Source of the DNA: Escherichia phage vB_EcoM-RPN187
Sequence record: OL770074.2
Reading direction: 5' to 3' (one strand)
DNA length: 64,000 bases
Under the pieces are notes generated by a model. The model was not told the DNA's origin. It worked only from the letters and a program-made list of their open reading frames with translations, and searched no databases. The translations under genes were made by a program, and so were the position numbers. How positions within the stretch are numbered: the stretch's first letter is position 1; the number at the start of each line of letters is the position of its first letter. Positions 1 to 64,000 of this stretch are shown one piece after another.

Positions 1-2214
1 TTATTTGGCCGCTTCCACGGCCTTCATGAATTTAACGATTTGAGCGACCTGTTCTTTAGAAAGAGTACCACGTCGTCCCATGTATTCTGACACAATATGA
101 TAATTGGTTTCAAATTCAATAACCATTTTATCATCATTATCGTAAGCATTATCTTTAAGCTTATCGAAAATTTTAGCACACAATTCTAACTTCTTATTCA
201 GATCTCTGTTAGTAGCACCTGAGAATCGATTCCATCCCCAACGATTATTTACTGTTGAAAGTTTTGCAAAATCTTTACTGATTTCTTTGTTCTTAGAGCT
301 AAAATACTTACTAAGGAAGTTAAGCTCTTCATTACGAGTAATATGATTCAAATAAGGCTGTGCTCTACGACTTGGTGATACATACTCATCATAATCCACT
401 TTATCAATTAGCGTAATATAGTCATTAATTGATTTTTCGAACAAGCATTCTACTTCACCAAGTTTACGAACTTTCTTAGCAATCTGTGGACGGACTACAG
501 TGAACTCTTTAATACCTGACAAATCAGCAATACGGGTCAAGAAATTGGAGTCATAGTTCAACCAACCTTTATCTGCGTCAAGACATTCAGCATTAGAACG
601 ATTACGAACTATAGCATAACCTTGGATTTCATCAGCTTCACTCGCTGGAATAAAGAGATCTTCTGATACCCAAACATCGTTTTCATTCTTAAAGAACCGA
701 TGAGCACTTGGGGATTTAGGACGAGGCCCATTAGAACGAGTCTTGACTTCAATCCATGGCTTAACGATTTGTAAAAGCTCTGAAGTCTTGTACATGTTAA
801 TGTTGTCGCCATCAAAGATAACTTTAAGGCGTTCCAGAAGTTTCATTGCATCTTCGTCTGTAGGGTCAACGAATAGTACGCTTTTACCAAAACCGCTTGG
901 AACTTTACCGGTTAATTTAACCTCGTCTTTAGACATTTCAATTGAATTAAGAGCTCGCATTAATGGAACACGTCCCTTAACGTCGTCAATAACAATTTCA
1001 ACGTTTTTAATGTTAATGCCAATCAGACTGTTAATTGAAATAGTTGCAGATGAGCTACCACTTTCACGAATACGACGAAGACGAGGGTCTTCAATGATAT
1101 CGTATACGACGCCGAGATTACACCATTCAGGTCCCATTTTAAAACGTTTGTACAACTCAGAATAAGTTAGCTGTTCTTTAGAATATTTCAGTGATTCAAT
1201 ATTAGTCCCAGCCTTTTCCATGTATTTGCGAGCGGTATAGCCAAGAGAATCAATTTCACGGAACACATGACGCGGGTATTTACAATCAATCCATTTCTTA
1301 GAATCTTCAGCAAATAATTTTGCATCGATTTCTGCAACACGTTTATGGATATTTGCTACTGTACGTTTATCAAATGACAATGCTTCACGAGACGGGGCTA
1401 CATCTAGTTCACCCATAGGGAATTTAATATAAGCTGTAGTGCATCGCGTCATCATCCATGTTTGTTCTTTAATAACACTTCCGATTGGATATACAATACC
1501 ACCATAAACAGCCATGATATTACCACGTTCACCCCATGGAGCTTCCTTGGCTAAATAAACATCATCGAATTCCGGGAAGTATTTGATATCTTTAACACCA
1601 CGAACTTCTGCAATATCGCCGAGAGGACGCATAACATAAGCAATTTCGGATGCGAACTTTTCAAAATCTTCTGGGTTAACAGGCACAACTACTTCTACAC
1701 CCGTACGGTCATCAGGACCCATCTTATCTACGAAGGTTGGCTTAATCTGTGGACCGCTGTCATCTTGATAAATTACATAACCACGAACTTCACCATTGTG
1801 ATAAGACGTAAGGTTAAACGTATCGGTATATGCTAGTGGAGCTTTAGAGCCGAGTCCGAATCCACCAATGAAATCGTTACTCGATGTTTTAGTTGAAGCA
1901 AAATATGAGTTATAGATTCCTGGCTCTTCGTCATTACCTCGAATGGTGAAATCACTCATACCAGGACCAAAGTCTCGAACTACAAAACGTGGGTCTAAAC
2001 GACCTGGAGCCTGAACAATAAACTTATCAGTGCAACCATTAAGAATTTGACCATCGATACAGTTTGTGATTAATTCACGTACACAAGCCAATTCTTTGTT
2101 TGTATAAAGGTCATTAGACAAAATCTTATAAACTTTGCTATTGCCTTGAATAGTAAATGCTGTGCTCTTACCGCCTGAACCAATAATCGTTTCTTTAGCC
2201 GTTTCAATAATCAT
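1..2214 (-). CDS. rIIA: rIIA protein (N-terminal GHKL/HSP90-like ATPase fold)
   Basis: 737 aa ORF, ATG at 2214..2212, stop at window nt 1-3; size and position match T4 rIIA; followed by rIIA.1-size ORF. Confidence 0.88.
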   Translation of the reverse strand: MIIETAKETIIGSGGKSTAFTIQGNSKVYKILSNDLYTNKELACVRELITNCIDGQILNGCTDKFIVQAPGRLDPRFVVRDFGPGMSDFTIRGNDEEPGIYNSYFASTKTSSNDFIGGFGLGSKAPLAYTDTFNLTSYHNGEVRGYVIYQDDSGPQIKPTFVDKMGPDDRTGVEVVVPVNPEDFEKFASEIAYVMRPLGDIAEVRGVKDIKYFPEFDDVYLAKEAPWGERGNIMAVYGGIVYPIGSVIKEQTWMMTRCTTAYIKFPMGELDVAPSREALSFDKRTVANIHKRVAEIDAKLFAEDSKKWIDCKYPRHVFREIDSLGYTARKYMEKAGTNIESLKYSKEQLTYSELYKRFKMGPEWCNLGVVYDIIEDPRLRRIRESGSSSATISINSLIGINIKNVEIVIDDVKGRVPLMRALNSIEMSKDEVKLTGKVPSGFGKSVLFVDPTDEDAMKLLERLKVIFDGDNINMYKTSELLQIVKPWIEVKTRSNGPRPKSPSAHRFFKNENDVWVSEDLFIPASEADEIQGYAIVRNRSNAECLDADKGWLNYDSNFLTRIADLSGIKEFTVVRPQIAKKVRKLGEVECLFEKSINDYITLIDKVDYDEYVSPSRRAQPYLNHITRNEELNFLSKYFSSKNKEISKDFAKLSTVNNRWGWNRFSGATNRDLNKKLELCAKIFDKLKDNAYDNDDKMVIEFETNYHIVSEYMGRRGTLSKEQVAQIVKFMKAVEAAK

Positions 2215-2226
2215 ATTTTTCTCTCA

Positions 2227-2427
2227 TCACAAGTTACGTTTAAAAATTTCTGCTACTTCAAGAAGTTCTTCTTTAGTAGCTGTATCGGTTTGTATTTTAT
2301 ATCGAATTTCCTTAAAGCGTTCTTTAAAGGCTTCAGCTGATTCGATATCAAAAAATCTTTGGATAAGCCGGAATTCCCGGAGCACAGCTTTATCAAAAAG
2401 TTCCAAGTCCACGTTATATGTTCTCAT
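2227..2427 (-). CDS. hypothetical small protein (rIIA.1 position)
   Basis: 66 aa ORF with ATG start directly upstream of rIIA. Confidence 0.5.
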   Translation of the reverse strand: MRTYNVDLELFDKAVLREFRLIQRFFDIESAEAFKERFKEIRYKIQTDTATKEELLEVAEIFKRNL

Positions 2428-2451
2428 AATATTCTCTTCAGTAGATTCCTA

Positions 2452-2503
2452 GGGCACTATTACTAAAGACCATATAATCTATCATCTTATGTGTAATAGT
2501 GCC
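2452..2503. repeat. 11-bp perfect inverted repeat (ggcactattac / gtaatagtgcc) with 29-nt loop, rIIA.1-upstream intergenic
   Basis: read directly from sequence. Confidence 0.6.
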
Positions 2504-2519
2504 TCAGGCTATTCAGGAT

Positions 2520-3620
2520 TTACGCTGTGAAGATTTTATCCCACATCGCAACAACTGCATCTCGATTATACTTCTTCCATACTGCTTCAGCACGTTTAAC
2601 TCGAGCTTCGTATGTGTCAGTGAATTCTAATACAGCTTTTGTGTAAAGCGCAACTACTTCTTTCTTAGGAGTAGAGGAATCAATTTCTACACGCACAGTA
2701 TCTGGGTCGTATTCGAATGTCGCATGAGGATAATCCTTAAAAACTAACTGGATTACAGGGACACCTTTAGAGATAGCTTCAATAGAACTATTCTCTACTG
2801 TACCTGTGTCAGGACACGTATTAATAAGTGCTTTAGCTGTTTTAAGACGTTCCATGATTTCACTGTGTGGAGCATCAATAATAACAGGATATTTAGCTGG
2901 TGGTGCCCATTTACTAGGACAGTATCCTACACCATTTTCGCCTAGTGCTTTAATCGCTTCAAGAGCAACATCAGTACGACGCATTTTAGTGTCATAACGT
3001 TGTGCACTAATAATCAAATCAGTCGCCGGAAGAACTTCCGGTTTTTCAGTCAAACAAATAACCGGATAATCTTCGGCTTCAAACAATGGATTTGCTCGCC
3101 AATAATCATAATCAATTTTGTCAGTCAGACCTGAAGTCATATAACAATATTTGCGTTCAAATTCACGGAAGGCTTTAGTAGGAGCATAACTCTTACCACC
3201 ATTCTTATGAATTTGAATAGTCTGGTCCCAAATTTGAACAATGCCACGAGATACTGGTTCAAATGGTGTTGCCATAAAATTCTTATGAACTTTAGAGAGA
3301 CCTGCGTCTTTAATTGCCTGAACGGTTAGTTTAGTCGGTTCCATAGTAACAACAAAATCGTATTCATGGATGCCGGCTAGTTCAACAATCTTACGAGCCA
3401 TAGTATAACTCATACCTAGACTGAATTTAGTCAGATGACCAACAGGATGGTGTGTAACTTTCCAGTCACCAAACGTGTCATTATCAAAGCCGATATAATC
3501 AATATCAGCACCAATAGAAACTAAATATTTCAACACATTTAAATGTACTGCTTCAAGGCCACCTTGTACACGGTCAGGATTAAATGGGACTGCACGAGAT
3601 GGGATAAACATAACTTTCAT
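2520..3620 (-). CDS. GT-B fold glycosyltransferase; candidate DNA (hmC) sugar transferase, Aat-like
   Basis: 366 aa; C-terminal GTVENSSIEAISKGVPVIQ resembles the E..EA..G.PVI sugar-donor motif of GT-B (GT4-like) enzymes; sits between rIIA.1 and gp39. Confidence 0.65.
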   Translation of the reverse strand: MKVMFIPSRAVPFNPDRVQGGLEAVHLNVLKYLVSIGADIDYIGFDNDTFGDWKVTHHPVGHLTKFSLGMSYTMARKIVELAGIHEYDFVVTMEPTKLTVQAIKDAGLSKVHKNFMATPFEPVSRGIVQIWDQTIQIHKNGGKSYAPTKAFREFERKYCYMTSGLTDKIDYDYWRANPLFEAEDYPVICLTEKPEVLPATDLIISAQRYDTKMRRTDVALEAIKALGENGVGYCPSKWAPPAKYPVIIDAPHSEIMERLKTAKALINTCPDTGTVENSSIEAISKGVPVIQLVFKDYPHATFEYDPDTVRVEIDSSTPKKEVVALYTKAVLEFTDTYEARVKRAEAVWKKYNRDAVVAMWDKIFTA

Positions 3621-3662
3621 AATTAAGCCTTATTAAAATTAAAATGAAACTCCCGAAGGAGC

Positions 3663-5480
3663 TTAGGACATCCATTCTTTACGAAGTTCTGAATCGTCAC
3701 CCAACAACATTTCAAAGAGTTCTTTCCAATTTTCAGGAAGTTTAACTACGTCGTACACAGGGTTCTGAATCATTTCACGATATTCTGACTTTTCAAGGGA
3801 GCCTAATCCCTTGATGTATCGAATACTATGCTTAGGAAGTGTATCTTTAGCTTCTTCATACTCAGCTACAGTATAAAACCATTTTTGAGTTTTGCCAATT
3901 TGTGCAATAATTACAGGCGTTTTAACAAAGCGAATACGTCCTTGTTCAAACAATTCAGGCCAATTACTAAAGAAAGCAAGCAAAGCCGGATAAATACTTC
4001 CAAGACCATCATGATCGGCATCGGTCATAATTGCAATATTACGATAGTTCGTATTCTCTGCCTTTTCACCAAGAATAAGACCTGTGATAGCACAGATATC
4101 AAAGAGCTCTTTGTTCTTCATCATATCGGCATATGACATACCCCAGCTATTCATCACCTTACCACGTAATGGGAATCCGCCGTGTAGTTCACGGTCACGA
4201 ACATCAATGAGATAACCAATTGCCGAATCACCTTCTGTTAAAAACAATGTCGTATCTGCATCTTTACCACATTGGTTAGCTTTAATATGCTTATGAACCT
4301 TAGCTTTAGTTGCCTTTTTAGCTGCTTTAGTTTCTGCAGCCTTTTCTGCCGCCAATTTACGAGCTAATGCTGCTTCAACAATAGGCATAATCAAGGCTTC
4401 GTTTTTAAGAAGTGCCTGAGCAATTTTCTTAGCATCTAATTGGATATGATTACGAATATCACCATACGTTGACGTTAAACGTTCTTTAGTCTGAGAATCA
4501 AAACGCATGTTGCTCATGTCTCTAATAAACATCAACATTGTGAGGCATTCTTTAACACGAGCTTTAGTGACTTCAATACCCTTATATTTCTTTTTAATGC
4601 CAGGCAAAAGATGTTCGCAAATATCATCCATTACACATTCAACATGATGACCACCATTTTTAGTATGGATGTTATTCACATAAGTTAAATGACGGAAGCC
4701 ATCTGGTGATGTTGTGAATGCTATAGAGACTTTATCATTTTCTTGAATGATGTTATCTTCACCAAATTGTTTAGCAAATCGTTTAAAATTACCATCAACC
4801 TTTTTACCATTAAATGTGAACTTGATATCAGGATAAACGACTGCCAATGTTTGAAGACGGTCTAAAGTAATATCTAAATAAATTTGAGATAAATTATGCT
4901 CTTCAAATGAAGAGAAATCAGGAGTGAAGATTACTTTAGTGCCTTTACCTTTAGATTTCTTAGAAGACCATGATTTGTTTTCCATTCCGTTTGAACAGTT
5001 AACAGTGATTTCATTTTCGCCATCTGACGTGATGCCTGTAAACAACGTAGAGAAGATATTAGTTAAACTACTCCCGACGCCGTTCATACCACCAGTCTTG
5101 CGTTCAGAGTCGTCACCAAAGTTACCGCCAGCCTTTGGAATAGTCCAGGCTGCTACAGGCCCAGGAATCTGTTCACCATTTTGGTCGGTGACCATTGCTT
5201 GAGGAATACCACGTCCGTTATCTTCCACTGAGACTTGATTATTTTTAATTTGCACATCAATTTTATTTGCAAACTTAAATGATGTACGAATAGCTTCATC
5301 AACCGAGTTGTCAATAATCTCATCGATTAATTTAACCAGACCAGGAACATATTCAACTTGTTGATATTTACCAAACAAAAAACGCTCGTGGGCTTCTTTG
5401 GCCGAAGAACCAATATACATGCCACTACGTTTCTTAATATGTTCTACATCTGACAATACCTTAATTTCATTTTTAATCAT
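3663..5480 (-). CDS. 39: DNA topoisomerase II large (ATPase, GyrB-like) subunit, unsplit gp39 including the gp60 segment
   Basis: 605 aa, GHKL ATPase motifs, strong SD GAGGAG; T4 has this as two genes 39 (516 aa) + 60. Confidence 0.9.
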   Translation of the reverse strand: MIKNEIKVLSDVEHIKKRSGMYIGSSAKEAHERFLFGKYQQVEYVPGLVKLIDEIIDNSVDEAIRTSFKFANKIDVQIKNNQVSVEDNGRGIPQAMVTDQNGEQIPGPVAAWTIPKAGGNFGDDSERKTGGMNGVGSSLTNIFSTLFTGITSDGENEITVNCSNGMENKSWSSKKSKGKGTKVIFTPDFSSFEEHNLSQIYLDITLDRLQTLAVVYPDIKFTFNGKKVDGNFKRFAKQFGEDNIIQENDKVSIAFTTSPDGFRHLTYVNNIHTKNGGHHVECVMDDICEHLLPGIKKKYKGIEVTKARVKECLTMLMFIRDMSNMRFDSQTKERLTSTYGDIRNHIQLDAKKIAQALLKNEALIMPIVEAALARKLAAEKAAETKAAKKATKAKVHKHIKANQCGKDADTTLFLTEGDSAIGYLIDVRDRELHGGFPLRGKVMNSWGMSYADMMKNKELFDICAITGLILGEKAENTNYRNIAIMTDADHDGLGSIYPALLAFFSNWPELFEQGRIRFVKTPVIIAQIGKTQKWFYTVAEYEEAKDTLPKHSIRYIKGLGSLEKSEYREMIQNPVYDVVKLPENWKELFEMLLGDDSELRKEWMS

Positions 5481-5525
5481 GTTGTCTCCTCGTTATGAAG
5501 GTATTCTATCATCCGAAATCTAAAG

Positions 5526-5544
5526 CAAAAAGGGCCGAAGCCCT
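5526..5544 (-). terminator. intrinsic terminator-like hairpin (AGGGC-UUCG-GCCCU) followed by U-run on minus strand
   Basis: hairpin with cgaa/UUCG loop immediately after stop of ORF 5544..5969, A-run on plus. Confidence 0.5.
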
Positions 5545-5969
5545 TATTTAAATTTAATTTTCTGAAGTGCATCAATTGCAGCCAAACGCCCTTGTTCACT
5601 TTTAACTGTAATGACCACATCGCCTGATACGATCACCGAACCATCAACAAATTCTATAGAGCCTTTTTTGAAATCGACAGCTGTATCTGGTTCCGGAACT
5701 TCTTCAAAGAATTTAAATTCTGCACCATAAATCAGAATATCACCTTGCATACTATGAATAGTTCGGCCATAATCGCCTACGGCTTCTACAGCAATCACCG
5801 AAACGCCGTAACCAATCATCTCTTCCACAATAAAATCTTTGGACAATAAAGTAGTATGCAGATTAGTATTAAGACGTTTACCAGTCGTATTAAGCATTCT
5901 CAAGAAATTATCTTCTTGACCTTTGATAATACGATATTTCTTACCAACTTCAAAACCTTTAAAAGCCAT
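5544..5969 (-). CDS. hypothetical protein
   Basis: 141 aa ORF, ATG start. Confidence 0.55.
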   Translation of the reverse strand: MAFKGFEVGKKYRIIKGQEDNFLRMLNTTGKRLNTNLHTTLLSKDFIVEEMIGYGVSVIAVEAVGDYGRTIHSMQGDILIYGAEFKFFEEVPEPDTAVDFKKGSIEFVDGSVIVSGDVVITVKSEQGRLAAIDALQKIKFK

Positions 5970-5971
5970 AA

Positions 5972-6151
5972 TTAACCCTTCTTAAGTAAGTCGTAAAAAC
6001 CACCGTTCACATGTTTAGGAGCAGAAACCCGACGAGTAGACAGACGATGACATTCAGGGCAAACATCGGTTTCTCGTTCAGAAATCCTTTTAATTTTTTC
6101 ATATTCATGACCACAATCTTCAGATTGACATTTATAGTCGTATAACGGCAT
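5972..6151 (-). CDS. FmdB-family zinc-ribbon small protein (59 aa)
   Basis: my own translation MPLYDYKCQSEDCGHEYE...CPEC; below ORF-track cutoff; fits between neighbours with TAATAATG junction. Confidence 0.5.
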   Translation of the reverse strand: MPLYDYKCQSEDCGHEYEKIKRISERETDVCPECHRLSTRRVSAPKHVNGGFYDLLKKG

Positions 6152-6153
6152 TA

Positions 6154-6564
6154 TTATTCCTTAAAATGTGCTTTCAACATTTGATACAAAGACCATGCCT
6201 GGTCGTTATTTTCGATAGTAATCGTCATCACCGGAAATTCAGACAATTCGTCAAGTTCATCAGAATCTTGCTCTTCGGACGCTTGATATGGATTTTCAAC
6301 TTCATCAAAGAACTCTGCTTCATTCGTGGAGAGCCAGATAAAGTTTTCATCAAGGATATCACCACCTGTTGCGTATCCAACCGTGCCAGTAGATGTCACA
6401 ATTTTAGTAGGACGTCCGAGATGGTCAACATCTAAAATTTTAAAAGGTTCCATGCCAAGACGTCGTGCATAAATCCCATTATCAGTGTGGTCTTTAATAA
6501 ACTCTTCTTGGGCACGTTTATCTATAAATTGGTACCATGAGTTAACTCGGAATTTATTAGCCAT
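6154..6564 (-). CDS. hypothetical acidic protein
   Basis: ORF-track start is TTG; first ATG (MANKFRV) has SD AAGGAAA. Confidence 0.55.
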
Positions 6565-6791
6565 TAGTAAGTTTCCTTCCAATAAGTTGTACCATTTTCA
6601 GTGATTTCACGGAAGATACCATAGATAGGCATTTCATCACCGAGTTTTTCGTAAACGTAAACCACTTCAGTGTAGCATAAAAATTCTGTCCAGTTTTTCT
6701 GTACAACAACTAAATCAGGATTAAACAGAACATCTTCAAACTCATCGATGTTTGAATCAGTAGTTACATTTTTAATGATTTGGCGTTTCAT
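6564..6791 (-). CDS. hypothetical protein (75 aa)
   Basis: ORF-track N-terminus translates the promoter cassette; ATG (MKRQII) with SD GAGGAG chosen. Confidence 0.5.
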
Positions 6792-6819
6792 AATATTCTC
6801 CTCTTGTTTTGATAGGTCT

Positions 6820-6849
6820 ATAGTATCATAGGCCATAGTTGTTGTACAT
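6820..6849 (-). promoter_or_regulatory. early-type promoter cassette, variant -35 TGTACA, -10 TACTAT
   Basis: member of gataggtctata repeat family upstream of gene start. Confidence 0.4.
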
Positions 6850-7373
6850 CATTTTAGCAAAATAAAATCAACTTGTTCTGCCAATGAACGTCTGAACATT
6901 AATTGACAACTTCCGAGGATGAAATCAGGTGCTTCATAGACCGCGATGTAGTATCCTTTAGCTTTCAAGAGTTCAACATCCACCTGGTCATCAAACCATG
7001 CATAAACCGCGTCAACACTTTCAAATCCAAAATAGAACCCTTTAGCCCAATCTTCACTCAATTCAAATGTTTGCTCAATTCTATAGTATCTTAAGATATT
7101 TTGTTCAAGGAGTTTGTCTTCATTTACTGTAGGACGATTAGGGACATTGTAGTTGTCGCCGTGATGGTAGAAGTTACCTGAGAGTATTCCATGCTTATCA
7201 AGGAACTCCCATGTTTCTTCAGAGTTGTCGGTGCCCGACCAACCGTATGGCGAACGAGGTTCTTTATTCCAAGAGGTTTCCCAAATTCTGACGGCTTTAC
7301 CATCTTCGATAGCAATTCCTGGTAATGATTCACGTTGAGTACAAAAACTACGTTCTACGCGGTAAACTAACAT
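6849..7373 (-). CDS. hypothetical protein
   Basis: 174 aa, ATG start. Confidence 0.55.
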   Translation of the reverse strand: MLVYRVERSFCTQRESLPGIAIEDGKAVRIWETSWNKEPRSPYGWSGTDNSEETWEFLDKHGILSGNFYHHGDNYNVPNRPTVNEDKLLEQNILRYYRIEQTFELSEDWAKGFYFGFESVDAVYAWFDDQVDVELLKAKGYYIAVYEAPDFILGSCQLMFRRSLAEQVDFILLK

Positions 7374-7398
7374 ATTATTCTCCTCTGGTTGTTATGGT

Positions 7399-7427
7399 TA
7401 TAATATCAAAACCAGAGGAGAAGTAAA
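7399..7427 (-). promoter_or_regulatory. early promoter cassette: -35 GTTTAC, 17-nt spacer, -10 TATTAT; flanked by 9-bp inverted repeat overlapping the SD
   Basis: read on minus strand; arms cctctggtt 7381-7389 and aaccagagg 7410-7418. Confidence 0.6.
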
Positions 7428-7432
7428 CAACT

Positions 7433-7852
7433 TTATGCGAAAGCAGCTGGGCTATATTTTTTAATTTGGAATTCAGGAACTACCATGAACTGACCAGCGA
7501 AAACGATGTTATAAAGCTTAACACCATCTTCTACCCAACGGTCGCTAATAAATCCGGCGATTTGCTTAGTTTTCCACGGTGTTCCATCAGTTGCCGCAGC
7601 AATAGTGAATTCATGGTCTTTTTCAACAGAAACTGATCTGCATAGTCCCCATTTGAATGCTTTTTCTTCCGGTTCAATGAATTGGCTTTTAACATAACCA
7701 ATGTTACCATCGGCGTCACGAACTTTAACTTCGTTACGTCCAAAAACCGGATCACTCACAGAAAGAACTTCAACCAACTTCCCGGCAACTTTAGAGCGAG
7801 AAGCAACAGATACATATACGTAATCACCTGTAGAGAGATTTACAATATTCAT
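7433..7852 (-). CDS. hypothetical protein, paralog of 7862..8317
   Basis: 139 aa; shares SRSK.AG.LVEV and GFISD.WVEDG.KLYNIVF motifs with neighbour. Confidence 0.55.
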   Translation of the reverse strand: MNIVNLSTGDYVYVSVASRSKVAGKLVEVLSVSDPVFGRNEVKVRDADGNIGYVKSQFIEPEEKAFKWGLCRSVSVEKDHEFTIAAATDGTPWKTKQIAGFISDRWVEDGVKLYNIVFAGQFMVVPEFQIKKYSPAAFA

Positions 7853-7861
7853 AATAATTCC

Positions 7862-8317
7862 TTAAGCTTTACGAGGAGACACATAACGAGTGATTTCAGA
7901 TTCTTTAACAACTCGGAAGTCACCTAAGAATACGATATTGTATAACTTTTCGCCATCTTCAACCCATTGGTCACTAATGAAGCCACACATAGTATCAGTT
8001 TTGCTTGGATAACCGTATTCATCGATGAAGTCAAATTCTTTATCAGTCTGGAATTCAACACCTTTACAAAGCTCCCATTTGAACTGTACATTAGGTTCAG
8101 TAGAAGAAAAATGAGCGCTCACACGAGTTTCCAGGAATTTAGGACTTACGTAAGCGTACTGAGTATCCTGACGTCCAAAACTAGGAACGATTCGAACTTT
8201 AACTTCTTTAATGCGTCCCATGCCATTTGTGCGAAGTCCGACAACTTCAACCAGACGACCTGCGGCTTTAGACCGGGATGCAGTTGATACACGCTTAATT
8301 TCACCAATAGTAATCAT
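7862..8317 (-). CDS. hypothetical protein, paralog of 7433..7852
   Basis: start set to MITIGEIKRV (aligns with paralog); ORF-track N-terminus MEYNEF is the TATAAT promoter region. Confidence 0.55.
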   Translation of the reverse strand: MITIGEIKRVSTASRSKAAGRLVEVVGLRTNGMGRIKEVKVRIVPSFGRQDTQYAYVSPKFLETRVSAHFSSTEPNVQFKWELCKGVEFQTDKEFDFIDEYGYPSKTDTMCGFISDQWVEDGEKLYNIVFLGDFRVVKESEITRYVSPRKA

Positions 8318-8347
8318 AATTTTTCTCTCTTTGTTTAAGTTGAATTC

Positions 8348-8377
8348 ATTATACTCCATCCATCCATGGATGTAAAC
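8348..8377 (-). promoter_or_regulatory. early promoter: -35 GTTTAC, 18-nt spacer containing CCATGG palindrome, -10 TATAAT
   Basis: minus-strand read upstream of 7862..8317. Confidence 0.55.
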
Positions 8378-8382
8378 TGGTT

Positions 8383-9060
8383 TTATCGCTGTTTTACACT
8401 TAACGGGTCAGGATTTTCAGGGACATCTTCAAGACCAAGCGCATAACGCTGAGCATATTTTAACATCAAAATATCTTTAGCACAATCATGAATACTATCA
8501 TGGGCAACGAATCCTTTTAGCGTACCCATCGGTAATGGACACATACTTAATCCTCGTGTCAACGAGTAAGCTTCGATTGCCGTACGAATATCGCGTTGAG
8601 CCCAGAATTTAACCGGTTCTAATTTATCAGTATCAATATCTGGTTCAAGAACACCTTCATCACGATAGAGGTCACGAATCAAATCGACCAAGATCGGGAA
8701 GTCAAAGCTCATACCACGGCACCACATCTGTGATTTCCATTGGTCAACTTTATTAGCTCGGCAATAGTCTAAAAAGATTTTAATGCCTTCAAGCGTAGTG
8801 ACATCGTCTTCAGACGGAGCCAAGTTTTTACGTGCTTCAGCCGATTGTTCTTTCCACCATTTCATAGTGGATTTAGCGAAAACTCGCTTCCCTTTCTGAG
8901 AAGCTAAATTAAATTTAATTCGCTTACCTCGTTGAACAAGTTCTTCAAATGATTCAACAACTTCAGGGTCGGAATTATATGCAATAACCGCAAGGTCAAT
9001 AACAGCCGCTTTTGATGTATTGCCGAATGTTTCAAAATCTATAATAACATCAGTGCTCAT
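8383..9060 (-). CDS. dexA: exonuclease A (DEDD 3'-5' exonuclease)
   Basis: 225 aa; N-terminal IIDFETFG exo motif; T4 dexA position and size. Confidence 0.8.
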   Translation of the reverse strand: MSTDVIIDFETFGNTSKAAVIDLAVIAYNSDPEVVESFEELVQRGKRIKFNLASQKGKRVFAKSTMKWWKEQSAEARKNLAPSEDDVTTLEGIKIFLDYCRANKVDQWKSQMWCRGMSFDFPILVDLIRDLYRDEGVLEPDIDTDKLEPVKFWAQRDIRTAIEAYSLTRGLSMCPLPMGTLKGFVAHDSIHDCAKDILMLKYAQRYALGLEDVPENPDPLSVKQR

Positions 9061-9069
9061 AATTTTCTC

Positions 9070-10383
9070 TCAAATAAAATGGACGTCAAACCGGCCACGA
9101 GTTGTGCCGACATACAATAACTGTTTAGCTAATTCTGAATCGGCATAATGGATACACGGTGTATAAACAAAGGCCGTGTCAACAGACATACCCTGGGCCT
9201 TATGGAAGGTTGATACTGGTAGTGCCTTCACCTTAGTGAACATACGTTTAGCATCCCAGAATTCGCTCCATGGAGCTTTACCACCTTTATTCCAAAATTT
9301 GTATGTTTCTGCGGCCTTAGCCAAAAACAAATTGAATTTATAAAGCTCTTCTTCAGAAGAAATAACCTTTATATCTTCGCGGATGTATTCTTCATCATCC
9401 CCATATGTTTCTACTGTAAGATTCCAGTATCGTATCATATATTCGCCTGAAACACCACGTGCTTTAACGAATGTAGACGTTTCTACAGCATCTCGAATAC
9501 GAACGAATTGGCCGTTATTGAAAAGCATTTCGGTCATATTTTTACCATCTAGCTTATATGTCTTAGTAAATGGCTCTTGTAGAACAATGACTTCGTCTTT
9601 AATAAATGGTTTTTCTGTTTCAAGAAGTTTTCGGCGAATAATTGAATTTAACTTGTCCACCGACTTATTTGTGAATGCCATCATTCGATTTTCGAAAAGG
9701 TCTTCAGGAGTTTTAACGACGTTAAAATAGTTCATCATATACGATTTAAGGTCTGTATATCCGTGAACACCATGTCCATCAACTACTTTATCGTAAATCC
9801 ATTTGCCATTACGAATATCAGTCGCAACATCAATAATTGGTGCATTGCTACGTTTAACTTCTGTAAGGTTGCATTGCACGAAGTCTTTGTGAGTGAAGAA
9901 AGGACTTAGATACGCAGTTGATTCGCCTGGGTCTACCGGACGAATCTGGCATCGGTCGCCGATTCCAATTACTGTACACCATTTAGGGATACTAGCTAAC
10001 ATTATTTTAAACAGAGAACGGTCGCACATTGACGCTTCATCAAATAACAGTACACGGCACAAGGCTAAGTCTGGAACCTTTTTCTGTTCAAACAATACGT
10101 TTTCTTCGTATGTAGTTGGGTTGATTTTAAGAATGCTATGAATAGTCGATGCTTCTTGACCCGCAAGTTTGCTTAGAACCTTTTTAGCAGCATGTGTAGG
10201 GGCTGCTAAAATAATACCTGATTCTCCAGAAGAAATAAGGGCTTCAACGATGAATCTAGTAAGGGTTGTTTTACCTGTACCAGCAGGCCCATTAATAGTT
10301 ACGTGATGTTTCTTTTCTTTAATAGCGTTCATAACAACGTTGAAGGCGTTTTTCTGGCCTTCAGTCAAATCATCAAATGTCAT
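9070..10383 (-). CDS. dda: Dda DNA helicase (SF1)
   Basis: 437 aa; Walker A GPAGTGKTT; T4 Dda size and position. Confidence 0.9.
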   Translation of the reverse strand: MTFDDLTEGQKNAFNVVMNAIKEKKHHVTINGPAGTGKTTLTRFIVEALISSGESGIILAAPTHAAKKVLSKLAGQEASTIHSILKINPTTYEENVLFEQKKVPDLALCRVLLFDEASMCDRSLFKIMLASIPKWCTVIGIGDRCQIRPVDPGESTAYLSPFFTHKDFVQCNLTEVKRSNAPIIDVATDIRNGKWIYDKVVDGHGVHGYTDLKSYMMNYFNVVKTPEDLFENRMMAFTNKSVDKLNSIIRRKLLETEKPFIKDEVIVLQEPFTKTYKLDGKNMTEMLFNNGQFVRIRDAVETSTFVKARGVSGEYMIRYWNLTVETYGDDEEYIREDIKVISSEEELYKFNLFLAKAAETYKFWNKGGKAPWSEFWDAKRMFTKVKALPVSTFHKAQGMSVDTAFVYTPCIHYADSELAKQLLYVGTTRGRFDVHFI

Positions 10384-10691
10384 CGTAAAGTCCCTGCAAT
10401 TGGAATACTAACAATACGGCCTGTATCCAGGATTCGTTGATACAATTTTTGCGTCTCCGCATCTAGTTTAACGTGTTTCATTTCAAGCTTATTAAACCAG
10501 AACTTACGCGGAGTTTCGACCATTCTTAGAACTCCCATTTTTAAATCTGTTTTATACTGTGTTTTCAAAGTATCGAAAACTTTATCTGCAATATCCTTTC
10601 TAAAAAATACTGCAGGACGATGCTCATCAAGTGGAACCGGGACAGTAAATCCTTCCATATCTCGATAAACTATTGCATATACATAAACCAT
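10380..10691 (-). CDS. hypothetical protein (dda.1 position)
   Basis: 103 aa, ATG, overlaps dda start by 4 nt. Confidence 0.55.
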   Translation of the reverse strand: MVYVYAIVYRDMEGFTVPVPLDEHRPAVFFRKDIADKVFDTLKTQYKTDLKMGVLRMVETPRKFWFNKLEMKHVKLDAETQKLYQRILDTGRIVSIPIAGTLR

Positions 10692-10693
10692 AA

Positions 10694-11440
10694 TTAACCT
10701 TTAATCAGTTGGAATAATGATGCGCTAAGTGGTAAGCCGCGTTTCAATTTTAATTTACCAATGAAACCGATCTTTTCAAAACGTTGCAGACCTTGGATAA
10801 CTTTATCATATGTATCGAAAAGCGATTCAGCGTCAGTTAATTTAGTTTTAGTTTTCCAGTCAGAGCCTTTAAGAAGAACGTTGAGTTTAGTAAGTTCATG
10901 GCCTTCTGCTTGATGTGAGCCATTAATGCGTGCTTTCAAAGCAACAATTCTAAGTTTAGATTCGTTAGATAAGGGTTGATTTTTCATCATGTTCGCCATA
11001 TGCTTAACACGATTTTCACGTTTTGCTCGGATTTTTAAAATAGTGCCATAAACCTTTTTAATTTGGGCCCATTTCTTCTCGTCGAGATTAAGTTTCTCTA
11101 CTTTACGGGCAGAAGGATTAGCGATACGTCTTGCAATGGCATCACGTTTCTCAATAAGTTCTTCTAATGTTAAATCAGAACGAGCCGTGTTATATTTTTT
11201 CTTAACTGGGATAACATTACCTTTAATGTAGCCGATATCGTTATTAAAACGTTCTAAGGATAATTTCTCACCTTCAACAGAGTTATTGAAAGATTCACCT
11301 GAGTAAGCGCAGACCTTTTGATCAAGAATGTTTTTAAGGTAATTAAAATCTAAGTTAAAATCCTTAGAGCGTCTCTTTGCAGAAGCTCTAGTGTGGTCAA
11401 GACGACGATTGATTTTGTTAATTTTATTATTTGATAACAT
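10694..11440 (-). CDS. srd: Srd-like protein (assigned by synteny only)
   Basis: 248 aa basic protein between dda.1 and modA as in T4. Confidence 0.45.
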   Translation of the reverse strand: MLSNNKINKINRRLDHTRASAKRRSKDFNLDFNYLKNILDQKVCAYSGESFNNSVEGEKLSLERFNNDIGYIKGNVIPVKKKYNTARSDLTLEELIEKRDAIARRIANPSARKVEKLNLDEKKWAQIKKVYGTILKIRAKRENRVKHMANMMKNQPLSNESKLRIVALKARINGSHQAEGHELTKLNVLLKGSDWKTKTKLTDAESLFDTYDKVIQGLQRFEKIGFIGKLKLKRGLPLSASLFQLIKG

Positions 11441-11593
11441 AATATTTTCCTCTGTCTTACGGACGTTAAGGTCATTTAGCTGATAGGTCTATAATATCAT
11501 GCCCTCAGGTAGTGTACACTCTTTTTTCGTAAAATGCTTTAATTTTTTATGTGTTATAATGGTTCTGAGTTCCATCCGGTTATTCCAATCCAG

Positions 11594-12202
11594 TCAGTAA
11601 CTGACAATAGACATATTCCAGATTGTATAACTTCCATCTTGAATAATAGAATCTACACGCAGTGTAGTCCCTATAGGGAGCATAAATTCACATTCGTCAG
11701 ATATAAGTCTAGCATTAGACCGTCTTGTCGCTTCAGGGAAAGCTCCATTGAACTCACAAGATGGCGCAGCCAGAATCATGTTAAGCATATGTTCACGGAA
11801 GTTGAAAGCAAATGGTGCATCTTTGATGCAGAACATATTAAATGTTCCGTAAAAATTATACGAAGCAAAGTTACGTGCTACACCAAACACTGGACTAAAG
11901 CTCATTACTCTGTCAAATTTAATAATACTACCAATGCCTTTATCGTCGAGTGTGGCCATAGTTTTCTTAGAGATTCCACGATACATTGTCTCAGGAACTG
12001 AAGAAGACCAATTTCTACGAACAATTGCACTTAAATCTTGTTGGATGCTGTCTGGCTTGTTTTCCATACACTGCCATAGTACACTTTGTTCAATGTCGCT
12101 GAATTGCTCATCGATTTTGTACTGAAGCATATCTTGATAATCCGGGCATTGAGCACGTCGAACCATTTCTTCAATTTCACACTCGTTATACGGCATAAAC
12201 AT
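11594..12202 (-). CDS. modA: ADP-ribosyltransferase ModA-like (R-S-E class)
   Basis: 202 aa; YRG, SFS..ARNF and ECEF motifs; SD AGGAG. Confidence 0.75.
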   Translation of the reverse strand: MFMPYNECEIEEMVRRAQCPDYQDMLQYKIDEQFSDIEQSVLWQCMENKPDSIQQDLSAIVRRNWSSSVPETMYRGISKKTMATLDDKGIGSIIKFDRVMSFSPVFGVARNFASYNFYGTFNMFCIKDAPFAFNFREHMLNMILAAPSCEFNGAFPEATRRSNARLISDECEFMLPIGTTLRVDSIIQDGSYTIWNMSIVSY

Positions 12203-12259
12203 TTAGATTTCTCCTATGGTTGATAAAGGTATAGTATCATCATCGGAAGAGTTTGTACA

Positions 12260-12841
12260 CTAAAAATTCAACATTTTCAAATGAATGATTTTGTATAATC
12301 GAGATAAAGGGTCATATTCTAAGTCTTCAATTTCCACAATCTCAAATCTAGAGATACCTGAGACCATGTACTCTTGTTCAGATTCAATCATATCTAGGAC
12401 GTCAACACGTGTTTCTTCCATAACATGCTTAGGGTTCTTTCCGGCAAGTACAATGTTAACCATGTTTTGGTAGTAATCAAAAATGAATGGAGCATTCCTG
12501 AGACTAAGAATAGTGTACGTCTGATATTCCCAATTCCCAGAGAATTGACGAGCTGTACTGAAATCAGTTGTGAACGATGTTACTCGTCCAGGAGACCAAT
12601 GACATCCAACAGAAAGAAGGGAAAGACGTTCTACTTCTTCTGGAGTTACACCACGGTAGAGTTCTACTGGTACTGTAGAAGTCATATGCTTACGAACAAG
12701 ATGGTCTAATTCATAGTGGAAATCCGGGTCTTCCTTAGAATCAGTGCAAGCCCAGAGAATGTTTTGTTCTTGGCGGGTGAATTTGCTATCAATCAGATTT
12801 GTTAGGTATTCACGTTCTTGAAGTTCAGATTGACATGTCAT
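12260..12841 (-). CDS. modB: ADP-ribosyltransferase ModB-like (R-S-E class)
   Basis: 193 aa; YRG, STARQF, EQEYMV motifs; paralog of modA. Confidence 0.75.
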   Translation of the reverse strand: MTCQSELQEREYLTNLIDSKFTRQEQNILWACTDSKEDPDFHYELDHLVRKHMTSTVPVELYRGVTPEEVERLSLLSVGCHWSPGRVTSFTTDFSTARQFSGNWEYQTYTILSLRNAPFIFDYYQNMVNIVLAGKNPKHVMEETRVDVLDMIESEQEYMVSGISRFEIVEIEDLEYDPLSRLYKIIHLKMLNF

Positions 12842-12868
12842 GATAGACCTCCATTTAAAGATAAGCCT

Positions 12869-12897
12869 ATCATAACACGAGAGGAGGGAATGTAAAC
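12869..12897 (-). promoter_or_regulatory. early promoter: -35 GTTTAC, 17 nt, -10 TATGAT
   Basis: minus-strand read upstream of modB-like gene. Confidence 0.5.
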
Positions 12898-13057
12898 TAC
12901 TTTTTAAGCTTTCCTACTAAAGGTCCATCAGGTCCAGGTTGTTCTAACATGAATAAGGATGCTTTAAAAAGCAATGCCAACCCTTTCACCATTCGATACC
13001 ATGTCTCAAAGTCTTTTTCCTTGATTTCTAGTAAGAATTTCTCTTTAAATTTCTCTT

Positions 13058-13237
13058 TCATTTCCAAGGACTCCATGGTGGAGGGTCGTCATAATAAGAG
13101 GCAAGGTCTTTCAGGGCTTCAACAGGTAAACTAAAGCCGTGACGTTGTATAATACTATCTAGTTCATCAACAAGTTCACTACGATGCACTTTAGGAGCCT
13201 CAACTTCGGGCTCATCAAACATACTCATCAAGTCCAT
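13058..13237 (-). CDS. hypothetical small acidic protein
   Basis: ORF-track start is GTG; ATG (MDLMSMF) with SD GGTGA. Confidence 0.4.
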   Translation of the reverse strand: MDLMSMFDEPEVEAPKVHRSELVDELDSIIQRHGFSLPVEALKDLASYYDDPPPWSPWK

Positions 13238-13238
13238 A

Positions 13239-13703
13239 TTATTCACCGAGATAAAAACTAGCAGGTTCAGAGAATGTTTCTAGTGCTACGCCTTTTGTCT
13301 TAAAAAATTTCCAAATAGCTCGTTGCAAATGGATTAAATCTGCTAATGATGTAATAAAGTATTTTTTAGCAAAATACTTATGGTCTCGCTTTTCAAACAA
13401 ATCTAAACGCTTTTCTGGATTCACATAAATGGCATTTTCCGTAGATTCATAACCTAAGTCCTTTATGCCTTCTTCAAGACTAAACGGAGAATTTTTAGAA
13501 TGAGTAATAGCTCCAACTCGCTCTACACGAATTTTGTAACCTTTAGGAATCTGCAATTTGCAGAATTCTTCTACGATATATTGCGGATTATTTAGACTTT
13601 TGTTAATGAGAATAGCTATTTCTAGTGGAGTCTTATCTTCTACTGGTATATGTTTAAACGACTTGGCTTCAAGCAAATACATTTTAAATAACATAGCATC
13701 CAT
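13239..13703 (-). CDS. hypothetical protein
   Basis: 154 aa, ATG, SD GAGGAAA. Confidence 0.55.
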   Translation of the reverse strand: MDAMLFKMYLLEAKSFKHIPVEDKTPLEIAILINKSLNNPQYIVEEFCKLQIPKGYKIRVERVGAITHSKNSPFSLEEGIKDLGYESTENAIYVNPEKRLDLFEKRDHKYFAKKYFITSLADLIHLQRAIWKFFKTKGVALETFSEPASFYLGE

Positions 13704-13882
13704 TATAATTTCCTCGATGGTTCACCCATATAAAGTTTTACAATACGTTCGCCTTCATCTTCGATGAGCTTCTCTTCGTGTTTCTGGAATTCTTTAGCCA
13801 TATTCTCTTCAAGAACATCCAGCCAATCTTCCAGACCGACACCATCGTCCCAGCTTTTAAACCATCTTACCACTCTGTTCAT
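13703..13882 (-). CDS. hypothetical small protein
   Basis: ORF-track start TTG; ATG (MNRVVRW) with SD AGGGAG; ATGA overlap with upstream stop. Confidence 0.4.
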   Translation of the reverse strand: MNRVVRWFKSWDDGVGLEDWLDVLEENMAKEFQKHEEKLIEDEGERIVKLYMGEPSRKL

Positions 13883-14127
13883 TCGCAGCTCCCTGAGATT
13901 GAACCACAATCAGAATAACTTGTCCCAGAATCACCAGGCCAAGACGATACGTATGAATGATTATAATCGGAAGAGCTTGAAGCATTAACCTGTTTTGTTT
14001 TTGGACGAACAACTTCTTCCATCATTCCGTCACCGATATATTCCCAACTTTTTTCGTGTGTATCAGGAATAGGCATCATACCTTCGCCTGGATTAACAGC
14101 AAACAACTTCTTCAGCATCGTAAGCAT
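13879..14127 (-). CDS. hypothetical protein (start uncertain)
   Basis: internal ATG with SD GAGGAA chosen to limit overlap with 14093..14320. Confidence 0.35.
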   Translation of the reverse strand: MLTMLKKLFAVNPGEGMMPIPDTHEKSWEYIGDGMMEEVVRPKTKQVNASSSSDYNHSYVSSWPGDSGTSYSDCGSISGSCE

Positions 14128-14320
14128 TAATTGTTCCTCGAACAAAACGAACACCGCCATCGTCCCAACGGATTTCGGCATTAAATTTGACGTCTTCACC
14201 ATCCATCATGAATGAGTGTACGACTACATCATCATAGTATCCAAGACCGTATTTCAACGAAACTTCTTGAGCAATCAAAGCACCTAATGTGTTATTAGGT
14301 TTAATCCAACGATTTAACAT
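14093..14320 (-). CDS. hypothetical protein (75 aa)
   Basis: ATG (MLNRWIK) with SD GAGGAG; ORF-track N-terminus reads through terminator and promoter. Confidence 0.5.
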   Translation of the reverse strand: MLNRWIKPNNTLGALIAQEVSLKYGLGYYDDVVVHSFMMDGEDVKFNAEIRWDDGGVRFVRGTINAYDAEEVVCC

Positions 14321-14387
14321 ATTGTTCTCCTCTTGAGTAAGTAAGAATATCTTAACACAGTTTTTAGTGGTTGTAAACTGTAGAAAC

Positions 14388-14412
14388 AAAAAAAGGAATC
14401 CCGAAGGATTCC
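14388..14412 (-). terminator. rho-independent terminator downstream of soc: GGAAUCC-UUCG-GGAUUCC followed by U7
   Basis: perfect 7-bp stem, UUCG loop, 7 A on plus (U-run on minus). Confidence 0.7.
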
Positions 14413-14420
14413 TTGAATTA

Positions 14421-14657
14421 TTAACCACCTACTGCTGTAGGCGTAAACATTGCAGCATTCTTAGTTTTCCAATCAGATGCATCAGAAACTACAGTAGAAT
14501 ATGCTGCCTTTTCTGATGGAAAGATTTGGTAATGAGAATCTGCAATCCGATGTTCGTTTGAATAAATCTCAAACGGTACAGAAACTTCCATACCTTTAAC
14601 TTCTTTGCCTTCACCAGCAGGATGCGTAAAGGTTTTGATGTTTACATAACCACCCAT
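14421..14657 (-). CDS. soc: small outer capsid protein Soc
   Basis: 78 aa; GYVNIKTF...HYQ.FPSEKAAYSTV matches recalled T4 Soc. Confidence 0.85.
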   Translation of the reverse strand: MGGYVNIKTFTHPAGEGKEVKGMEVSVPFEIYSNEHRIADSHYQIFPSEKAAYSTVVSDASDWKTKNAAMFTPTAVGG

Positions 14658-14703
14658 AATTAACTCCTTTGTTGTTTAATTACAGGTGTATTTATATCAG
14701 TAA

Positions 14704-15225
14704 TCAGTAACCATTATCTTGGCGTTCAAAGTTGTGTTGGTTTTTCAAGTAGTAAAGTTTAAAGATTTCTTCAGCCGTAAGACCCAGACCTTGGAACATA
14801 TTCAGAACAAAGTGCAGAATATCAATCATCTCGAATTTAATTTCAAGCTGGTCTTCAGGAGACAGTTCATCGATACGACGATTTCGATATTCAACATGTT
14901 GAGCTTTCCACGGCTTCCATACAGAGCTAGCGGCTTTTTCACCATTGCTCATACCACCAAGTGAAGTCAGCAGTTCACGGAATTCATCATCAATATAATC
15001 TTTCTGATTACGCAGCCAATCAACAACATCACCAGCAGTGGCCAATTCATCAGGATGTTTGTTATGTTCAGGCTTGTCATTTGCCAGACGAACCTGTAAA
15101 GATTTCTGCATATCAAGCATTACCTGCAGAGGGTCTTTATCTTCGTGAATCAGAGCATTAAAATAAGCTTCTTCTGCTTTATCAACACCAGAAATAAGTT
15201 GTGAACATTCGTTAAAGTGTGCCAT
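14704..15225 (-). CDS. 56: dCTP pyrophosphatase gp56 (MazG-like)
   Basis: 173 aa from ATG (MAHFNE) with SD AAAGGAAAA; T4 gp56 171 aa; ORF-track start is TTG. Confidence 0.8.
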   Translation of the reverse strand: MAHFNECSQLISGVDKAEEAYFNALIHEDKDPLQVMLDMQKSLQVRLANDKPEHNKHPDELATAGDVVDWLRNQKDYIDDEFRELLTSLGGMSNGEKAASSVWKPWKAQHVEYRNRRIDELSPEDQLEIKFEMIDILHFVLNMFQGLGLTAEEIFKLYYLKNQHNFERQDNGY

Positions 15226-15315
15226 TATTTTTCCTTTCAATTCAGTATAAGAGAAGTTAATTCTAACATTAATTTTATAAAGCGTAATAAATAATAAGGT
15301 AACTAAGGAGATATT

Positions 15316-15513
15316 ATGTTTAAACTTCCATCGTTAATCAACGCTATTAAAGGCAATAAAAAGAAAACTGCTATCGCTGCAATAGTTGTAGGTGGCATTA
15401 TTTCATGGAACTTCGGGATTGCACCATTGTTAGTTGCCCATGGTGTTATGGTTCCTTCTGTTCCATTGGATACTGTAGTTGATTTAGCCTTTGCTATTAT
15501 AGGGCTTGTCTAA
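15316..15513 (+). CDS. hypothetical small hydrophobic/membrane protein, plus strand
   Basis: 65 aa, strong SD AAGGAG 6 nt before ATG; convergent with gp61, stop codons overlap. Confidence 0.55.
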   Translation: MFKLPSLINAIKGNKKKTAIAAIVVGGIISWNFGIAPLLVAHGVMVPSVPLDTVVDLAFAIIGLV

Positions 15514-16532
15514 ATCTTAGAATAATGAGATAATCTCATTTTAGCATGCAACCCACTTGAAATATTCTGTTTCATATATTCTAAAATTTCTTGTGGTGTT
15601 GCATTTTCTTTCATTACCATATCATTCACATCCTTTGATCTCCATGGAGCTCGGTCCCAGAACATGACACGTTCGCCTGCATCAACTAATCGCTTCATGC
15701 GAGCTATAGTATCCGGATGCCTAGGTTCATTATCCATTACCCATACCCGACGTTCTTTAAATGGTACCACATCTAAATCTATTGAGCCGCCTGTAATAGC
15801 GATTGCGTTGGGTATGAATAAACTATCAATAGGGCCTTCCATTACCCAGACGTCTCCTTCCTTAACACGTTCAGCACCATAAATTTTTGTTGCAGACTCA
15901 AACGCTTTAATAGTGATATATTTCTGAGGAGCATCTTTACGAAGTGCACGTCCTTGGAATGACTCAGCCTTCCCATCTTTATTAAAAATAGGAATCACTA
16001 AACGTGGTTCGGGAATCTCTTTCTTATACGTACCAGGTTGAATCTTGTTGACCAATTTGGGCCATTCTAATGTGAACCATAATCTGTTCCATGATTCTTT
16101 AGGAATGCATCGAGACTTAACATATTTCACAATAGGATGCTCTTCAGGCAGCTTGTCCAGACGAGAACAAGACGGCAAAGAATTTATAGTCTTTTTCTCT
16201 GGTTCTGGTTTATGTTCAGGAACCTTTTCAATCTTTGGTTCCATTCTAGCTTTTTCTTTACGAACTTCCATTAGATATTCGCGATAAAGCTCTTCATCAT
16301 ACTCTTTTAAGTATCCGGAAATTGTATTGTGGTATTGGCAGTTATAGCAATGTACATTACCAGGAGTACCACCATAATACCATCCGCGAGCTTTCATTGC
16401 ATCTGTCTGGGAGTCGCCACAAACTGGACACCGAAACGTTAATTTAAATGTGCTTGAATTATTGATTTGTCTAAAACGAGGGAGGTGAGAAAACGCACGA
16501 TAAGCAAATTCATTATCTATCCATTCAGCCAT
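15510..16532 (-). CDS. 61: DNA primase gp61
   Basis: 340 aa; zinc-ribbon CPVCGD...CYNC; T4 gp61 342 aa; SD GGAG. Confidence 0.9.
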   Translation of the reverse strand: MAEWIDNEFAYRAFSHLPRFRQINNSSTFKLTFRCPVCGDSQTDAMKARGWYYGGTPGNVHCYNCQYHNTISGYLKEYDEELYREYLMEVRKEKARMEPKIEKVPEHKPEPEKKTINSLPSCSRLDKLPEEHPIVKYVKSRCIPKESWNRLWFTLEWPKLVNKIQPGTYKKEIPEPRLVIPIFNKDGKAESFQGRALRKDAPQKYITIKAFESATKIYGAERVKEGDVWVMEGPIDSLFIPNAIAITGGSIDLDVVPFKERRVWVMDNEPRHPDTIARMKRLVDAGERVMFWDRAPWRSKDVNDMVMKENATPQEILEYMKQNISSGLHAKMRLSHYSKI

Positions 16533-16571
16533 AGTATTCTCCAGAGGCCTTAAATTAATAAGGCCATCATA

Positions 16572-17039
16572 TCACAACTTATTAATATTTACTTTAATTC
16601 GCTTTCTTTTCTTGGAAGGAATTTGTTCTGGACCTTTATTTACGACTGCACCTGTAGTTGTTCCTGATGCAATAGCTTGAGGACTACCGCCTGAATCACC
16701 AGCAACCATATCCTCAAATAAAGGGAGTTCTTTAAATATTTCTTTCTGTTGTTCTTCCGTAATGTTATAGCGTGAAGCTACAGCACTCCAGGCAGACATC
16801 ATTGAGGCCATTCCATTAAGACCTGGAACAGTGCTCATCATTCGCTTCATTGAACGAACTGAAGCATGAAAAGGTGTATAAGCCGCTTTCTCTTCGGGAG
16901 TAGAAGGACGTTTAAGAACACTTCCACGTTCATCGATGATTTTGGCTTCGTATGCTTTCCATTCGGTAAAAGGTTTTTGCATTAGTCGAATAAACTTATA
17001 TGCATAAACAGAATCTATTGCAGTGTTAATAATACCCAT
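16572..17039 (-). CDS. hypothetical protein (61.1 region)
   Basis: ORF-track start TTG; ATG (MGIINT) with strong SD AGGAGGT. Confidence 0.5.
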   Translation of the reverse strand: MGIINTAIDSVYAYKFIRLMQKPFTEWKAYEAKIIDERGSVLKRPSTPEEKAAYTPFHASVRSMKRMMSTVPGLNGMASMMSAWSAVASRYNITEEQQKEIFKELPLFEDMVAGDSGGSPQAIASGTTTGAVVNKGPEQIPSKKRKRIKVNINKL

Positions 17040-17058
17040 AGGTACCTCCTGAGTATAT

Positions 17059-17256
17059 TTAATCAATTACAAAGATTGCTTTGTCACCATTTATATCTGT
17101 GACTTCATACGTAGTGCCTTCATACTGCGGAATATTCCAAATTACACCATCATTAGCTTTTACGCTAATATGGTATTGGTGTTTTGAAACAACTTCATAA
17201 TCTTCAAAACTTGTAAAAACACTAATTTTAGAACCAGTGCAAATTGCAGTAGTCAT
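17059..17256 (-). CDS. hypothetical small protein
   Basis: 65 aa, ATG, SD GAGGT. Confidence 0.45.
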   Translation of the reverse strand: MTTAICTGSKISVFTSFEDYEVVSKHQYHISVKANDGVIWNIPQYEGTTYEVTDINGDKAIFVID

Positions 17257-17257
17257 T

Positions 17258-17908
17258 TTAACCTCGATTCATAAATGCATTAAATATTTGGTCATCAACA
17301 GAAATTTCTAATTCGACTTCAATTGCTTCAGCCTTTTCTTCAGGTGGTAATTCGTATCCACACACTACAATTTTTTCATCGATATCAAAATATACAGAAG
17401 CAATATGATTAATGTTATTTTCGGTTAAGTCTAAATCAACATCAACATCTTTTTGACCTACACTTAAAGGATAACTAATACGGGTTATTTTATTATCTTT
17501 AACAAAGAGTCCACCGACATACTCTGTGCTATGTTTGAAGCTTACACGTTTCCGAAATGAAAGATATGATGCATCTTTACCGTGAGCTCGGCTCATAGGA
17601 CATAATGAATAGCTAGAATAAGAGATGTCAAATCCTACACCTTCAATATGAGCCAACGCGTCATGATTAAACCAATTATAATCATATGCCAAATCCATTA
17701 TATTGTAATATGTGAAAGGCACTGGATTAACATCATACGTTGTACCTTTAAAATCTGCCCAGGCAACAATTTCGTTATCTTTAACAATTACAAAAATTAC
17801 ACCAATATGGTATCCGTTATTATTTTCATTCGGCGTTATATTATAACATTGTGCATTAGGAAATTTACCATATTTAAATGGTGCGTTTTTGTGCATGTAA
17901 TAAATCAT
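17258..17908 (-). CDS. hypothetical protein
   Basis: ORF-track start GTG; ATG (MIYYMHK) with SD AGGTGA; TAATATG junction with sp. Confidence 0.5.
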   Translation of the reverse strand: MIYYMHKNAPFKYGKFPNAQCYNITPNENNNGYHIGVIFVIVKDNEIVAWADFKGTTYDVNPVPFTYYNIMDLAYDYNWFNHDALAHIEGVGFDISYSSYSLCPMSRAHGKDASYLSFRKRVSFKHSTEYVGGLFVKDNKITRISYPLSVGQKDVDVDLDLTENNINHIASVYFDIDEKIVVCGYELPPEEKAEAIEVELEISVDDQIFNAFMNRG

Positions 17909-17909
17909 A

Positions 17910-18203
17910 TTATTCACCTGTGATTTCGGTTACGATATCTTTGTTATCGAAATTAGGGTCACAATACAAAACATAGTTGTACTGCATGATACCGCCAGAC
18001 TTAAGTTGTCCAACAACTTTATTAACCATATTAGGACGGTCTCGTTTAGTGATGTTCATGATATCAGAGAAGATTTGTTGTTCAACATCTTCTTGATTTG
18101 CAGTCATTGACCACTCACAGAGGTCTTTATCATAACCTGCCGTAACTGGAGCTGGTGCACATGATACTGCAAGTAAGATTGCTGCCAATGATAACTTTTT
18201 CAT
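17910..18203 (-). CDS. sp: spackle-like periplasmic protein with signal peptide
   Basis: 97 aa as T4 Sp; N-terminal signal peptide MKKLSLAAILLAVSCAPA; SD AGGAG. Confidence 0.65.
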   Translation of the reverse strand: MKKLSLAAILLAVSCAPAPVTAGYDKDLCEWSMTANQEDVEQQIFSDIMNITKRDRPNMVNKVVGQLKSGGIMQYNYVLYCDPNFDNKDIVTEITGE

Positions 18204-18232
18204 TTTAACTCCTTAGTTGATTTGATAGGACT

Positions 18233-18262
18233 ACTATACCATAGTCCATCTATAATGTAAAC
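18233..18262 (-). promoter_or_regulatory. early promoter: -35 GTTTAC, 18 nt, -10 TATAGT
   Basis: minus-strand read upstream of sp. Confidence 0.5.
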
Positions 18263-18266
18263 AACT

Positions 18267-18515
18267 TTATTCTTTTTCGCGAATAATAATTACTTGTTGA
18301 GGCTGCTGGGCAGATTTCTTTTCGGCAACGATAGACCAAATTAAAGTTCCAATCCAACCAACCATCGTCCAGTTAAAGAGTAAAGACACAAAGAAGATTG
18401 CTGTTGTGCTTTTTGTGCCACGAATAAGTGCGATTACCCAAGGCAACATGTAAATGATGATTGAACCAATACCTGCGATTAAAACCGCTACTGAACTAGC
18501 TACGAATAATTCCAT
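18267..18515 (-). CDS. hypothetical membrane protein (2 TM)
   Basis: 82 aa hydrophobic, ATG, SD GGAAA. Confidence 0.55.
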   Translation of the reverse strand: MELFVASSVAVLIAGIGSIIIYMLPWVIALIRGTKSTTAIFFVSLLFNWTMVGWIGTLIWSIVAEKKSAQQPQQVIIIREKE

Positions 18516-18543
18516 GTTAATTTCCTCTTGATTTGTTATGTTT

Positions 18544-18573
18544 ATAATATCTTATTTTAACTTTGGTGTAAAC
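18544..18573 (-). promoter_or_regulatory. early promoter: -35 GTTTAC, 18 nt, -10 TATTAT
   Basis: minus-strand read upstream of 18267..18515. Confidence 0.5.
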
Positions 18574-18576
18574 CAA

Positions 18577-18945
18577 TTAGTTAAATTTGTTTAAACGTTC
18601 AATACACTGGACGTAGTTATTTGCAATTTGTTTCTGGGTGGGCTCTTTACCAGTTGTTTCAACATAACGAATGAATGCGATTTCAGTAGCCTGTAGACAA
18701 TGTTCTTTAACACGTTGTTCTTTTGACAATGCTACAGTATCAGAGTCACGATAACGTTGAGCATAGGCATCAGCTTGAATCATTCGATTACCTACAGTAA
18801 CAGGGTCTTCCACTTCAACTTTAGGTTGGTCATACTGTTTAACATTCGGATTGTAAATCAGTTGGCCAACGTTATTAGGGATAAAGCCATGGGCACCACA
18901 TCCGGTTAATCCAAATACCATTGCTAAAGCGATTAATTTTTTCAT
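18577..18945 (-). CDS. putative lipoprotein
   Basis: 122 aa; signal peptide with lipobox LTGC. Confidence 0.6.
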   Translation of the reverse strand: MKKLIALAMVFGLTGCGAHGFIPNNVGQLIYNPNVKQYDQPKVEVEDPVTVGNRMIQADAYAQRYRDSDTVALSKEQRVKEHCLQATEIAFIRYVETTGKEPTQKQIANNYVQCIERLNKFN

Positions 18946-18973
18946 TTCAATTTCCTCTGTAGTTGATAGAAAG

Positions 18974-19003
18974 ATAGTAACACAGTATGTGGTGCTTGTA
19001 AAC
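18974..19003 (-). promoter_or_regulatory. early promoter: -35 GTTTAC, 18 nt, -10 TACTAT
   Basis: minus-strand read upstream of lipoprotein gene. Confidence 0.5.
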
Positions 19004-19015
19004 AGTTATTTAAAA

Positions 19016-19204
19016 TTATCGAAAATCTGCTTCAAAAACTTTCTCGTCATTAACAAATGCTTTAACTAATGCGTTGTTCACTTCAGCAAGTTGTACCGTA
19101 ACCCACTCGATTTCTTCGCGATCACCTGATAACATGATATCTTTAGTGAACATCTCGCCGCTTTTAAACCAACCGATAAAAGTAACTTTAGTTAATTTGC
19201 TCAT
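19016..19204 (-). CDS. dmd: Dmd-like antitoxin (discriminator of mRNA degradation)
   Basis: 62 aa from ATG (MSKLTKV) with SD GAGGA; FIGWFKSGEMFTKDI...AEVNNALVKAFVNDEKV matches recalled T4 Dmd; T4 position upstream of gene 41. Confidence 0.7.
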   Translation of the reverse strand: MSKLTKVTFIGWFKSGEMFTKDIMLSGDREEIEWVTVQLAEVNNALVKAFVNDEKVFEADFR

Positions 19205-19518
19205 ATTTCCTCGCAAAATGCCCATTCAGCGTGATAAACTGTAGCACCTTTAGTATTATTCATTTGAACTACGTCTACCGGAGAAATTACTCGATAGAGA
19301 CGTGGTTCACCTCCATAAGAGCGTGCTGCTCGTCCTGCATAAATCTTTGCTAAACCGATATCTTCAGTAAAGAATACACGATCCAAGTTTTTCTTACGTC
19401 CTGTTTCAGACAGAACTCCTGTTTCCTCAGGAGGACAAAGCATGTTTTCGATGTTAGCTGAACTACTTGAACCGTGATAAAAAATCTTAAATTCTGCTTT
19501 ACAATCGATGGTTTTCAT
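19201..19518 (-). CDS. hypothetical protein
   Basis: 105 aa, ATG, SD GGAG inside cassette stem. Confidence 0.5.
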   Translation of the reverse strand: MKTIDCKAEFKIFYHGSSSSANIENMLCPPEETGVLSETGRKKNLDRVFFTEDIGLAKIYAGRAARSYGGEPRLYRVISPVDVVQMNNTKGATVYHAEWAFCEEI

Positions 19519-19544
19519 TTTGTTCTCCAGTAGTTGATAGGTCT

Positions 19545-19573
19545 ATAATAACACAACTACTGGAGAAGTAAAC
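19545..19573 (-). promoter_or_regulatory. early promoter cassette: -35 GTTTAC, 17 nt, -10 TATTAT, flanked by 12-bp perfect inverted repeat containing the SD
   Basis: arms ctccagtagttg 19525-19536 and caactactggag 19554-19565. Confidence 0.6.
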
Positions 19574-19948
19574 TTAAAAATGTAATTTAGATATATCTGC
19601 GTTGATTTCGTTTTGGTTTGCGTCATATGCAATTAAACGAACCGCTTTAGATGGGTCATTCAATGCATAGAAATGATGGAACATTGCTCGAACGATATCA
19701 CCATTTACGAGTTTTACCTGGATAGGAGAACCTTTTTCGAGTTGGAAATGTTCATAAGCTTTGATGGTTCGCAGATAATCAAGTTTTTGATTTCCGGCTC
19801 CAACAATTTGTACGATACGTTTGCCCATGTTTTCCATACGAGATACAATAGTTTTAGGAGCAAGAATAACGTAGGTTGCCAGCGGAGAAACTACTTCAAC
19901 AGTTGTGTTTTCGGTGATTGCAGTAAAAATTGCTTGAGACATATTCAT
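19574..19948 (-). CDS. hypothetical protein
   Basis: 124 aa, ATG, SD GAGGAAAA. Confidence 0.5.
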   Translation of the reverse strand: MNMSQAIFTAITENTTVEVVSPLATYVILAPKTIVSRMENMGKRIVQIVGAGNQKLDYLRTIKAYEHFQLEKGSPIQVKLVNGDIVRAMFHHFYALNDPSKAVRLIAYDANQNEINADISKLHF

Positions 19949-19977
19949 AATGTTTTCCTCTTGTTTGGTGTAAATAC

Positions 19978-20007
19978 ATCATATCATGCCTAGAGGAAGA
20001 TGTAAAC
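19978..20007 (-). promoter_or_regulatory. early promoter: -35 GTTTAC, 18 nt, -10 TATGAT
   Basis: minus-strand read upstream of 19574..19948. Confidence 0.5.
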
Positions 20008-20010
20008 CCC

Positions 20011-20033
20011 GAAAGGAGACCGAAGTCTCCTTT
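20011..20033 (-). terminator. stem-loop after gene 41 (GGAGAC-UUCG-GUCUCC), terminator-like
   Basis: 6-9 bp stem with UUCG loop right after gp41 stop; U-run imperfect on minus, stronger on plus. Confidence 0.45.
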
Positions 20034-20036
20034 TTG

Positions 20037-21479
20037 TTAAAATTTTAACTCATTGGCTAAGCTATCTAGGTCAGCACGTGTTGTTTTGGCTTTACCTACG
20101 CGTTCCGTACGATTCATCTCTGCCTGACGCATCTGAGCACCTGCGTTTTCATTTACTGTGTTAGGTGTGTTCATGCCTTCTTGCTCAATCTCAACCCATT
20201 TCTGGTTGCCTTTACGTACACCCATCAGGAATTTATTCCACTTATTCTTATCACCGTATCGTGATTTGATTTGTTTGATAAGTTGTTGTTCAGCTTGTGC
20301 AAGTTCTTCAGTTTCAATTACGGCCAACATGAAATCTGCCGTTGCTGGTAAACCTGCTGATTCTGCAATATCGCTCATGTTCATATCCGAAGCATCCCAT
20401 GCTGCACGTCCTACTTGAGCTGCAGTCCATAGAACTGTTTCAGATTCTACTGCTAATGCACGAAGTTCTTCTGCGATAGCTTTAACTAATGTGTAACTAT
20501 TTTCAGTGTAAACTCTGATACGACAAGACCCACAAATACCTAAGTAATCAACCATGATTACAGATGGCACAAAGTTCTTCTTGAGTTTCAATTCATTAAG
20601 CAATGCACGGAATGTATTAGCATTAGCTCCACCAGTAGGATACTGTTTAACTACTAAACGTCCTAATGTAGATTTTGAACGCCATTTTTCCATCTTGGCT
20701 TTATATTCAGCATAAGATACGTTACCATCATCAATATCATCAAGCGATACGTCAAGCATGTTTGCATCTATACGCTTAGCGCAAACTTCTTCGGCCATTT
20801 CCATAGAAATATAAAGAACATTATGACCTGTTTGAAGATAATCTGCAGCAAGTGAACAAAGGCCTAAAGATTTACCAACGTTAACACCAGCCATTAAAAC
20901 ATTCAGTGTACCGGTTTCAGCACCACCTTTAGTGATTTTATTCAGAATGTTTAATTTGAACGGGACCTTACGTGCTTTGTTCAGATAAGAAAGCCAGCGG
21001 GCTTCGTAGTCTTCCATCCAGTCATGTCCAACATAACTATCAAACGAAATTGAAAGTGCTTGACGCATAATATCAGGAATAGCTCCTACGTCAGGCATTT
21101 TCTTGTTACGTTGTTCTGGAGGTAGTTCAGCATTAGACTGAATCTCAATGATTTTGGACGTAGCGTTATACATCGCTTTTTGCTGGACATATTTCTCAGT
21201 TTCTTTAACCAACCATTCGTGGTCTTCAGGAGTATCAGCCAATTTTTCAATTAAGTCTGAAGTTCCTTTATATTCGGCTTCAGTTAAAGAACTGTTATCT
21301 AAAGCCACCTTTAACGCATTGATAGATGGCATTGCATTATATTCGTTAACGTGGCTCTTTATAATTTTAAAGACGTTTTTTGCCGGTCCACGCTCAAAAT
21401 ACTCAGAATCCATATAAGGCCAGACCTTAGAAAAATAAGCCTGGTCATATACTAGATGAGACAAAATAATTTCTACCAC
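20037..21479 (-). CDS. 41: replicative DNA helicase gp41 (DnaB-like)
   Basis: 480 aa; Walker A GVNVGKS; GTG start preceded by SD AAGGAG; MVEIILSHL matches recalled T4 gp41. Confidence 0.9.
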   Translation of the reverse strand: MVEIILSHLVYDQAYFSKVWPYMDSEYFERGPAKNVFKIIKSHVNEYNAMPSINALKVALDNSSLTEAEYKGTSDLIEKLADTPEDHEWLVKETEKYVQQKAMYNATSKIIEIQSNAELPPEQRNKKMPDVGAIPDIMRQALSISFDSYVGHDWMEDYEARWLSYLNKARKVPFKLNILNKITKGGAETGTLNVLMAGVNVGKSLGLCSLAADYLQTGHNVLYISMEMAEEVCAKRIDANMLDVSLDDIDDGNVSYAEYKAKMEKWRSKSTLGRLVVKQYPTGGANANTFRALLNELKLKKNFVPSVIMVDYLGICGSCRIRVYTENSYTLVKAIAEELRALAVESETVLWTAAQVGRAAWDASDMNMSDIAESAGLPATADFMLAVIETEELAQAEQQLIKQIKSRYGDKNKWNKFLMGVRKGNQKWVEIEQEGMNTPNTVNENAGAQMRQAEMNRTERVGKAKTTRADLDSLANELKF

Positions 21480-21488
21480 GATAACTCC

Positions 21489-21830
21489 TTAAAAGAATTT
21501 AAATTTTTTCTTGGCCCGTTCATTAAAAGCTTGTTGTACTTGCATTGTAACACATTTTTCAACATGTGGTGCAAGTTCTGCTTTTCTGTCCTGGTCAAGA
21601 ACTGCAAAGTCCATTACGATTTTACCATCAACCCAGTCTAGTTTTGTAATATAGACTATATGATGAGAACCATCTTCAAGTGTAATCAGAATCTCTTGAA
21701 TGACATTTTCCATTGCTGAACGGATAATTTTAAGAGATTCATTAAACACTCGTTCTTTGCGAATGTCTTCCCCTTCCGAAGAAGGGGATTCATCAACGAT
21801 TTCTAGATTTAAATCATCGAGATTATTCAT
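21489..21830 (-). CDS. 40: gp40-like protein (assigned by synteny), start uncertain
   Basis: between gp41 and uvsX as in T4; internal ATG (MNNLDD) chosen to limit overlap with uvsX. Confidence 0.45.
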   Translation of the reverse strand: MNNLDDLNLEIVDESPSSEGEDIRKERVFNESLKIIRSAMENVIQEILITLEDGSHHIVYITKLDWVDGKIVMDFAVLDQDRKAELAPHVEKCVTMQVQQAFNERAKKKFKFF

Positions 21831-22995
21831 CGAAATCTTCCATTTCGTCAAGGTCATTTTCTATATCTGCTGCAGACGGAGCATCAGAAGTTTTAACCGG
21901 AACTTTAGTTGTTGCTTTGCAATTAATAAGGTCGTTAACAGCGTCATCAACTTCTTTAATAGAAGAGATAGCACCTAGTTTATATTTAGTTTCAATTGCA
22001 TCTCGGAAAGGTTTGTGTTTAAACAAAGGTCCCCAGAATTCTACACAATCAGTAGCTTTAGCACGCCATGATTTTTCTTCACGAATCATTTCGCCAGTTT
22101 CTTCGTCAAGGAATTCACGAGCATACCACCCGGCTTTAGGCTTAACTACAAAACCAATTTCAGTTGCCATTTCCAACAAGCCACTGAATGGGTCGATACC
22201 ACCATCAAAATTAACCGTGATTGGGAAAGTAGATTTTTCTTTAACGGTGCGAGATTTTTCTGCTTTCAGTGTGAAATCGTATCCGGTCAATTCTGTACCT
22301 TCTTTAACCTGACGTTTAGAGATAAAGAATACGGTGTTAGCAGAGTAAAGAATACCTGTACCACCGCCCATAATCTCTTTAGGATACAATCCGCCGATTT
22401 CCATTGCTGTATGGTTGATTGCAACACACGGAATATCTTTAATAGTCAGATACGGAGTCACAATGCGGAATAGAGATTTAAGTGCCTTAGCACGAGACAT
22501 ATCACCTACGACTTTCTCGTTCAATGCATCTTCAGTTTCTTTCTTAGATGCAGTATTACCGATTGAATCGATAAAGATAATAACTTTATCACCGCGTTCA
22601 ATAGCGTCAAGCTGATTAGTCATATCAACTTTAAGCTGTTCGACAGATTGAATCGGAGTATGAACTACACGGTCTAAATCAACACCCATTGAACGAAAAT
22701 AAGATTCCGAAGCACCAAATTCTGAATCATAGAACAAACAAATTGCATCTTTATATTTCTTCATATATGCTGCAACCATGGTCAGACCAAACAACGTTTT
22801 AAAGTGTTTAGAAGGAGCAGCAAAAATAGTTAAGCCTGATTGCAACCCGGCATTCAGTGCACCACCTAATGCAATATTCAACATCGGAATACGAGTAGGG
22901 ACTTCATCGCGATTATTAAACAACTTAGACTTAGTCAAGTCTGCAGTCATTTTAGAAGTAGAAGCTTTAATCAGACGAGATTTTAAATCAGACAT
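21823..22995 (-). CDS. uvsX: UvsX recombinase (RecA-like)
   Basis: 390 aa; N-terminus MSDLKSRLIKASTSK matches recalled T4 UvsX. Confidence 0.9.
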   Translation of the reverse strand: MSDLKSRLIKASTSKMTADLTKSKLFNNRDEVPTRIPMLNIALGGALNAGLQSGLTIFAAPSKHFKTLFGLTMVAAYMKKYKDAICLFYDSEFGASESYFRSMGVDLDRVVHTPIQSVEQLKVDMTNQLDAIERGDKVIIFIDSIGNTASKKETEDALNEKVVGDMSRAKALKSLFRIVTPYLTIKDIPCVAINHTAMEIGGLYPKEIMGGGTGILYSANTVFFISKRQVKEGTELTGYDFTLKAEKSRTVKEKSTFPITVNFDGGIDPFSGLLEMATEIGFVVKPKAGWYAREFLDEETGEMIREEKSWRAKATDCVEFWGPLFKHKPFRDAIETKYKLGAISSIKEVDDAVNDLINCKATTKVPVKTSDAPSAADIENDLDEMEDFDE

Positions 22996-23094
22996 TGTAT
23001 TTTTCCATAGGCATCATTATATTTTACTCATGTTTAAAAGATAAGACGATTATATACTAAGGGTTATACAGCATTTAAAACTTTAAACAGGCTC

Positions 23095-23643
23095 TTAACG
23101 AGCCCATTTGATAATTTCTGTAATCAAATTATTACGTTCGCTTGCATTAAATCCTATAACTTTGTTAGCACTATCATGATTAAGTAATTGATACGTTTGG
23201 ATTTTGTTATGAATTGCAAACTCTTCAAAATATGAAATGACTGTATTAAAACCGAATGAAGACAAAGTAATAAGGTCGTCTTCAAAACTTTCAGTCATTT
23301 CGTTACGTGTTAAAATAATTGTGAACACATCATGGTTTTGGCAAAGACGAACATAATCCTGTTCATAAACGTCAAGAACCGAGTCCACATCTTGTCGAAT
23401 ACGTCCATAAACCCAGTTACTAATATATCCACGGTCTAACAGATAAATCTTAGTAGGGTCTAAATAATTCAACATCGTTTCGAAACAGCCAACTTCATTT
23501 CGAGACTTAACATCAAAACGTCCATCAACTGTTCGTTTAGGGAAATCAATCTTTACATATCTTTCACTAATTTCCATTATGTCATTAATGAAAGTTGTTT
23601 TACCAGCATTATCCGGGCCATCTACTAAAATAATTTTAGCCAT
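23095..23643 (-). CDS. thymidylate kinase-like P-loop nucleotide kinase
   Basis: 182 aa; N-terminal ILVDGPDNAGKTT P-loop and LLDRGYIS (TMK DRY-like) motif; SD GAGGAA. Confidence 0.55.
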   Translation of the reverse strand: MAKIILVDGPDNAGKTTFINDIMEISERYVKIDFPKRTVDGRFDVKSRNEVGCFETMLNYLDPTKIYLLDRGYISNWVYGRIRQDVDSVLDVYEQDYVRLCQNHDVFTIILTRNEMTESFEDDLITLSSFGFNTVISYFEEFAIHNKIQTYQLLNHDSANKVIGFNASERNNLITEIIKWAR

Positions 23644-23644
23644 T

Positions 23645-24544
23645 TTATTCCTCGATTACGACATCTTCATATTTAGGTATATTATACGGCGAAGAAATTA
23701 AAGCATTAAAGTAGATGAACTCGCCAAGACCTGGATGGAATACTTCTTCAGGATTTTCGAAGTATTGAATCTTCGGACGTCCTTTAAGAATTTGATAGTA
23801 CTCAGTTTTAGTTGGTTTAAAAATTCGAATCAGCGCTTCTTCAGGATACTTATTTCTGTCGAAGCTATTATTTGGATCGGTTATATAAAGCGGTTGACCT
23901 AATTGAATTGCACATTCAACCACTTGTTCAAAACGATAACACGGGTCACTAATTCGAAATGGATGAAAAATACCATCTAGATGAATAGGAGCCAAATCAC
24001 CTACAAGACGCTGCATGATGGAAGGACGTATAACTTTCTGGGTTACGATAATCTTATTACCATCTGCACCTGCGTTAACCAGCACTTCTTTTTGACGTTC
24101 ATTCAACACAGTAGTTTGAAGTGAACGATTAACCGACAACATGTCGGTTTTTAAGAATTCGTCAATGTAAAAACGTGGTTTATTAGGGTCTGCAGTGATA
24201 TTGAAATTGAATTCTACATCAAAAGCGCCGTCATATCCAGTGATATCTGTGATTAGAAAATCACAATCATAATAAGCAATTAATGAATCAACCACAAATT
24301 CATTTTCAGACCAGAAATATTTACGAGTGTTATACGCGTTATCTTTATACCATAATGGAACAAACTTAAATTCTGGGAAAAGACGTTCGCATTCTTTAAT
24401 ATCAGATGCATTACGTGGATATGTAATAACATCACCTGGATTAGCACGGTGCAAATGAAGTTGGAAGTTGCCATCCTTAAGGATAGCATACTGTCCAGTT
24501 TCATAAGACCGCATACTCAAGATAGGTACGCGGAAAATAGCCAT
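23645..24544 (-). CDS. hypothetical protein at the T4 beta-glucosyltransferase locus
   Basis: 299 aa, ATG overlapping gp42 stop (TAATG); no motif recognised. Confidence 0.5.
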   Translation of the reverse strand: MAIFRVPILSMRSYETGQYAILKDGNFQLHLHRANPGDVITYPRNASDIKECERLFPEFKFVPLWYKDNAYNTRKYFWSENEFVVDSLIAYYDCDFLITDITGYDGAFDVEFNFNITADPNKPRFYIDEFLKTDMLSVNRSLQTTVLNERQKEVLVNAGADGNKIIVTQKVIRPSIMQRLVGDLAPIHLDGIFHPFRISDPCYRFEQVVECAIQLGQPLYITDPNNSFDRNKYPEEALIRIFKPTKTEYYQILKGRPKIQYFENPEEVFHPGLGEFIYFNALISSPYNIPKYEDVVIEE

Positions 24545-25260
24545 TAGTCAAGAAATCCTTTAACATAATCAAAATCACGTTCAAACACATGGGCACTTAC
24601 CATGGTATGAGTATAATCACCAACTTCTACACCACATTCGTTAGCGATATAATGAAGTAATTTTCCTTGGAGATAAAAATCCAACTGCATAACAACAGCA
24701 CAGTTCTGAGAACGCATATGACAGTGGGTATAAAGCTTACCATCACGAATATAATAAGTCACTGAGTCGGTACATGGATATTCAAGTGTTTCGTCTGAAT
24801 CAAGCAAAGCCTGATCAGAACTTTCTAGAATTTGGAACACAACTCTTCGAGAGTTAGGTTTTTCTTTAAGTTCTTTTAGAAGAGTTGGTAACTGGGCCGC
24901 AATGCGAGGACCATAGAAAGTGTTGAAGTTCGCAGGCAAAGCATCTGATTTTGGTTTAGAAATAAATTTAGCGACGTTAGGATATGCCTTAAATGCTTCT
25001 TCTGCATCAGTACCACCAGAAATCATAAATTTCCAGAAATCTTCAGCATATTCATAAGAGATGCGATTAATACGTGGGTCGGTCATTTTGAATGATGAAG
25101 GGGTATCAACAACTACTGTCATAGACCCAATTTCATTACAACGTCCAATACGAGAATCAGTTACGAATTCCGGGTTTTCTAAAATTTCACGATTGACTGC
25201 TTTAAATGCGGATTGAAAATCTGCGGCTTTAATATATTTCATTGTGTTATGTTTTCCCAT
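24544..25260 (-). CDS. 42: dCMP hydroxymethylase gp42 (thymidylate-synthase fold)
   Basis: 238 aa; CTDSVTYYIRD...MRSQN resembles recalled T4 gp42 active-site region; SD GAGGT. Confidence 0.7.
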   Translation of the reverse strand: MGKHNTMKYIKAADFQSAFKAVNREILENPEFVTDSRIGRCNEIGSMTVVVDTPSSFKMTDPRINRISYEYAEDFWKFMISGGTDAEEAFKAYPNVAKFISKPKSDALPANFNTFYGPRIAAQLPTLLKELKEKPNSRRVVFQILESSDQALLDSDETLEYPCTDSVTYYIRDGKLYTHCHMRSQNCAVVMQLDFYLQGKLLHYIANECGVEVGDYTHTMVSAHVFERDFDYVKGFLD

Positions 25261-25278
25261 GTTTACCTCAATACAGTT

Positions 25279-25302
25279 ATTATATACTCAATTCATAAAG
25301 CT
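25279..25302 (-). promoter_or_regulatory. possible middle-type promoter (MotA-box-like AGCTTTA 11 nt upstream of -10 TATAAT) before gene 42
   Basis: box deviates from TGCTT consensus at first position. Confidence 0.3.
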
Positions 25303-25393
25303 TATTTGAATTTCTTAGCGATGTTGATATAACGTAGAGCTTCGGCATCGATACTTCCAAGGACGCTATGAAGGAACGCGTCGACATAGTATT

Positions 25394-25543
25394 CTAGTTG
25401 AACAGGTTCTCTTTAATCACTTTAGCCGCTTTAGTTTCAAACAGGCCCATAAGGGCCTTTTTAAGAATTTGTTCGTTGTTGTTAATTTTAATAGTCAAAA
25501 TCTCTTCGTTAAGTTGGTGATTAAAAGTTTTTCTAGAAATCAT
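25394..25543 (-). CDS. possible small ORF (49 aa) coupled to upstream gene by ATGA overlap
   Basis: own translation MISRKTFNHQL...; contains a GGCCC/GGGCC hairpin, so may be non-coding. Confidence 0.25.
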   Translation of the reverse strand: MISRKTFNHQLNEEILTIKINNNEQILKKALMGLFETKAAKVIKENLFN

Positions 25544-26709
25544 TCTGGGTACCTCAAAGCGTCATCAGAGTTAGTTATATCAATAATAGATATAGAGTTT
25601 TCCGATAACCCATTTTTAGATAACTGACGTTTATAATATCTTTCACAATATGTACACGTCGTCCCGCAGATTTCATTAGCACAATCGAAATCTGGATGTT
25701 TGAACCACCTTTTTTCTAAAAAGCCATCTAACAAAGAGGTTTCAATATTTACCGTATGTGAAAACTCAGTCTCATTTTCAAGAGTGAAAATGGTCTCTAA
25801 AGGCTTCCACAATTCCAACAAATTACCTTCAAATTTTTCGGAAGCATAAGCTTCAAGAACTTTCAAAATGTAGTCTGTGCTACCTGTACGTCCTGAAACT
25901 TTGAATTGAGTGATACCAATATCATTATAAAGTTTCAAATCTTGAGGACGAACAAAACGAGTTCTCAACCAGTTAAATGGGTCTGTATCACGAGCTTTAA
26001 TACAGTGTTGCATTGGATATCCATTTAAGGATTTGGCATCATCTACTGTAACGTCGGTGCTATGGAAAATATAGCAAGAGTCACGATAACTACAATGTGT
26101 TGTATACCCTTTACCAGCATTAGAACAGAACTCATTTACAAGAACTTCAAATATTATATTGTTCTTATTGCAAAACTCTGCTGCACGCTTCAGGAAAGAA
26201 ACTGAACGGTTCTTATGAATTCCACAACAGACCTTTTTGATATTATACTGGTCATGCAAGTATTTGATTTGAGTTACAGCATCGACATGTAGAATTGTTG
26301 AAACTTCAATCTCAATGTCTTTATTGACTTCACGAACAATTTCCATAACAACAGGGTTAGCGATAGTAATACGCCATACGCCTATTGACCAAAGATACTG
26401 AACATAATCCTGAATAGCTTTCTTCTTCCACTCAACTAGTTCTCTTTTTGAACCAGGATTTATCGTGTTGAGTGTATAGTTAAAGCAAATACCTAATTCG
26501 TTACAACGTTTAACGTAATCTTCTAACATCTTTTTGTCAACGTCAGGAAGCCTAAAATCAGGTCTGGCTGCTACAAAAGCCATTTCTCTTGTAGAGCCGT
26601 ATACTTCGTTTATCAAGCTATTAGGATAAGTTTTATTGAGCTCTACGATTTTATCAAGAAGAGCTAAATCAAAATTCGTTCCGATTTTAAAGGTATTCAT
26701 TTTTTGCAT
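25540..26709 (-). CDS. hypothetical protein with weak resemblance to peptidase U32 (PrtC/RlhA/UbiU-type) family
   Basis: 389 aa; Cys-rich EFCSNAGKGYTTHCS and FKVSGRTGS reminiscent of U32 signature/LKIEGR motif; assignment tentative. Confidence 0.45.
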   Translation of the reverse strand: MQKMNTFKIGTNFDLALLDKIVELNKTYPNSLINEVYGSTREMAFVAARPDFRLPDVDKKMLEDYVKRCNELGICFNYTLNTINPGSKRELVEWKKKAIQDYVQYLWSIGVWRITIANPVVMEIVREVNKDIEIEVSTILHVDAVTQIKYLHDQYNIKKVCCGIHKNRSVSFLKRAAEFCNKNNIIFEVLVNEFCSNAGKGYTTHCSYRDSCYIFHSTDVTVDDAKSLNGYPMQHCIKARDTDPFNWLRTRFVRPQDLKLYNDIGITQFKVSGRTGSTDYILKVLEAYASEKFEGNLLELWKPLETIFTLENETEFSHTVNIETSLLDGFLEKRWFKHPDFDCANEICGTTCTYCERYYKRQLSKNGLSENSISIIDITNSDDALRYPE

Positions 26710-26756
26710 CTCGCCGTTAATTGATGCGATGGTTTTTGCAGGTCTTACTTAAATTA

Positions 26757-27158
26757 TTATAGATTCGGTTTATATGATTTAAATGTTTCGAATTCGCCTT
26801 TATTCATAAGAGCTTTGAATTCGTCAGGACGCATAGCTTTGTCGTCGATAATCCAATCATATACTGGTTTATGTGTTAGCAAATTATGGTACTTCAATCC
26901 AATGTTTGCCAAGTTCTGAATCAGACTTGGGAGAATGTCAATTGCTATACGACCCGGACCGACTGACTTCATACCGCGAGCAGTGTAAAGCGTTATGGTA
27001 TGCCCTGCATCATACAGGGCATTAATGGCAGACACCATTTCGACGTCTGGTTTGAAGTTCACGTAATCACGATTGTTATTCCACTCTGTTATACAATCAT
27101 CGACATCAAAACAAAGATTAAGCATGTTTTCTACACGGTGCATTAGATTCGTTCCCAT
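26757..27158 (-). CDS. small HAD-superfamily-like phosphatase (start uncertain)
   Basis: LCFDVDDCIT resembles HAD motif I; alternative starts at M6 (TAATG coupling) or M12. Confidence 0.45.
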   Translation of the reverse strand: MGTNLMHRVENMLNLCFDVDDCITEWNNNRDYVNFKPDVEMVSAINALYDAGHTITLYTARGMKSVGPGRIAIDILPSLIQNLANIGLKYHNLLTHKPVYDWIIDDKAMRPDEFKALMNKGEFETFKSYKPNL

Positions 27159-28828
27159 TGATGAGTGATATCGCCACCGATTGGACGATAGGAAACACCA
27201 GTTTCTTTATCAGTTAGTACCCATTTACCAGGATTTTTTGTAATCAGAGTAGCCGTTACAGGTTCTGCTACGTCATAACTAATAGAGCCGTCCTGAAGTA
27301 CACGGCCCATGTTACGTAATTGCTTAGTCAGAAGTTCCATACCTTTATAATATGCGGCTACCGCTTTAAGTGGATTATTCTTGAAATAACCACCTAATGC
27401 AATCCAGATAATTGCCACTGCCAAATGATGATACTCGTTAAACGAACTCATCTTTCCATATTTGTAAACTAATGGATTGATGTTAATAGTCACATTACAA
27501 GTTGTTTCATCAATAGTAAACTGTCCCCAGGTCGGATTAGCGTTGAATTCATCATACCCTGAAACAGCATAAAGCACTTTAGCTTCGTCATACAATTTTG
27601 GCCCGTAAATCTTGGTTTCACCAAAATATCCACGAGGGTCAATAAACTTGACTTCACCATTATCAGTAATCATAGTATTACTGAAGTTCGGGTCACCATG
27701 AATAACAGAGTACTGTCCCTGAGAACGGTTATGATAACGAATAAGGTGTTCTAAAGCTTGTCTCAACATTGGCTTCAGACGTCCAATCTTAGTGTAGTTC
27801 ACATGTGTGATTTTACCAAATGAATCAATCAATGGTTGAATACTTTCACAACGATCAATAACTTTCGTATAGAATTCTTTAGTGAAATCACGACGAACAG
27901 TTTCAGGACTTACAAAATAAGTGTCTGTGCTGAATTTCAGTGCATCTAAAATTGCATCAACAATTTGTGGACGAGCAAGACTTGATTTGGATTTAATATA
28001 TTCAAATGCCGGCTTACCTTTAATGCGTTCCATTTCAAAGTTATTTTCATTAACAGAAACTAACTGAGGAACTGAATCTGATTTCACTTTAAGATACCAT
28101 GAAATCTCATCTTTCTGAAGAGCTCGGCCCTGTTCGGTTAATGCGAATTTAGTTACAGTTTCTTCACCAATTTCAACTGCGTTAAAACTACGATTAAGTT
28201 CACGAACTTCATGAGCTTTTTCAAGTTTAGGCATATCACCTAAATCAATTAGATTCATAAGCTCTGATTTATTGAATGCGCTGCCGTAAAGGAATTCTAC
28301 GAAATCACGTCCTTTGCAGTATTCATGAATTTCCTCATCAGTAGAACCCATATAGAATTCCCAGTCTTTGAACTGATAAATTCCTACAACATTACCACCT
28401 GTTGAACCTACGTTAGTGATATTTTCACCGTCGAAATTATATCGACATTCGTCGCCCTTAACATAGATTGCGTTAACATTCCAAGACCACGAACCAAAAT
28501 CAGGAATAATATCACACCAGTTAACAATTACATTATGGCCGTCTAAATCTTTGTGCAATTTAGCAAGAGCATAAGCAGAACCATATGCTTCATCAACTGT
28601 ACGAATAGTCACATTGAACCCTTCTTGCTCACAATAAGCTCGAACAGTTTCAGCAAATTTTGAATGAACTACTACAATAATTTCATCTGCGCCAAGGTCA
28701 GAATAAATTGTATACAAATTGCTCAGAATAGTGTCTTGTTTATAGTTAACAAGCACCTTAGGAATATGATGCGTTATTGGATACAAACGAGTTGCCAGTC
28801 CAGCACCAAGAATAACAGCTTTTTTCAT
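27143..28828 (-). CDS. bifunctional sugar-phosphate nucleotidyltransferase (N-terminal) / APH-like kinase (C-terminal)
   Basis: 561 aa; N-terminal ILGAGLATRL (GxGxR NTase motif); C-terminal HGDPNFSNTMI and FIDPRGYFG (Brenner/APH kinase motifs); SD GAGGA. Confidence 0.7.
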   Translation of the reverse strand: MKKAVILGAGLATRLYPITHHIPKVLVNYKQDTILSNLYTIYSDLGADEIIVVVHSKFAETVRAYCEQEGFNVTIRTVDEAYGSAYALAKLHKDLDGHNVIVNWCDIIPDFGSWSWNVNAIYVKGDECRYNFDGENITNVGSTGGNVVGIYQFKDWEFYMGSTDEEIHEYCKGRDFVEFLYGSAFNKSELMNLIDLGDMPKLEKAHEVRELNRSFNAVEIGEETVTKFALTEQGRALQKDEISWYLKVKSDSVPQLVSVNENNFEMERIKGKPAFEYIKSKSSLARPQIVDAILDALKFSTDTYFVSPETVRRDFTKEFYTKVIDRCESIQPLIDSFGKITHVNYTKIGRLKPMLRQALEHLIRYHNRSQGQYSVIHGDPNFSNTMITDNGEVKFIDPRGYFGETKIYGPKLYDEAKVLYAVSGYDEFNANPTWGQFTIDETTCNVTININPLVYKYGKMSSFNEYHHLAVAIIWIALGGYFKNNPLKAVAAYYKGMELLTKQLRNMGRVLQDGSISYDVAEPVTATLITKNPGKWVLTDKETGVSYRPIGGDITHQWERI

Positions 28829-28869
28829 GTTGTGGTCCTCATTGGTAAGTAGGAGTATTGTACACTATT

Positions 28870-29013
28870 CTAGTTAAAGCATTCATACTTTGCTTGTAGT
28901 CCAATCATAATCCATCCGATTATAAGAGTCGGAATCATTACTGGAGCCGTTAAGCTCCAGTAGATAGTCATGACAAGCATCAATAGTAAAAGTCCTATTG
29001 TTATTGCTTTCAT
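28870..29013 (-). CDS. possible small two-TM membrane protein (47 aa), coupled to the SIS gene stop
   Basis: own translation MKAITIGLLLLMLVMTIYW...; ATG overlaps upstream TGA. Confidence 0.4.
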   Translation of the reverse strand: MKAITIGLLLLMLVMTIYWSLTAPVMIPTLIIGWIMIGLQAKYECFN

Positions 29014-29645
29014 TGTTCGCCTCGTAACATGGCACCTAGTGCACCGCCAGGGTGGAACTTAAGGAAGTCATTAGAGGTAAATCCACGTTCAGACGAAAGG
29101 TTGATAGCAAACGTATCGATAAGCGCTAACAACAATGTAGTGGACATGGTCGGAGCCAGAGAATTCTCATCAACCTCTACTGCGATGCCTGTACAGAACG
29201 TATAATCAAAAAGAGCTTCGTATTCTTGTGGAATGTCCGGGTTACAATGCAACAGAATCTGTTTGACGTTCGGACGAATCATTTTAAGATGCTTAGCCAC
29301 GCCTATCATTTCTTCAGTTTTACCAGAACGACTAATATGAATCAACACATCATTAGGCGCAATGAATCCTGCATCACCGTGAGAATAATGTCCAGTGTTC
29401 AAGTACATACTCGGGATACCGAGTGAAGCAAATGTCTCAGAAGCTTTAGTTGCAATATTAGCATTCTTACCAACACCTGTAATAATTACTCGGCTTTCAT
29501 AATTACTAAGTCCAGGACGTCGAAGAGTTTCTAGAATAGCATTATAACGAGCAGGGTTTTGACTAATTACTTTGGCCATAGCGGCCAAAGAAGAAGCTTG
29601 TTTTATGATTGCGTCAATAGCGATAGTAATAGGAGTAGTTTTCAT
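29010..29645 (-). CDS. SIS-domain sugar-phosphate isomerase (KdsD/GutQ-like arabinose-5-phosphate isomerase)
   Basis: 211 aa; ITGVGKNANIA and ISRSGKTEE SIS motifs; SD GAGAG. Confidence 0.7.
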   Translation of the reverse strand: MKTTPITIAIDAIIKQASSLAAMAKVISQNPARYNAILETLRRPGLSNYESRVIITGVGKNANIATKASETFASLGIPSMYLNTGHYSHGDAGFIAPNDVLIHISRSGKTEEMIGVAKHLKMIRPNVKQILLHCNPDIPQEYEALFDYTFCTGIAVEVDENSLAPTMSTTLLLALIDTFAINLSSERGFTSNDFLKFHPGGALGAMLRGEQ

Positions 29646-29685
29646 ATTTCTCTCATTTAATTAGTTTGCCGTCCATGTCATTATA

Positions 29686-32397
29686 TCAAAAATCGAACAT
29701 ATCGAACAGAGATGCTTTCTTCTCGTAATCGAGTTTCGCTGCTGATGTGAATCCTTCAAGTGGTTTAATAAATGTCTTCTCAAGGAGAACAGTGTAGTCC
29801 ATCCAATGAAGTACGTCGTCTTTAATTAAATCTGTGATTTCAGTACCAGAAGGCCATGCGATACATTTATCACCGAATGGGTTTCCTTCACGTAAAGGCA
29901 GAACATATACTTTTTCACCTTCTACAACTTGTGGTGCATCGATATTACCTTTGATAGCACGGTTATACGTCAGAATTCCACGAATATGGAATGGGCATTT
30001 AGGACCAGGGAATCCACCTACATCATATTTAGCAATGTTATTCGCAGAAGATACTGACGCGATGCTAATATAATTCAATTGACGGAATTCTTTTTCAAAC
30101 TCTTTAAAATATTCTTGTAATGATTCTTCGCCTTCCTGAAGCATACGACGAATACATTCTTTAAGAGCTTTCTGTACTGCTTTAGGAGTCGAAGATTTCT
30201 GAGTCTCTAGACCCATGATTTTGAGTTTAGGCTCAGCGTATCTGGTTCCTTCCATATCCCACACGTTTAATGCATAACGTTTCTTACCAGTCCAGAATCC
30301 ACCAATACCTTTAGAACCGAGTGGAGGCCCAGCGATAGCTTCTCGGTCCATGAACATTAAGTGTTGTTTATTGTTCATGTATTCACACATTTCACGGAAA
30401 CCTCTATCAATAGCTGGTTCCATACGTTCACGTGCAAACTTATCTAAGAAGTCTACCCAATGGTTGGTATCACGGAATTTAGATTCACCAACCTTATCGA
30501 TAATTTTATCAGCAGATACGTAAATAGAGTCTGTATCACCATAAAGAACGAAAGCTTCACCTTCTGTGCCACAAACTTCATTCAGATATTCATTAACTTT
30601 ACGTTCAATCCACTGTAAAGCCATTTGCCCGAATGTTGTGATTGCAGTAGCATTACGCAAATCGTAATAACGGAACCAAACGTTGCCAAGTGCACCATAA
30701 AGTGAGTTGATAAGCAATTTACGGTTAATTTGGGCAGTCATACCTGCAACTTCAGTACGTTGAGCTCTAAACAACATTTCATTAAGAGATTTAGCAGACA
30801 ACTTTTTAATCTTTTCTTTAATCTCATCACTGAAGTCGAAACGATAATCAACATCTAATGGTTCGTCAACAGAAAGATTAGGATTATGCAATGCCTCTTT
30901 AATTATTTCACCATTACGTTGAGCTGCAAGCATGTAACCTTTATGTTCTTTACGTTGATTAAAGACCTTAGTGATTTCAGTTGGAACAACACCGTCACGG
31001 TCTTTATAATACATCATGCCGTTAGGAGAACAACTGTACACATCAGAAGGACGTTCAGCAACAGCGTTAATATAATCATGTAATGGAGCTACTTTAAACG
31101 TTCCTGCTATTGTTTCTGGGCTAATATTCACTTGGCGAATAATACTTGGATACAGAGATGTAAGGTCGAAACTCATTACATATTTGTATCGATTTGGAAT
31201 AGGTTCCTTAACAAAAGCGCCTGGATAAGGTTGAACCGGGTGAGAACGACCTTGTGGAATCACCTTGTTCTGCTCTTTAAGGCTATTAAAAATAATAGCA
31301 TCCCATGTTTTAATTGGACTAAACACAGATTGAATCTGTATCTTAGCATAATAACCCATATCCAAACTCAAGTTGATGAACTGACGCTTAGCATCAATTT
31401 GCAATACACGATACACGTCGATAATGTTATAAGAAATATATCGTTGGTGATTGCTTTCACGAAGCTTAGAAATAGGGCCGTCATATTTCAGTTTACCAAC
31501 GTTCAATTCAAATTCTGAAATGTAATCCAGAGAATATGACGGTTGATTGGTAAAAGAGAATTTTTTGTAAAGGTCAATGTAATCAAGAACAGAGATACCG
31601 AACAATGTAATGATTTCACGAGAACCATACATGTTTTCGATAACTTTAACACGAGTTTTACGATGTGGTGATAAACGTTTCGCAGTAGATTCGCCAAAAA
31701 TATTCTTTATTCGGTTATACACATACGGAATATCAAATGACTCAACGTTCCATCCAGTCAAAACGACAGGAGTTTTCTGTTGCCAGAAGTTGAGATATTC
31801 CATCAACAATTCTTTTTCGTTATCGAACGGCATATAAATGATTTTATCGATAATTTCGGATGGAACTTCATCACCACCTTGTTCTTGAAGCTTAGCCGCA
31901 ATTTCGATAGACCATTCTTCTACATTACCATATGGAGAATTCAAAAGGTCAAATACGTAGAACCTGTCGTCAATTGAGTCATAATGAGTGATAGCATCAA
32001 TCGGGTGTTTTGCTTGTGACGGCTCAGGGAACCCATCCGGAGATGTTACTTCGATGTCGAAGTTAGCCACACGAATTTTTGTATGGTCGTATTTGATTTC
32101 ATAGTTATAAGTGTCAGACAAATACGCCAATTTGAAATCGTCCATGCCAAGTGCTTCAAGTCCGATATCTTCCATGCGTTTAATCCATTGGGAGGCATCA
32201 CGCATATTGGCGAACAACTTACGAGTACACGGCTTACCGTAGATATCGAAATATTTCGTAGCCTGACTTTCTGGACAATGAGCAAACAGTGATGGTTTAT
32301 ATTCTACTTCACGAGTACGTTCACGGCCGTTAGAATCGATGTAACGTTCAAAAATTGAATCACCAATCTGTTCAACCGTTAAGTAAAATTCTTTCAT
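29686..32397 (-). CDS. 43: DNA polymerase gp43 (family B, with 3'-5' exonuclease)
   Basis: 903 aa; exo and pol motifs (FDIE, YGDTDS, SLYGALG); T4 gp43 898 aa. Confidence 0.92.
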   Translation of the reverse strand: MKEFYLTVEQIGDSIFERYIDSNGRERTREVEYKPSLFAHCPESQATKYFDIYGKPCTRKLFANMRDASQWIKRMEDIGLEALGMDDFKLAYLSDTYNYEIKYDHTKIRVANFDIEVTSPDGFPEPSQAKHPIDAITHYDSIDDRFYVFDLLNSPYGNVEEWSIEIAAKLQEQGGDEVPSEIIDKIIYMPFDNEKELLMEYLNFWQQKTPVVLTGWNVESFDIPYVYNRIKNIFGESTAKRLSPHRKTRVKVIENMYGSREIITLFGISVLDYIDLYKKFSFTNQPSYSLDYISEFELNVGKLKYDGPISKLRESNHQRYISYNIIDVYRVLQIDAKRQFINLSLDMGYYAKIQIQSVFSPIKTWDAIIFNSLKEQNKVIPQGRSHPVQPYPGAFVKEPIPNRYKYVMSFDLTSLYPSIIRQVNISPETIAGTFKVAPLHDYINAVAERPSDVYSCSPNGMMYYKDRDGVVPTEITKVFNQRKEHKGYMLAAQRNGEIIKEALHNPNLSVDEPLDVDYRFDFSDEIKEKIKKLSAKSLNEMLFRAQRTEVAGMTAQINRKLLINSLYGALGNVWFRYYDLRNATAITTFGQMALQWIERKVNEYLNEVCGTEGEAFVLYGDTDSIYVSADKIIDKVGESKFRDTNHWVDFLDKFARERMEPAIDRGFREMCEYMNNKQHLMFMDREAIAGPPLGSKGIGGFWTGKKRYALNVWDMEGTRYAEPKLKIMGLETQKSSTPKAVQKALKECIRRMLQEGEESLQEYFKEFEKEFRQLNYISIASVSSANNIAKYDVGGFPGPKCPFHIRGILTYNRAIKGNIDAPQVVEGEKVYVLPLREGNPFGDKCIAWPSGTEITDLIKDDVLHWMDYTVLLEKTFIKPLEGFTSAAKLDYEKKASLFDMFDF

Positions 32398-32446
32398 TTA
32401 ATTTCCTTTAGACGAGTTATTGTCTTTTGTTTGTTGATGAACTTAT

Positions 32447-32466
32447 TATACTCCAAATGGGACCGA
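32447..32466 (-). terminator. stable stem-loop AAUGGGAC-UUCG-GUCCCAUU between regA and gene 43 (terminator-like, no clean U-run)
   Basis: 8-bp perfect stem with UUCG loop about 60-80 nt upstream of gp43 ATG. Confidence 0.4.
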
Positions 32467-32482
32467 AGTCCCATTGCTTGCT

Positions 32483-32851
32483 TTAATTACCAATTGTATA
32501 TTTTGCTTTCAAAGTCCAGTCATCTTTCTGTTTAAAAGAGATAACACGGAAGTTATTAGTCAGGCTAAATAGATCTTCACGAGCAGAGTCTTCAATAACA
32601 ATCAATCCCCAGTCTTCAAGCAACTGAGCAATCGAATCACGTCGCTGATAGTCTTCACCATCAATATCAACCTGACGTCCGTCCATACGCAGCATTTCTT
32701 TAAAGTGGACGATATAGTACTTACCTTGCTTTTGGAGGATATGACAAGACTGGTAAAGGACTTTATCCTTGTTATTAGCGATGCCCATACGGGTCAAAGT
32801 CTCTTTGACTTTCAGAAAATCTTCAGGGTTCTTCAATTTAATTTCAATCAT
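32483..32851 (-). CDS. regA: translational repressor RegA
   Basis: 122 aa from ATG (MIEIKLKNPEDFLKVKETLTRMGIANNKDKVLYQSCHILQK), matches recalled T4 RegA. Confidence 0.85.
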   Translation of the reverse strand: MIEIKLKNPEDFLKVKETLTRMGIANNKDKVLYQSCHILQKQGKYYIVHFKEMLRMDGRQVDIDGEDYQRRDSIAQLLEDWGLIVIEDSAREDLFSLTNNFRVISFKQKDDWTLKAKYTIGN

Positions 32852-32853
32852 TT

Positions 32854-33417
32854 TTACCATTCCAATGCTAATTTTTTAAATTGTTTTTGTTCTTTCACAT
32901 TTTTTGTAACTTCTTTGAGAAACTCATCAGTGACCATGGCCTTCAGTTCTTTAAGGACTATTGGCAACTTGTTATTTTTTTCAAGGAGCCGCTTATACTC
33001 AGTAGCATCATTCATGTTGATTGTGTAATGTTTCATCAACAGTTTGATAACTAGTAACTCTGAAGTGTCTTCGACTAGTTTAGCCCATTTAGAGAATCGA
33101 CGACCACGCGGAATTGCCGCCATCATATAGTTGAAGTGCGCTTCATCACTTAATTCAGAACCGACTAAGTTCATCATGTAAACAGCTGGCATACATTCTG
33201 GGAACTGGGATAATGAGTTCTCAACCATAAATTTTGAGTAGTCGACCTGAGCAATTGACATAGATTTCTTTTCATTAATAGCATTAATGATTTTAAAGAA
33301 TTCATTCTCAGGTTTTTCTTTAAACATATCAGCACATTTTTGAATCGCATCAGCGTCATTAGACTTCCATGCAATTTGGTGCTCGTTAAGCTGGACGTCA
33401 TCATCGAATAAGTTCAT
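32854..33417 (-). CDS. 62: clamp loader small subunit gp62
   Basis: 187 aa as T4 gp62; between gp44 and regA; TAATATG junction. Confidence 0.8.
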
Positions 33418-33418
33418 A

Positions 33419-34381
33419 TTATTTCCAAGTCAGTTCGCAGGTCAGTTGAAGAAGCATATACATAACATGTAATTCAATATTACTTGCTAATCCATGAAAC
33501 TTATTGTTTTCGCCTGCAATTTCATAAAGCGAAATAATACTTTTACCAGGTGCAACTTGGTCATAACATTCTGAAACTAATTTATCGATGAACCATGAAT
33601 AATCTGCGGCATATTTTGGAGCTAATGCACGAAGCTGTTTGATATCTTTGTTCTTCATTGCTTCGATAACATCAGAGACTGTGCCACGGTCATTAGTTAC
33701 GATAGACAAAATACCCGCATCAAGAACACCTTTAGACGAGTACTGGTCTAATTGACCAATTGTGCGACGAAAGTCTGGGAAGTTCTTTTTAACCAGAGCT
33801 GCAACAACTTTCATATCAGCGATTTCGATATTTTCGTTCTTACAGATTTCAACCATACGATGAATCATTTTCTTCATCATCGAGATTTTATCTTCTTCGG
33901 TTGGACGTCCGAATTCGATAACTCGACAACGACTACGTAATGGTTCAATAATTCCATCGATGTTGTTAGCAGTAATAATAATAGAGCAGTTACTAGAGAA
34001 TTCTTCCATAAACGTACGAAGGTGACGTTGTGATTCGGCGAGACCACTACGGTCAAATTCATCGATAACAATAACTTTCGGCTTGCCTTCCATTGAGACT
34101 GAACGAGCAAATGCGGTTAACGGTCCCCGTACAAAATCAATCTTACAATCAGAACCGTTGACGAACATCATTTCGGCATTGATATCATTACATAATGCTT
34201 TTGCTACGGTTGTTTTACCTGTACCAGGAGAAGGAGAGTGCAAAATAATATGAGGAAGTTTTCCTTTAGATACTAAAGACTTGAATGTTTCATGGTCATA
34301 CGCAGGCAGAATACATTCGTCAATGGAAGAAGGACGATATTTCTGTTCTAGAATGTGTTCTTTGGAATTGATAGTAATCAT
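33419..34381 (-). CDS. 44: clamp loader ATPase gp44 (AAA+, RFC-like)
   Basis: 320 aa; Walker [14 protein letters not shown] motif (LRSRC). Confidence 0.9.
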
Positions 34382-34415
34382 GTAATTTTCCTCATTATCA
34401 TTAAACTGGAGGATT

Positions 34416-34431
34416 TCTCCTCCATAATAGT
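34416..34431 (-). promoter_or_regulatory. hairpin GGAGGA-gaaa-UCCUCC in the gene 45-44 intercistronic region
   Basis: perfect 6-bp inverted repeat about 30 nt upstream of gp44 ATG. Confidence 0.35.
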
Positions 34432-34456
34432 ACTACATTAAACGTAAAGCTTTGAC

Positions 34457-35143
34457 TTAGAAGTCGTGAGTAGAATCGGCTTCCATCGCAATAACATAAC
34501 TTACTTGGGAGCTTTCAAACTTGGCTGCAACTTTATCACCAGCTCCCCACAACATTACTTTATAGTTACCTGGCTGGATTTTCATATTAGCCATATTGAT
34601 TACGAAGTTAAAATTGTTAGAACCGTCATAATCGGTAAGAGTCAAAGAATACTTAGGACGAGTTAGTCCAGAATCTTCAACTTTATTATAGCCATTGATA
34701 ACAATTTTACCATCTTTATTTGTAATAGCAATTGTATCAATCTGAAGACCACGTGAAACTCGAAGCAATTGTTGAAGGTCTTCAGCTTTAATTTCAGTAA
34801 TCACAGAAGCCACTGGGAATTGAATTGGCTTATTAGGAAAAACAATGGTGCTCTTGTCAGCGGCAGGCCAATAAACCGTGGAACGTGTATCTGCAATTTT
34901 AATATTGCCATCGGTGTGCATTGAAATTTCAGCATCATCAGACACTAGACTCAAAATGCTTAAGAAGCTATTCAAATCATAAAGTGCTACGTCAAAATCA
35001 ATTTCATCAGAGATATTTGCTTCCGCATAAGTGGTGCCATTAACTGCACGAGTCATAATAAATTTACCTTGACTCAGCAGAATGCCAGAGTTAATAGAGG
35101 CAAAGTTTTTCAGAATAGCGATAGTATCTTTAGACAGTTTCAT
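34457..35143 (-). CDS. 45: sliding clamp gp45
   Basis: 228 aa from ATG (MKLSKDTIAILKNF) matching recalled T4 gp45; ORF-track start is TTG. Confidence 0.9.
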   Translation of the reverse strand: MKLSKDTIAILKNFASINSGILLSQGKFIMTRAVNGTTYAEANISDEIDFDVALYDLNSFLSILSLVSDDAEISMHTDGNIKIADTRSTVYWPAADKSTIVFPNKPIQFPVASVITEIKAEDLQQLLRVSRGLQIDTIAITNKDGKIVINGYNKVEDSGLTRPKYSLTLTDYDGSNNFNFVINMANMKIQPGNYKVMLWGAGDKVAAKFESSQVSYVIAMEADSTHDF

Positions 35144-35183
35144 TTTATTTCCTTTCAAGACAATTCAAAGTTTAACAAATTTA

Positions 35184-35600
35184 TTATGCAGTAACCATTT
35201 GCTTTTTAATAGCTTCAGGCAGTGATTCAATATATTCTGGAATTTTAGAAGCAACAATTTCGCCGGCTGCAATTAGTTGTTCGTCGGCATCAACACAGTA
35301 GAAATCTTCCAGACGCTCAGAACCATCTTTATCAAGAACGATTTTTCCGCCGGCTTCAATAGAATCTTTATAGTGCTTACGCATCAGATGAATCCACATA
35401 TCAGATACATCGTTATCAATAAAACCATAAATCATAAAACGAGTTTCTTGTGGCAAAGATTGGAGTTTTTTAGCACTTGCGTCATCACAATGCAGGACCC
35501 ATGCTTTACGAACACGATTATGGTTATGTGGGTTAGCGTCAGTACGGATAGAAGTAACTTTCAGATCAGCAGCAGTGAAACCTTTAGCAGTAGTAAACAT
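35184..35600 (-). CDS. rpbA: RNA polymerase-binding protein RpbA-like (by synteny)
   Basis: 138 aa immediately downstream of gene 45 as in T4. Confidence 0.55.
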   Translation of the reverse strand: MFTTAKGFTAADLKVTSIRTDANPHNHNRVRKAWVLHCDDASAKKLQSLPQETRFMIYGFIDNDVSDMWIHLMRKHYKDSIEAGGKIVLDKDGSERLEDFYCVDADEQLIAAGEIVASKIPEYIESLPEAIKKQMVTA

Positions 35601-35612
35601 ATTATTTCTCTC

Positions 35613-35813
35613 TTATTCGTAGAAGTCGGTAACTGTCCATGCGGAATTGCGATTAGACATTATTTTATTATACTCATCTTTAAAAGCAGATTTGAGCATT
35701 TGTTCAGTAACAATATGTTCTTCACCTGAAAACGTATTGGTCAAAACATATTTTTTAATTTCAGGGACAACGAGAAGATGTTGGCCAGTTGAATACTCCA
35801 TGTTGTTCTCCAT
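35613..35813 (-). CDS. hypothetical small protein
   Basis: 66 aa, ATG. Confidence 0.45.
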   Translation of the reverse strand: MENNMEYSTGQHLLVVPEIKKYVLTNTFSGEEHIVTEQMLKSAFKDEYNKIMSNRNSAWTVTDFYE

Positions 35814-35855
35814 TTAATTTGATGTGGTCATTATAACCACATCGTGTTAAAGCGT

Positions 35856-37544
35856 TTATGAAACAGTCATTACCGTAAATCGTCCAACTTTGCTCATCTG
35901 AAGATGCTGTCCATACCGTTGAGGGTCATGGTCTCGATGAGAGATAATGAACACATTAGTATTTTGTAAACTTCCAAGAATGGTATCTATAGCCTTAACA
36001 GCCTCAGAATCGACAGCGCCATCAAAAACCTCATCAAGAATCAGAGTGTTGATTTTAACACCAGAGACCTTTTCAGCAATATCTCGCCATGTAAACAACA
36101 ATGCGATATCGATACGTGCCTTTTCACCTTGACTAAATGAAGCATAACTAAAATCTTCACGACCACGTGATTTTATAGATTCATTGAATTCTTCGTCAAT
36201 AGAAAACACGTAATCAGCTTCCATGATTTTAAGATAATAGTTAATCTGCTTGTTGAACAGAGGCACATATTTTTTAATGATAGCACCTTTAATACCAGAA
36301 TCTTTTAACATATCTGTGATAATACCACGATGGTATTTTTCAAGAACGATATCCGATTTTGTTTTAATGATTTTATCAAGTTCTTTTTGAAGCAAAGCTA
36401 TCTCATCGGCATGGTCGATAAATTCCGCTGAGGCTTGTTCTATTGCAGCTTTAACTTTCTTAGCTTTATCAATAGTGGCAATCATTGCTTGTTTCTTGGT
36501 ACGAATATCAGATGCAAGGTCCTGTTTAGTCTTAACATTAGCTCTATATTCGTCCACTAGGACACTCAGATTATCTCTGTGACATGTAAGTTGCTCGAAT
36601 GAGTGATTACATTCGTGAAGCTTATCGGTAATCTTAGAGACAATAGGATCACCCTGGTGCAACTGTGATGCACAAGTAGGACATGTGCCGCCGTCATGAT
36701 ACATCTTAATAACTTTGTTATATGAGTCAATTTTAGATTTAATCAAGAATGCTTCTTGTCCTATCTTGTTGAATGCCTCAGTAGGGTCTTCATCAAGAAC
36801 GATATTAAGTAGTCGCTCATTAGCTTCTTCGATTTCTGCTTTTAATGAACGAGCTTCTTTGGCTAGGTCGTCATACATATTCTGTAGACGCGCTACATTA
36901 TCACCAGATAATTTCTTTTGACGTTCGATATTCTCGTTATAAATCTTAATTTGTTGGATAACACCATCTTTCTTGGCATCGAGAACTTGTCCCTGGGAAT
37001 TAAGTTCTCGAACTTGAGACTTATTGATTTTATCCATTTCAGCGAGTGTGCCGACTTCTAAAAGGTCTTCAACAAGTTTTCTGCGAGCAGGGGTGCTAAG
37101 AGCCATGAAAGGGGTATACCCTGCCGTCCCAAGCACAACGATTTGTTTAAAAGACGCGTATGACATTCCGATGCTACGTTCAAATTCTTCTTGGAAGTCA
37201 CGACTGCTGGCAGATTCATCAAGACGAACACCGTCAACGGAGATTTCGAAAATATTGGGCTTTTGGCCACGTTTAATGAAGTATTTTTTACCATCAAATT
37301 CCATCCAAAGCTCAACTAAGAGCTCTTTCTTGTTCGTGCTATTAATGATTTGCCCTTTCTTAACATCACGAAATGGTTTACCGAAAAGTCCAAAAGTAAT
37401 GGCTTCTAACATCGTAGATTTACCACCACCATTTTTACCAGTGATTAATGTCTTTTGGACTTTATCTAATTGGATGTCAATAGGATTCCCGCCTACCGAC
37501 ATGATGTTTTGATAACGAACACGATTTAATTTAAATGATTTCAT
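35856..37544 (-). CDS. 46: recombination/repair ATPase gp46 (Rad50/SbcC-like)
   Basis: 562 aa; Walker A GKNGGGKST, coiled coil, CPTC zinc hook, C-terminal LILDEVFDG. Confidence 0.88.
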   Translation of the reverse strand: MKSFKLNRVRYQNIMSVGGNPIDIQLDKVQKTLITGKNGGGKSTMLEAITFGLFGKPFRDVKKGQIINSTNKKELLVELWMEFDGKKYFIKRGQKPNIFEISVDGVRLDESASSRDFQEEFERSIGMSYASFKQIVVLGTAGYTPFMALSTPARRKLVEDLLEVGTLAEMDKINKSQVRELNSQGQVLDAKKDGVIQQIKIYNENIERQKKLSGDNVARLQNMYDDLAKEARSLKAEIEEANERLLNIVLDEDPTEAFNKIGQEAFLIKSKIDSYNKVIKMYHDGGTCPTCASQLHQGDPIVSKITDKLHECNHSFEQLTCHRDNLSVLVDEYRANVKTKQDLASDIRTKKQAMIATIDKAKKVKAAIEQASAEFIDHADEIALLQKELDKIIKTKSDIVLEKYHRGIITDMLKDSGIKGAIIKKYVPLFNKQINYYLKIMEADYVFSIDEEFNESIKSRGREDFSYASFSQGEKARIDIALLFTWRDIAEKVSGVKINTLILDEVFDGAVDSEAVKAIDTILGSLQNTNVFIISHRDHDPQRYGQHLQMSKVGRFTVMTVS

Positions 37545-37780
37545 ATGTATTCTCTTCGAATGAAGTCCTCTACATATTTTAACATGTCATCTCTATCAGC
37601 AAAATATTCATCTAGTTCTGCATACATAACAACACCCGGTGCGTACTCACAGGTAACATACATTGTTCCAAAGAAACGAGGAGTTGATTCCTCGTAATTC
37701 TCAGTCCATTCAACGACACCAATATAACCGTCACCAATACTAAATTCATGACGTTGGATTTCGTAATCAGTCTTCGTCAT
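37541..37780 (-). CDS. hypothetical small protein
   Basis: ATG (MTKTDY) with SD GAGGA; ORF-track start TTG. Confidence 0.45.
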   Translation of the reverse strand: MTKTDYEIQRHEFSIGDGYIGVVEWTENYEESTPRFFGTMYVTCEYAPGVVMYAELDEYFADRDDMLKYVEDFIRREYI

Positions 37781-38024
37781 TATACGCGTCCTCAATACAC
37801 GCTTCAGCCATTTTAAGAATAGAGCCAGGAGTATCGTTGTCCATTATATTAAAGCTAAATTCAATAGCCCAGTCAGTGCAGACATGAACTGCTTTAACTT
37901 CATTGCCTTCAACGCGTAATGGCTCAATCCAATACTTGATAGTGTTCTCGAATCCATCATCATCTTTAACGTCCATTTCAACTTCAAGCCTGAGTCCAGC
38001 ATTGTTAAATTCATCTAAAGTCAT
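37767..38024 (-). CDS. hypothetical small acidic protein
   Basis: 85 aa; ATGA overlap with gp47 stop. Confidence 0.45.
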   Translation of the reverse strand: MTLDEFNNAGLRLEVEMDVKDDDGFENTIKYWIEPLRVEGNEVKAVHVCTDWAIEFSFNIMDNDTPGSILKMAEACIEDAYNDED

Positions 38025-39040
38025 TGTGTTGCCTCAATATAAAGTTCGTTGGAATATTTGACCAGCGCTTCTCTGTCTTCGTCTGAGATATCTGGAATCG
38101 CGTCAATATATTCTTTAATGATATCTTGAAGTGATTTAATCTCGATTTCCTGGTCGTCATCAGATTCAACACTGTTATCAACTTTAGAAACCATACGAAG
38201 AGAGTGAACTACTTTTTCAAGTTCAGATTCAAACTTAGTCAACTCTGAATCAATTTCTGATACTATAACACGTACGGCTAGATTAGTATAATCAGAATAA
38301 TTGATTTTGCCTTTAAACGGATAAGTGATTCGTCGATGCCATGTTGTTTCATTAGGAATAAATTCCATACGTTCAACATCGGTGTCAAATACCCAGAATC
38401 CTCGAGGGTCGTTTTCATCACCTGCAGTAAGGGTCCATGGTGTCCCAATATATTTGACGTTAGCAGCTTCAGAGATTGTGTGGAAGTGGCCGGACCAGAC
38501 TTGTTTATAGGTCTTTAAAAAATCAGGTTCAAGCCCATGAGACTTCATTCCTTTATAGAAATAAAAACCATTCAGTTCCCAGTGCCCAACACAATACGCG
38601 GCAGAAGAAGTCTTGATGTGCTCTAAGATTTCACCAGTATTTTCTTCGCACATCCAAGGAATTAAATCAATCAAACATCCGTCAAAATCTACTGTAGTAG
38701 GCTTATCATATACTTTAACATTAGGATATTTAGCTAAAAGCTCAGTAGAAGCGTTTGGAGTTAAAGTATTTTTAAAGTGCATATCATGGTTTCCTACAAC
38801 AGTATGTAGGGTAATACCAGCCTCATCAAGCATTTGAACTATTTCACGTGCGAACTCCATAGTTTTATGCGTGATTGCTTTTCGCACATCAAAAATATCG
38901 CCGTATTGAATCCATGTAGTAATTCCATTTTTCTTAGAATATTCTATCGCCTGCTTAATTCCATCCAACTGAATGGATTGAACCCACTCATCATCGGCTT
39001 TAACACCTAAATGCCAATCACCTAAATTTAAAATTTTCAT
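38021..39040 (-). CDS. 47: recombination nuclease gp47 (Mre11/SbcD-like)
   Basis: 339 aa; phosphoesterase motifs GDWHLG, GDIFD, GNHD; SD GAGGAAA. Confidence 0.9.
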   Translation of the reverse strand: MKILNLGDWHLGVKADDEWVQSIQLDGIKQAIEYSKKNGITTWIQYGDIFDVRKAITHKTMEFAREIVQMLDEAGITLHTVVGNHDMHFKNTLTPNASTELLAKYPNVKVYDKPTTVDFDGCLIDLIPWMCEENTGEILEHIKTSSAAYCVGHWELNGFYFYKGMKSHGLEPDFLKTYKQVWSGHFHTISEAANVKYIGTPWTLTAGDENDPRGFWVFDTDVERMEFIPNETTWHRRITYPFKGKINYSDYTNLAVRVIVSEIDSELTKFESELEKVVHSLRMVSKVDNSVESDDDQEIEIKSLQDIIKEYIDAIPDISDEDREALVKYSNELYIEATQ

Positions 39041-39086
39041 ATTATTTCCTCATTAGTTAATTCATTCTATCATCCGTTTATAAAGC

Positions 39087-39114
39087 AAAAAAAAAAGGAA
39101 CTCCGAAGAGTTCC
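39087..39114 (-). terminator. rho-independent terminator GGAACUC-UUCG-GAGUUCC followed by U10
   Basis: perfect 7-bp stem, UUCG loop, 10 A on plus strand. Confidence 0.7.
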
Positions 39115-39287
39115 TATCCACATAGTACACCGTACAGAGGCTCATTTGAACTTTTAAATCGAATGGGCTTGTATGTAATAGTTCCTTCGGCTTTAGCTTT
39201 ATCATAAGACTCTTTAAAACGTCTCATTCTTTCTGCTTTGCCTTTACGGATTTTATCGAAATTTTCAGAAGTCGGGATGTTCGTCAT
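39114..39287 (-). CDS. possible small basic protein (57 aa)
   Basis: own translation MTNIPTSENFDKIRKGKAERMRRFKESYDK...; SD GAGAGG; stop inside terminator stem. Confidence 0.3.
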   Translation of the reverse strand: MTNIPTSENFDKIRKGKAERMRRFKESYDKAKAEGTITYKPIRFKSSNEPLYGVLCG

Positions 39288-39326
39288 GCATAAGCACCTC
39301 TCAGAAAATGCCTAAATCGATTTCTC

Positions 39327-39533
39327 TCATCGTTTCCACCATTTCTTAACTTGAAATGAATCAACCCACACGAGTTGTTTTGGGTCTGCCTTTACAATAG
39401 GCGGACAAATTTCTGTAATAGAACCGTCGTGATATTCCTTTTCAGAGATTTTAACGCAAAGAGGACCTCCCAATTTAAGGGTGAACCCTGCGTTCAGCTT
39501 CAGACGTTTAAACTTTGTTTGAACTAGCGCCAT
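39327..39533 (-). CDS. hypothetical small protein
   Basis: ATG (MALVQTKF) with SD GAGGA; ORF-track start TTG. Confidence 0.4.
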   Translation of the reverse strand: MALVQTKFKRLKLNAGFTLKLGGPLCVKISEKEYHDGSITEICPPIVKADPKQLVWVDSFQVKKWWKR

Positions 39534-39831
39534 TAATGATGTCCTCAATAGCCTGACGAGTAGTAACCCACTGGATTTTAATTAACTTGTCGTTATATGG
39601 TTGTCGTAGAATATCCCGAGATTTCTTAATAGCATATTCGTAAGCTTCGAAGTTGTTTTGAATTGCTGCTTCTTGAGCATGAGCATAAAGACGGTTTAGT
39701 TCAAAACGATTCTTTTTAAGAATCTTTTCGGATTTTTTACGTGCTTCAGCTTCATTTTTCTTTTGGATTTCTTGTAGCATTTTAGCTACTGCATCTTCTG
39801 CTTCTTTATTTTCAATAATCTCGGTAGTCAT
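39508..39831 (-). CDS. hypothetical protein
   Basis: 107 aa, ATG. Confidence 0.5.
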   Translation of the reverse strand: MTTEIIENKEAEDAVAKMLQEIQKKNEAEARKKSEKILKKNRFELNRLYAHAQEAAIQNNFEAYEYAIKKSRDILRQPYNDKLIKIQWVTTRQAIEDIINGASSNKV

Positions 39832-39832
39832 A

Positions 39833-40048
39833 TTATCTCATTAAATTAAAATAAAAACGTCCATCCTCTTCAATACAGAACTCATACTCAACCGGAGTCC
39901 CATTTATCGAAAATGACACGTCATGTGGGTTCAAAGGGTCGATGTCAAAATTAATTTTAAATTCACGACCCAACAGTTTTACCAAATAAGGGATTGCTTC
40001 GTCAAAAGGTTCTTCTAAGTAGTTAGAGATGTCAATTGTCATCCTCAT
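39833..40048 (-). CDS. hypothetical small protein (start uncertain)
   Basis: internal ATG chosen because longer ORF overlaps gp55 by about 95 nt. Confidence 0.35.
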
Positions 40049-40589
40049 ATAAAAAATCCAAACTAGGCGAATCGCTAACAACTTCCTTCTTTTCAGCCCC
40101 AGGAGCTTTATAAGCGGATTCTTCATAATGCGTCATTTTATCGTAGATGTCTTGAATAAACGTTTCATCTACCAACGCTACCATATCATCGTCATGACTG
40201 TCGTAGACGTTATGAACGAAGTAACTATATTTCTTTGCAACTTCCTTACGTTCTTTTTTGATACGTTGGACAAAAGCATTAAAACAAGCTCGAGTTATGT
40301 ATGCATGTGGGTTATTGTACTTAGTTTCGTCGAAATTATGAAGTCCCTTAATAGAGGCTTCAATCCCATCTGCAATCATCTCCTGCTTCCAAGACTGGGT
40401 ATATCCTGAAAAGTTGAAACGTTTGGACAGGCCTTCAGCGATAAGCATAATTGCTAAACCGATGGTATCATTCTGACGAATAATTTTGTTTGGGTCTTTA
40501 TTATTTAAGAGCTCCTTTTTCCACTCGATTATAGCGGCGAGAAGCTCTTTATTATTCACATAGTTATTTTTAGGTTTTTGTTCAGTCAT
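40032..40589 (-). CDS. 55: late-transcription sigma factor gp55
   Basis: 185 aa as T4 gp55; N-terminus [17 protein letters not shown] resembles recalled T4 gp55; SD AGAGGT. Confidence 0.85.
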
Positions 40590-40661
40590 AAGTACCTCTT
40601 AGCTCAATTCATAGGTCTATTATATCATAATATTTAGAGACCTATCTTAAAGCACGAGATA

Positions 40662-40931
40662 CTATCGGAGCAAACAATAAGCCTGAAACACTTTTTCCAT
40701 TAAACGTTTGAACTCATGGATATCGATATAAAGCTCAGTAAGACCGGCATTATAAAGAAAATCTAAAAAGTTCTCATGTGTTTCGTTATAGTCGCCTTCG
40801 TTTAATTGAGATACATGAGTTTCCCAAAAACCAACACCTTTAACGAATGGAAAATACGTGACTTTCATGTATTCGTCAACATAAAATTCGCCCAGCTTTT
40901 CTTCAGTTATACTGATTCGAGTTAATTTCAT
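40662..40931 (-). CDS. hypothetical protein
   Basis: 89 aa, ATG, SD AGGAA. Confidence 0.5.
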   Translation of the reverse strand: MKLTRISITEEKLGEFYVDEYMKVTYFPFVKGVGFWETHVSQLNEGDYNETHENFLDFLYNAGLTELYIDIHEFKRLMEKVFQAYCLLR

Positions 40932-41155
40932 TCTAGTTCCTTTGCTGCTTCAAGAGCATCATCCAACGAATCAAATTGGTCAACGAAATCGATATTCAAC
41001 GCATCGTCAGCCGTAGCATATAGCCACCATTGTTTGAATTCATATTCTAGGATAAATCCAAGCCCTTCAATCTGAGAAAGACCTAGGCTATTTGTACCAA
41101 CTTCGTAACCAGCTAGACGCAGGTCATTAATCAAAGATTCTGTTAATACGCTCAT
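40928..41155 (-). CDS. hypothetical small acidic protein
   Basis: 75 aa, ATGA overlap. Confidence 0.5.
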   Translation of the reverse strand: MSVLTESLINDLRLAGYEVGTNSLGLSQIEGLGFILEYEFKQWWLYATADDALNIDFVDQFDSLDDALEAAKELE

Positions 41156-41484
41156 TTTACCGCCTTAACAATTTTCAGGTCAACGAATTTTTTCTTACGT
41201 TGATTTTTCATACGACGGATAGTCTTTTCAGAGATTTCATGTTTCTGATAAGCTTTAGATTCAACACCAAATGCAGCAACGTCAAATTCAGAAAGAATAT
41301 ATTGTACTAGAATTTCACGAATAGAATTACGTCCAATTTTCTGGTCGTGTTTTTGCATGATTTCATAAAGACGGAATTCCCATGCGTCAAGGACTTGAGG
41401 AGTAACAATATTGCCGGATTCCAGAAGAGCAACAACTTTATCGAAAGCGAAAGAATTAACTACGTTTTTGATTTTAGTAGACAT
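41152..41484 (-). CDS. hypothetical protein
   Basis: ATG (MSTKIKNV) with SD GAGGAAA chosen over longer ORF. Confidence 0.5.
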   Translation of the reverse strand: MSTKIKNVVNSFAFDKVVALLESGNIVTPQVLDAWEFRLYEIMQKHDQKIGRNSIREILVQYILSEFDVAAFGVESKAYQKHEISEKTIRRMKNQRKKKFVDLKIVKAVK

Positions 41485-41550
41485 ATTATTTTCCTCGGTT
41501 ATTTTATTATCCAATGAGAGCATTATACTCTGCTCTCAAGAGTTTGTGCA

Positions 41551-41790
41551 TTATTCCGTGATAAGATAATGTAAATAGTTTGCTTGACGAACACTGATAT
41601 CAACACCCATATCAAAGATACCTTTATAGAACGGGTATTTGTTTTCAGTAGAATCTAGACTAAAAGCCTTTCCACCACAACTAACGGTAATAGCATCAGT
41701 TAAAGTGTCATATACAAACTTAATAGTTGAGCCATTCACTACGACTTCAAGACGTTTTTTCGATGTAATAACGTCTAATTCTTGTTCCAT
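41551..41790 (-). CDS. hypothetical small protein
   Basis: 79 aa, ATG, SD GAGGAAA. Confidence 0.5.
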   Translation of the reverse strand: MEQELDVITSKKRLEVVVNGSTIKFVYDTLTDAITVSCGGKAFSLDSTENKYPFYKGIFDMGVDISVRQANYLHYLITE

Positions 41791-41853
41791 GATATTTTCC
41801 TCATTTTAAGACGATAGGAAGATAATAACACGTCTTCCTATCGTTGTACATTA

Positions 41854-42054
41854 TTAACCGAACTTTTTAGCGCCTTTCCAGCCTTCATACATAGCTGCAC
41901 AAGTCAGTAGTACAGCGTGCTGGCATTCTTTGTATTTGTAAATCCAGAACCAACGTAAAAAGTCTTCGTCCTCAACGCCGTTGAGTTTCATATTGGCAAA
42001 GAATTCGGCACGTTCTTCACGAAGTTGCCATGACACAATATTTTCAGGATTCAT
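41854..42054 (-). CDS. hypothetical small protein
   Basis: ATG (MNPENIV) with ATGA overlap; ORF-track start GTG. Confidence 0.4.
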   Translation of the reverse strand: MNPENIVSWQLREERAEFFANMKLNGVEDEDFLRWFWIYKYKECQHAVLLTCAAMYEGWKGAKKFG

Positions 42055-42185
42055 TTTGTGTTCCACGTCCCATTTTCATCGATGAACTTAATCCAGTCAT
42101 TTACAGACCATTTAGTTGTATCACCCTTTGGATTAACATTTAAAGTATATAATCCCTGCTTAAAAAGCATTCGTTTGATATTCAT
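42051..42185 (-). CDS. possible small protein (44 aa)
   Basis: ATG (MNIKRML) 4 nt after strong SD GAGGAAA; longer track ORF overlaps neighbour by 86 nt. Confidence 0.35.
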   Translation of the reverse strand: MNIKRMLFKQGLYTLNVNPKGDTTKWSVNDWIKFIDENGTWNTK

Positions 42186-42192
42186 AATTTCC

Positions 42193-42486
42193 TCAACTGT
42201 AACGATAACATTCATTAGCTTTACGTTTGGCTTCAGTATGAGAAGTATTATAATCATAATCTTCTTTACTGTAAACATCTTTTTTCAACTTACGAACTTC
42301 TTTGCGGAGTTGTCGATTCATTTCGTTCTTGACTTCAGAATCAACGCCTTTCATACGTTTCCATTTATCTGAGCGGAAAATGTTTTCAACCATGTCTTTG
42401 TGGCTAACACCGTCAGGAGCTTTACGTTTACCAAAATAGTCGTAATCACGAACTTTCAAATCTTTACGACGATACGTTTTACCCAT
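42193..42486 (-). CDS. hypothetical basic protein
   Basis: ATG (MGKTYRR) with SD GAGGT; ORF-track start TTG. Confidence 0.45.
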   Translation of the reverse strand: MGKTYRRKDLKVRDYDYFGKRKAPDGVSHKDMVENIFRSDKWKRMKGVDSEVKNEMNRQLRKEVRKLKKDVYSKEDYDYNTSHTEAKRKANECYRYS

Positions 42487-42493
42487 AAGTACC

Positions 42494-42742
42494 TCAGAGG
42501 TTGATTGATACAATGCGTTTGATAAAATTTACTTCACTTACTGAAAGGTCTTTAAGACCAATTGATTCTAAACGCTGAGTAAGCGTCAACATTGGGATAT
42601 AGTCCCAATGTATTTTAGACGTTTGATAAGTACGGACGCCATTAGCAATTTCAACGTTCAAATCGGAAATGGTAATGAACACCAGACGTTCGTTGTTTAC
42701 ATTAAGAGTTAGAACAACTTTCTTTGAATCTAAACTAATCAT
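42494..42742 (-). CDS. hypothetical small protein
   Basis: 82 aa, ATG, SD AGGAAA. Confidence 0.5.
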   Translation of the reverse strand: MISLDSKKVVLTLNVNNERLVFITISDLNVEIANGVRTYQTSKIHWDYIPMLTLTQRLESIGLKDLSVSEVNFIKRIVSINL

Positions 42743-42921
42743 GGCTTAATTTCCTTCGCAATTGAACAGAAGATACCACGGTCACAAAGCATTTCACCAA
42801 TTTCTGGATATTTGATTGAACGGTACCAAACATCCAGGCTTGAAACTCTGGTTATCTGTACTGCATTACCATTGACAGAATAGTACTGGTCGACCTTAAT
42901 TTCTTTATCTTCAATTGTCAT
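42739..42921 (-). CDS. hypothetical small protein (60 aa)
   Basis: ATG (MTIEDKEIK) with SD GGAAA; track N-terminus translates intergenic cassette. Confidence 0.45.
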   Translation of the reverse strand: MTIEDKEIKVDQYYSVNGNAVQITRVSSLDVWYRSIKYPEIGEMLCDRGIFCSIAKEIKP

Positions 42922-42949
42922 TTTATTTTCCTCTATAGTAGATGGTTTA

Positions 42950-42978
42950 ATCTTAACACATCTATTGAGGATGTAAAC
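42950..42978 (-). promoter_or_regulatory. early promoter: -35 GTTTAC, 17 nt, -10 TAAGAT (weak)
   Basis: minus-strand read upstream of 42739..42921. Confidence 0.4.
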
Positions 42979-43070
42979 TGTTTTATGAAAATATTTTCGA
43001 TTTGAGAGGGGCACAAGGAGATAGTGAAGTGAAGATTCCAATTGGATTATATTAGAAATGAGATAAAGAA

Positions 43071-43089
43071 GACCAGGCGGCACCTGGTC
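43071..43089 (-). terminator. hairpin GACCAGG-ugccg-CCUGGUC followed by U-rich tract (terminator-like)
   Basis: 7-bp stem overlapping stop of 43088 gene; U-rich on minus. Confidence 0.45.
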
Positions 43090-43411
43090 AATCTTCTATG
43101 ATATCAGAGTCATATCCTAATGAAATCAAGGACTTTTTAAACTCTGCAATATTCTTTTGTTTCTTATCATTTAAAAATATGACAGGATAACGAATATTAA
43201 GTGAAGTGAATCCTGCACGTTTAGCAAGAGATACGATTAAAGGACGGTCATATTCAATCTTACCATTATTAGTGAGGACTTTATAAAATGTATAAGGAGC
43301 ATTGAGCTCCTTTAAAAGTTTTGTAACAGTATAACATCCCGGACAACGTCCTACTTCTTCAGGGATGCCATAAATTTCAATCTTGTTCTTTAAGTTCGAG
43401 TTTTGTTCCAC
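43088..43411 (-). CDS. glutaredoxin/NrdH-like redoxin (start uncertain, possibly GTG)
   Basis: CPGC active-site motif in C-terminal about 85 aa; longer ORF overlaps upstream gene; no internal ATG. Confidence 0.45.
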   Translation of the reverse strand: MEQNSNLKNKIEIYGIPEEVGRCPGCYTVTKLLKELNAPYTFYKVLTNNGKIEYDRPLIVSLAKRAGFTSLNIRYPVIFLNDKKQKNIAEFKKSLISLGYDSDIIED

Positions 43412-43694
43412 GAGAAATAATTCCTTGGTAAGCCCAATAAGGAGGATTAACAGAATCCTCACCAGAGTTTTCTTCAGGAAAATAAACCTGGATAACAAAT
43501 CCAGATTCATCAAAGGTAAAATAAACTGTAGGTAATTCACCTAACAATTCAGCACGATTATTAATTTCTTCGAGTTCTCGTTCACATCCAGCCCAAAAAC
43601 TAGGATTTAAACTACATTCGTAAAAATAATAGTCATTACCGAACATATCAAAACCATTCCAACTCTCAACCACATACCGCTCAAAACTAATCAT
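43377..43694 (-). CDS. hypothetical acidic protein
   Basis: 105 aa, ATG. Confidence 0.5.
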   Translation of the reverse strand: MISFERYVVESWNGFDMFGNDYYFYECSLNPSFWAGCERELEEINNRAELLGELPTVYFTFDESGFVIQVYFPEENSGEDSVNPPYWAYQGIISRGTKLELKEQD

Positions 43695-43696
43695 AA

Positions 43697-43912
43697 TTAA
43701 GCCTTTTTATCAAGAACAGAATTCAGTTTATTAGTAATTTTGTCCAAACGTTCATTGAATTCGCTGGAGGATAAACCCTTTTCCGGAGAAATTAAACTAA
43801 TCACGAAAAATACAACAGTAAAAGGAATAAGAAAAATAGCTCCAACTGCCATAAACAAAAAGAACGTTACAGTTGTAAGAAAATCAGCTAAACCTTTACG
43901 AAATTTATACAT
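43697..43912 (-). CDS. hypothetical membrane protein (1-2 TM)
   Basis: 71 aa, hydrophobic core, SD AAGGGT. Confidence 0.5.
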   Translation of the reverse strand: MYKFRKGLADFLTTVTFFLFMAVGAIFLIPFTVVFFVISLISPEKGLSSSEFNERLDKITNKLNSVLDKKA

Positions 43913-43921
43913 ATTTTACCC

Positions 43922-44035
43922 TTAATTGATTATCCAAGCATTGATAAGCACTAAACTATATTGTGAATAAAATTCTGGACCAAAATTAAAAATCATATCA
44001 TTTATAGTATCCATAATATAATTCAATTTAATCAT
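43922..44035 (-). CDS. possible small ORF (37 aa)
   Basis: ATG overlapping nrdG stop; longer track ORF overlaps nrdG by about 120 nt. Confidence 0.2.
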   Translation of the reverse strand: MIKLNYIMDTINDMIFNFGPEFYSQYSLVLINAWIIN

Positions 44036-44498
44036 GTTTCCACACCCCATCGGTATTTGACCAAAGTCGCTGATTATCTGATCCTCGCCACAGTTTTTTG
44101 GTCGGAAGATTTTTCTCATACTTCCCATCAATAATAACATCAACATATTTAAGCATTTCTAGTTGTTTAATATCTTCAAACTTATATCCTGTCCACAACC
44201 AAATGCTTTTATTGGGATAAAGATTTTTTACTGTTTGAACGATGCAATGAACAACATCTCGGTTATCAGGATAGAGAGGGTCTCCTCCAGTTATAGTTAA
44301 TCCTTCTATATAATCGTTATTCAAACATTCAATTAATTGCTCTAGTGTTTCACCCGTAAATGGAATACCATTTCTAGCGTTCCATGTTGATTTATTATAA
44401 CACCCCTCGCATTTATGCAAACAACCTGTAACGAAAAGAACGACCCTGCAACCAGGGCCATTCACAAAATCGCAAGGATAAAATCTATCATAATTCAT
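44028..44498 (-). CDS. nrdG: anaerobic ribonucleotide reductase activating protein NrdG (radical SAM)
   Basis: 156 aa; CDFVNGPGCRVVLFVTGCLHKCEGC motif; ATGA overlap with nrdD. Confidence 0.9.
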   Translation of the reverse strand: MNYDRFYPCDFVNGPGCRVVLFVTGCLHKCEGCYNKSTWNARNGIPFTGETLEQLIECLNNDYIEGLTITGGDPLYPDNRDVVHCIVQTVKNLYPNKSIWLWTGYKFEDIKQLEMLKYVDVIIDGKYEKNLPTKKLWRGSDNQRLWSNTDGVWKHD

Positions 44499-46312
44499 TG
44501 GTGTTTAACCCTATGCATGATTTCTTTATTTTTGCCGAGATTAAATCCGCGTTCGTTCGGATTTCCAAGATATCCGCATGTTCTTCTTATGGTGTTCATC
44601 TTTTTAGGATCAGTTTCTCCACAAACTGAACAAACAAATCCGTTTTCAGTAGGAGTCATTTCATGGGTACTTCCGCACGTAAAACATTTATCTACTGGCA
44701 TATTAACACCAAAATAATCTAAATGTTGTGCAGCATAATCCCATACAGCCTCAAGACCTTTTAGGTTATTTTTCATATCAGGAAGTTCAACATAAGAAAT
44801 GTGACCACCTGTCGCAATGAAATGATATGGCGCTTCACGAGAAATCTTTTCAAATGGAGTAATATTTTCTTCTACTGAAACATGGAAACTATTAGTGTAC
44901 CAGCCTTTATCAGTAACATCTTTTACACTTCCATATTTTTCTGTATCAAGTTTACAGAAGCGATAACAAAGGTTTTCAGCAGGAGTAGAATACAGGCTAA
45001 AAGCAAAACCGGTTCTTTCAGTCCACTGCTTAAGACGAGCATTCATTTTAGTCAAAATTTCCTGTCCAATATCACGTCCGACAAGAATATTCAATTCGTG
45101 AATACCAACGTATCCTAAAGACACCGAACTTCTACCGTTTTTAAATAACTCAATTATGTCGTCATCAGGTTTAAGACGAACCCCGAATGCACCTTCTTGG
45201 TAAAGAATAGGAGCAACAGTAGCTTTAACTCCTTTTAAGGAACTAATTCTACACATCAATGCTTCAAAACACAAATCCATTCGTTCATTGAACAATTCGG
45301 CAAATTTCTGTTCATTGAACTGTGTTCCAATATAAGAATCTAATGCAATACGAGGAAGATTCAGTGTTACAACGCCAAGATTATTACGTCCATCAAGAAT
45401 TTCATTACCAGTCGAATCTTTCCATACGCTCAAGAAACTGCGGCAACCCATTGGAGAAACAGGAACAGATGAACCGGTGATAGCTTTATTATTCTTAACT
45501 GAAATAATATCAGGATACATTCTTTTGCTTGCGCATTCTAAAGCAAGCTGCTTAATATCATAGTTCGGATCGTCTTTATAAAGATTAACACCCTCTTCAA
45601 CAAACATAACAAGTTTAGGGAAAATAGGAGTTATCCCATCGCGTCCAAGGCCTTTAATACGATTTTTCAGAATTGCTTTCTGAATCATTCGTTCAGTCCA
45701 GTCAGTTCCCGTACCAAACGTAATTGTTACAAAAGGCGTTTGTCCGTTTGAACTAAAGAGAGTATTTACTTCATATTCATACGCTTGGAATGCATCGTAT
45801 ACATCTTTTTCTGTTTTAGATTGGGCATAATTCAACGCATCAGCGATTTGCCATTTTTCTGCATCCTCAATATGTTTTGCATAGGTGCGTTTAACATAAG
45901 GAGAAAGAACTTTATCGACATTCGCAAATGTAGTTCCACCATACTGATGCGAAGCAACCTGTGCAGTAATTTGCGCCATAATTGCAGTAGCAACACCGAT
46001 TGATTTAGGAGTTTCAATCTGTGCATTACCGAGCTTAAATCCGTTCTCAAGCATTCCTTTTAAATCTACTAAACAGCAATTAGTAAACGGAAGAGCAGGG
46101 GAATAATCAATATCGTGCACGTGAATAATTCCGCTTTCATGCGCTTTCATAATAAAAGACGGGACCATATTTTTGGCAATGTGCTTAGACACAATACCAG
46201 CCATAAGGTCCCGTTGAGTTGGAAAAACACGAGAATCTTTATTAGCATTCTCGTTTAAAAGGTCTTTATTAGTTTTATGAATCAATCCTTCAATTTCTTT
46301 TTCAATTGTCAT
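44495..46312 (-). CDS. nrdD: anaerobic ribonucleoside-triphosphate reductase NrdD (glycyl radical enzyme), intron-free
   Basis: 605 aa; C-terminal zinc ribbon CFTCGS...CSVCG and glycyl radical motif RTCGYLG. Confidence 0.9.
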   Translation of the reverse strand: MTIEKEIEGLIHKTNKDLLNENANKDSRVFPTQRDLMAGIVSKHIAKNMVPSFIMKAHESGIIHVHDIDYSPALPFTNCCLVDLKGMLENGFKLGNAQIETPKSIGVATAIMAQITAQVASHQYGGTTFANVDKVLSPYVKRTYAKHIEDAEKWQIADALNYAQSKTEKDVYDAFQAYEYEVNTLFSSNGQTPFVTITFGTGTDWTERMIQKAILKNRIKGLGRDGITPIFPKLVMFVEEGVNLYKDDPNYDIKQLALECASKRMYPDIISVKNNKAITGSSVPVSPMGCRSFLSVWKDSTGNEILDGRNNLGVVTLNLPRIALDSYIGTQFNEQKFAELFNERMDLCFEALMCRISSLKGVKATVAPILYQEGAFGVRLKPDDDIIELFKNGRSSVSLGYVGIHELNILVGRDIGQEILTKMNARLKQWTERTGFAFSLYSTPAENLCYRFCKLDTEKYGSVKDVTDKGWYTNSFHVSVEENITPFEKISREAPYHFIATGGHISYVELPDMKNNLKGLEAVWDYAAQHLDYFGVNMPVDKCFTCGSTHEMTPTENGFVCSVCGETDPKKMNTIRRTCGYLGNPNERGFNLGKNKEIMHRVKHQ

Positions 46313-46782
46313 TTTAAACTCTTTCTAAGCTGCTTTTTGAATGAAGCTATTAATTGTGTTTTAGTATCAGATTCATTATATTCAAATCCTCTTTGAAGCA
46401 TCTCAGCCATCATTTCCTCTTTACCTAGTCTTGAGAACTCTTTAGTTTTGTCTGGAACAAAATTAGGATGGATATTATTATCAGAATAATCTTGTTTCAA
46501 ATAAGCGAGAAGAGCTTCAAGCCATTCGAGGTAGTCGACATCACGTCCTTTAAGACCGGAACGGTTGAACTTATGCTTCATTTGACCTTCTGCTGCGTTG
46601 CACAGATTACAGAGTAATCCACGAACTCTACCGGCTTTTGGCCCGTTTAATTCATGGTCGTGGTCAAGATGGTTACCTTGAACATCAGGGTCTAATTCAC
46701 GGTGGCAAATAGGACACTTACCGTTCTGTGCATCATAAAATTTTTGTTTTTCTTCTTTATATTTTGCGCCTGATAATAACAT
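46309..46782 (-). CDS. 49: recombination endonuclease VII gp49
   Basis: 157 aa; CPICHREL...HLDHDHELNGPKAG.VRGLLCNLCNAAEG matches recalled T4 endo VII. Confidence 0.9.
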   Translation of the reverse strand: MLLSGAKYKEEKQKFYDAQNGKCPICHRELDPDVQGNHLDHDHELNGPKAGRVRGLLCNLCNAAEGQMKHKFNRSGLKGRDVDYLEWLEALLAYLKQDYSDNNIHPNFVPDKTKEFSRLGKEEMMAEMLQRGFEYNESDTKTQLIASFKKQLRKSLK

Positions 46783-46807
46783 GATAAACCCTTACCTTAA
46801 ATAGATA
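46783..46807 (-). promoter_or_regulatory. hairpin CCCUUA...UAAGGG whose 3' arm contains the gene 49 SD
   Basis: 6-bp inverted repeat directly upstream of gp49 ATG; T4 gene 49 is known to have SD-sequestering structure. Confidence 0.4.
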
Positions 46808-46817
46808 AGGGTATTTA

Positions 46818-47243
46818 TTAACTTAAACGTCTTTCTAAATATTCAATGTATTCTGCGGCTGCTTGCATCAGGTTACCTTCATAGCCGTCGTTATTTTCTT
46901 GTCCAGCTAATTTAGCTAATGCATAAGAAATTCGTTCACCTTCGAATTCACCAAGTTTACTACCTAGCACATCCGCAATATCAGCCGAATCAATTTCTTC
47001 GAGTTCATCTATTGAATGGGATTCCCAGAAGCACCAAAGAGAAGTATCACGGTCATAGATGCAAAGTTTCTCACCTGTGTTCAACATCACTTCGATAATG
47101 CCATGGCCGCCATAACCATCTTCGGTAGTAGTACCAATTACCTTGATGATTGTTCCTTTCTTTAATTCAGGAAACTTGTCTTGTAGTTCTTCATCTTCTT
47201 TAACAATCTTGAACCATTTACCGCGAGTTTCAGAAATATTCAT
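46818..47243 (-). CDS. hypothetical acidic protein
   Basis: 141 aa, ATG, SD AGAGGA. Confidence 0.5.
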   Translation of the reverse strand: MNISETRGKWFKIVKEDEELQDKFPELKKGTIIKVIGTTTEDGYGGHGIIEVMLNTGEKLCIYDRDTSLWCFWESHSIDELEEIDSADIADVLGSKLGEFEGERISYALAKLAGQENNDGYEGNLMQAAAEYIEYLERRLS

Positions 47244-47244
47244 A

Positions 47245-47415
47245 TCAATATCCTCTATAAAAGTTGCGATGCGTGCGTTTCGCTTTGCGAAGCTGACGTT
47301 TAGTTGGTCGAACCGTAAATGGTCGTCCGGAGAAAAAATTTGGTTCGGTTTTAATCAACACATACCAATCGTGTTCGCCACTTTTTAATAAACGGTACAA
47401 TAATTTAACTTGCAT
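47245..47415 (-). CDS. possible small basic protein (56 aa)
   Basis: ATG (MQVKLLY) with SD GGAAGAG; ORF-track start TTG. Confidence 0.35.
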   Translation of the reverse strand: MQVKLLYRLLKSGEHDWYVLIKTEPNFFSGRPFTVRPTKRQLRKAKRTHRNFYRGY

Positions 47416-47464
47416 AATAATCTCTTCCCATTTCCAAATCAATCATATCGTTTACTGTAGGTTC

Positions 47465-47494
47465 ATCATAACACGTTTCTTCGTCGTTGTAAAC
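47465..47494 (-). promoter_or_regulatory. early promoter: -35 GTTTAC, 18 nt, -10 TATGAT, preceded by 8-bp hairpin CGGCUCGA/UCGAGCCG
   Basis: minus-strand read. Confidence 0.45.
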
Positions 47495-47543
47495 TGTTTC
47501 GACGTCCGGCTCGACAGTTTCCCATCGAGCCGAATACCATGGT

Positions 47544-47861
47544 TTAACCCCGGAGTTTATTGAGCTCTTCATAATCAATCCAGGATTCTAGCCCTGACGG
47601 CAGGTCACATTCAATGTTCCACAGAAGCTCTTCGATGGCTTGTAGGCGATTATATTCTTCAACAGTAATAGTAACCATTGTTTCAGGCTTTTTAACCATC
47701 ATGTCATTCATCAGAATGTACAGGTCGTCCCATGTCCATATTTCAGCATCTCGAACTAATGAAGTCGGAATCGAATTTAAAACTTCAATCTTAGTAGGAG
47801 CGTCAGGGCCGAGAAGAGTTGCTACAAATTTATACGCTCTGGCGAAATCAATATCATTCAT
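47544..47861 (-). CDS. hypothetical protein
   Basis: 105 aa, ATGA overlap with nrdC stop. Confidence 0.5.
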   Translation of the reverse strand: MNDIDFARAYKFVATLLGPDAPTKIEVLNSIPTSLVRDAEIWTWDDLYILMNDMMVKKPETMVTITVEEYNRLQAIEELLWNIECDLPSGLESWIDYEELNKLRG

Positions 47862-48121
47862 TTAAAATATTCTCGCAGTTGGTCAAATCCACCAATGTGA
47901 CTTCCGTCAGGAGCAAACACTTGAGGCATAGTCAATCCGACTTGTGATTCACGTCCAAGCTTAACCAGAAGCTCAGCAATTTTCTCATCATCAAAAACAC
48001 CTTTTTCTGGCATAACATTAATGAATTCAAATGGCTGTTTCTTAACAGTCAGCAATCGTTTCGCATTATCGCAATAAATGCATTTATGAATAGTAGAGTC
48101 ATACCCATACACTTTAAACAT
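47858..48121 (-). CDS. nrdC: thioredoxin/glutaredoxin NrdC
   Basis: 87 aa from ATG (MFKVYGYDS...CIYC), nearly identical to recalled T4 NrdC. Confidence 0.85.
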   Translation of the reverse strand: MFKVYGYDSTIHKCIYCDNAKRLLTVKKQPFEFINVMPEKGVFDDEKIAELLVKLGRESQVGLTMPQVFAPDGSHIGGFDQLREYFK

Positions 48122-48527
48122 TATTTTTCCTTTCATCAATTAAATATGCAATGCCAAATACAATACATGTAATAAAACCTGTGATACAGATAGAAACCAA
48201 CAACACTGTACCAAAGAACCAAATCAAGTTATCTTTAGTAGTTTGTTTGATATCCATCTCACGAATTTCTATAGCTATCGTATCACCTTTATTAAGAAGC
48301 GTATAAAACGATGGTGATACATGCCTGTCAAAAACTCGTCCTTGTTCATCTTTATAAACTGCAATAAATTCTAATTTAGAATATTTTCCTGTAGATTGAC
48401 CTGAGATTAATTCTACTACCTCCACAGGAATTACTTTAGTTTCCATGTAAGTATTCTGGCTGTTCCAAATGAATGGAATGATGGCAAAAACTAAAGCTGT
48501 AATAAAACAACGAAGGCTATATCTCAT
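48114..48527 (-). CDS. hypothetical membrane protein
   Basis: 137 aa; N- and C-terminal hydrophobic segments. Confidence 0.5.
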   Translation of the reverse strand: MRYSLRCFITALVFAIIPFIWNSQNTYMETKVIPVEVVELISGQSTGKYSKLEFIAVYKDEQGRVFDRHVSPSFYTLLNKGDTIAIEIREMDIKQTTKDNLIWFFGTVLLVSICITGFITCIVFGIAYLIDERKNNV

Positions 48528-48832
48528 TATAATGTTCTCTCAAATTTGTGGAAGCATTTACGGCATTTCAATTTCAAGTTATCAGTGGTCCAGTTAACCA
48601 GTTGGACTTGGATAGTTCCACATTCCGGACATGGATGTTTTGCTGCCGATTTGGCAGCATTTTCACGTCGTTCAACCATTTTCATTATTTCGTTCCATGC
48701 CGGAGGAACGAACTCTTCTTCACCGTGGATTTTATCTCGCTGAACAAATTCAATCTTTGAACTATCGTCGATAAACTTAACCAAGCTGTGATTAGTGCTC
48801 ATGTCAATATCCTCTAAAAGACGTAGTTTCAT
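48527..48832 (-). CDS. hypothetical zinc-ribbon protein
   Basis: 101 aa; CPECG...CRKC; SD GAGGT. Confidence 0.5.
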   Translation of the reverse strand: MKLRLLEDIDMSTNHSLVKFIDDSSKIEFVQRDKIHGEEEFVPPAWNEIMKMVERRENAAKSAAKHPCPECGTIQVQLVNWTTDNLKLKCRKCFHKFERTL

Positions 48833-49782
48833 TATAAAACCTCAATGGCATTTCGTAAACCATCCGCTTTCGCATTCAGAGCTTTTAACGATTTAGTTTT
48901 TTCTGCAATCTGGGCTTCGACTTCTTTCAGTCGAGATTTGAGATATTCGCGTTCTTCTCTTAAATTATCAACTTTTTCTACTTTAGGTTCTTTAATAGGC
49001 TTAGGTTTATACGTATTAGGGTTCTTCAGTTTAATTAGAATGTGTGAACTGTACAGCATTGAACCATTATCTTCGGTTTCGTCATACATTTCCACTACGT
49101 CCATCATCTCCACCATCGTGCAGAGTTTATAAGACAACGAACGAATAGTTTTGTTGTGCTTATTAATTTCTTTAGAGTTCATGGTGCCTAGATTACGCGA
49201 GTAGTAATAAGGAACCTGGATATCAATTGTCAATGATGCGTTACCATTACCAGTTGGTTTGAATACTGCAGTAACCCAATCTTTAACATGAACTTTATTT
49301 GTACGACCATCGCCACCTGTGAATAATTTACGAGAATGTTTAAAAAGCATATTCACTTGGTTATTGAATTCACAAGCAAATTTATCAGCAAATTTAGTTT
49401 CAGGAATGGTAGATAACCAATCAGCCAAGTAGGTCTTTTTAACATCGTTAACAATAGTAAATTCAACCAAATCGGTTATAGATGTCGCAGTTTTAATGAA
49501 GCTCGGCTTCATAAAGTTTTTAATGTTATCGCGAGCTACAGTAGAAGATAATAAACGAGAACGTTTGAACCATTGAAGCAGTGTCCCTAATGAATGAGAA
49601 TACGCGTTTTGAGTATCTTTACAGATATGATTTTCTTGGCCTGTGTATGTACCAAAATCGCGAAGAATGCCACTTACTACAACTCGGTGTGGAACATCAA
49701 ATCCTAATGATCCAGAAGCACGTTGGGCATGAACGTTAGCGATAAGACCTGCAAAATAATCAATGTAATGTGAACGTGTCAT
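48832..49782 (-). CDS. hypothetical protein with C-terminal coiled coil
   Basis: 316 aa, ATG, SD GAGAGGAAA. Confidence 0.55.
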   Translation of the reverse strand: MTRSHYIDYFAGLIANVHAQRASGSLGFDVPHRVVVSGILRDFGTYTGQENHICKDTQNAYSHSLGTLLQWFKRSRLLSSTVARDNIKNFMKPSFIKTATSITDLVEFTIVNDVKKTYLADWLSTIPETKFADKFACEFNNQVNMLFKHSRKLFTGGDGRTNKVHVKDWVTAVFKPTGNGNASLTIDIQVPYYYSRNLGTMNSKEINKHNKTIRSLSYKLCTMVEMMDVVEMYDETEDNGSMLYSSHILIKLKNPNTYKPKPIKEPKVEKVDNLREEREYLKSRLKEVEAQIAEKTKSLKALNAKADGLRNAIEVL

Positions 49783-49810
49783 AATATTTTCCTCTCGTTA
49801 AGATAGAAAG

Positions 49811-49840
49811 ATTATACTCCAACCATCCTTGGTTGTAAAC
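49811..49840 (-). promoter_or_regulatory. early promoter: -35 GTTTAC, 18-nt spacer with small hairpin, -10 TATAAT
   Basis: minus-strand read; near-identical copy at 50804..50831. Confidence 0.55.
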
Positions 49841-49844
49841 TGAT

Positions 49845-50777
49845 TTATGATTTTAATGCATTCATTGCGTTAAAAAGTTTAGAGTACTGCAACTGGAGCT
49901 TGGTGACTACTTGTTGAGCATCACGAAGCTTAGCTTGTGCTTTGTCAAGTTCAACAGACAGTTGGTCCACAGTGCCTTTGATTTGATTATAATAGTAATC
50001 TTCTGCAGGAAGAAGACCGTTAGAGATTTCCAGTTTAGTCGACGGTGTGCCATTAAACATAACAGGTTGTGCTGAAGCCGCATTAATCTTACCGATAGTC
50101 GGGGCGACAATAATTGACGCTTCGAACGTTGCATTTTCCTTTTTAAGATTTTTATAATATTCAGAGTCTTTGTGCCACCATGGTGCAGGAACCTTTTTAC
50201 CAATAGATACACGAGCCTGGATAGCGATATGGCCCTTATTCTTGATAGGGTCGATAATATTAAGCTCACGAGAATAAATTGCTTTAATCTGGTGGATATT
50301 ATCACCTAACACTTCCAACGCTTGGTGGAATACACGAGCAACGTTATCATTCTTAGGTTTATACGTAAGAGTGAACTCGTTCTCACTGATAACCATGATT
50401 TCTAACTTATCGTAAGTATATTTCAAATGTTTCATGTTAATTGCTTGAGGACGAATACGAGAAGCAATGGCCATCAAATTGTTAAGGTTATTCCGGAACT
50501 GCTTAGCGAAATATTGTCCTTCACCGCCAATACAAAAATTACGAAGTTTCTGTTTGGCTAATAAACGGCTGAACTCACCATTTTTAATGAACTCTTTAAC
50601 GGGTGTGTTAGTAACGCATTCAAATTGAGTAAACTTACGAGAAGTAATCCCATAATATGAACAGATTTCCTCAATCTCTTCAGGAGTCTTTACAGGCATA
50701 CGGATAGGATTAGGACCTGGGGTATATGCGTTCGAGGTAAATTCTTTGATAAGTTCTCTACGTGTAATAGAAGCCAT
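49845..50777 (-). CDS. hypothetical protein with C-terminal coiled coil
   Basis: 310 aa, ATG, SD AGGA. Confidence 0.55.
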   Translation of the reverse strand: MASITRRELIKEFTSNAYTPGPNPIRMPVKTPEEIEEICSYYGITSRKFTQFECVTNTPVKEFIKNGEFSRLLAKQKLRNFCIGGEGQYFAKQFRNNLNNLMAIASRIRPQAINMKHLKYTYDKLEIMVISENEFTLTYKPKNDNVARVFHQALEVLGDNIHQIKAIYSRELNIIDPIKNKGHIAIQARVSIGKKVPAPWWHKDSEYYKNLKKENATFEASIIVAPTIGKINAASAQPVMFNGTPSTKLEISNGLLPAEDYYYNQIKGTVDQLSVELDKAQAKLRDAQQVVTKLQLQYSKLFNAMNALKS

Positions 50778-50803
50778 TTTATATTCCTCATGTTGAAAAA
50801 TTT

Positions 50804-50831
50804 ATTATACTCCAACCATCCTTGGTTGTAC
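50804..50831 (-). promoter_or_regulatory. early promoter, variant -35 GTACAA, -10 TATAAT
   Basis: near-identical to cassette at 49811..49840. Confidence 0.45.
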
Positions 50832-50832
50832 A

Positions 50833-51828
50833 TCATTCCTTAAGAAGTTTTACTACTTGAATAAGATTAGCTCGTTCTGTTTTATTTTTACCGTTTAAGC
50901 CTGCTAATCGTGAGATTTCATCGTCAGTCTGTTGAATAGTTACATTAAGTTCGTTAATCAAAGCTTCAAAGTATTTGATTTGCTCAGCATGTTTTGATTC
51001 AAATTTCTGAACCGGAATAACGTCTTGGTTCAGTTCATCAATAAGGTCTTTAAGAGCATCTTCTTGATTGATATCATATTCAACTTCTTTTATTTCTTCA
51101 ACGAGCTCGTCTTTATATCTAACGTCTTTTAGTCCTGGTGCTGGTCCTGAAATCTCTTCTTTAAGAGTACAAACATATCCAATACGGTATCCAATGCCGT
51201 CTCGCTTGATATCAACTTCGTCAATAAATCCACAATGTTTAAGACCAGAGCCGATTAAGTCAAAATATCCTTGACGACGTCCTTCAAACGTTACACGAAC
51301 TACTAAGACAGTTTTACCTGCAACCTTTTGAAGCTCACATTTATAAAAGTTTGTTGAACCTGAATAACGTGGATGAGTTTTAAAGTTCATCTGACGATCT
51401 AGGCCCATTTGTAAGCGTGCTGATACGGCCATAAAACGTGTTTGGTTCTCGTTAAGATGAGCAACAATCCATTTCAAAGGCATTTTACACTGTTCACGTC
51501 CGAACAAATCAGTACGTCCTAGATTACGCAGGATGTTGTTAGAGTTAATCATCGACAGAACGTTAAGTTTATTCAGCGCGCTGAAGATTCCATCGGCCAT
51601 TGATTTTCCGTAACCTTTACACGCTTTAATAAGCGCTCGCGGTAGATTAGTATAGATTTCAGACGGCATATGAAAATCAAATTTACTAGTCAGTAATTGA
51701 TGAACTTGGATAGCAATTTGCTCATAATTAAGTGCTCTGCGATCATTATGGTCTTTAAACCACACTTTAATCTGTGAAGCACATAAACCGTTAATTTCAT
51801 GTTTTACCGCATCAGATGTAATGCTCAT
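50833..51828 (-). CDS. hypothetical protein with C-terminal coiled coil
   Basis: 331 aa, ATG, SD GAGGAAA. Confidence 0.55.
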   Translation of the reverse strand: MSITSDAVKHEINGLCASQIKVWFKDHNDRRALNYEQIAIQVHQLLTSKFDFHMPSEIYTNLPRALIKACKGYGKSMADGIFSALNKLNVLSMINSNNILRNLGRTDLFGREQCKMPLKWIVAHLNENQTRFMAVSARLQMGLDRQMNFKTHPRYSGSTNFYKCELQKVAGKTVLVVRVTFEGRRQGYFDLIGSGLKHCGFIDEVDIKRDGIGYRIGYVCTLKEEISGPAPGLKDVRYKDELVEEIKEVEYDINQEDALKDLIDELNQDVIPVQKFESKHAEQIKYFEALINELNVTIQQTDDEISRLAGLNGKNKTERANLIQVVKLLKE

Positions 51829-51863
51829 AACTATTTCCTCAGATTGAATTGGAACTCAAAACC

Positions 51864-51889
51864 ATTATAACCCGTCCTTGGGTAAAGCG
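51864..51889 (-). promoter_or_regulatory. possible middle-type promoter (CGCTTTA box 13 nt upstream of -10 TATAAT)
   Basis: box deviates from TGCTT consensus. Confidence 0.3.
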
Positions 51890-51890
51890 T

Positions 51891-52418
51891 TTATGCGTGA
51901 ACCGTCTTTAAACGTTCTTCAAATTTCCGAAGAGTACTAATACGTTCTGCTTTCTGTTTTGTATAGTTTGCAATACGTTCTGAAGTGAGAGCGTATCGTT
52001 CATTTACTGTTTCTTTCATGAAGTCAGGGATTTCACGAGAAGCTTTAATTTCATCAAACTTATCGAGTACTGCCTGGTCTTCAGTGATTAAATTTTCGTA
52101 CATCTCGATATCTTTCTTGATGAAGTCGATATCTTCCTGGGTTACTTTGGATAAACGAGATGCTTTATCCTTTTTGTACTGCTCGTTAGTTTCACGAGAC
52201 CAGAATAATGTACGTTTTTTGTTAGTGTTTTTGTAGACTTCCACAATTCCAACTGAATCAATGATAGCAATCCAATTCCAGCGAGATTTGAAAATCTGAC
52301 CTCCGTCCACGGTAATCTCGTTACCATAAGCAACGTCATTAAAGAACTTGCTTTGTGCTTCAGATTTAAATTTACCGTCGTTATAATTTACCAGGTTGAA
52401 AATATCTTTAGCGTTCAT
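51891..52418 (-). CDS. hypothetical protein
   Basis: 175 aa, ATG, SD GGAGGT. Confidence 0.55.
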   Translation of the reverse strand: MNAKDIFNLVNYNDGKFKSEAQSKFFNDVAYGNEITVDGGQIFKSRWNWIAIIDSVGIVEVYKNTNKKRTLFWSRETNEQYKKDKASRLSKVTQEDIDFIKKDIEMYENLITEDQAVLDKFDEIKASREIPDFMKETVNERYALTSERIANYTKQKAERISTLRKFEERLKTVHA

Positions 52419-52445
52419 GTTTTACCTCCAGTAGTTGATAGGTCT

Positions 52446-52474
52446 ATAATAACACAACCATAGACCTTGTAAAC
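52446..52474 (-). promoter_or_regulatory. early promoter: -35 GTTTAC, 17 nt, -10 TATTAT
   Basis: minus-strand read; contains gataggtctataata core. Confidence 0.55.
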
Positions 52475-52476
52475 AA

Positions 52477-52764
52477 CTAAAAGAAACTTTTTTCGGTATT
52501 TTTTCCACTGAACCAAACAGACTTCGGGACTTTCTGTAATTTTTCAGATTTAAGTTTCTCTTCCTGTTCTTTCTTATATGCATCCTTGTCGTACTGGAAC
52601 AACTCTAGGGCATTCTTTTGTAGACGGTCTAAGGTAATTAAGGCTTTAGTTTTTCCTTTCAAGGAAGAGTCCTGGCGAACCTCCTCGCTATATTGCATCG
52701 TAGAACTAACCATACGATGAGCATACAGTTCGACTGCGGCTTTAATTTTTTGCATAAAATCCAT
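52477..52764 (-). CDS. hypothetical protein
   Basis: 95 aa, ATG, SD GAGGA. Confidence 0.5.
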   Translation of the reverse strand: MDFMQKIKAAVELYAHRMVSSTMQYSEEVRQDSSLKGKTKALITLDRLQKNALELFQYDKDAYKKEQEEKLKSEKLQKVPKSVWFSGKNTEKSFF

Positions 52765-52902
52765 AACATATCCTCTTTGATTTGTACACCATTATTTTTA
52801 AATATTTCTATGCCCTCAGTAGGTTCCTGGTGTCCTTCTTTGAGGTAAGCCATATGATTATTCATCTTTATGGCTTTTGTTACCTCAGAACTTCCTATAA
52901 GC

Positions 52903-53883
52903 TTATTTCAGTAAAGTTACTTCAGAGATTTCTTCCCAACCATCTTTATCAGTTGAAATAAAATCTGCTACATAAAGAGCCGTACGTAATGATACATTGC
53001 GAAGACGAGATACGTTAGCCTTCATCCAGGACAATGCTTTATACGTTTCTGCATCGGTCAGACCACGTTTCTGCATCATGTCAGTAGATAATATTACATC
53101 TTCAACTCGAACCATAATCTCTTCATTAGAGTGTACTCCAAGGTCGAGATACACCGAACGAGATACTAAAGCTTGAAGGTGTGGGGCAAGTTTCGAACCG
53201 CGTTCTAACTCTTTATCGATATCAACGTTTGTAATGAAAACGATAGTACCTTCAAACTCAAATTCTTTATCAATACCCTTATCATCGAGATAAGATGACG
53301 CAGTGCTCCAGCAAACTTTGCGTTTATCTCCAGTATCTAATGCTGCTTTAAGAAGGTTCAAGATGTCCATATCTGAGAATACGTCAACGTCGTCGATTAA
53401 GAGAACGCTGTCTGCATCACGGTTGAGCCAAAGTTGTTCGTAAAGGCCAATACCGGAGATTTTACCATTAATGCTTTTGTATTTGATGAAACCATTATCA
53501 TTAGCGTTATTAAGTGCTTTATCCAGAGAATACGTCTTACCAATACCAGCTGCACCTGAAATAATGAGTGAACGAATTTTGCCATCGATAATGCCATTCG
53601 TCATCATGTTCATTACTTTAAAGCGTTTGTTGATACGAGTTTTCATATCTTCAGTGCTTTCAACAACTGCAACTGGTGATGTCTCAACTCCTTCCATTAC
53701 GATGTCTGATTTGAAGACCCATACTCCACGTTCAGAACCATCAATCATAACGAAAATTTTACCATCACCTAAGTGGGAACATTCAGGATTAAGCTTTGCC
53801 GGGAACCATGTCTTTGTGGCGACATAAGAACCAGAGATTTCGTTATTACGATAGATACCTTTTTTGATTTGAACGTTGAACAT
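52903..53883 (-). CDS. P-loop NTPase (AAA-like) of unknown function
   Basis: Walker A GAAGIGKT, Walker B LLIDDVD; ATG (MFNVQIKKG) with SD GGAG chosen. Confidence 0.55.
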   Translation of the reverse strand: MFNVQIKKGIYRNNEISGSYVATKTWFPAKLNPECSHLGDGKIFVMIDGSERGVWVFKSDIVMEGVETSPVAVVESTEDMKTRINKRFKVMNMMTNGIIDGKIRSLIISGAAGIGKTYSLDKALNNANDNGFIKYKSINGKISGIGLYEQLWLNRDADSVLLIDDVDVFSDMDILNLLKAALDTGDKRKVCWSTASSYLDDKGIDKEFEFEGTIVFITNVDIDKELERGSKLAPHLQALVSRSVYLDLGVHSNEEIMVRVEDVILSTDMMQKRGLTDAETYKALSWMKANVSRLRNVSLRTALYVADFISTDKDGWEEISEVTLLK

Positions 53884-53921
53884 TTTATTCTCCAATTTAC
53901 TCATTTCGTTTCGATAGGTCT

Positions 53922-53950
53922 ATAATAACATGTTTAAAGCAAAAGTAAAC
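53922..53950 (-). promoter_or_regulatory. early promoter: -35 GTTTAC, 17 nt, -10 TATTAT
   Basis: minus-strand read. Confidence 0.55.
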
Positions 53951-53952
53951 AA

Positions 53953-54171
53953 TTATTTGCGACGAGATTTTTTGGTAAGAGGTTGAAAGAACACTGCTTT
54001 ACCTGCTGGGGTTAAGGTGACTCGTAACGCATTACCGATTCCCAAGGATGCTTTAACTAGACCTTTAGCTTTCAGTTCACCGAATGCTTGACGTTGGTCT
54101 GCATCACGAGTGTTAACCATAAGACCTTTATCACCAGCTTCACGAATCATTTCTAACATTTTGGTTTTCAT
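53953..54171 (-). CDS. hypothetical small basic protein (72 aa)
   Basis: ATG (MKTKMLEM) with SD GAGGAG; track N-terminus is translated cassette (IDLSKQEEN). Confidence 0.5.
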   Translation of the reverse strand: MKTKMLEMIREAGDKGLMVNTRDADQRQAFGELKAKGLVKASLGIGNALRVTLTPAGKAVFFQPLTKKSRRK

Positions 54172-54199
54172 TTTGTTCTCCTCTTGTTTTGATAGGTCT

Positions 54200-54227
54200 A
54201 TAATAACATATCCTAAAAGCATGTACA
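54200..54227 (-). promoter_or_regulatory. early promoter, variant -35 TGTACA, -10 TATTAT
   Basis: gataggtctataata core. Confidence 0.45.
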
Positions 54228-54280
54228 CTACTTTTTTAAAAATATTTTAACCCCCTAAAGGGACCCGAAGGTCCCCACAT

Positions 54281-54562
54281 TTACTTATCACACTTAGCAA
54301 CATAATTAGGCATATCACAGAATACGGAGCGAGTAACTACTCGGCCCTTTGACCATGCTTCAGTTGCTTGTCCGGCTGTGCTATTGATATAGCTTGATCT
54401 AATGTTCTCAATACCCTGAGAATGTGATGCATTTACCGAACCATTAGAAGACCCAGAAGACTGGTTACCACCAGCTCCTGCGCTACCGCTGGCTGCACCC
54501 GTGGTAGCACCGACAGAGAATGCCATCATTACTGCGAATAAACCAATTACTAATTTTTTCAT
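54281..54562 (-). CDS. hypothetical secreted Gly/Ser-rich small protein
   Basis: 93 aa; signal peptide MKKLVIGLFAVMMAFSVGA; SD GAGGT. Confidence 0.5.
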   Translation of the reverse strand: MKKLVIGLFAVMMAFSVGATTGAASGSAGAGGNQSSGSSNGSVNASHSQGIENIRSSYINSTAGQATEAWSKGRVVTRSVFCDMPNYVAKCDK

Positions 54563-54593
54563 ATTTACCTCAAGTTAATGGTTATTTATCTAC

Positions 54594-55583
54594 TTATTTA
54601 TAGTAAGAATTATGATTTTCGAGATAGACTTGTTCAAGGAAGTCATCCCAGAAACTCATATCTACTTTTTGTCGCATACCGTTCTTGGCAGCTTGTTCTG
54701 ACGCATGTTCAACTTGGTCAACGATATCTTCTAGGAATTCTTGTACAGTTTTAAACGTATGTTTACCAAGCTTAACATCGAGAATAAATGGAGCATCCTG
54801 AAGTGGGTAAACCAGGTCGCCGGTTTTATAAATTTCTAATAGTTGAAGTCCACCACGACATGCATGACTCAATGCTTTCCAGTCAATACCTTCGTTAGCT
54901 TCTGCCTTACGAGCACGTTCACCATAGTTCTCTTCCAGTTTAACCAGGATGGCATTGAACTCTTTATTGGTTAATGTGTCTTGGAATTTACGGTCTAACA
55001 GATTATAGAATGTTTGCTTACCTGTTTTCTCGTTTTCAGTTTCAACCCACGAAGCAAATTCACCTACAGGCAGAACATTCTTCATATGTGATAAACGAAT
55101 TACTGCACCATTATCAAAGTATTGTCCCCATTCATTAGAACGTTTAAGGGCTTGACGAAGAACAGCCAGTCGAGAACCCTTGACACCGTATTTAGAAGCT
55201 TGCTTACGGACATACCCTAAATAAGATTTCATGTTAGTGGTATAGAAACGAGACCTGTTATCTTGAATATACTTCCATACATCAGGCAAATCAGATTTAA
55301 CTACTAAACTTGGTGGAGTGTGAAGCATATCTAATGCGACGGTTTCACCATCCGCCGCTAATTTAAAGAAATATTTGAGACTATACAACTCATGGTCCAC
55401 GTCGTCTTTTGTGTTCTTAGAAGATGTGTTATTCGTGTTCTTGCTCATGTGTTCTTTAACGTTACCTGTCAAGATGTCACGAGCATGAGGGACATAAATT
55501 TCTTTAAAATCGACGTCAGATTCAGGAGTAGACGTTCCGTAAAGGTGGCTACCAAAGTAGCCTTTCATAATTGTTTTCATCAT
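54594..55583 (-). CDS. predicted nucleotidyltransferase (Pol-beta/minimal NTase fold)
   Basis: 329 aa; N-terminal GSHLYGTSTPESDVD fits GS-x(9-13)-DxD NTase signature. Confidence 0.55.
   Translation of the reverse strand: MMKTIMKGYFGSHLYGTSTPESDVDFKEIYVPHARDILTGNVKEHMSKNTNNTSSKNTKDDVDHELYSLKYFFKLAADGETVALDMLHTPPSLVVKSDLPDVWKYIQDNRSRFYTTNMKSYLGYVRKQASKYGVKGSRLAVLRQALKRSNEWGQYFDNGAVIRLSHMKNVLPVGEFASWVETENEKTGKQTFYNLLDRKFQDTLTNKEFNAILVKLEENYGERARKAEANEGIDWKALSHACRGGLQLLEIYKTGDLVYPLQDAPFILDVKLGKHTFKTVQEFLEDIVDQVEHASEQAAKNGMRQKVDMSFWDDFLEQVYLENHNSYYK
54595..54602 (-). promoter_or_regulatory. T4-type late promoter box TATAAATA (minus strand), about 33 nt upstream of 54281..54562 start
   Basis: exact match to late promoter consensus; overlaps 3' end of upstream gene. 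Confidence 0.45.
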
Positions 55584-56053
55584 TTAGCCTTATATTCAAG
55601 AGTAGGACAGATTTTTTCTTTACGAGCTTTAAGGTATTCACCTATTAATGATTTCTTACGTTCAATAGGTTCAAGTCCGTTTTTAATTCGTTCTTGGTTT
55701 TGCGCAATGAGCTCAATTTCTTTATAATATTTTCTGTCGTTATATTTGTCTAACAACCAAGACGGACCAATTACCAACCCGGTAGCAATAAAAGCCATGA
55801 CTGCTACCATTAAAATGCCTACACCAATTGAGGCCGGAACTAATGTCCATAGACTGCTAAAAACAAAGAATCTAGTTAAAATTTCCTGGCCAATGATTAC
55901 GACTGCTGCTAAAATAGCAAATCCGATAATTGAAACAGACAATACCGGGATTAACGTTTTCCAAAAATAAGCACACAACGTTTTCGGGCGATTCCATGTA
56001 CTATTGAACGCGGCATAAATTTTAAAGTGCCAAGAGTTTTCATTAATAATCAT
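55580..56053 (-). CDS. hypothetical integral membrane protein (about 3 TM)
   Basis: 157 aa, hydrophobic segments, SD AGGAA. Confidence 0.55.
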   Translation of the reverse strand: MIINENSWHFKIYAAFNSTWNRPKTLCAYFWKTLIPVLSVSIIGFAILAAVVIIGQEILTRFFVFSSLWTLVPASIGVGILMVAVMAFIATGLVIGPSWLLDKYNDRKYYKEIELIAQNQERIKNGLEPIERKKSLIGEYLKARKEKICPTLEYKAK

Positions 56054-56062
56054 AATAATTCC

Positions 56063-56593
56063 TTATTTCAAAGTCGGGATAATAGAATCAAGATAAGCTT
56101 TAAGAGCAACTGCTTCATCTTTGTCTAATGTAATGATATGTTGACGAAGGTCATCAATTTGACGAATAACTACGACATCACCATCTTCATACGAAGGATT
56201 AACGCCTAAGACCGTTGTAGAGTCAGGGTTGGCCGGATTTGTAATAAAAGCATTACGGCATTTAGCCCATTGAAGTTTGGCCTTTTTGGCTGTTTCAGAT
56301 TCCACGAATTCTTTCACCTTAGTGACGAATGTTTTCCAATTATTAATAGAAAAACATTCGTCTTCAGTTTCGATATTAACCCCACTATAAAGTCCATGAT
56401 AAAAACGAACTTGAAGGTCTTCATTAATGTTAATTACAGATGCATGACCCGGTGGATTGAGTTTCAAAATCTTGTCCAGTTCCATAGGAAGAATAGTAGC
56501 AGCATCATCTTCTTGTGTCAGAACATACACATAACCACGTTTTTCGATACATAAATCACCAAACAACTCGGTTGTTTCAATTACAGTTTTCAT
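56063..56593 (-). CDS. hypothetical protein
   Basis: ATG (MKTVIETT) with SD GGTGA; ORF-track start TTG. Confidence 0.5.
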   Translation of the reverse strand: MKTVIETTELFGDLCIEKRGYVYVLTQEDDAATILPMELDKILKLNPPGHASVININEDLQVRFYHGLYSGVNIETEDECFSINNWKTFVTKVKEFVESETAKKAKLQWAKCRNAFITNPANPDSTTVLGVNPSYEDGDVVVIRQIDDLRQHIITLDKDEAVALKAYLDSIIPTLK

Positions 56594-56594
56594 A

Positions 56595-56774
56595 TTATTC
56601 ACCAATTAAAGTTTCAACAAAATTCACCAAAGCATTCTGACAAGCATCAACCTGATTTTCATAAAAGCCTACATTATCATTTACCGCATGATAAGCTACA
56701 TCATTCAAATCTGAATCAGCTTCGCGCAAGTCACGAATAAGGTCCATCAATTTATTAGCTTGTTCACGGGTCAT
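56595..56774 (-). CDS. possible small acidic protein (59 aa)
   Basis: own translation MTREQANKLMDLIRDLREADSDL...; TAATATG junction with downstream gene. Confidence 0.35.
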   Translation of the reverse strand: MTREQANKLMDLIRDLREADSDLNDVAYHAVNDNVGFYENQVDACQNALVNFVETLIGE

Positions 56775-56881
56775 TTTACCATACTCGTTTCAATAAGATT
56801 CACTATGCCGTTTACCATGTTATAAGTAAACATCGGATAATTGTATTGTACTACAACATAAGCGATAAGCAAAAGTTTCAT
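56771..56881 (-). CDS. possible small hydrophobic peptide (36 aa)
   Basis: own translation MKLLLIAYVVVQYNYP...; SD GGAG; ATGA overlap with next ORF. Confidence 0.25.
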   Translation of the reverse strand: MKLLLIAYVVVQYNYPMFTYNMVNGIVNLIETSMVK

Positions 56882-56909
56882 TTTGTTCTCCATTTGTTTT
56901 GGTAGGACT

Positions 56910-56939
56910 ACTATAACATAGTCCTACCAAGACGTAAAC
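56910..56939 (-). promoter_or_regulatory. early promoter: -35 GTTTAC, 18 nt, -10 TATAGT within 10-bp inverted repeat GGTAGGACTA/TAGTCCTACC
   Basis: minus-strand read. Confidence 0.55.
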
Positions 56940-57154
56940 TACCGATTATGTTTTAAAATACTATAAAGAGCTTCTACTTGGCTTGCATCCAGGTAAATAA
57001 CATCATCATCTTGCTCAATGGAAATTCCGCCAGTATTACCTTCAACGAAATTACATTCGCATACTTCAACGGTGCGATATACATCACCAACTGGATGCCC
57101 AGGCTCCAGAACAATCACACCATCTTCAGAACAACCGCTTGGGTCATATAACAT
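56939..57154 (-). CDS. hypothetical small Cys-containing protein, paralog of 57246..57410
   Basis: ATG (MLYDPSGCSEDGV) with strong SD GAGGAAA. Confidence 0.45.
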   Translation of the reverse strand: MLYDPSGCSEDGVIVLEPGHPVGDVYRTVEVCECNFVEGNTGGISIEQDDDVIYLDASQVEALYSILKHNR

Positions 57155-57245
57155 TACAGTTTCCTCGCTAACCATGAAAAGAATAAACCAATTAAAACAG
57201 GTCCTACAGCCATTGTTAACCAAGCCCAAGGTTCAAGATAATAAA

Positions 57246-57410
57246 TCATCTCATGCTCCTGTGCCAACAGTTTCTTGGTTCACGTTTAAAAATTTCATCA
57301 TGCATTGATTGACAACCAACACAATATATCACCACCATATCATCTTCAGCGCTTTCAGGTAAAAGTTCAAGTACACCGTCTTCAGATTTTCCAGTATAAT
57401 CGTAAAGCAT
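57246..57410 (-). CDS. hypothetical small protein, paralog of 56939..57154
   Basis: ATG (MLYDYTGKSEDGV) with SD GAGGA; CVGC motif. Confidence 0.4.
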   Translation of the reverse strand: MLYDYTGKSEDGVLELLPESAEDDMVVIYCVGCQSMHDEIFKREPRNCWHRSMR

Positions 57411-57417
57411 AATATCC

Positions 57418-57597
57418 TCACATAATCTCGTTAACATACATTTGCAATTCGGTGTGGGCTTCGGCCATCTTTTTCATAGCTCTGTTAATGTCGATGTCTC
57501 CATCTTCGCAACCATGAGCATTTTCCCAATCAGATACAGCATTAGCGTACTCTTCAATCAAAAACATTAACTTAGAAATTTTTTCTTTACGTGACAT
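57418..57597 (-). CDS. hypothetical small protein
   Basis: ATG (MSRKEKI) with SD GGAG; ORF-track start TTG. Confidence 0.45.
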   Translation of the reverse strand: MSRKEKISKLMFLIEEYANAVSDWENAHGCEDGDIDINRAMKKMAEAHTELQMYVNEIM

Positions 57598-57624
57598 AAC
57601 GTTCTCCTCTAGTAAGTAAAGACT

Positions 57625-57653
57625 ACTATAACACAACCTGAGGAGAAGTAAAC
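57625..57653 (-). promoter_or_regulatory. early promoter: -35 GTTTAC, 17 nt, -10 TATAGT; 7-bp inverted repeat includes the SD
   Basis: minus-strand read. Confidence 0.55.
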
Positions 57654-57663
57654 TGCTAAATGC

Positions 57664-57691
57664 AAAAAAGCCCCAACCGTAAGGAAGGGGC
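57664..57691 (-). terminator. rho-independent terminator GCCCC...GGGGC followed by U6
   Basis: GC-rich stem then 6 A on plus (U-run on minus), just downstream of 57699..58001. Confidence 0.6.
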
Positions 57692-57698
57692 TAGTAAA

Positions 57699-58001
57699 TT
57701 AGATAGATGTAGGCTCTAATTTTATTTTCATGAACTCGGCAAATTGTCTGGCAGTTTTTATGCCTTGTTCATGACATTCAAATGCATCATCACAGGGGCT
57801 ATTTTTGTAATGCTTTACCATATACTTATAGAATTTTTCAGAATTCTCAACATTTTGAATTTCAAACAAAGTATATACGTTTTTAATCCCTGATTCCATA
57901 AAGTTATCAAAATATGGGTCGGTATACGCAGTACCAACGTTAGGAGTTGTTGCTGCAAAAAACCCCAGCATCGCCATTACAGCTATCGCTCTTAAGGCCA
58001 T
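57699..58001 (-). CDS. hypothetical secreted protein
   Basis: 100 aa; signal peptide MALRAIAVMAMLGFFAA; strong SD AGGAGG. Confidence 0.55.
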   Translation of the reverse strand: MALRAIAVMAMLGFFAATTPNVGTAYTDPYFDNFMESGIKNVYTLFEIQNVENSEKFYKYMVKHYKNSPCDDAFECHEQGIKTARQFAEFMKIKLEPTSI

Positions 58002-58013
58002 ATAGGCCTCCTG

Positions 58014-58226
58014 TTAATTTTGGCCAGTATTTATTTTTCGCCTTTGGACGGCCTTAACATCTGTGAGGTATTTTTCCAGCTTGCGCTTGCGTGTATAATC
58101 AGCTTTAGAACCGGTTTGACGGATATCCTCGTTTAAATGAGAAATAGAATGTCCTAATTCTCTTCGGATTTCATCCAATTGGGTTACAGTAAGATTACGA
58201 AGTTGTCTTTCGTTTAATTGCTGCAT
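58014..58226 (-). CDS. hypothetical small basic protein
   Basis: 70 aa, ATG, SD GAGGT. Confidence 0.5.
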
Positions 58227-58250
58227 ATATACCTCTTGGTTAGATATTAG

Positions 58251-58258
58251 TATTTATA
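58251..58258 (-). promoter_or_regulatory. T4-type late promoter box TATAAATA (minus strand), about 25 nt upstream of 58014..58226 start
   Basis: exact consensus match; overlaps 3' end of tk. Confidence 0.45.
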
Positions 58259-58835
58259 ACAACCCTGTCAAATCATTCCAATGCTTCCGGCATAATGACA
58301 CATATCTATCAGTATCACCAATTTCAATTTGACTGCCATCTGTAATTGGAAGTCCGTCTTCCGTGACTCTAGCTACCATTGTGGCCTTTTTACCGCAATG
58401 ACAGACACCTTTAAGTTCAACAAGCTTATCGGCAATAGCCATTAATGCTTGAGAACCTTCAAATAGATTACCTTTAAAATCTGTTCGTAGTCCATATGCC
58501 ATTACCGGCACATTGTATACGTCAACAATACGACTAAGTTGATACACCTTTTCAGTAGTTAAGAACTGAGCTTCGTCAACAAATACACAATGAATATCCT
58601 TTTGTGCTGCGGCCCATTTATAGAATTCAAAGATATCCATGTCTTTTGTAATTATATTGGCGTCCTGACGAATACCAATACGAGAGACTATTTCACCTTT
58701 TGAATCGCGAGTATCAATAGCCGGTTTAAGAACTAATACACCCATGCCACGTTCTTTATAGTTATGTGCGGCAGTAAGTAATGAAGCAGACTTACCAGCG
58801 TTCATAGCGGCATATGTAAAAATTAAACTAGCCAT
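58254..58835 (-). CDS. tk: thymidine kinase
   Basis: 193 aa; P-loop AMNAGKS, zinc ribbon CHCGKKA...CRKHW; T4 tk 193 aa. Confidence 0.9.
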   Translation of the reverse strand: MASLIFTYAAMNAGKSASLLTAAHNYKERGMGVLVLKPAIDTRDSKGEIVSRIGIRQDANIITKDMDIFEFYKWAAAQKDIHCVFVDEAQFLTTEKVYQLSRIVDVYNVPVMAYGLRTDFKGNLFEGSQALMAIADKLVELKGVCHCGKKATMVARVTEDGLPITDGSQIEIGDTDRYVSLCRKHWNDLTGLL

Positions 58836-58844
58836 AAGAGTCCC

Positions 58845-59027
58845 TTATAGTGAATTCACGTAGTCAATGAGTTCTTGTTCTTTCCTATCAAATGATTCCA
58901 ACAATGCTTGATATTCTTCATCTGTTAAAGGAGCATATTCATCGTACGCATTGGTGGCTGCTTGCTCATCCAATAGGTCATGGATAAGATCAAACAGTTT
59001 AGCTTTCTCTTCTTTAGTTAATTTCAT
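58845..59027 (-). CDS. hypothetical small acidic protein
   Basis: 60 aa, ATG, ATGA overlap. Confidence 0.5.
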   Translation of the reverse strand: MKLTKEEKAKLFDLIHDLLDEQAATNAYDEYAPLTDEEYQALLESFDRKEQELIDYVNSL

Positions 59028-59230
59028 TTAGGTTCACCTTCTTTAACGAAATCTGGGTAAGGGTAAAATCCTGAGTAAAACCCTTCACCTTTATGATTGC
59101 TACAACCTTTGTTCGAACAGTAACACCAATAATCAAAATCACAAGCCATTTCGTCATTGCATAAAGCAAAAACTACAGGCCATTCGCATTTTTCGCATTT
59201 AGCACCTGTAAGAATTTTTGTTTGACTCAT
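59024..59230 (-). CDS. hypothetical Cys-rich small protein
   Basis: ATG (MSQTKIL) with SD AAGGTGA; CEKCEW...CYCSNKGC. Confidence 0.45.
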   Translation of the reverse strand: MSQTKILTGAKCEKCEWPVVFALCNDEMACDFDYWCYCSNKGCSNHKGEGFYSGFYPYPDFVKEGEPK

Positions 59231-59439
59231 AGCCATGTCACCTTTAAGCAATATTCTTCTACATGTTGTTTACGACCTTTCTTATCAATAAAGGTATATT
59301 CAACGAATGTTCCGATGTAGTCTTTATCTACATCATGTGGACTATTAATTGGACATTTGGTACGACAAATGCGTTCCCATTGACGAATAATTACTGCCTT
59401 ATTCTTTGGGTCATACGGATGTGGATAATGTATATTCAT
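59227..59439 (-). CDS. hypothetical small protein
   Basis: ATG (MNIHYPH) with SD GGGAA; ATGA overlaps both neighbours. Confidence 0.45.
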   Translation of the reverse strand: MNIHYPHPYDPKNKAVIIRQWERICRTKCPINSPHDVDKDYIGTFVEYTFIDKKGRKQHVEEYCLKVTWL

Positions 59440-59903
59440 AATAATGGTTCCCAATCAACAATCACAATTTCTAGTTTAGTGGAATACGTATCTAAAATCT
59501 CTTCGATGACATCCCAGTTTCCACCACCGATACCTGCACCAATTCTTGGCATGTAAATTACAGGCTTTGTTATCTTATTCTTTCCGAATTCATTTAATTC
59601 TATTATACAATTCATTAAAGCAAAGTACTCAAAATTAGGTCCAGGCTCAAACTGCGTATAAAGATTAAAGCAATAAGCTTTATGTGTCTTAAAATATTTT
59701 TCATAAACTGAATAAGTCCCGAGTTTAGACTCGTCTCCGAATTCAGTTTGAAGTTTATCGGCTTCTAGAATTTTTGGATAAGCCTTTGCTAATTGTCCTG
59801 CCACACCAGCGCCCATTGTATGAAAACAATTACACCCATGAGCAATATTATTACCTTTAGAAAACAGGGCGACAATATCGCCCTTGATATAGTTTTTAAT
59901 CAC
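59436..59903 (-). CDS. macro-domain protein (ADP-ribose binding/hydrolase fold); start uncertain, probably GTG
   Basis: NIAHGCNCFHTMGAGVAGQLA and RIGAGIGGG macro-domain motifs; no ATG upstream of domain; GTG with SD GAGGAC. Confidence 0.65.
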   Translation of the reverse strand: MIKNYIKGDIVALFSKGNNIAHGCNCFHTMGAGVAGQLAKAYPKILEADKLQTEFGDESKLGTYSVYEKYFKTHKAYCFNLYTQFEPGPNFEYFALMNCIIELNEFGKNKITKPVIYMPRIGAGIGGGNWDVIEEILDTYSTKLEIVIVDWEPLL

Positions 59904-60243
59904 TTGCTGCAAGTCCTCTAGTATAAGAGTCAACTAGACGGTCCACCATAGAATTGCATGCTGCCTTATCTTTAGGTTCCGCCACCGAGCATTCTAATAT
60001 TTGCCATTTTTTATAGTATCTTTTAATTAAGGTGGACGCCTTGAACCTACTAGTCGCCCCATCTTTTTCTCCGTCTTTATACGCATATAACAATTTTTGT
60101 GAAAAATCTACTTTACACTCTTGACTTTTACCACAATAATCAGACGCTGTTCTGTTTGTATACTCCGTTACATCAGTATATGTAGTATTAGCAAGAGCGT
60201 TAAACGAAACCAAGCCAACTATTAAAGCCAACATTTTGGTCAT
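59896..60243 (-). CDS. hypothetical secreted protein
   Basis: 115 aa; signal peptide MTKMLALIVGLVSFNALA. Confidence 0.55.
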   Translation of the reverse strand: MTKMLALIVGLVSFNALANTTYTDVTEYTNRTASDYCGKSQECKVDFSQKLLYAYKDGEKDGATSRFKASTLIKRYYKKWQILECSVAEPKDKAACNSMVDRLVDSYTRGLAASD

Positions 60244-60782
60244 TCTTTTATTTCCAGTAGTTTGTTTGATTTAAGGTAATTAGCCTTTTCTAGGACTTCA
60301 GAAGCATATTTACTTCCAGCACTTGTCTTCCATCCCGCATTATATGAGGATATAGCTTTTCTTATATCCCCGTTATGTATATTTAACCAATAAGAAAATT
60401 CGATATAAGCCCATCTGGCTGAATTAGACCGCTTAGATAGCATTTTCTTAATTTGGGCATCAGTCATATTATAACCAAGCTGGTTAATTCTTGCCCTCAT
60501 TGTTGGTAGATAATTTTGGAACATTCCATACGCATGGTGACCTTTCTTATCTTTAAGATTAATACCGGCAGATGATTCCTGCCATAGTATTGCGGCCATT
60601 ATGTATCCAAGTCCTTTCTTATGCATGTTTTCATGCGTTTTAAATTTTCCATCCTTAGAAAACTGTTCCCCAAACTGATAAGCATAATTCAAGTTATCGA
60701 GTTGGACATTACTAAAAGTATGCTCGGAGCTATGTGCTGATAATGAAAGAGCAAATAGACCAGCGAGTAGTGCTTTTCTCAT
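60240..60782 (-). CDS. secreted lytic transglycosylase-like protein (SLT domain)
   Basis: 180 aa; signal peptide; LWQESSAG...AYGMFQ resembles SLT catalytic E-S and GLMQ motifs. Confidence 0.55.
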   Translation of the reverse strand: MRKALLAGLFALSLSAHSSEHTFSNVQLDNLNYAYQFGEQFSKDGKFKTHENMHKKGLGYIMAAILWQESSAGINLKDKKGHHAYGMFQNYLPTMRARINQLGYNMTDAQIKKMLSKRSNSARWAYIEFSYWLNIHNGDIRKAISSYNAGWKTSAGSKYASEVLEKANYLKSNKLLEIKE

Positions 60783-60790
60783 GTTTACCT

Positions 60791-61249
60791 CTAGATTTTA
60801 ATCACTGCTTTAGAAGCTTTTCCTGGTAGTCGTTTACTGTTAATAATAGCCATTCTGCATTGAAGAGTCTTCATTTTGAACGCTGGATTTTCGCGACAAA
60901 CTGTAAGTCCTAACCAAAGATTTCCGTCAGTTATTTCTAAACGGCCTGGGCGATATTCGACACCTTCGACAAAATCTTCATCAACATCTGGACGTGCCGG
61001 CATTGATAAAAATTCTGTAACTTCTTTAACATGATTTTTTACTTTACGAAATAATTCAAAAACGTAGTTCTCATCTATTTCTCTCTGGATGGCACGATCT
61101 AAGAGATGTTGAGAATACTTGATATGAAAGCCTGGTAGTCCAAGAGACTTTGCAGCATCTTTTATACCGGCATTTATTTTGCGGAACTCCGTTTCAAAGA
61201 TTCGACGGAGTTTATTACGGCGGATAAAAACGTCAGAATTGATAGTCAT
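60791..61249 (-). CDS. regB: endoribonuclease RegB
   Basis: 152 aa; closely matches recalled T4 RegB (FHIKYSQHLLDRAIQREIDE...RPGRLEITDGNLWLG). Confidence 0.85.
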   Translation of the reverse strand: MTINSDVFIRRNKLRRIFETEFRKINAGIKDAAKSLGLPGFHIKYSQHLLDRAIQREIDENYVFELFRKVKNHVKEVTEFLSMPARPDVDEDFVEGVEYRPGRLEITDGNLWLGLTVCRENPAFKMKTLQCRMAIINSKRLPGKASKAVIKI

Positions 61250-61277
61250 TTTTTATTTCTCCTCTAGTTGACAGGTC

Positions 61278-61306
61278 TATAGTAACACAACTAGAGGAGA
61301 AGTAAA
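61278..61306 (-). promoter_or_regulatory. early promoter cassette: -35 GTTTAC, 17 nt, -10 TACTAT, flanked by 9-bp inverted repeat CTCTAGTTG/CAACTAGAG next to regB SD
   Basis: minus-strand read. Confidence 0.6.
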
Positions 61307-61311
61307 CTACT

Positions 61312-61527
61312 TTATTGATAAAATGGAGTTAAAGCCCAAGATTCTTTAGATACCATATCGGCGAAATGCCTCATCTCTTCGATTTGGCGACGACGCTGGT
61401 CAGCATAGTCTTCTTCGCCTTCTTCCTTACAATCTTCAAGGTCTTCTTCAAGATACTTTAAGTATTCACTACAAATTTTGTTGACCTTTTCTTGAAAGTC
61501 CAATAACCCAGTAATAGTAGAAGCCAT
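61312..61527 (-). CDS. hypothetical small acidic protein
   Basis: 71 aa, TAATG overlap. Confidence 0.5.
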   Translation of the reverse strand: MASTITGLLDFQEKVNKICSEYLKYLEEDLEDCKEEGEEDYADQRRRQIEEMRHFADMVSKESWALTPFYQ

Positions 61528-61793
61528 TAGTATTTTTCCTCAGGTCGAAATACTGCACGACATGCCCACATGCTGGCTTCTTTTAGATGTTGCTTAGCAT
61601 ACTTAAGAGCCTGCACTGCATCCATATCTTCTTTGGTTTGTTGCTCTGATTCATTTTCTTTCAAGATATATGCTTCTTCAATCAGAGCATCAAACATCAA
61701 TCCAAGACGGACTTCTGCATCTTTAATAGCGTTCACTTTACTGATTTTATCATCGGTATGCGGCTTGTAGCCTTTGATGTCTTCAATCGACAT
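61527..61793 (-). CDS. hypothetical protein (88 aa)
   Basis: ATG (MSIEDIKGY) with strong SD GAGGAAA chosen over long track ORF. Confidence 0.45.
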   Translation of the reverse strand: MSIEDIKGYKPHTDDKISKVNAIKDAEVRLGLMFDALIEEAYILKENESEQQTKEDMDAVQALKYAKQHLKEASMWACRAVFRPEEKY

Positions 61794-62007
61794 AAGGAAT
61801 TTCCTCATCGGTGGCAAGGTCATATTCGACCAATTGGATAGGCTCATTAATACCATATCCGCGTACAGTGATATCGGTTGACGGATATTTTCCAGTAATA
61901 TCACCAATTCTAAATGATTCAATGAATGATTGCTCGCCTGAGCAACTAAACCAGGCGGCAAAACATTTTAAAACATCTTCAGACCCTTCTATAATCAATT
62001 TAGCCAT
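61783..62007 (-). CDS. hypothetical small protein
   Basis: 74 aa, TAATG overlap with grcA stop. Confidence 0.5.
   Translation of the reverse strand: MAKLIIEGSEDVLKCFAAWFSCSGEQSFIESFRIGDITGKYPSTDITVRGYGINEPIQLVEYDLATDEEIPYVD

Positions 62008-64000: not shown

Follow-up and report, generated by a model that had tools for sequence, protein, structure and literature searches.

Dmd of phage T4 (the product of gene 61.5) is a direct inhibitor of the endoribonucleases RnlA and LsoA (PMC9391042; PMC8266594). In the complex with LsoA it occupies a groove between the second TBP-like domain (TBP2/NRD) and the HEPN domain, beside conserved Arg/Glu residues (PMC8266594). In a T4 dmd mutant the middle and late mRNAs are degraded (PMC3014915), and transposon sequencing shows that T4 needs dmd on rnlAB+ hosts only, E. 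coli K-12 being a natural expresser of RnlAB (bioRxiv 10.1101/2025.11.20.689424). The cognate antitoxins RnlB and LsoB have the same expected outcome, inhibition of the same HEPN RNases (PMC8266594, PMC5308261). RnlB disappears after T4 infection (PMC5308261), and RnlA is inhibited by RnlB and by Dmd in different ways (PMC8266594). In T4, dmd has an early promoter of its own and makes up a unit with tifA; TifA is an inhibitor of ToxN, and the RB69 version was reported to be more potent (PMC9391042). Variable ORFs in hyperplastic regions are bordered by PeSL elements, for which the T4-group consensus is TTTACW-N17-TAYWAT (Arbiol et al., 2010, PMC2839356; Comeau et al., 2014, PMC4122927). RnlB and LsoB are encoded by the host or a plasmid, unlike the phage-encoded Dmd. 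We know of no sequence similarity between Dmd and RnlB or LsoB.

The window (the whole stretch of 64,000 nucleotides from Escherichia phage vB_EcoM-RPN187 analysed here) carries a dmd gene in an arrangement that differs from T4. Over the 1.6 kb of this region the DNA is 97.6% identical to that of RB69, and identity with other Mosigvirus phages reaches 98.4%; on this sequence evidence the phage is an RB69-like Mosigvirus. The genes from the helicase to dmd are:

20037..21479, minus strand: gene 41, replicative helicase (DnaB_C, PF03796)
19574..19948, minus strand: RB69ORF041c homolog, 124 aa, orphan early gene (98% identical to RB69ORF041c; PHROG 10668)
19201..19518, minus strand: RB69ORF040c homolog, 105 aa, with a predicted Arr/Tpt1-like ADP-ribosyltransferase fold; its TGA stop overlaps the dmd ATG
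19016..19204, minus strand: dmd (gene 61.5 homolog), 62 aa, matching PDB 5i8j, PF17587 and T4 Dmd

The gp41 helicase is 99% identical to RB69 gp41 and 86% identical to T4 gp41. The gene order in the window is uvsX-40-41-ORF041c-ORF040c-dmd-imm.1-imm-sp-61.2, and the RB69 record has uvsX, 40, 41, RB69ORF041c, RB69ORF040c, dmd, gp61.4, imm.1, imm, sp and 61.2. The initial annotation had placed two additional genes between dmd and gene 41, at 19201..19518 and 19574..19948, and had noted a departure from the T4 arrangement. Both ORFs are present, and in the T4 record dmd follows gene 41 directly after a 58-bp spacer, with 61.4 next. The two intervening genes are the standard, long-annotated layout of RB69 and Mosigvirus, in which they are hypothetical genes in RB69. 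Compared with T4, dmd of the window phage is a distal cistron behind an ADP-ribosyltransferase-like gene and is without its tifA partner. The same annotation had described dmd as lying upstream of gene 41, which holds in plus-strand coordinates only; all genes from 41 through dmd are on the minus strand and dmd is therefore transcriptionally downstream of gene 41. The gene 40 ORF (21489-21857, minus strand) is 122 aa long when read from the first ATG, against 114 aa (345 nt) annotated in RB69.

The dmd translation (MSKLTKVTFIGWFKSGEMFTKDIMLSGDREEIEWVTVQLAEVNNALVKAFVNDEKVFEADFR) runs in an intact frame from the ATG at 19204..19202 to the TAA at 19018..19016. In the automatic ORF list this frame was extended to an upstream ATG at 19225 to give 69 aa. 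We prefer the ATG at 19204 as the start: a GAGGA stands before it, it shares bases with the stop (TGA) of the 105-aa ORF upstream, forming ATGA (sequence GCGAGGAAATATGAGC), and the resulting 62-aa product agrees with the RB69 annotation and with the crystallised chain. A search of all PDB chains with the 62-aa protein returned two matches: 5i8j ("Dmd discriminator of mRNA degradation"; E 2.5e-37, 61/62 residues identical) and T4 "Antitoxin Dmd" (5hy3 chain B, in complex with LsoA; E 4.6e-17). The protein matched PHROG 2102 (E 4.9e-33) and Pfam PF17587 (Dmd) with 72.7 bits (cut-off 27), covering profile positions 3-59 of 60. The identification as a Dmd homolog, put forward in the initial annotation with a T4 Dmd alignment as the check and lack of similarity as the point against it, is borne out by these matches and by a BLASTP comparison with T4 Dmd, as encoded in the T4 record, which gave 33/59 identical residues (56%, E 1e-22) over the full length. 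The two proteins share the Pfam family, the size (a single domain of about 60 aa) and the early position in the 41-61 interval. In a four-way alignment of Dmd from the window phage, RB69, T4 and Dhakavirus VR5, 31 of 62 positions are invariant, among them the blocks GWF, MFTK and AEVNxALVKAF. Relative to T4 Dmd there is an insertion of two to three residues within a variable stretch (residues 24-33).

RB69 Dmd (NP_861729; PDB 5i8j) is flanked by the same ORF040c, ORF041c and gene 41 and shows the same ATGA overlap. It has I where the window protein has V51, and its C-terminal Gly is absent from the window protein, so that in the pairwise alignment the window protein ends in ...ADFR and RB69 Dmd in ...ADFRG. 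The Dmd fold can be assigned here from the 61/62 identity to 5i8j_A. By homology far above chance, the RB69-like Mosigvirus has its dmd gene in the ORF at 19016..19204. The finding is already known: many Mosigvirus records label the ORF dmd, "Dmd discriminator of mRNA degradation" or "antitoxin", RB69 and its relatives are annotated, the structure is solved and the mechanism is understood via T4. The gene is a textbook phage antitoxin mimic and the finding is useful as a correct annotation.

Because the protein is 56% identical to T4 Dmd and retains the conserved blocks and the conserved position, it is expected, by analogy, to inhibit the host HEPN RNase toxins RnlA/LsoA. Like its T4 homolog, it would be made early in infection and would bind HEPN endoribonucleases of the RnlA/LsoA family in the groove between the second TBP-like and HEPN domains. 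It would thus substitute for the labile cognate antitoxins RnlB/LsoB, which are lost after infection, and the toxin block would spare the phage middle and late mRNAs. For several near-identical phages (mogra, mobillu and NRG-P0074) the recorded host is E. coli K-12 MG1655, which gives circumstantial support for the anti-RnlA role since K-12 expresses RnlAB. In the searchable literature we found no experiments with RB69-type Dmd against RnlA or LsoA. The Mosigvirus protein might instead have shifted its specificity and neutralise another HEPN toxin of the RnlA/LsoA family in natural Mosigvirus hosts. The 56% identity to T4 Dmd and the insertion at residues 24-33 would fit such a shift. Identity between genera is also lower for Dmd (48-68%) than for the neighboring ORF040c (82-88%; about 67% for the gp41 helicase), as expected in an arms race. 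However, half of the residues are invariant across the four phages compared, including the three blocks named above, and close relatives are grown on an RnlAB expresser; we consider a shifted specificity unlikely. Very probably, the locus is dmd of an RB69-like Mosigvirus, acting early against RnlA/LsoA and placed as the second cistron after ORF040c, with accessory cassettes between dmd and gene 41.

The region downstream of dmd differs from both RB69 and T4, where tifA follows dmd. About 207 bp of RB69 are missing directly after dmd, and the window phage is without tifA/gp61.4 at this position. The features in this part are:

18946-19022, minus strand: spacer after dmd, the site at which tifA/gp61.4 is absent by pairwise alignment with RB69; its part at 18974..19022 holds the predicted imm.1 promoter
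18577-18945, minus strand: imm.1 (DUF5481)
18267-18515, minus strand: imm (superinfection immunity)
17910-18203, minus strand: Spackle
17258-17917, minus strand: AdfA, anti-DarT factor (61.2)

The missing segment adjoins the dmd stop, and the protein ends in ...ADFR rather than ...ADFRG. One might therefore read dmd as a decaying remnant or an unexpressed gene, left by a rearrangement that removed tifA and the last dmd codon. We regard this as extremely improbable: the frame is intact, the Shine-Dalgarno sequence is good and the protein differs internally from the crystallised one at a single residue. The tifA-less layout is moreover common to many independently isolated phages, e.g., mogra, PHB12 and ATK47, which give single-piece full-length matches. 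Since many near-identical Mosigvirus records have the tifA-less form, the presence of tifA is polymorphic in Mosigvirus. This variation may predict host-range differences on toxIN-carrying hosts.

A search of the rest of the window found no tifA ortholog. A 56-aa ORF at 47245..47415 on the minus strand (MQVKLLYRLL...FTVRPTKRQLRKAKRTHRNFYRGY) matches Pfam DUF7279 with 48.9 bits; RB69 TifA belongs to the same family (72.1 bits). Its Pfam family makes this ORF, which is remote from the dmd locus, a distant paralog in the TifA family. Downstream of dmd (17258-18945, minus strand) the genes form a counter-defence and exclusion cluster; the T4 record has neither imm nor imm.1 annotated in this interval. 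With dmd, AdfA, Spackle and Imm, this stretch of the 41-61 region is marked as a counter-defence/exclusion island. A divergent T4-like metagenomic contig (ERR14173678_55933, positions 90-2194; L010) carries an ORF041c-like gene (52% identity), an ORF040c-like gene (82%), Dmd (48%) and Spackle, and further downstream of Spackle it has two DUF7279 (TifA-family) genes.

The main interest of the locus lies in ORF040c, a very conserved Arr/Tpt1-like mini ADP-ribosyltransferase candidate that is apparently co-translated with dmd. Its homologs form 140 clusters at >=60% identity, and matches were found in 609 phage records from Straboviridae of Escherichia, Klebsiella, Acinetobacter, Aeromonas, Vibrio and other hosts. 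Among 38 close family members the invariant positions are H15, G16, E38, G40, R41, K43, N44, F49, T51, D53, Y60, R63, S67, G69, G70 and E103. H15-G16 is also invariant in 56 members of the broad family and falls on the Arr HGT motif in the alignment, and E103 is invariant among close relatives only. The AlphaFold model is confident (pLDDT 87.9, pTM 0.79). Its best structural match is the RNA 2'-phosphotransferase Tpt1 (PDB 9ld3), with 75 of the 105 residues aligned to the 179-aa chain. The aligned part of Tpt1 is, we take it, the NAD-binding lobe. The model has the ADP-ribosyltransferase fold and not the two-lobe organisation of Tpt1/KptA: it matches the NAD-binding lobe only, without the RNA-binding N-terminal lobe.

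Sequence profiles point to Arr. ORF040c itself scores below the Pfam threshold and has no Pfam or NCBIfam match; three of the 38 family members match Arr-ms weakly (best E 0.026), and a narrow family profile gave no meaningful match in PDB. The broadened profile matched only Arr chains in PDB (2hw2/9iaf, E 1.1e-3; Arr-2, E 0.013), with YHG[ST] aligned to the Arr HGT motif and VFFT aligned to IYIT. Relatives found by the ORF040c profile at E <1e-21 reach Arr-ms (PF12120) in the same region with 26.9-31.5 bits (cut-off 25). In a BFVD search with ORF040c a phage "Ms Rifampin ADP-ribosyl transferase" was matched at E 1.3e-8, and there were no T4 proteins among the significant BFVD matches. An exhaustive profile search yielded 220 clusters, many of them with the region as a domain within proteins of 250 to 3,900 aa. 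In these large proteins the ORF040c-like region is above the Pfam threshold for Arr-ms or adjoins an ART-PolyVal domain. One relative (P0168) is a fusion of a portal protein, an ORF040c-like domain and a 2H phosphoesterase.

The second and third active-site positions of Arr-ms are, as we take them, Tyr49 and Asp84. ORF040c has Phe49 at the position equivalent to Arr Tyr49, and the profile alignment ends at Arr residue 81. ORF040c was not filed as an Arr family member because it is sub-threshold in Pfam, has Phe at the Tyr position and leaves the third position unaligned. It also differs from the Arr rifampin ADP-ribosyltransferase (PDB 2hw2, 9iaf; PF12120) in size, 105 aa against about 140 aa, and in setting, Arr being a resistance gene and ORF040c a phage early gene. 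We describe ORF040c, by modelled fold and distant homology, as a stand-alone Arr/Tpt1-like ADP-ribosyltransferase domain and a putative enzyme. A few GenBank records already name its homologs "putative ADP-ribosyl transferase". We found no experimental work on the family in the literature, and RB69 is not mentioned in the survey of Iyer et al. (2022; PMC9503650). A stronger reading would place ORF040c in the Arr/Tpt1 (H-H-h) clade as a new, uncharacterised family of phage mini ADP-ribosyltransferases that are enzymatically active, serving in early counter-defence or RNA repair and possibly complementing Dmd against metal-independent RNase toxins. A conservation above that of the helicase, the occurrence in 609 records and the use as a domain in giant polyvalent proteins and in the portal-2H fusion argue for it; we offer it as a speculation that is rather unlikely.

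The adjacency of ORF040c and dmd is not confined to Mosigvirus. The order ORF040c then dmd is also found in Dhakavirus VR5 (41, ADP-ribosyltransferase gene, dmd, 61.4, sp) and in the metagenomic contig, and in all three lineages the ORF040c stop codon overlaps or adjoins the dmd start codon. Such an arrangement would be expected of a functional pair, in which Dmd blocks the HEPN RNase and the ADP-ribosyltransferase handles RNA ends (e.g., a 2'-phosphate) or modifies the toxin. The match to the Tpt1 NAD lobe would fit, as would the P0168 fusion with a 2H phosphoesterase, the partner of KptA in RNA repair (PMC9503650). On the other hand, T4 carries dmd, and its 16-25 kb interval yielded no homolog of ORF040c. 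In PEi20, Entb_45, PM2, KP15, Acj133 and Aes012 the ADP-ribosyltransferase gene is followed by unrelated small ORFs, with no adjacent dmd. With 75 of 105 residues aligned, ORF040c also does not include the RNA-binding N-lobe of Tpt1. An obligate ADP-ribosyltransferase-Dmd pair was rejected, as each gene is found without the other, and a functional pairing is in our judgment quite unlikely. The 58-aa KP15_203, which follows the ADP-ribosyltransferase gene of KP15, was considered as a hidden Dmd and proved to be an unrelated, hydrophobic, membrane-like peptide. In several Tevenvirinae genera ORF040c is the first gene behind gene 41. Because the two genes occur independently, the simplest reading of their adjacency is that both are placed at the start of the hyperplastic 41-61 region, and not that they are obligate partners.

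ORF041c is much rarer. Among 5.8 billion proteins its homologs form only two clusters, with 97% and 52% identity. The 52%-identical homolog sits at the same position in the metagenomic contig (order ORF041c-like, 105-aa ORF, Dmd, Spackle), and the kept gene order speaks for ORF041c as a real gene. Pfam and NCBIfam gave noise only and no family assignment was obtained beyond PHROG 10668; the AlphaFold model, built from a 3-sequence alignment, is unusable (pLDDT 36). As judged from its homologs, ORF041c is a lineage-restricted orphan.

The minus strand was scanned for early promoters with the consensus TTTACA/T, N16-17, TATnAT, and five T4-early-type promoters were predicted by this consensus. 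Together with two hairpins they are:

20012..20033, minus strand: predicted stem-loop GGAGAC-UUCG-GUCUCC immediately behind the stop codon of gene 41 (folding energy -16.2 kcal/mol; z -3.3)
19978..20006, minus strand: predicted promoter before ORF041c, TTTACA-N17-TATGAT, TG-extended (consensus scan and spacer alignment)
19545..19572, minus strand: predicted promoter before ORF040c, serving ORF040c and dmd, TTTACT-N16-TATTAT (consensus scan)
19518..19572, minus strand: predicted hairpin in which the -35 region is paired with the ORF040c Shine-Dalgarno sequence, PeSL-like (inverted repeat and RNA fold)
19002-18974, minus strand: predicted promoter before imm.1 (consensus scan)
18572-18544, minus strand: predicted promoter before imm (consensus scan)
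18261-18233, minus strand: predicted promoter before sp (consensus scan)

The scan found no early promoter directly before dmd. Since dmd has no promoter of its own by this consensus and its start codon overlaps the stop codon of ORF040c, we infer that it is the distal cistron of an ORF040c-dmd unit, translationally coupled to ORF040c. Transcription from the predicted promoter at 19572..19545 would pass through ORF040c and translation would reach dmd via the ATGA overlap, giving a two-gene early unit. This promoter aligns with the promoters that follow gene 41 in T4, VR5, PM2 and PEi20.

The hairpin at 19518-19572 is stable (-22.1 kcal/mol, z -5.1; 0/200 shuffles were as stable) and carries the -10 element of the promoter in its loop. 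It is predicted to hide the ORF040c ribosome-binding site on read-through transcripts only; RNA started at the 19572..19545 promoter would not contain the 5' arm, and its ribosome-binding site would therefore be free. The promoter used would thus govern the translation of ORF040c. The promoters at 20006-19978 and 19572-19545 are accompanied by hairpins, and the content between gene 41 and dmd varies among T4, VR5 and the window phage. The same composite of stem-loop and early promoter with variable flanking ORFs is found in PeSL; the copies at the 41-ORF041c-ORF040c junctions of the window phage are not described in PMC2839356 or PMC4122927.

The spacers after gene 41 have a common plan in the window phage, VR5, PM2 and PEi20: the gene 41 stop, AAATTTTAA, a hairpin of the same type, GTTTAC, N17, TATnAT, a Shine-Dalgarno sequence and ATG. 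Of this plan the T4 41-dmd spacer has only the promoter, Shine-Dalgarno and ATG parts, with no hairpin in the alignment. In VR5, the spacer that separates gene 41 from the ORF040c homolog aligns as a chimera, consisting of the 5' part of the window 41-ORF041c spacer and the 3' part of the ORF041c-ORF040c spacer. This one spacer alignment, the sole basis for recombination here, suggests that ORF041c, together with a promoter, entered as a cassette at the promoter that separated gene 41 from ORF040c. Insertion of a cassette at a promoter fits the PeSL model (PMC2839356, PMC4122927). We read ORF041c and ORF040c as accessory cassettes within the hyperplastic 41-61 region; each has a predicted early promoter and a stem-loop of its own.

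Follow-up and report, generated by a model that had tools for sequence, protein, structure and literature searches.

What do the genes next to gene 43 of Escherichia phage vB_EcoM-RPN187 do, at a place where T4 has only imm and imm.1, and what is the role of the one gene among them that codes for a U32-like protein? The window studied here, 64,000 nucleotides of record OL770074.2, comprises the first 64 kb of a Mosigvirus of the RB69 type, with protein identities of 97-100% to RB69 and HY126. As the initial annotation had described, the island at 25394..29645 is co-oriented: it consists of six ORFs, all on the minus strand, lying between gp43 (29686..32397) and a ThyA-like gene (24544..25260), with 133 nt between the island and the latter. 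In T4 the order at the same place is 43 - imm.1 - imm - 42 - b-gt, and in the RPN187 window imm/imm.1 have moved to 18.3-18.9 kb. The span of the island is 4,252 bp rather than the about 4.4 kb estimated earlier, and the translational coupling that had been ascribed to the genes is seen at three junctions (overlapping by 4, 16 and 4 nt), but not at the others, which are gaps of 40-47 nt. In GC content (0.34-0.42) the island is no different from its flanks.

The island is already known, it is a published gene cluster of RB69-like phages, and the pathway was worked out in RB69 and HY126 between 2018 and 2026. RPN187 is a member of the RB69/HY126/DLP3 arabinosyl-5-hydroxycytosine system (Afh genes; Thomas 2018, Mahler 2025, He 2026, Lee 2026), and has the same genes in the same order as RB69 and HY126, with 97-100% protein identity and no material difference. 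The shared Afh set comprises the 5-hydroxy-dCMP (5hodCMP) synthase, the arabinose-5-phosphate (A5P) isomerase, the kinase/pyrophosphorylase, the HAD phosphatase, two glycosyltransferases (GTs) and a Tmk-like kinase. The near-identity agrees with the purpose proposed in the initial annotation, synthesis of an NDP-pentose for glycosylation of phage DNA, and with the resemblance to RB69 noted there. Very probably the region provides the sugar-activation half of an RB69/HY126-type system, in which cytosines are replaced by 5-O-arabinosyl-5-hydroxycytosine. This nucleoside was shown in virion DNA of RB69 (PMC13326640) and, by citation in the same paper, in that of HY126; from the near-identity to these phages it is predicted also for RPN187 DNA. 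The system reaches past the limits 25394..29645 that had been assigned to it, as the first glycosyltransferase (23645..24544) and the Tmk-like kinase (23095..23643), together 23095..24544, belong to it too (PMC13326640 Table 1).

The four domain assignments made earlier (SIS, HAD-like, nucleotidyltransferase/kinase, U32) were confirmed by Pfam and NCBIfam searches, the matches to the kinase fold being weak. The SIS-domain protein (29010..29645, minus strand, 211 aa; RB69 gp55) matches Pfam SIS (E 1.7e-10) and the NCBIfam families KpsF/GutQ (E 2e-32) and KdsD (1e-30), is 100% identical to its HY126 and 99% to its RB69 counterpart, and was assigned in PMC13326640 as D-arabinose-5-phosphate isomerase, converting ribulose-5-phosphate to A5P. 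The bifunctional AfhE-type enzyme (27143..28828, minus strand, 561 aa) combines a nucleotidyltransferase (NTP_transferase, E 9e-10, residues 3-99) with a kinase (weak kinase-fold matches at 344-409), and is 96.8% identical to the HY126 and 99.5% to the RB69 protein, ORF53_52c, which is one 561-aa ORF according to a correction in Thomas 2018. As relayed in PMC13326640, the kinase of HY126 AfhE converts A5P directly to arabinose-1,5-bisphosphate, the N-terminal domain is a UDP-arabinose pyrophosphorylase giving UDP-arabinofuranose, and the phosphatase AfhF takes off the 5-phosphate of the bisphosphate, which yields Ara-1-P. The HAD-like phosphatase of RPN187 (26757..27158, minus strand, 133 aa; AfhF, RB69 gp51) is 100% identical to that of HY126 and matches TIGR01689 of NCBIfam, the EcbF/BcbF capsule biosynthesis phosphatase (E 4e-13).

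Two of the six ORFs are short. The one at 28870..29013 (minus strand; RB69 ORF054c) encodes a hydrophobic 47-aa peptide, overlaps the stop of the SIS gene by 4 nt, and is kept in HY126 and RB69 (98-100%), JS10 (55%) and other Straboviridae loci (50-68%). An unannotated stretch of T4 between genes 42 and imm is 60% identical to it over 30 aa. The 49-aa ORF at 25394..25543 (minus strand), which overlaps the stop of the U32-like gene by 4 nt, is poorly conserved, it could be recognised in just 4 of 16 Straboviridae loci and is possibly not a gene at all.

The ThyA-like neighbour (24544..25260, minus strand; Thymidylat_synt, E 2e-15) had been taken for gp42, the dCMP hydroxymethylase, an assignment that is contradicted by the Asn at the position of E. 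coli D169 and by an identity to T4 gp42 of only 24.8%. It is 99.2% identical to RB69 gp48 and 98.7% to the HY126 protein, and in the alignment it reads EYPC / RSQN / QLD where T4 gp42 has DFMC / RSND / RND, thus the signature of 5hodCMP synthases (E. coli D169 to N, N177 to D, L143 to E) is present. RB69 gp48 incorporated 18O2 and is a flavin- and O2-dependent 5-hydroxy-dCMP synthase, and the ether link to 5-hydroxycytosine (5hoC) in the RB69-type nucleoside was established by NMR/MS (PMC13326640). Next to it lie the glycosyltransferase (23645..24544, minus strand, 99% identical to RB69 and HY126; RB69 gp46:47), the predicted first arabinosyltransferase on 5hoC in DNA according to Table 1 of PMC13326640, and the thymidylate-kinase-like nucleotide kinase (23095..23643, minus strand), with a weak dTMP-kinase match and 97-98% identity to RB69 and HY126, listed in the same table as gp45. 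The distal GT-B-like protein at 2520..3620 (minus strand), which had been linked to the island in the initial annotation, found no match in the Pfam search; it is 98.9% identical to RB69 ORF003c, has the same coordinates, and is the predicted second arabinosyltransferase, as assigned in Thomas 2018 and PMC13326640. The reported lack of alpha- and beta-glucosyltransferase was reproduced in the 64-kb window, outside which the rest of the genome lies: tblastn gave no match at E <= 0.01, both sites syntenic to alpha-gt and beta-gt are empty of them, and the gp47-gp55 interval is shorter than 1 kb.

By analogy to near-identical phages, in which the hydroxylation, sugar-activation and kinase steps were shown, dCMP would be hydroxylated at C5 by the ThyA-like enzyme with flavin and O2, 5hodCMP would be converted by kinases to the triphosphate, and this would be incorporated by gp43. 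On the sugar side the SIS isomerase would make A5P from ribulose-5-phosphate, the 561-aa protein would convert A5P to arabinose-1,5-bisphosphate with its C-terminal kinase domain, the HAD phosphatase would take off the 5-phosphate, and the 561-aa protein, now through its N-terminal domain, would turn Ara-1-P into UDP-arabinofuranose, with no free sugar on the route. Transfer of arabinose onto 5hoC in DNA by the glycosyltransferases at 23645..24544 and 2520..3620 is predicted from structure only.

The initial annotation, like Thomas 2018, had envisaged a T4-like dCMP hydroxymethylase producing 5-hydroxymethylcytosine (hmC), and an island making NDP-arabinose through free arabinose for arabinosyl-hmC, with isomerase, phosphatase, anomeric kinase and nucleotidyltransferase acting in this order. 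Thomas 2018 did detect arabinose in RB69 DNA and proposed ara-hmC, and in Table 1 of PMC13326640 the phosphatase and the kinase are still described as steps of a free-arabinose route. We regard this scheme as very improbable: arabinosyl-hmC is contradicted by the ether link to 5hoC and by the 18O2 uptake of RB69 gp48, the hmC route by the close identity of the window protein to gp48 and its RSQN in place of RSND, and the free sugar by the direct phosphorylation of A5P by HY126 AfhE, as far as this is relayed in PMC13326640.

It is interesting to compare the arabinosyl-5hoC system with hmC glucosylation in T4. Both begin with a ThyA-family enzyme acting on C5 of dCMP, continue with incorporation of the altered dNTP, and end with GTs that decorate the hydroxyl once it is in DNA; the genome neighbourhood is also the same. 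The differences are that in the RPN187 system the hydroxyl sits directly on C5 and not on a methylene, that the synthase uses flavin and O2 instead of folate, that the phage supplies its own sugar donor whereas T4 uses host UDP-glucose, and that alpha-gt and beta-gt are absent from the window.

The U32-like protein (25540..26709, minus strand, 389 aa; RB69 gp50), often labelled 'U32 peptidase', is a predicted Fe-S protein with the U32 fold, and PF01136 (Peptidase_U32, E 6e-11) is its sole Pfam match. It carries two invariant four-ligand Cys sites, i.e. eight putative metal ligands. The first site (C195, C206, C212, the last Cys or His, and C236) is held in 122 sequences down to 22% identity; it may bind a [4Fe-4S] cluster, although its spacing, CX10CX5CX23C, differs from the canonical CX6CX15CX3/4C. 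C206/C212 align with C169/C176 of RlhA, and the second cluster is a C-terminal CX4CX3CX2C. NCBIfam did not assign the protein to any characterised U32 orthogroup (UbiU scored 19 bits, the cut-off being 440), the nearest E. coli paralog depends on the tool (RlhA by hhalign, E 2e-5; TrhP first by hmmsearch), and together with its relatives the protein makes up a clade of its own, about 490 clusters at 50% identity. That a hydroxylase could belong to this family is known from RlhA (ho5C2501 in 23S rRNA), TrhP (ho5U34 in tRNA) and UbiU/UbiV (ubiquinone), which are O2-independent. The phage protein shares with them PF01136, the U32 TIM-barrel fold, the K-x-x-G-R motif and a conserved pair of cysteines that lines up with the essential CX6C; like RlhA it has a second Cys cluster, for which UbiU/V have a second cluster-bearing subunit. 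It differs in being an ortholog of none of them, in its single domain of 360-390 aa, in its Cys spacing and in being phage-encoded, and a deoxypyrimidine nucleotide or DNA, which would be its substrate, is known as substrate for none.

In 41 of 42 unrelated phage loci the relatives of the U32-like gene have as neighbour the same glycosyltransferase, the same kinase or a kinase-methyltransferase, and a ThyA-like gene is missing, though at the metagenomic loci such a gene may lie further away, since only about 10 kb is visible on each side. Homologs of gp46:47 adjoin U32 in 28 of the 42 loci, and a phage DAHP synthase lies within 3.3 kb in six, three times alone and three times fused to chorismate mutase. 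The other constant neighbours are dNMP kinases, dCMP deaminase, dUTPase and the replicative polymerase; translation genes are not among them. All eight matches in bacterial assemblies were in anaerobes, with host assignments of MAGs open to binning error.

In the pathway literature other than He et al. 2026 and Mahler et al. 2025 we found no explanation of the gene. It is unlikely that U32 serves the sugar branch by reducing or otherwise modifying arabinose, UDP-arabinose or the heterocycle, which is how PMC13326640 Table 1 ('sugar or heterocycle reductase') and the BASEL annotation ('putative enzyme involved in UDP-arabinose biosynthesis') label it. Its place between the phosphatase and the ThyA-like gene would fit, and AfhE-like and SIS genes adjoin it in 17 of the 42 loci; in 14 others, however, AfhE-like and SIS genes are missing, and U32 is accompanied by a GT, kinase or kinase::methyltransferase. 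Moreover, pathway-bearing Acinetobacter phages and E. coli Dhakaviruses keep the cluster without U32 (in the former its absence may go back to one ancestral event), which agrees with the initial annotation in placing the gene outside the sugar scheme. The gene is part of the RB69/HY126 version of the Afh cluster and not of the DLP3/Acj61 or Dhakavirus versions, and DLP3, with no U32 in the listed cluster, was shown to make tri-arabinosylated 5hoC. Action on sugars is known for no U32 member, and the nearby genes for DAHP synthase and chorismate mutase suggest prephenate chemistry.

That U32 hydroxylates RNA in the manner of TrhP or RlhA, with phage or host tRNA or rRNA as its target during infection, and is present in the cluster by chance, appears quite improbable. 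The two best-studied nucleic-acid U32 enzymes do target RNA, and RlhA is the best E. coli match in hhalign, but this affinity is not robust given the hmmsearch ranking, the accessory domains of RlhA and TrhP are missing, and the neighbours in the 42 loci are DNA-type GTs and nucleotide/replication genes. A collagenase-like peptidase processing a phage or host protein, suggested by the Pfam name, by many GenBank annotations ('peptidase', 'putative protease') and by the reports of PrtC and HP0169 as collagenases, is hardly credible, since catalytic peptidase residues are not defined for family U32, the invariant residues are eight putative metal ligands, the genomic context is nucleotide metabolism, and the family has since been reinterpreted as Fe-S hydroxylases.

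We infer, with the chances for and against roughly balanced, that the U32-like protein is an O2-independent, prephenate-dependent pyrimidine C5-hydroxylase with Fe-S. O2-independent hydroxylation is suggested by the lack of ThyA-like genes at 41 of the 42 U32 loci and by the anaerobe assemblies, and the DAHP synthase/chorismate mutase genes point to the prephenate chemistry that RlhA, TrhP and UbiUV share. As nucleotide kinases are constantly nearby, a mononucleotide (dCMP) is favoured as substrate over cytosine already in DNA. In the U32 literature we found no in vitro reconstitution of direct hydroxylase activity for any member. Without O2, the U32-like protein would make the 5-hydroxypyrimidine nucleotide in place of the ThyA-like enzyme, as its anaerobic twin, a pairing that can be likened to TrhO/TrhP and to UbiI/H/F versus UbiU/V in E. 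coli, where an O2-dependent and an O2-independent enzyme give the same product. NrdAB and NrdDG of T-even phages are a precedent for a phage with O2-requiring and O2-independent enzymes for one DNA-precursor step, and NrdG and NrdD are encoded within the RPN187 window; the chemistry is different, however, and U32 co-varies with NrdDG only in part, as nrdDG is missing from the syntenic site in Marfa and TG1, although both carry U32. If true, the use of a U32 protein as an oxygen-independent back-up hydroxylase would be new.

The island lies between the gp43 DNA polymerase gene (29686..32397, upstream) and a ThyA-family gene (24544..25260, 238 aa, downstream), and consists of six minus-strand ORFs (25394..29645). 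Starting from the gp43 side, these encode a 211-aa SIS protein (29010..29645; KpsF/GutQ, E 2e-32; KdsD, E 1e-30), a hydrophobic 47-aa peptide (28870..29013), a 561-aa protein (27143..28828) with an NTP_transferase domain in residues 3-99 and weak kinase-fold matches in residues 344-409, a 133-aa HAD phosphatase of the capsule-type EcbF/BcbF family (26757..27158; E 4e-13), a 389-aa Peptidase_U32 protein (25540..26709; E 6e-11), called U32 below, and a 49-aa peptide (25394..25543) whose ORF overlaps the U32 stop. Pfam and NCBIfam matched all domains proposed in the initial annotation (SIS, NTP_transferase/kinase, HAD, U32). It was also right that T4 has imm.1 and imm, and nothing else, between genes 42 and 43, and that neither alpha-gt nor beta-gt is present within the window. 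The island was recognized there, whereas two genes of the system located just downstream, the first glycosyltransferase (RB69 gp46:47 type, 299 aa, 23645..24544) and a Tmk-like kinase (gp45 type, 182 aa, 23095..23643), had been left out. Genes overlap at three junctions (by 4, 16 and 4 nt), the remaining junctions are gaps of 40-47 nt, and the 133 nt upstream of the ThyA-like gene are intergenic. A scan of 22800..29900 detected no promoters or terminators beyond shuffled expectation, and the composition profile of the island, being the same as that of its surroundings, gave no sign of recent acquisition.

The window covers the first 64 kb of an RB69-like Mosigvirus. Every protein of the cluster is 97-100% identical to its RB69 and HY126 counterpart, the region occurs at ≥95% identity in about 150 phage records, and the distal glycosyltransferase gene ORF003c has identical coordinates (2520..3620) in RB69 and in the window. 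As the system was defined in these very phages, the near-identity means that the island must be regarded as already known. Arabinose was detected in RB69 DNA by Thomas et al. 2018, in whose work ORF053c/052c became a single gene of 561 aa, and ORF055c and ORF53_52c were put forward as candidate genes of UDP-arabinose synthesis (PMC6024577). Lee et al. 2026 identified the modified base as 5-O-arabinosyl-5-hydroxycytosine, and showed by 18O2 labelling that RB69 gp48, a ThyA homolog, forms 5-hydroxy-dCMP using flavin and O2 (PMC13326640). According to the part of He et al. 2026 that is relayed in the same paper, HY126 AfhE, the 561-aa protein, is a dual arabinose-5-phosphate 1-kinase and UDP-arabinose pyrophosphorylase, and AfhF, the HAD protein, is a Mg-dependent phosphatase acting on arabinose-1,5-bisphosphate. 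The initial annotation had thus grasped the kind of system but misassigned the base, which was taken for arabinosyl-hmC; as far as the relayed HY126 data go, it also reversed the order of kinase and phosphatase. The gene called gp42 (dCMP hydroxymethylase) encodes a protein only 24.8% identical to T4 gp42, with EYPC, RSQN and QLD aligned to DFMC, RSND and RND of the T4 enzyme; it carries the published D169N signature of a 5-hydroxy-dCMP synthase, together with N177D and L143E.

Formation of 5-hydroxy-dCMP from dCMP by the ThyA-like flavoenzyme and O2, its phosphorylation by a gp1-type dNMP kinase, the activities of AfhE and AfhF, and the presence of arabinosylated 5-hydroxycytosine (5hoC) in DNA were all demonstrated in near-identical phages. 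The arabinose-5-phosphate isomerase step and the assignment of the glycosyltransferases to individual arabinoses are structure-based predictions. The island is a further copy of the system characterized in RB69, HY126 and DLP3 and as such ordinary; its own value lies in the relabelling from arabinosyl-hmC to arabinosyl-5-hydroxycytosine.

Three small observations concern the same region. The 47-aa ORF (28870..29013, minus strand) travels with the cluster in Straboviridae at 50-100% identity, and is 60% identical over 30 aa to an unannotated T4 stretch between genes 42 and imm; the T4 annotation may therefore miss a small membrane protein. The 49-aa ORF (25394..25543, minus strand) is poorly conserved, with a counterpart in 4 of 16 Straboviridae loci. 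The RB69 annotation has a longer ORF049c at this place, and the 49-aa ORF is possibly not a genuine gene. T4 imm and imm.1 have homologs (64% and 32%, respectively) at 18270..18939 (minus strand), thus these genes were relocated, not lost, from the ancestral 42-43 gap.

What remains of interest is the U32 gene, for which we propose a specific and apparently unpublished function. U32 would convert dCMP to a 5-hydroxypyrimidine nucleotide, or would hydroxylate cytosine in DNA, with prephenate as oxygen donor and with electrons relayed by two Fe-S clusters, and modification could go on through U32 under anoxia. In our judgement the chances that U32 is such an anoxic enzyme are about even. Our literature searches found no paper that links a phage U32 protein to hydroxycytosine or prephenate, and none under the Afh gene names; the idea may nevertheless have been published earlier.

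Proteins of the U32 family are today regarded as Fe-S proteins required for O2-independent, prephenate-dependent hydroxylations (PMC6747719, PMC10990095, PMC6599085, PMC5727448). UbiU/UbiV serve anaerobic ubiquinone synthesis (PMC6747719, PMC10990095), TrhP makes ho5U34 in tRNA and has an O2-dependent partner, TrhO (PMC6599085), and RlhA makes 5-hydroxycytidine 2501 in 23S rRNA (PMC5727448). By analogy, TrhP and RlhA, which put a hydroxyl on pyrimidine C5, would offer just the chemistry needed by the phage, whose known hydroxylase requires O2. Among 122 members of the phage family, down to 22% identity, the putative core metal ligands are C195, C206 and C236, which never vary, and residue 212, which is either Cys or His; P255, K270 and R274 are likewise invariant. 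In alignments, C206/C212 match the CX6C that is essential in RlhA, TrhP and UbiU, and the phage FK(V/I)(S/T)GR matches their KIEGR. A C-terminal CX4CX3CX2C (C343/348/352/355) is invariant in the closer relatives and present in about 95% of the distant ones. RlhA also requires a separate C-terminal Cys cluster (PMC5727448). With this parallel, the conserved Cys sets make U32 look like a two-cluster enzyme of non-canonical spacing, as judged from the alignments. Within residues 343-355 there is also a CX3CX-aromatic-C pattern, which resembles the cluster motif of radical-SAM proteins, and separate radical SAM/SPASM genes neighbour U32 at L001 and L012/L013.

A specific kinship with RlhA was considered and dropped: RlhA was the best hit in hhalign (E 2e-5), whereas TrhP took first place (15.9 vs 10.4 bits) when the family profile was used in hmmsearch. 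As the two methods disagree on the nearest E. coli paralog, we treat the phage U32 family as its own clade, comprising 490 clusters at 50% identity (E ≤ 1e-30). U32 falls in no characterized NCBIfam orthogroup, and a PDB sequence search gave no match at E ≤ 1.

A tblastn search of 50,697 phage records detected U32 in 221 of them, at identities of ≥80% throughout and in phages of Enterobacterales and Shewanella, and an AfhE-like gene in 376, including 57 Acinetobacter phages. The ten most frequent names for U32 records, down to a tenth with three records, do not include Acinetobacter. In phage Acj61 of Acinetobacter johnsonii the genes run SIS - AfhE - arn.3 - HAD - ThyA-like - GT - kinase, with HAD and ThyA-like genes directly adjoining, and Dhakavirus JS10 of E. 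coli also lacks U32, thus U32 is accessory to a pathway able to work alone. Where U32 is present, no other protein of the cluster is as well conserved: its identity is 82-89%, that of the ThyA-like protein 73-82%, of AfhE 41-72% and of the kinase 37-72%. The hosts of U32 phages are facultative anaerobes, and Acinetobacter is a strict aerobe. These lifestyles fit an anaerobic role of U32, although a single ancestral event could also explain the pattern. Eight loci with U32 relatives were found in 100,044 species-representative genomes, and every one belongs to an anaerobe assembly (Erysipelotrichales, Bacillota, Lachnospiraceae, two Romboutsia, Tannerella, a BRC1 from the subsurface, and Phocaeicola faecalis FXJYN30E22, a cultured isolate whose scaffold NZ_JADNRM010000017.1 carries a block of kinase::methyltransferase, 267-aa protein and U32); there were no aerobes among these eight matches, but binning of MAG contigs is fallible. 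The window encodes NrdG (156 aa, with 80% identity to T4) next to a 605-aa NrdD (44028..46312, minus strand), thus the phage is equipped for O2-free dNTP synthesis; 2,913 phage records contain an NrdD homolog, mostly those of phages of facultative anaerobes. As a marker of anaerobic competence, nrdDG was tallied against U32 in seven genomes with the 5hoC cluster, scored at the syntenic site only; the tally is suggestive at best, seven genomes being too few: the window, Pm5461 and CHI14 have both, Marfa and TG1 only U32, JS10 and Acj61 neither, and none has NrdDG only.

Outside Straboviridae we collected 42 loci from metagenomic contigs, IMG/VR contigs and bacterial assemblies, located by U32 relatives at 43-58% identity and analyzed with flanks of at most 10 kb either way, with partners found by iterated profile searches and clustering. 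A Tmk-like kinase was near U32 in 29 loci, a gp46:47-like glycosyltransferase in 28 (often as the adjacent gene), AfhE-like genes in 17, HAD in 15, SIS and dUTPase in 9 each, a DnaE-type polymerase in 8, dCMP deaminase in 7, and a ThyA-family gene in one (L030). Five architectures recur: kinase - GT - U32 - DnaE, without sugar-activation genes (A); GT - SIS - AfhE - (kinase) - HAD - U32 (B); U32 - GT - AfhE - HAD - GT, on contigs of 190-295 kb (C); Tmk - UDG - DnaE - dCMP deaminase - U32 (D); and phage GP88 - guanylate-kinase::SAM-methyltransferase fusion - 267-aa protein - U32 (E). U32 goes with a potential user of a new hydroxyl, be it a glycosyltransferase or a methyltransferase, and with a nucleotide kinase, and takes the place of the Straboviridae ThyA-like hydroxylase, a pattern of non-orthologous displacement.

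These neighbourhoods also bear on other functions of U32. RB69 gp50 appears in PMC13326640 in a table row only, as a 'sugar or heterocycle reductase', and in the HY126 GenBank record the gene is labelled hypothetical. Since architectures A, D and E lack the arabinose pathway, U32 is not bound to sugar, and we consider a reductase unlikely. An RNA hydroxylase, as the substrates of TrhP and RlhA would suggest, seems less likely still, given the company of nucleotide kinases; a peptidase, suggested by the Pfam name, is very improbable in a family of Fe-S hydroxylation proteins. The rest of the probability we leave to something else.

Neighbouring genes give an indirect pointer to the oxygen donor. 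DAHP synthase is the committing enzyme of the shikimate pathway, and prephenate is the product of chorismate mutase. In L002 (11145..11891) and L028 (9384..10130) a gene for a DAHP synthase catalytic domain begins at the U32 stop (NCBIfam E 3e-70 and 7e-67, vs about 1e-17 for KDO8P synthase). For the 248-aa L002 protein a role as KDO8P synthase, and with it a connection to arabinose-5-phosphate, had been considered and was rejected (3e-17 vs 3e-70). In L040 (8411..9433), L041 (9..971) and L042 (7302..8357) a DAHP synthase::chorismate mutase type II fusion, with the mutase part C-terminal (CM_2 E 5e-20, 8e-18), lies one gene upstream of U32, and L065 has another DAHP synthase 3.3 kb away. Prephenate is the proposed oxygen donor of U32 hydroxylases (PMC10990095, PMC6599085, PMC5727448). 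A phage DAHP synthase beside U32 in six of the 42 loci, in at least three lineages, would be hard to explain otherwise than by a U32-prephenate link. These are auxiliary shikimate-pathway genes of uncultured phages.

Some loci deserve separate mention. The ~267-aa protein directly upstream of U32 in five loci (L052, L066, L069, L070, L071; e.g. L071 5249..6052) has no Pfam match, its motifs APDTHVIQ..RLG and FPYLSGxKIxNYWL recall HhH-GPD DNA glycosylases, and upstream of it are the guanylate-kinase::SAM-methyltransferase fusion and GP88. Together with U32 these may form a module for methoxy-pyrimidine DNA modification in phages of anaerobes, similarly to the making of mo5U in tRNA, in which an O-methyltransferase acts after a U32-type hydroxylase. 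In L011 (11098..12000, 15073..16179) the gene directly after U32 is that of a TET-associated glycosyltransferase (TAGT, E 4e-8), and a UDP-galactopyranose mutase is encoded nearby, which suggests, by analogy, galactofuranosyl decoration of a U32-made hydroxypyrimidine; such decoration was reported for Rhizobium phage RL38J1, but with a ThyA-type hydroxylase. L030, a 230-kb contig, encodes a ThyA-like protein (5509..6360; 24% identical to that of the window, profile E 2e-9), U32 (10001..11083), two glycosyltransferases and an AfhE-like protein; it is a second, independent lineage bearing both putative hydroxylases.

Taken jointly, we propose that the RB69 gp50 type is a deoxypyrimidine-nucleotide C5-hydroxylase with Fe-S clusters that depends on prephenate but not on O2, and would thus be the first member of the U32 family with DNA precursors as substrates; this could equally well prove right or wrong. 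If true, RB69-like phages of facultative anaerobes would have two routes to 5hoC, flavin/O2 and U32/prephenate, and several hundred sequence clusters from phages of anaerobes would rely on U32 as sole hydroxylase. The product would then be glycosylated or, through the kinase::methyltransferase fusion, O-methylated, which predicts DNA with 5-methoxy-pyrimidines, and some phages would raise the supply of the oxygen donor with a DAHP synthase-chorismate mutase of their own. U32/prephenate hydroxylation, for which PMC10990095 and PMC6599085 report no in vitro reconstitution, would be extended from RNA and quinones to DNA precursors, with a small enzyme acting on a soluble substrate becoming available for study. 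Unseen O-glycosyl- and methoxy-pyrimidine hypermodifications would be expected in uncultured phages of Bacteroidota and Bacillota, for which this U32 clade beside a dNMP kinase and a glycosyltransferase or methyltransferase would be the marker. The proposed U32 route would also explain how gut phages have fully modified, restriction-resistant DNA in the anoxic intestine despite a base hydroxylase that requires O2.

Follow-up and report, generated by a model that had tools for sequence, protein, structure and literature searches.

A divergent U32-family protein in the DNA-modification island of Escherichia phage vB_EcoM-RPN187 as a possible oxygen-independent dCMP hydroxylase

Results

The U32 gene and its neighbours

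The window analysed is the whole 64,000-nucleotide stretch of DNA from Escherichia phage vB_EcoM-RPN187 (OL770074.2), an RB69-type phage of the Mosigvirus group. The gene under study is the orthologue of RB69 gp50 (Table 1), and its product has the same sequence as database proteins from Escherichia phages vB_EcoM-RPN187 and F2. The initial annotation had described here a Cys-rich protein encoded by a 389-codon open reading frame, and a frame of this length was found at exactly 25540-26709 on the minus strand; the plus strand across the same interval is full of stops. The cysteine content was likewise as described: 13 Cys residues make up 3.3% of the protein, compared with 1.3% for the other long open reading frames of the window, and 10 of the 13 are invariant in a 27-sequence alignment. 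Translation probably starts at M4 (position 26700), which would give a protein of 386 aa. MNTFK is the start in most orthologues (27-sequence alignment, database proteins), and a GGCGAG Shine-Dalgarno-like element fits this second ATG.

Table 1. Features at the U32 locus, in positions of the window
Feature	Position	Strand	Basis or remark
Thymidylate-kinase-like nucleotide kinase, RB69 gp45 orthologue	23095..23643	minus	PHROG 761; PMC13326640 Table 1
Glycosyltransferase, RB69 gp46:47 orthologue	23645..24544	minus	PHROG 3891; PMC13326640 Table 1
ThyA-superfamily 5hodCMP synthase, RB69 gp48 orthologue	24544..25260	minus	Pfam Thymidylat_synt; PMC13326640
Frameshifted 49-aa remnant of a 79-aa gene	25394..25543	minus	start overlaps U32 stop
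U32-family protein, RB69 gp50 orthologue	25540..26709	minus	389-codon ORF, translation
Second ligand set, C343-X4-C348-X3-C352-X2-C355	codons 343-355, 25645..25683	minus	C-terminal extension
First ligand set, C195-X10-C206-X5-(C/H)212-X23-C236	codons 195-236, 26002..26127	minus	conserved in subfamily
HAD-type phosphatase, RB69 gp51 / AfhF-like	26757..27158	minus	PHROG 1238; PMC13326640
Bifunctional nucleotidyltransferase/kinase, RB69 gp52:53 / AfhE-like	27143..28828	minus	Pfam NTP_transferase and kinase-like matches
SIS-domain arabinose-5-phosphate isomerase, RB69 gp55 orthologue	29010..29645	minus	Pfam SIS, PHROG 5670; PMC13326640

The gene is co-directional and closely packed with the sugar-activation genes and the ThyA homologue, and its stop overlaps the start of the next gene (ATGA). 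The shared direction and the packing agree with the co-transcription asserted earlier, and transcription as one unit is plausible; promoter and terminator scans of the window returned no more sites than shuffled sequence. The glycosyltransferase orthologous to gp46:47 is predicted to be arabinosyltransferase 1, acting on 5-hydroxycytosine (5hoC) in DNA.

At 80% identity or more, the U32 gene was found in 221 GenBank phage genomes. Protein identity across T4-like genera was 83-89%, compared with 64-81% for DNA polymerase; conservation of the U32 protein was the more uniform, and its gene is among the best conserved of the island.

The 79-aa gene downstream is intact in Bas47 and frameshifted in the RPN187 window, where the 49-aa remnant occupies the slot in which related genera carry chorismate mutase (CM). 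The 79-aa Mosigvirus gene was considered as a diverged CM and rejected: it had no Pfam or NCBIfam match, and other genera carry it together with a true CM. No chorismate mutase was found in the Mosigvirus of the window.

Family membership and fold

The initial annotation regarded its assignment of the protein to the U32 family as weak. This assignment was found to be right and stronger than was thought. Pfam Peptidase_U32 (PF01136) matched residues 97-289 (model positions 2-192 of 233, E=6.4e-11) with 42.4 bits against a gathering score of 22.4, and PHROG 5757 ('peptidase') matched the protein end to end. The AF2 model was a TIM barrel (pLDDT 89, pTM 0.89), and its best Foldseek match in the PDB was the only solved U32 structure, 5D88 (U32 protein Mk0906; E=6.4e-7, TM 0.69 target-normalised). 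This structure was recovered by Foldseek only; a sequence search of the PDB returned nothing. The gp50 orthologue is a true but very divergent member of Peptidase_U32. It had no Pfam Thymidylat_synt match and would resemble the ThyA-superfamily 5hodCMP synthases in function without belonging to them.

Assignment to the subfamily of one E. coli U32 paralogue was attempted and abandoned because the profile comparison was too weak. The hhalign probabilities for the phage clade were 72% with RlhA, 10% with TrhP and 6% with UbiU/V, and none of the four E. coli paralogues scored above 13 bits with the HMM. The NCBIfam UbiU equivalog, which has a cut-off of 440 bits, gave a score of 19, and the models of other subfamilies did not match. 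Judged by these profiles, the phage proteins are a separate subfamily with no orthology to a characterised one; it comprises 447 cluster representatives at E<=1e-30.

Databases name the protein 'peptidase', 'collagenase-like PrtC protease' or 'putative protease', and these names would fit a U32 peptidase or collagenase. The U32 peptidase label rests on old work with a few proteins. A molecular function has been established for only a small number of U32 members, and the characterised ones are tied to hydroxylation (PMC6747719, PMC10990095), which argues against a peptidase. A decaying passenger with no role in DNA modification is at odds with the fixed genomic context of the gene, with its standing among the best conserved of the island and with the retention of its ligand sets across 129 distant representatives. 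A peptidase or passenger is therefore considered very improbable.

Conserved Cys/His ligand sets

The initial annotation had proposed a check for conserved Cys ligands of an Fe-S cluster, and two conserved sets consistent with Fe-S binding were found. In the first set, C195 is present in 127 of the 129 subfamily representatives and C206 and C236 in all 129, while position 212 is Cys in 76 and His in 52. This set is a candidate for the [4Fe-4S] site of the U32 domain. The U32 family has a four-Cys motif, CX6CX15CX3/4C, which binds a [4Fe-4S] cluster (PMC6747719), and that of UbiU is CX6CX16CX38C; the phage set has four conserved ligands, but with a spacing unlike that of the family motif. In the hhalign alignment, C206 and C212 fall on the signature Cys pair of RlhA, and only these two align with family cysteines.

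The positions of the second set are Cys in 121-123 of the 129 representatives and invariant in the 27-sequence alignment. In the parts of the E. coli U32 proteins that could be aligned, no counterpart was found. This set is a candidate second Fe-S (or Zn) site, and the two sets together are consistent with two Fe-S clusters in one chain.

Within the second set, C348-X3-C352-X2-C355 is similar to the CX3CX2C cluster motif of radical SAM enzymes, and its last Cys is preceded by an aromatic residue. A radical SAM enzyme was rejected: the motif lies at the extreme C-terminus and has a fourth conserved Cys, C343, and there was no Radical_SAM Pfam match.

DNA modification in phages with and without U32

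The DNA of RB69-type phages contains arabosylated 5-hydroxycytosine and no canonical C. An older annotation of the region as an hmC island was rejected, as the base is 5-hydroxycytosine. The ThyA homologue makes 5hodCMP with flavin and O2, which was shown by 18O2 labelling, and RB69-type phages carry a predicted dCTPase (PMC13326640). In the account given by Lee et al. (PMC13326640, citing He et al.), the AfhE-like gp52:53 enzyme makes UDP-arabinofuranose, and the isomerase, the kinase/pyrophosphorylase and the phosphatase together suffice for the synthesis of this compound. As far as that account goes, the NDP-arabinose pathway is complete without U32, which bears out the earlier remark that the protein has no obvious role in NDP-sugar synthesis.

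It had also been suggested that U32 could add a further chemical step. This suggestion was not supported. RB69, which has U32, and Acinetobacter phage DLP3, which lacks it, both carry arabinosyl-5-hydroxycytosine in their DNA, and only the number of arabinoses differs. Dhakavirus JS98 and Acinetobacter phage Maestro likewise have the modification cassette with the same pathway genes and no U32 gene. Because U32-less phages carry the same pathway genes, and DLP3 the same arabinosyl-5hoC, no further step due to U32 is visible. What the evidence points to is a second way, independent of O2, of carrying out a step that is already present, namely hydroxylation of the cytosine nucleotide at C5. A literature search found no paper tying U32 to phage DNA hydroxylation, although it is possible that this was discovered earlier elsewhere.

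Gene neighbourhoods of U32 in other phages

In 15 of 18 T4-like loci, a CM_2 gene that scores above the Pfam cut-off is located between U32 and the ThyA homologue. In this slot, the score was 44.6 bits in Winklervirus and 38.5 bits in Kanagawavirus against a cut-off of 27, and CM_2 has start/stop overlaps of 4 nt in both annotated records examined. Residues R11, R28, K39, S84 and Q88 of CM are retained. A tblastn search with the T4-like CM gave 48 matches in 50,697 phage records; among the 40 of these 48 that were listed, all adjoin a ThyA homologue, with an overlap into the U32 gene in several cases.

Outside the T4-like phages, a fusion of DAHP synthase and CM, a DAHP synthase alone or a lone CM was found near U32 in at least four lineages, within a few genes of U32 and in most cases directly adjacent to it. 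Overall, chorismate mutase and/or DAHP synthase stand beside U32 in at least five phage lineages, several of them unrelated to one another. A ThyA-family gene was absent within 10 kb from 36 of 37 non-T4 U32 loci. In these 36 loci U32 is accompanied by a dNMP-kinase-like gene, a glycosyltransferase and genes for sugar activation, and such loci carry full-length homologues of the RB69 base-proximal glycosyltransferase, AfhE-like and SIS genes, and also of the HAD, Tmk-like and MazG-like genes. In an unbiased Pfam tally of 133 genes near U32, the families counted most often were thymidylate kinase with 8, DAHP synthase with 7, CM with 5 and SIS with 5; neither the ThyA family nor an oxygenase family was among the 25 most frequent. 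We propose that U32 replaces the ThyA homologue in the non-T4 loci, a putative case of non-orthologous displacement. U32 is always accompanied by sugar-activation genes, and a role in sugar chemistry is conceivable.

Lee et al. label gp50 only as 'sugar or heterocycle reductase' (PMC13326640). Such an enzyme might act in the sugar branch as a reductase, dehydratase or other redox enzyme on arabinose phosphate or NDP-pentose, perhaps giving a minor or condition-specific sugar variant. AfhE-like, SIS and HAD genes, sometimes with an NAD epimerase, are found beside U32 in every lineage, and a 'deoxypentose' was reported for the U32-carrying phage Thanatos, both of which would agree with this. The DAHP_synth_1 domain is also the fold of KDO-8-P synthase, and the combination of SIS, HAD and nucleotidyltransferase resembles a Kdo-type pathway. 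However, a Kdo-like sugar pathway in which the DAHP_synth_1 neighbours are the KDO-8-P synthases could not be accepted: these neighbours scored 237 bits as DAHP synthase against 63 bits as KDO8P synthase, and they are fused to CM_2. What the T4-like phages keep is CM alone, an enzyme without a function in pentose chemistry. Moreover, no U32 enzymes acting on sugars are known, UDP-arabinofuranose synthesis as described by Lee et al. needs no U32, and DLP3 carries the same arabinose without it. A function of U32 in the sugar branch is thus quite unlikely.

Hosts of phages carrying U32 or the ThyA homologue

Phages with the ThyA homologue only include 57 Acinetobacter, 20 Rhizobium and several Agrobacterium phages. 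These hosts are aerobes. The 221 U32-carrying GenBank phages have Enterobacterales or Shewanella as hosts wherever the tallies and listed entries identify them. Contigs with U32 only were found in metagenome-assembled genomes or isolates of anaerobes (Oscillospiraceae, Erysipelotrichales, Tannerella, Phocaeicola and Angelakisella). This correlation of host and ecology with U32 or the ThyA homologue comprises few independent events, and the Dhakavirus coliphages lack U32 although their host lives in the gut.

Discussion

Proposed function

Every U32 member characterised so far is a C-hydroxylase that needs prephenate but not O2 (PMC10990095, PMC6599085, PMC5727448). Prephenate is the proven oxygen donor for UbiU/V, as established by 18O-shikimate labelling (PMC10990095), and two U32 enzymes hydroxylate C5 of a pyrimidine: RlhA, giving ho5C2501, and TrhP, giving ho5U34 (PMC5727448, PMC6599085). 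From the family membership, fold, conserved ligand sets, gene neighbourhoods and gene distribution observed here, we infer a substrate, an oxygen donor, an anaerobic role and Fe-S binding: the gp50 orthologue is, with moderate probability, an anaerobic, prephenate-dependent dCMP C5-hydroxylase.

According to this proposal, the phage dCTPase would supply dCMP, from which U32 would remove two electrons at C5 of the cytosine, and these would leave via the Fe-S cluster(s). The oxidised ring would be quenched by the hydroxyl freed as prephenate decarboxylates to phenylpyruvate. Phage nucleotide kinases would phosphorylate the resulting 5hodCMP, and after its incorporation by the polymerase it would be arabinosylated on DNA. 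U32 would thus be an O2-independent isoenzyme of the flavin/O2-dependent 5-hydroxy-dCMP synthase, redundant with the ThyA homologue in air and, where O2 is lacking, as in the gut lumen, the sole source of the phage's C-nucleotide. The chorismate mutase and/or DAHP synthase of related phages would raise the prephenate supply; Mosigviruses such as RPN187 may take prephenate from host PheA/TyrA.

A prephenate-dependent hydroxylase could also act on a polymer, either post-replicatively on cytosines in newly made phage DNA or, like TrhP or RlhA, on host or phage tRNA or rRNA to tune translation in the infected cell. The only U32 enzymes known to hydroxylate pyrimidines, RlhA and TrhP, use RNA polymers and not mononucleotides as substrates, and linkage to CM and DAHP synthase fits any prephenate-dependent hydroxylation. 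However, the commonest Pfam family among the neighbours is an NMP kinase, and MazG/dUTPase and dCMP deaminase are also near; these neighbours are the signature of a pre-replicative pathway at the mononucleotide level. An RNA target is at odds with the synteny with DNA glycosylation genes, which is kept across unrelated phages. As to DNA as the substrate, the predicted dCTPase and the lack of canonical C in phage DNA mean that unmodified C should not reach the DNA. Action on a polymer is accordingly regarded as unlikely.

The proposal of a dCMP hydroxylase may be extended, more tentatively, to the whole subfamily. Its members could form an unrecognised class of O2-independent nucleotide hydroxylases and be the first of the U32 family to use a free mononucleotide as substrate, and in many uncultivated phages of strict anaerobes they could be the sole source of 5-hydroxypyrimidine. 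The phages meant are gut Bacteroidota/Firmicutes phages and jumbo phages, in which the 5-hydroxypyrimidine would then be glycosylated, and the phage DAHP synthase and chorismate mutase would supply prephenate as the oxygen donor. Anoxic viromes would then contain a large hidden reservoir of DNA hypermodified with 5-hydroxypyrimidine.

If the proposed function is correct, it would explain how phages in which C is fully replaced by arabinosyl-5-hydroxycytosine replicate in the anoxic gut, which needs explaining because their only known hydroxylase requires O2; this would bear on phage therapy with Mosigvirus-type phages. It would also give a function to a gene named 'peptidase' in hundreds of phage genomes, account for the odd shikimate-pathway genes (chorismate mutase, DAHP synthase) in phages, and predict glycosylated 5-hydroxypyrimidine DNA for many uncultivated phages of anaerobes. 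One reason why U32 hydroxylases have never been reconstituted in vitro is the nature of their substrates, which are rRNA, tRNA or a polyprenyl lipid; in vitro activity assays have yet to be developed (PMC10990095). A U32 enzyme acting on dCMP would be a system with a soluble substrate, in which the mechanism with prephenate as oxygen donor would be directly testable.

Comparison with known systems

A close precedent in chemistry is RlhA (YdcP), the 5-hydroxycytidine-2501 synthase of E. coli 23S rRNA, a U32 enzyme that carries out the C5 hydroxylation of cytosine proposed for gp50 and that is O2-independent and dependent on prephenate and Fe-S (PMC5727448). It is the best hhalign match to the phage protein among the E. 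coli paralogues, with a similarity that is marginal (72%). RlhA is much longer (653 aa) and its target is one rRNA residue; in the phage protein, the third and fourth ligands are arranged differently and there is an extra C-terminal Cys4 motif.

In ubiquinone biosynthesis, the U32 Fe-S hydroxylases UbiU and UbiV back up the flavin/O2 enzymes UbiI/H/F (PMC10990095). The UbiU-UbiV heterodimer contains two [4Fe-4S] clusters (PMC6747719); in the phage protein, a single chain carries both conserved ligand sets. The Ubi proteins differ in acting on a lipid quinone and in needing the heterodimer together with the SCP2 protein UbiT.

The product proposed for U32 is that made by the 5hodCMP synthases RB69 gp48, DLP3 gp80 and that of HY126. 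The gene for this type of synthase lies two genes from U32 in the same operon-like block. Its fold and cofactor are unrelated to those of U32, O2 is strictly its oxygen source, and it occurs in phages of aerobes without U32.

Two enzymes for one step of nucleotide metabolism, one O2-dependent and one O2-independent, are also found in T4 as NrdAB and NrdDG. The T4-like phages considered here have nrdD (PMC13390438). Chemistry and families differ between NrdAB/NrdDG and gp48/gp50, and the analogy is one of strategy only.

TrhP acts on a tRNA uridine, and its hhalign match to the phage protein is weak. It has a C-terminal U32_C domain, and none was detected in the phage protein by Pfam. In tRNA, the same ho5U34 step is carried out by the prephenate-dependent U32 enzyme TrhP (YegQ) and by the unrelated, O2-dependent TrhO (PMC6599085), and it is the logic of this pair that is proposed for gp50 and gp48.

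Identity and predicted cofactor sites of the U32 protein

ORF calling recovered the gene that the initial annotation had described as U32-like and Cys-rich as a minus-strand ORF of 389 codons; the plus strand of the interval was closed by stops. The resemblance to the U32 family, considered weak at that time, proved to be firmer. The Pfam Peptidase_U32 model matched with 42.4 bits (E=6.4e-11; gathering score, 22.4 bits), and the PHROG 5757 match covered the protein end to end. The structural comparison that had been suggested agreed: the AF2 model (27 homologues; pLDDT 89, pTM 0.89), a TIM barrel extended at its C terminus, had the U32 protein Mk0906 (5D88) as its best PDB match. The Cys-rich character was also evident, with 13 Cys residues (3.3% of the protein, compared with 1.3% for the remaining long ORFs in the window). 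Translation probably starts at the second ATG, giving 386 aa, and not at the annotated ATG, because most orthologues begin with MNTFK, which corresponds to the second ATG, and the spacing of a Shine-Dalgarno-like GGCGAG suits this codon better.

Escherichia phages vB_EcoM-RPN187 and F2 encode proteins of exactly this sequence, for which databases offer no name more specific than "peptidase", "U32 family peptidase", "collagenase-like protease" or "hypothetical". Characterised U32 proteins are hydroxylases, not proteases (PMC5727448, PMC6599085, PMC10990095, PMC6747719), and it is highly improbable that the phage gene encodes a real protease or is a passenger. RlhA forms 5-hydroxycytidine in 23S rRNA (PMC5727448), TrhP forms 5-hydroxyuridine in tRNA (PMC6599085), and UbiU/UbiV hydroxylate ubiquinone precursors (PMC10990095). 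All of them are O2-independent, prephenate-requiring and Fe-S-dependent (PMC5727448, PMC6599085, PMC10990095, PMC6747719), and 18O labelling identified prephenate as the oxygen donor of UbiU/V (PMC10990095). With hhalign, the phage clade reached probabilities of 72% (RlhA), 10% (TrhP) and 6% (UbiU), and its score on the NCBIfam UbiU model was 19 bits (cut-off, 440). The clade is thus remote from every E. coli paralogue, and it constitutes a separate subfamily. A word-indexed search found 282 matches to it, and an exhaustive search found 447 cluster representatives at E<=1e-30.

Two four-ligand sets were conserved across 129 distant representatives. The first was C195-X10-C206-X5-212-X23-C236, with Cys in 76 and His in 52 representatives at position 212; the second, C343-X4-C348-X3-C352-X2-C355, was kept in ~95%. 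In hhalign, C206/C212 aligned with the two RlhA cysteines that form the U32 signature. The Cys/His exchange at 212 and the near-total conservation elsewhere are what metal ligands typically look like, and the two sets are candidate ligands for the Fe-S cluster raised in the initial annotation. The C-terminal motif may be a second cluster site. Within this motif, CX4CX3CX(Y)C, the last three Cys residues match the radical-SAM CX3CXphiC spacing; no Radical_SAM domain match was found in the protein.

Gene order and known chemistry of the island

The window belongs to a Mosigvirus, an RB69/JS09-type T4-like phage. The island, with DNA polymerase gp43 and UvsX on either side, corresponds to gp55-gp45 of RB69, in which the U32 protein is gp50.

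Genes of the island in order, and coordinates of features in the window and in other U32 loci (L-numbers)
Order	Feature	Coordinates	Strand
1	SIS arabinose-5-P isomerase		minus
2	Nucleotidyltransferase/kinase (AfhE-like)		minus
3	HAD phosphatase (AfhF-like)		minus
4	U32	25540-26709	minus
	U32, annotated ATG	26709	minus
	U32, second ATG	26700	minus
	U32, second four-ligand set (codons 343-355)	25645-25683	minus
5	Small broken ORF	25261-25545	minus
6	ThyA homologue	24544-25260	minus
7	Glycosyltransferase (GT)		minus
8	Tmk-like kinase		minus
	L027, ThyA-family gene and neighbours	5509-9975	
	L004, dCMP deaminase-U32 block	9447-11939	
	L006/L007, dCMP deaminase-U32 block	8279-10601	
	L073, GP88-U32 block	3044-7137	
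	L005, U32 and neighbours	8545-12804	

The small gene after U32 is intact, as a 79-aa ORF, in phage Bas47 and locus L011. Relative to this ORF, the window has 2 and phage SSE1 has 1 additional nt, both at AAAG(AG)AACC, which looks like an indel hotspot because the insertions share one spot. The 79-aa protein had no match in Pfam or NCBIfam; in Yersinia- and Enterobacter-type phages, its gene occurs alongside a true chorismate mutase (CM).

The modified base in the DNA of RB69 and of Acinetobacter phage DLP3 is not hmC but 5-hydroxycytosine carrying one to three arabinoses (Lee et al., NAR 2026, PMC13326640). 5hodCMP is made by the flavin-carrying ThyA homologue RB69 gp48, whose oxygen source was shown to be O2 by 18O2 labelling, and UDP-arabinofuranose synthesis is covered by the isomerase and the AfhE-like and AfhF-like proteins (PMC13326640). 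In vitro confirmation of gp48-type 5hodCMP synthesis is credited there to He et al. The whole pathway is present without U32 in DLP3 (PMC13326640), and it was also found without U32 in Acinetobacter phage Maestro and coliphage JS98. Therefore, U32 is not required for the modification observed when cultures are grown aerobically in the laboratory, and the further chemical step once suggested for it is disfavoured. JS98 (Dhakavirus) has AfhE-like, AfhF-like, Tmk-like, ThyA-homologue and GT genes and lacks both U32 and the SIS isomerase; its arabinose-5-P is presumably supplied by host KdsD/GutQ.

Linkage of U32 to prephenate synthesis

In Winklervirus and Kanagawavirus, a CM gene (CM_2, 44.6 and 38.5 bits; cut-off, 27 bits) lies between U32 and the ThyA homologue and overlaps each neighbour by 4 nt. 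An HMM built from these genes detected CM in this slot in 15 of 18 T4-like loci. In a tblastn search of 50,697 phage records, CM gave 48 matches; all of the 40 listed adjoin the ThyA homologue, and several overlap U32 too. Adjacent to U32 or a few genes away, unrelated, uncultivated phages carried a DAHP-synthase-CM fusion (L037, L039, L040, L041, L050, L068), DAHP synthase alone (L005, L025) or stand-alone CM (L045/47/48/52/54, L066). The DAHP_synth_1 protein scored 237 bits on the DAHP-synthase model versus 63 on KDO-8-P synthase, and the catalytic residues R11, R28, K39, S84 and Q88 were retained in all CMs near U32.

DAHP synthase is the entry to the shikimate pathway, and the product of CM is prephenate. 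This linkage would fit a need of a U32 hydroxylase for prephenate, and neither enzyme is known to be required by a pentose pathway. The window Mosigvirus has no CM of its own in the slot; having lost it, the phage would obtain prephenate from host PheA/TyrA, on which the U32 enzymes of E. coli likewise depend (PMC10990095).

In L005, a ~80 kb metagenomic phage contig, the genes flanking U32 encode an AfhE-like kinase/nucleotidyltransferase, the CM-less DAHP synthase and an NAD-dependent epimerase/dehydratase (RmlD/GalE-like), which suggests a sugar different from arabinose.

U32 in cassettes without the ThyA homologue

ORFs were called and clustered in 56 U32 loci (IMG/VR, metagenomes, GenBank) and nine from genome assemblies. 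All 18 T4-like loci contained the ThyA homologue, which was absent from the 10-kb flanks of U32 in 36 of 37 non-T4 loci. The exception, L027, carried a canonical-looking thymidylate synthase. On this 230-kb IMG/VR contig, the ThyA-family gene (Pfam, 243 bits) adjoins genes for a YfbR-like HD 5'-deoxynucleotidase and an AfhE-like protein, and U32. Non-T4 loci encoded full-length homologues of the window glycosyltransferase (23-27% identity, E down to 3e-15), AfhE-like enzyme (25-30% over >520 residues) and SIS isomerase (27-37%), as well as HAD phosphatases, Tmk-like kinases, MazG-like pyrophosphatases, dUTPase and dCMP deaminase. Among 133 genes at most three genes from U32 in 30 dereplicated non-T4 loci, an unbiased Pfam tally included Thymidylate_kin (8 genes), DAHP_synth_1 (7), CM_2 and SIS (5 each), and DNA pol III alpha and dCMP deaminase (4 each); no thymidylate-synthase or oxygenase family was among the 25 commonest.

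A minimal cassette, MazG - Tmk-like - GT - U32, was found in L032, L038, L042 and L055. In the T4 pathway, dCTPase is followed by the base-modifying enzyme, dNMP kinase and glycosyltransferase; the cassette follows this logic, with U32 filling the base-modifying slot. The same prephenate-type hydroxylation acting on DNA or RNA polymers, for which the RNA products of RlhA and TrhP are precedents, is unlikely. A redox reaction within the sugar branch is the serious rival since U32 is always accompanied by sugar-activation genes. However, it accounts neither for the CM/DAHP-synthase linkage nor for the lack of a ThyA homologue from cassettes that have U32 alone, and DLP3 has the identical sugar without U32; such a role is rather improbable.

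Two other arrangements were observed. In L004, L006/L007 and L056, dCMP deaminase is followed directly by U32 and then by a conserved ~250-aa protein that matches no Pfam family (L004 and L006 versions 58% identical; faint epimerase-like match). The vicinity also contains UDG, thymidylate kinase and a MazG/dUTPase_2-like gene, and these phages, one on a 466 kb contig, encode DNA polymerase III alpha. Here the substrate could be dUMP rather than dCMP. A four-gene block consisting of a GP88-family protein (PF17338), a guanylate-kinase::SAM-methyltransferase fusion, a ~267-aa unknown protein and U32 recurred in L051, L070, L071, L072, L073 (a Phocaeicola faecalis isolate) and L074, that is, in assemblies of anaerobes and one IMG/VR contig. 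The joint presence of hydroxylase, NMP kinase and methyltransferase suggests synthesis of a 5-methoxy-pyrimidine nucleotide. In L072, a PD-(D/E)XK nuclease and a primase are near the block, whose context is possibly mobile or defence-related.

Host distribution and constraint

The ThyA homologue was found in 373 GenBank phage records, including 57 Acinetobacter, 20 Rhizobium and several Agrobacterium phages, whose hosts are aerobes. U32 was found in 221 records, and the hosts identified in the tallies and matches listed were all facultative anaerobes, either Enterobacterales or Shewanella. The U32 clade also occurred in assemblies labelled Erysipelotrichales, Oscillospiraceae, Gastranaerophilaceae, Tannerella and Angelakisella and in the Phocaeicola faecalis isolate. 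Most of these are strict anaerobes, hosts where a hydroxylase that needs O2 would be unable to function. The correlation with host oxygen is imperfect and involves few independent events; Dhakavirus coliphages lack U32.

Between the window and 15 other T4-like loci, U32 identity was 83-89%, compared with 64-81% for DNA polymerase, 73-85% for the ThyA homologue and 51-72% for the glycosyltransferase. This conservation points to strong constraint on U32 in nature, and laboratory data suggest that it is dispensable in air.

Proposed mechanism and comparison with known systems

It is proposed that U32 provides an O2-independent route to the same hydroxylation step as the ThyA homologue, not an extra step. 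The phage dCTPase (a computational assignment in Lee et al.) would supply dCMP; complete replacement of C in phage DNA has been measured (PMC13326640). U32 would take up dCMP and prephenate, and a two-electron ring oxidation would follow, with electrons leaving via one or two Fe-S clusters, after the UbiU/V scheme (PMC10990095). Decarboxylation of prephenate to phenylpyruvate would accompany the transfer of hydroxide to C5. Phage kinases would phosphorylate 5hodCMP, on which RB69 gp159 activity was demonstrated, and the nucleotide would be incorporated and then arabinosylated on DNA, as demonstrated for DLP3 (Lee et al., PMC13326640). Modified-C supply would thus be maintained without O2. Full-text searches of literature other than Mahler et al. 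2025 and He et al. 2026 turned up nothing that connects U32 with hydroxylation of phage DNA. The prediction is testable and consequential. If the hypothesis is true, JS98 would need O2 for its modified base.

T4-like phages have O2-independent NrdDG beside O2-dependent NrdAB for ribonucleotide reduction, analogous to U32 beside the ThyA homologue; nrdD is present in window-type phages (PMC13390438). The UbiU-UbiV heterodimer has two clusters, and the two candidate sites in the single phage chain may parallel them. TrhP coexists with O2-dependent TrhO, and UbiU/V coexist with the flavin/O2 hydroxylases UbiI/H/F. The position of U32, separated by one gene from that of the flavin/O2 enzyme hydroxylating cytosine C5, fits this pairing exactly.
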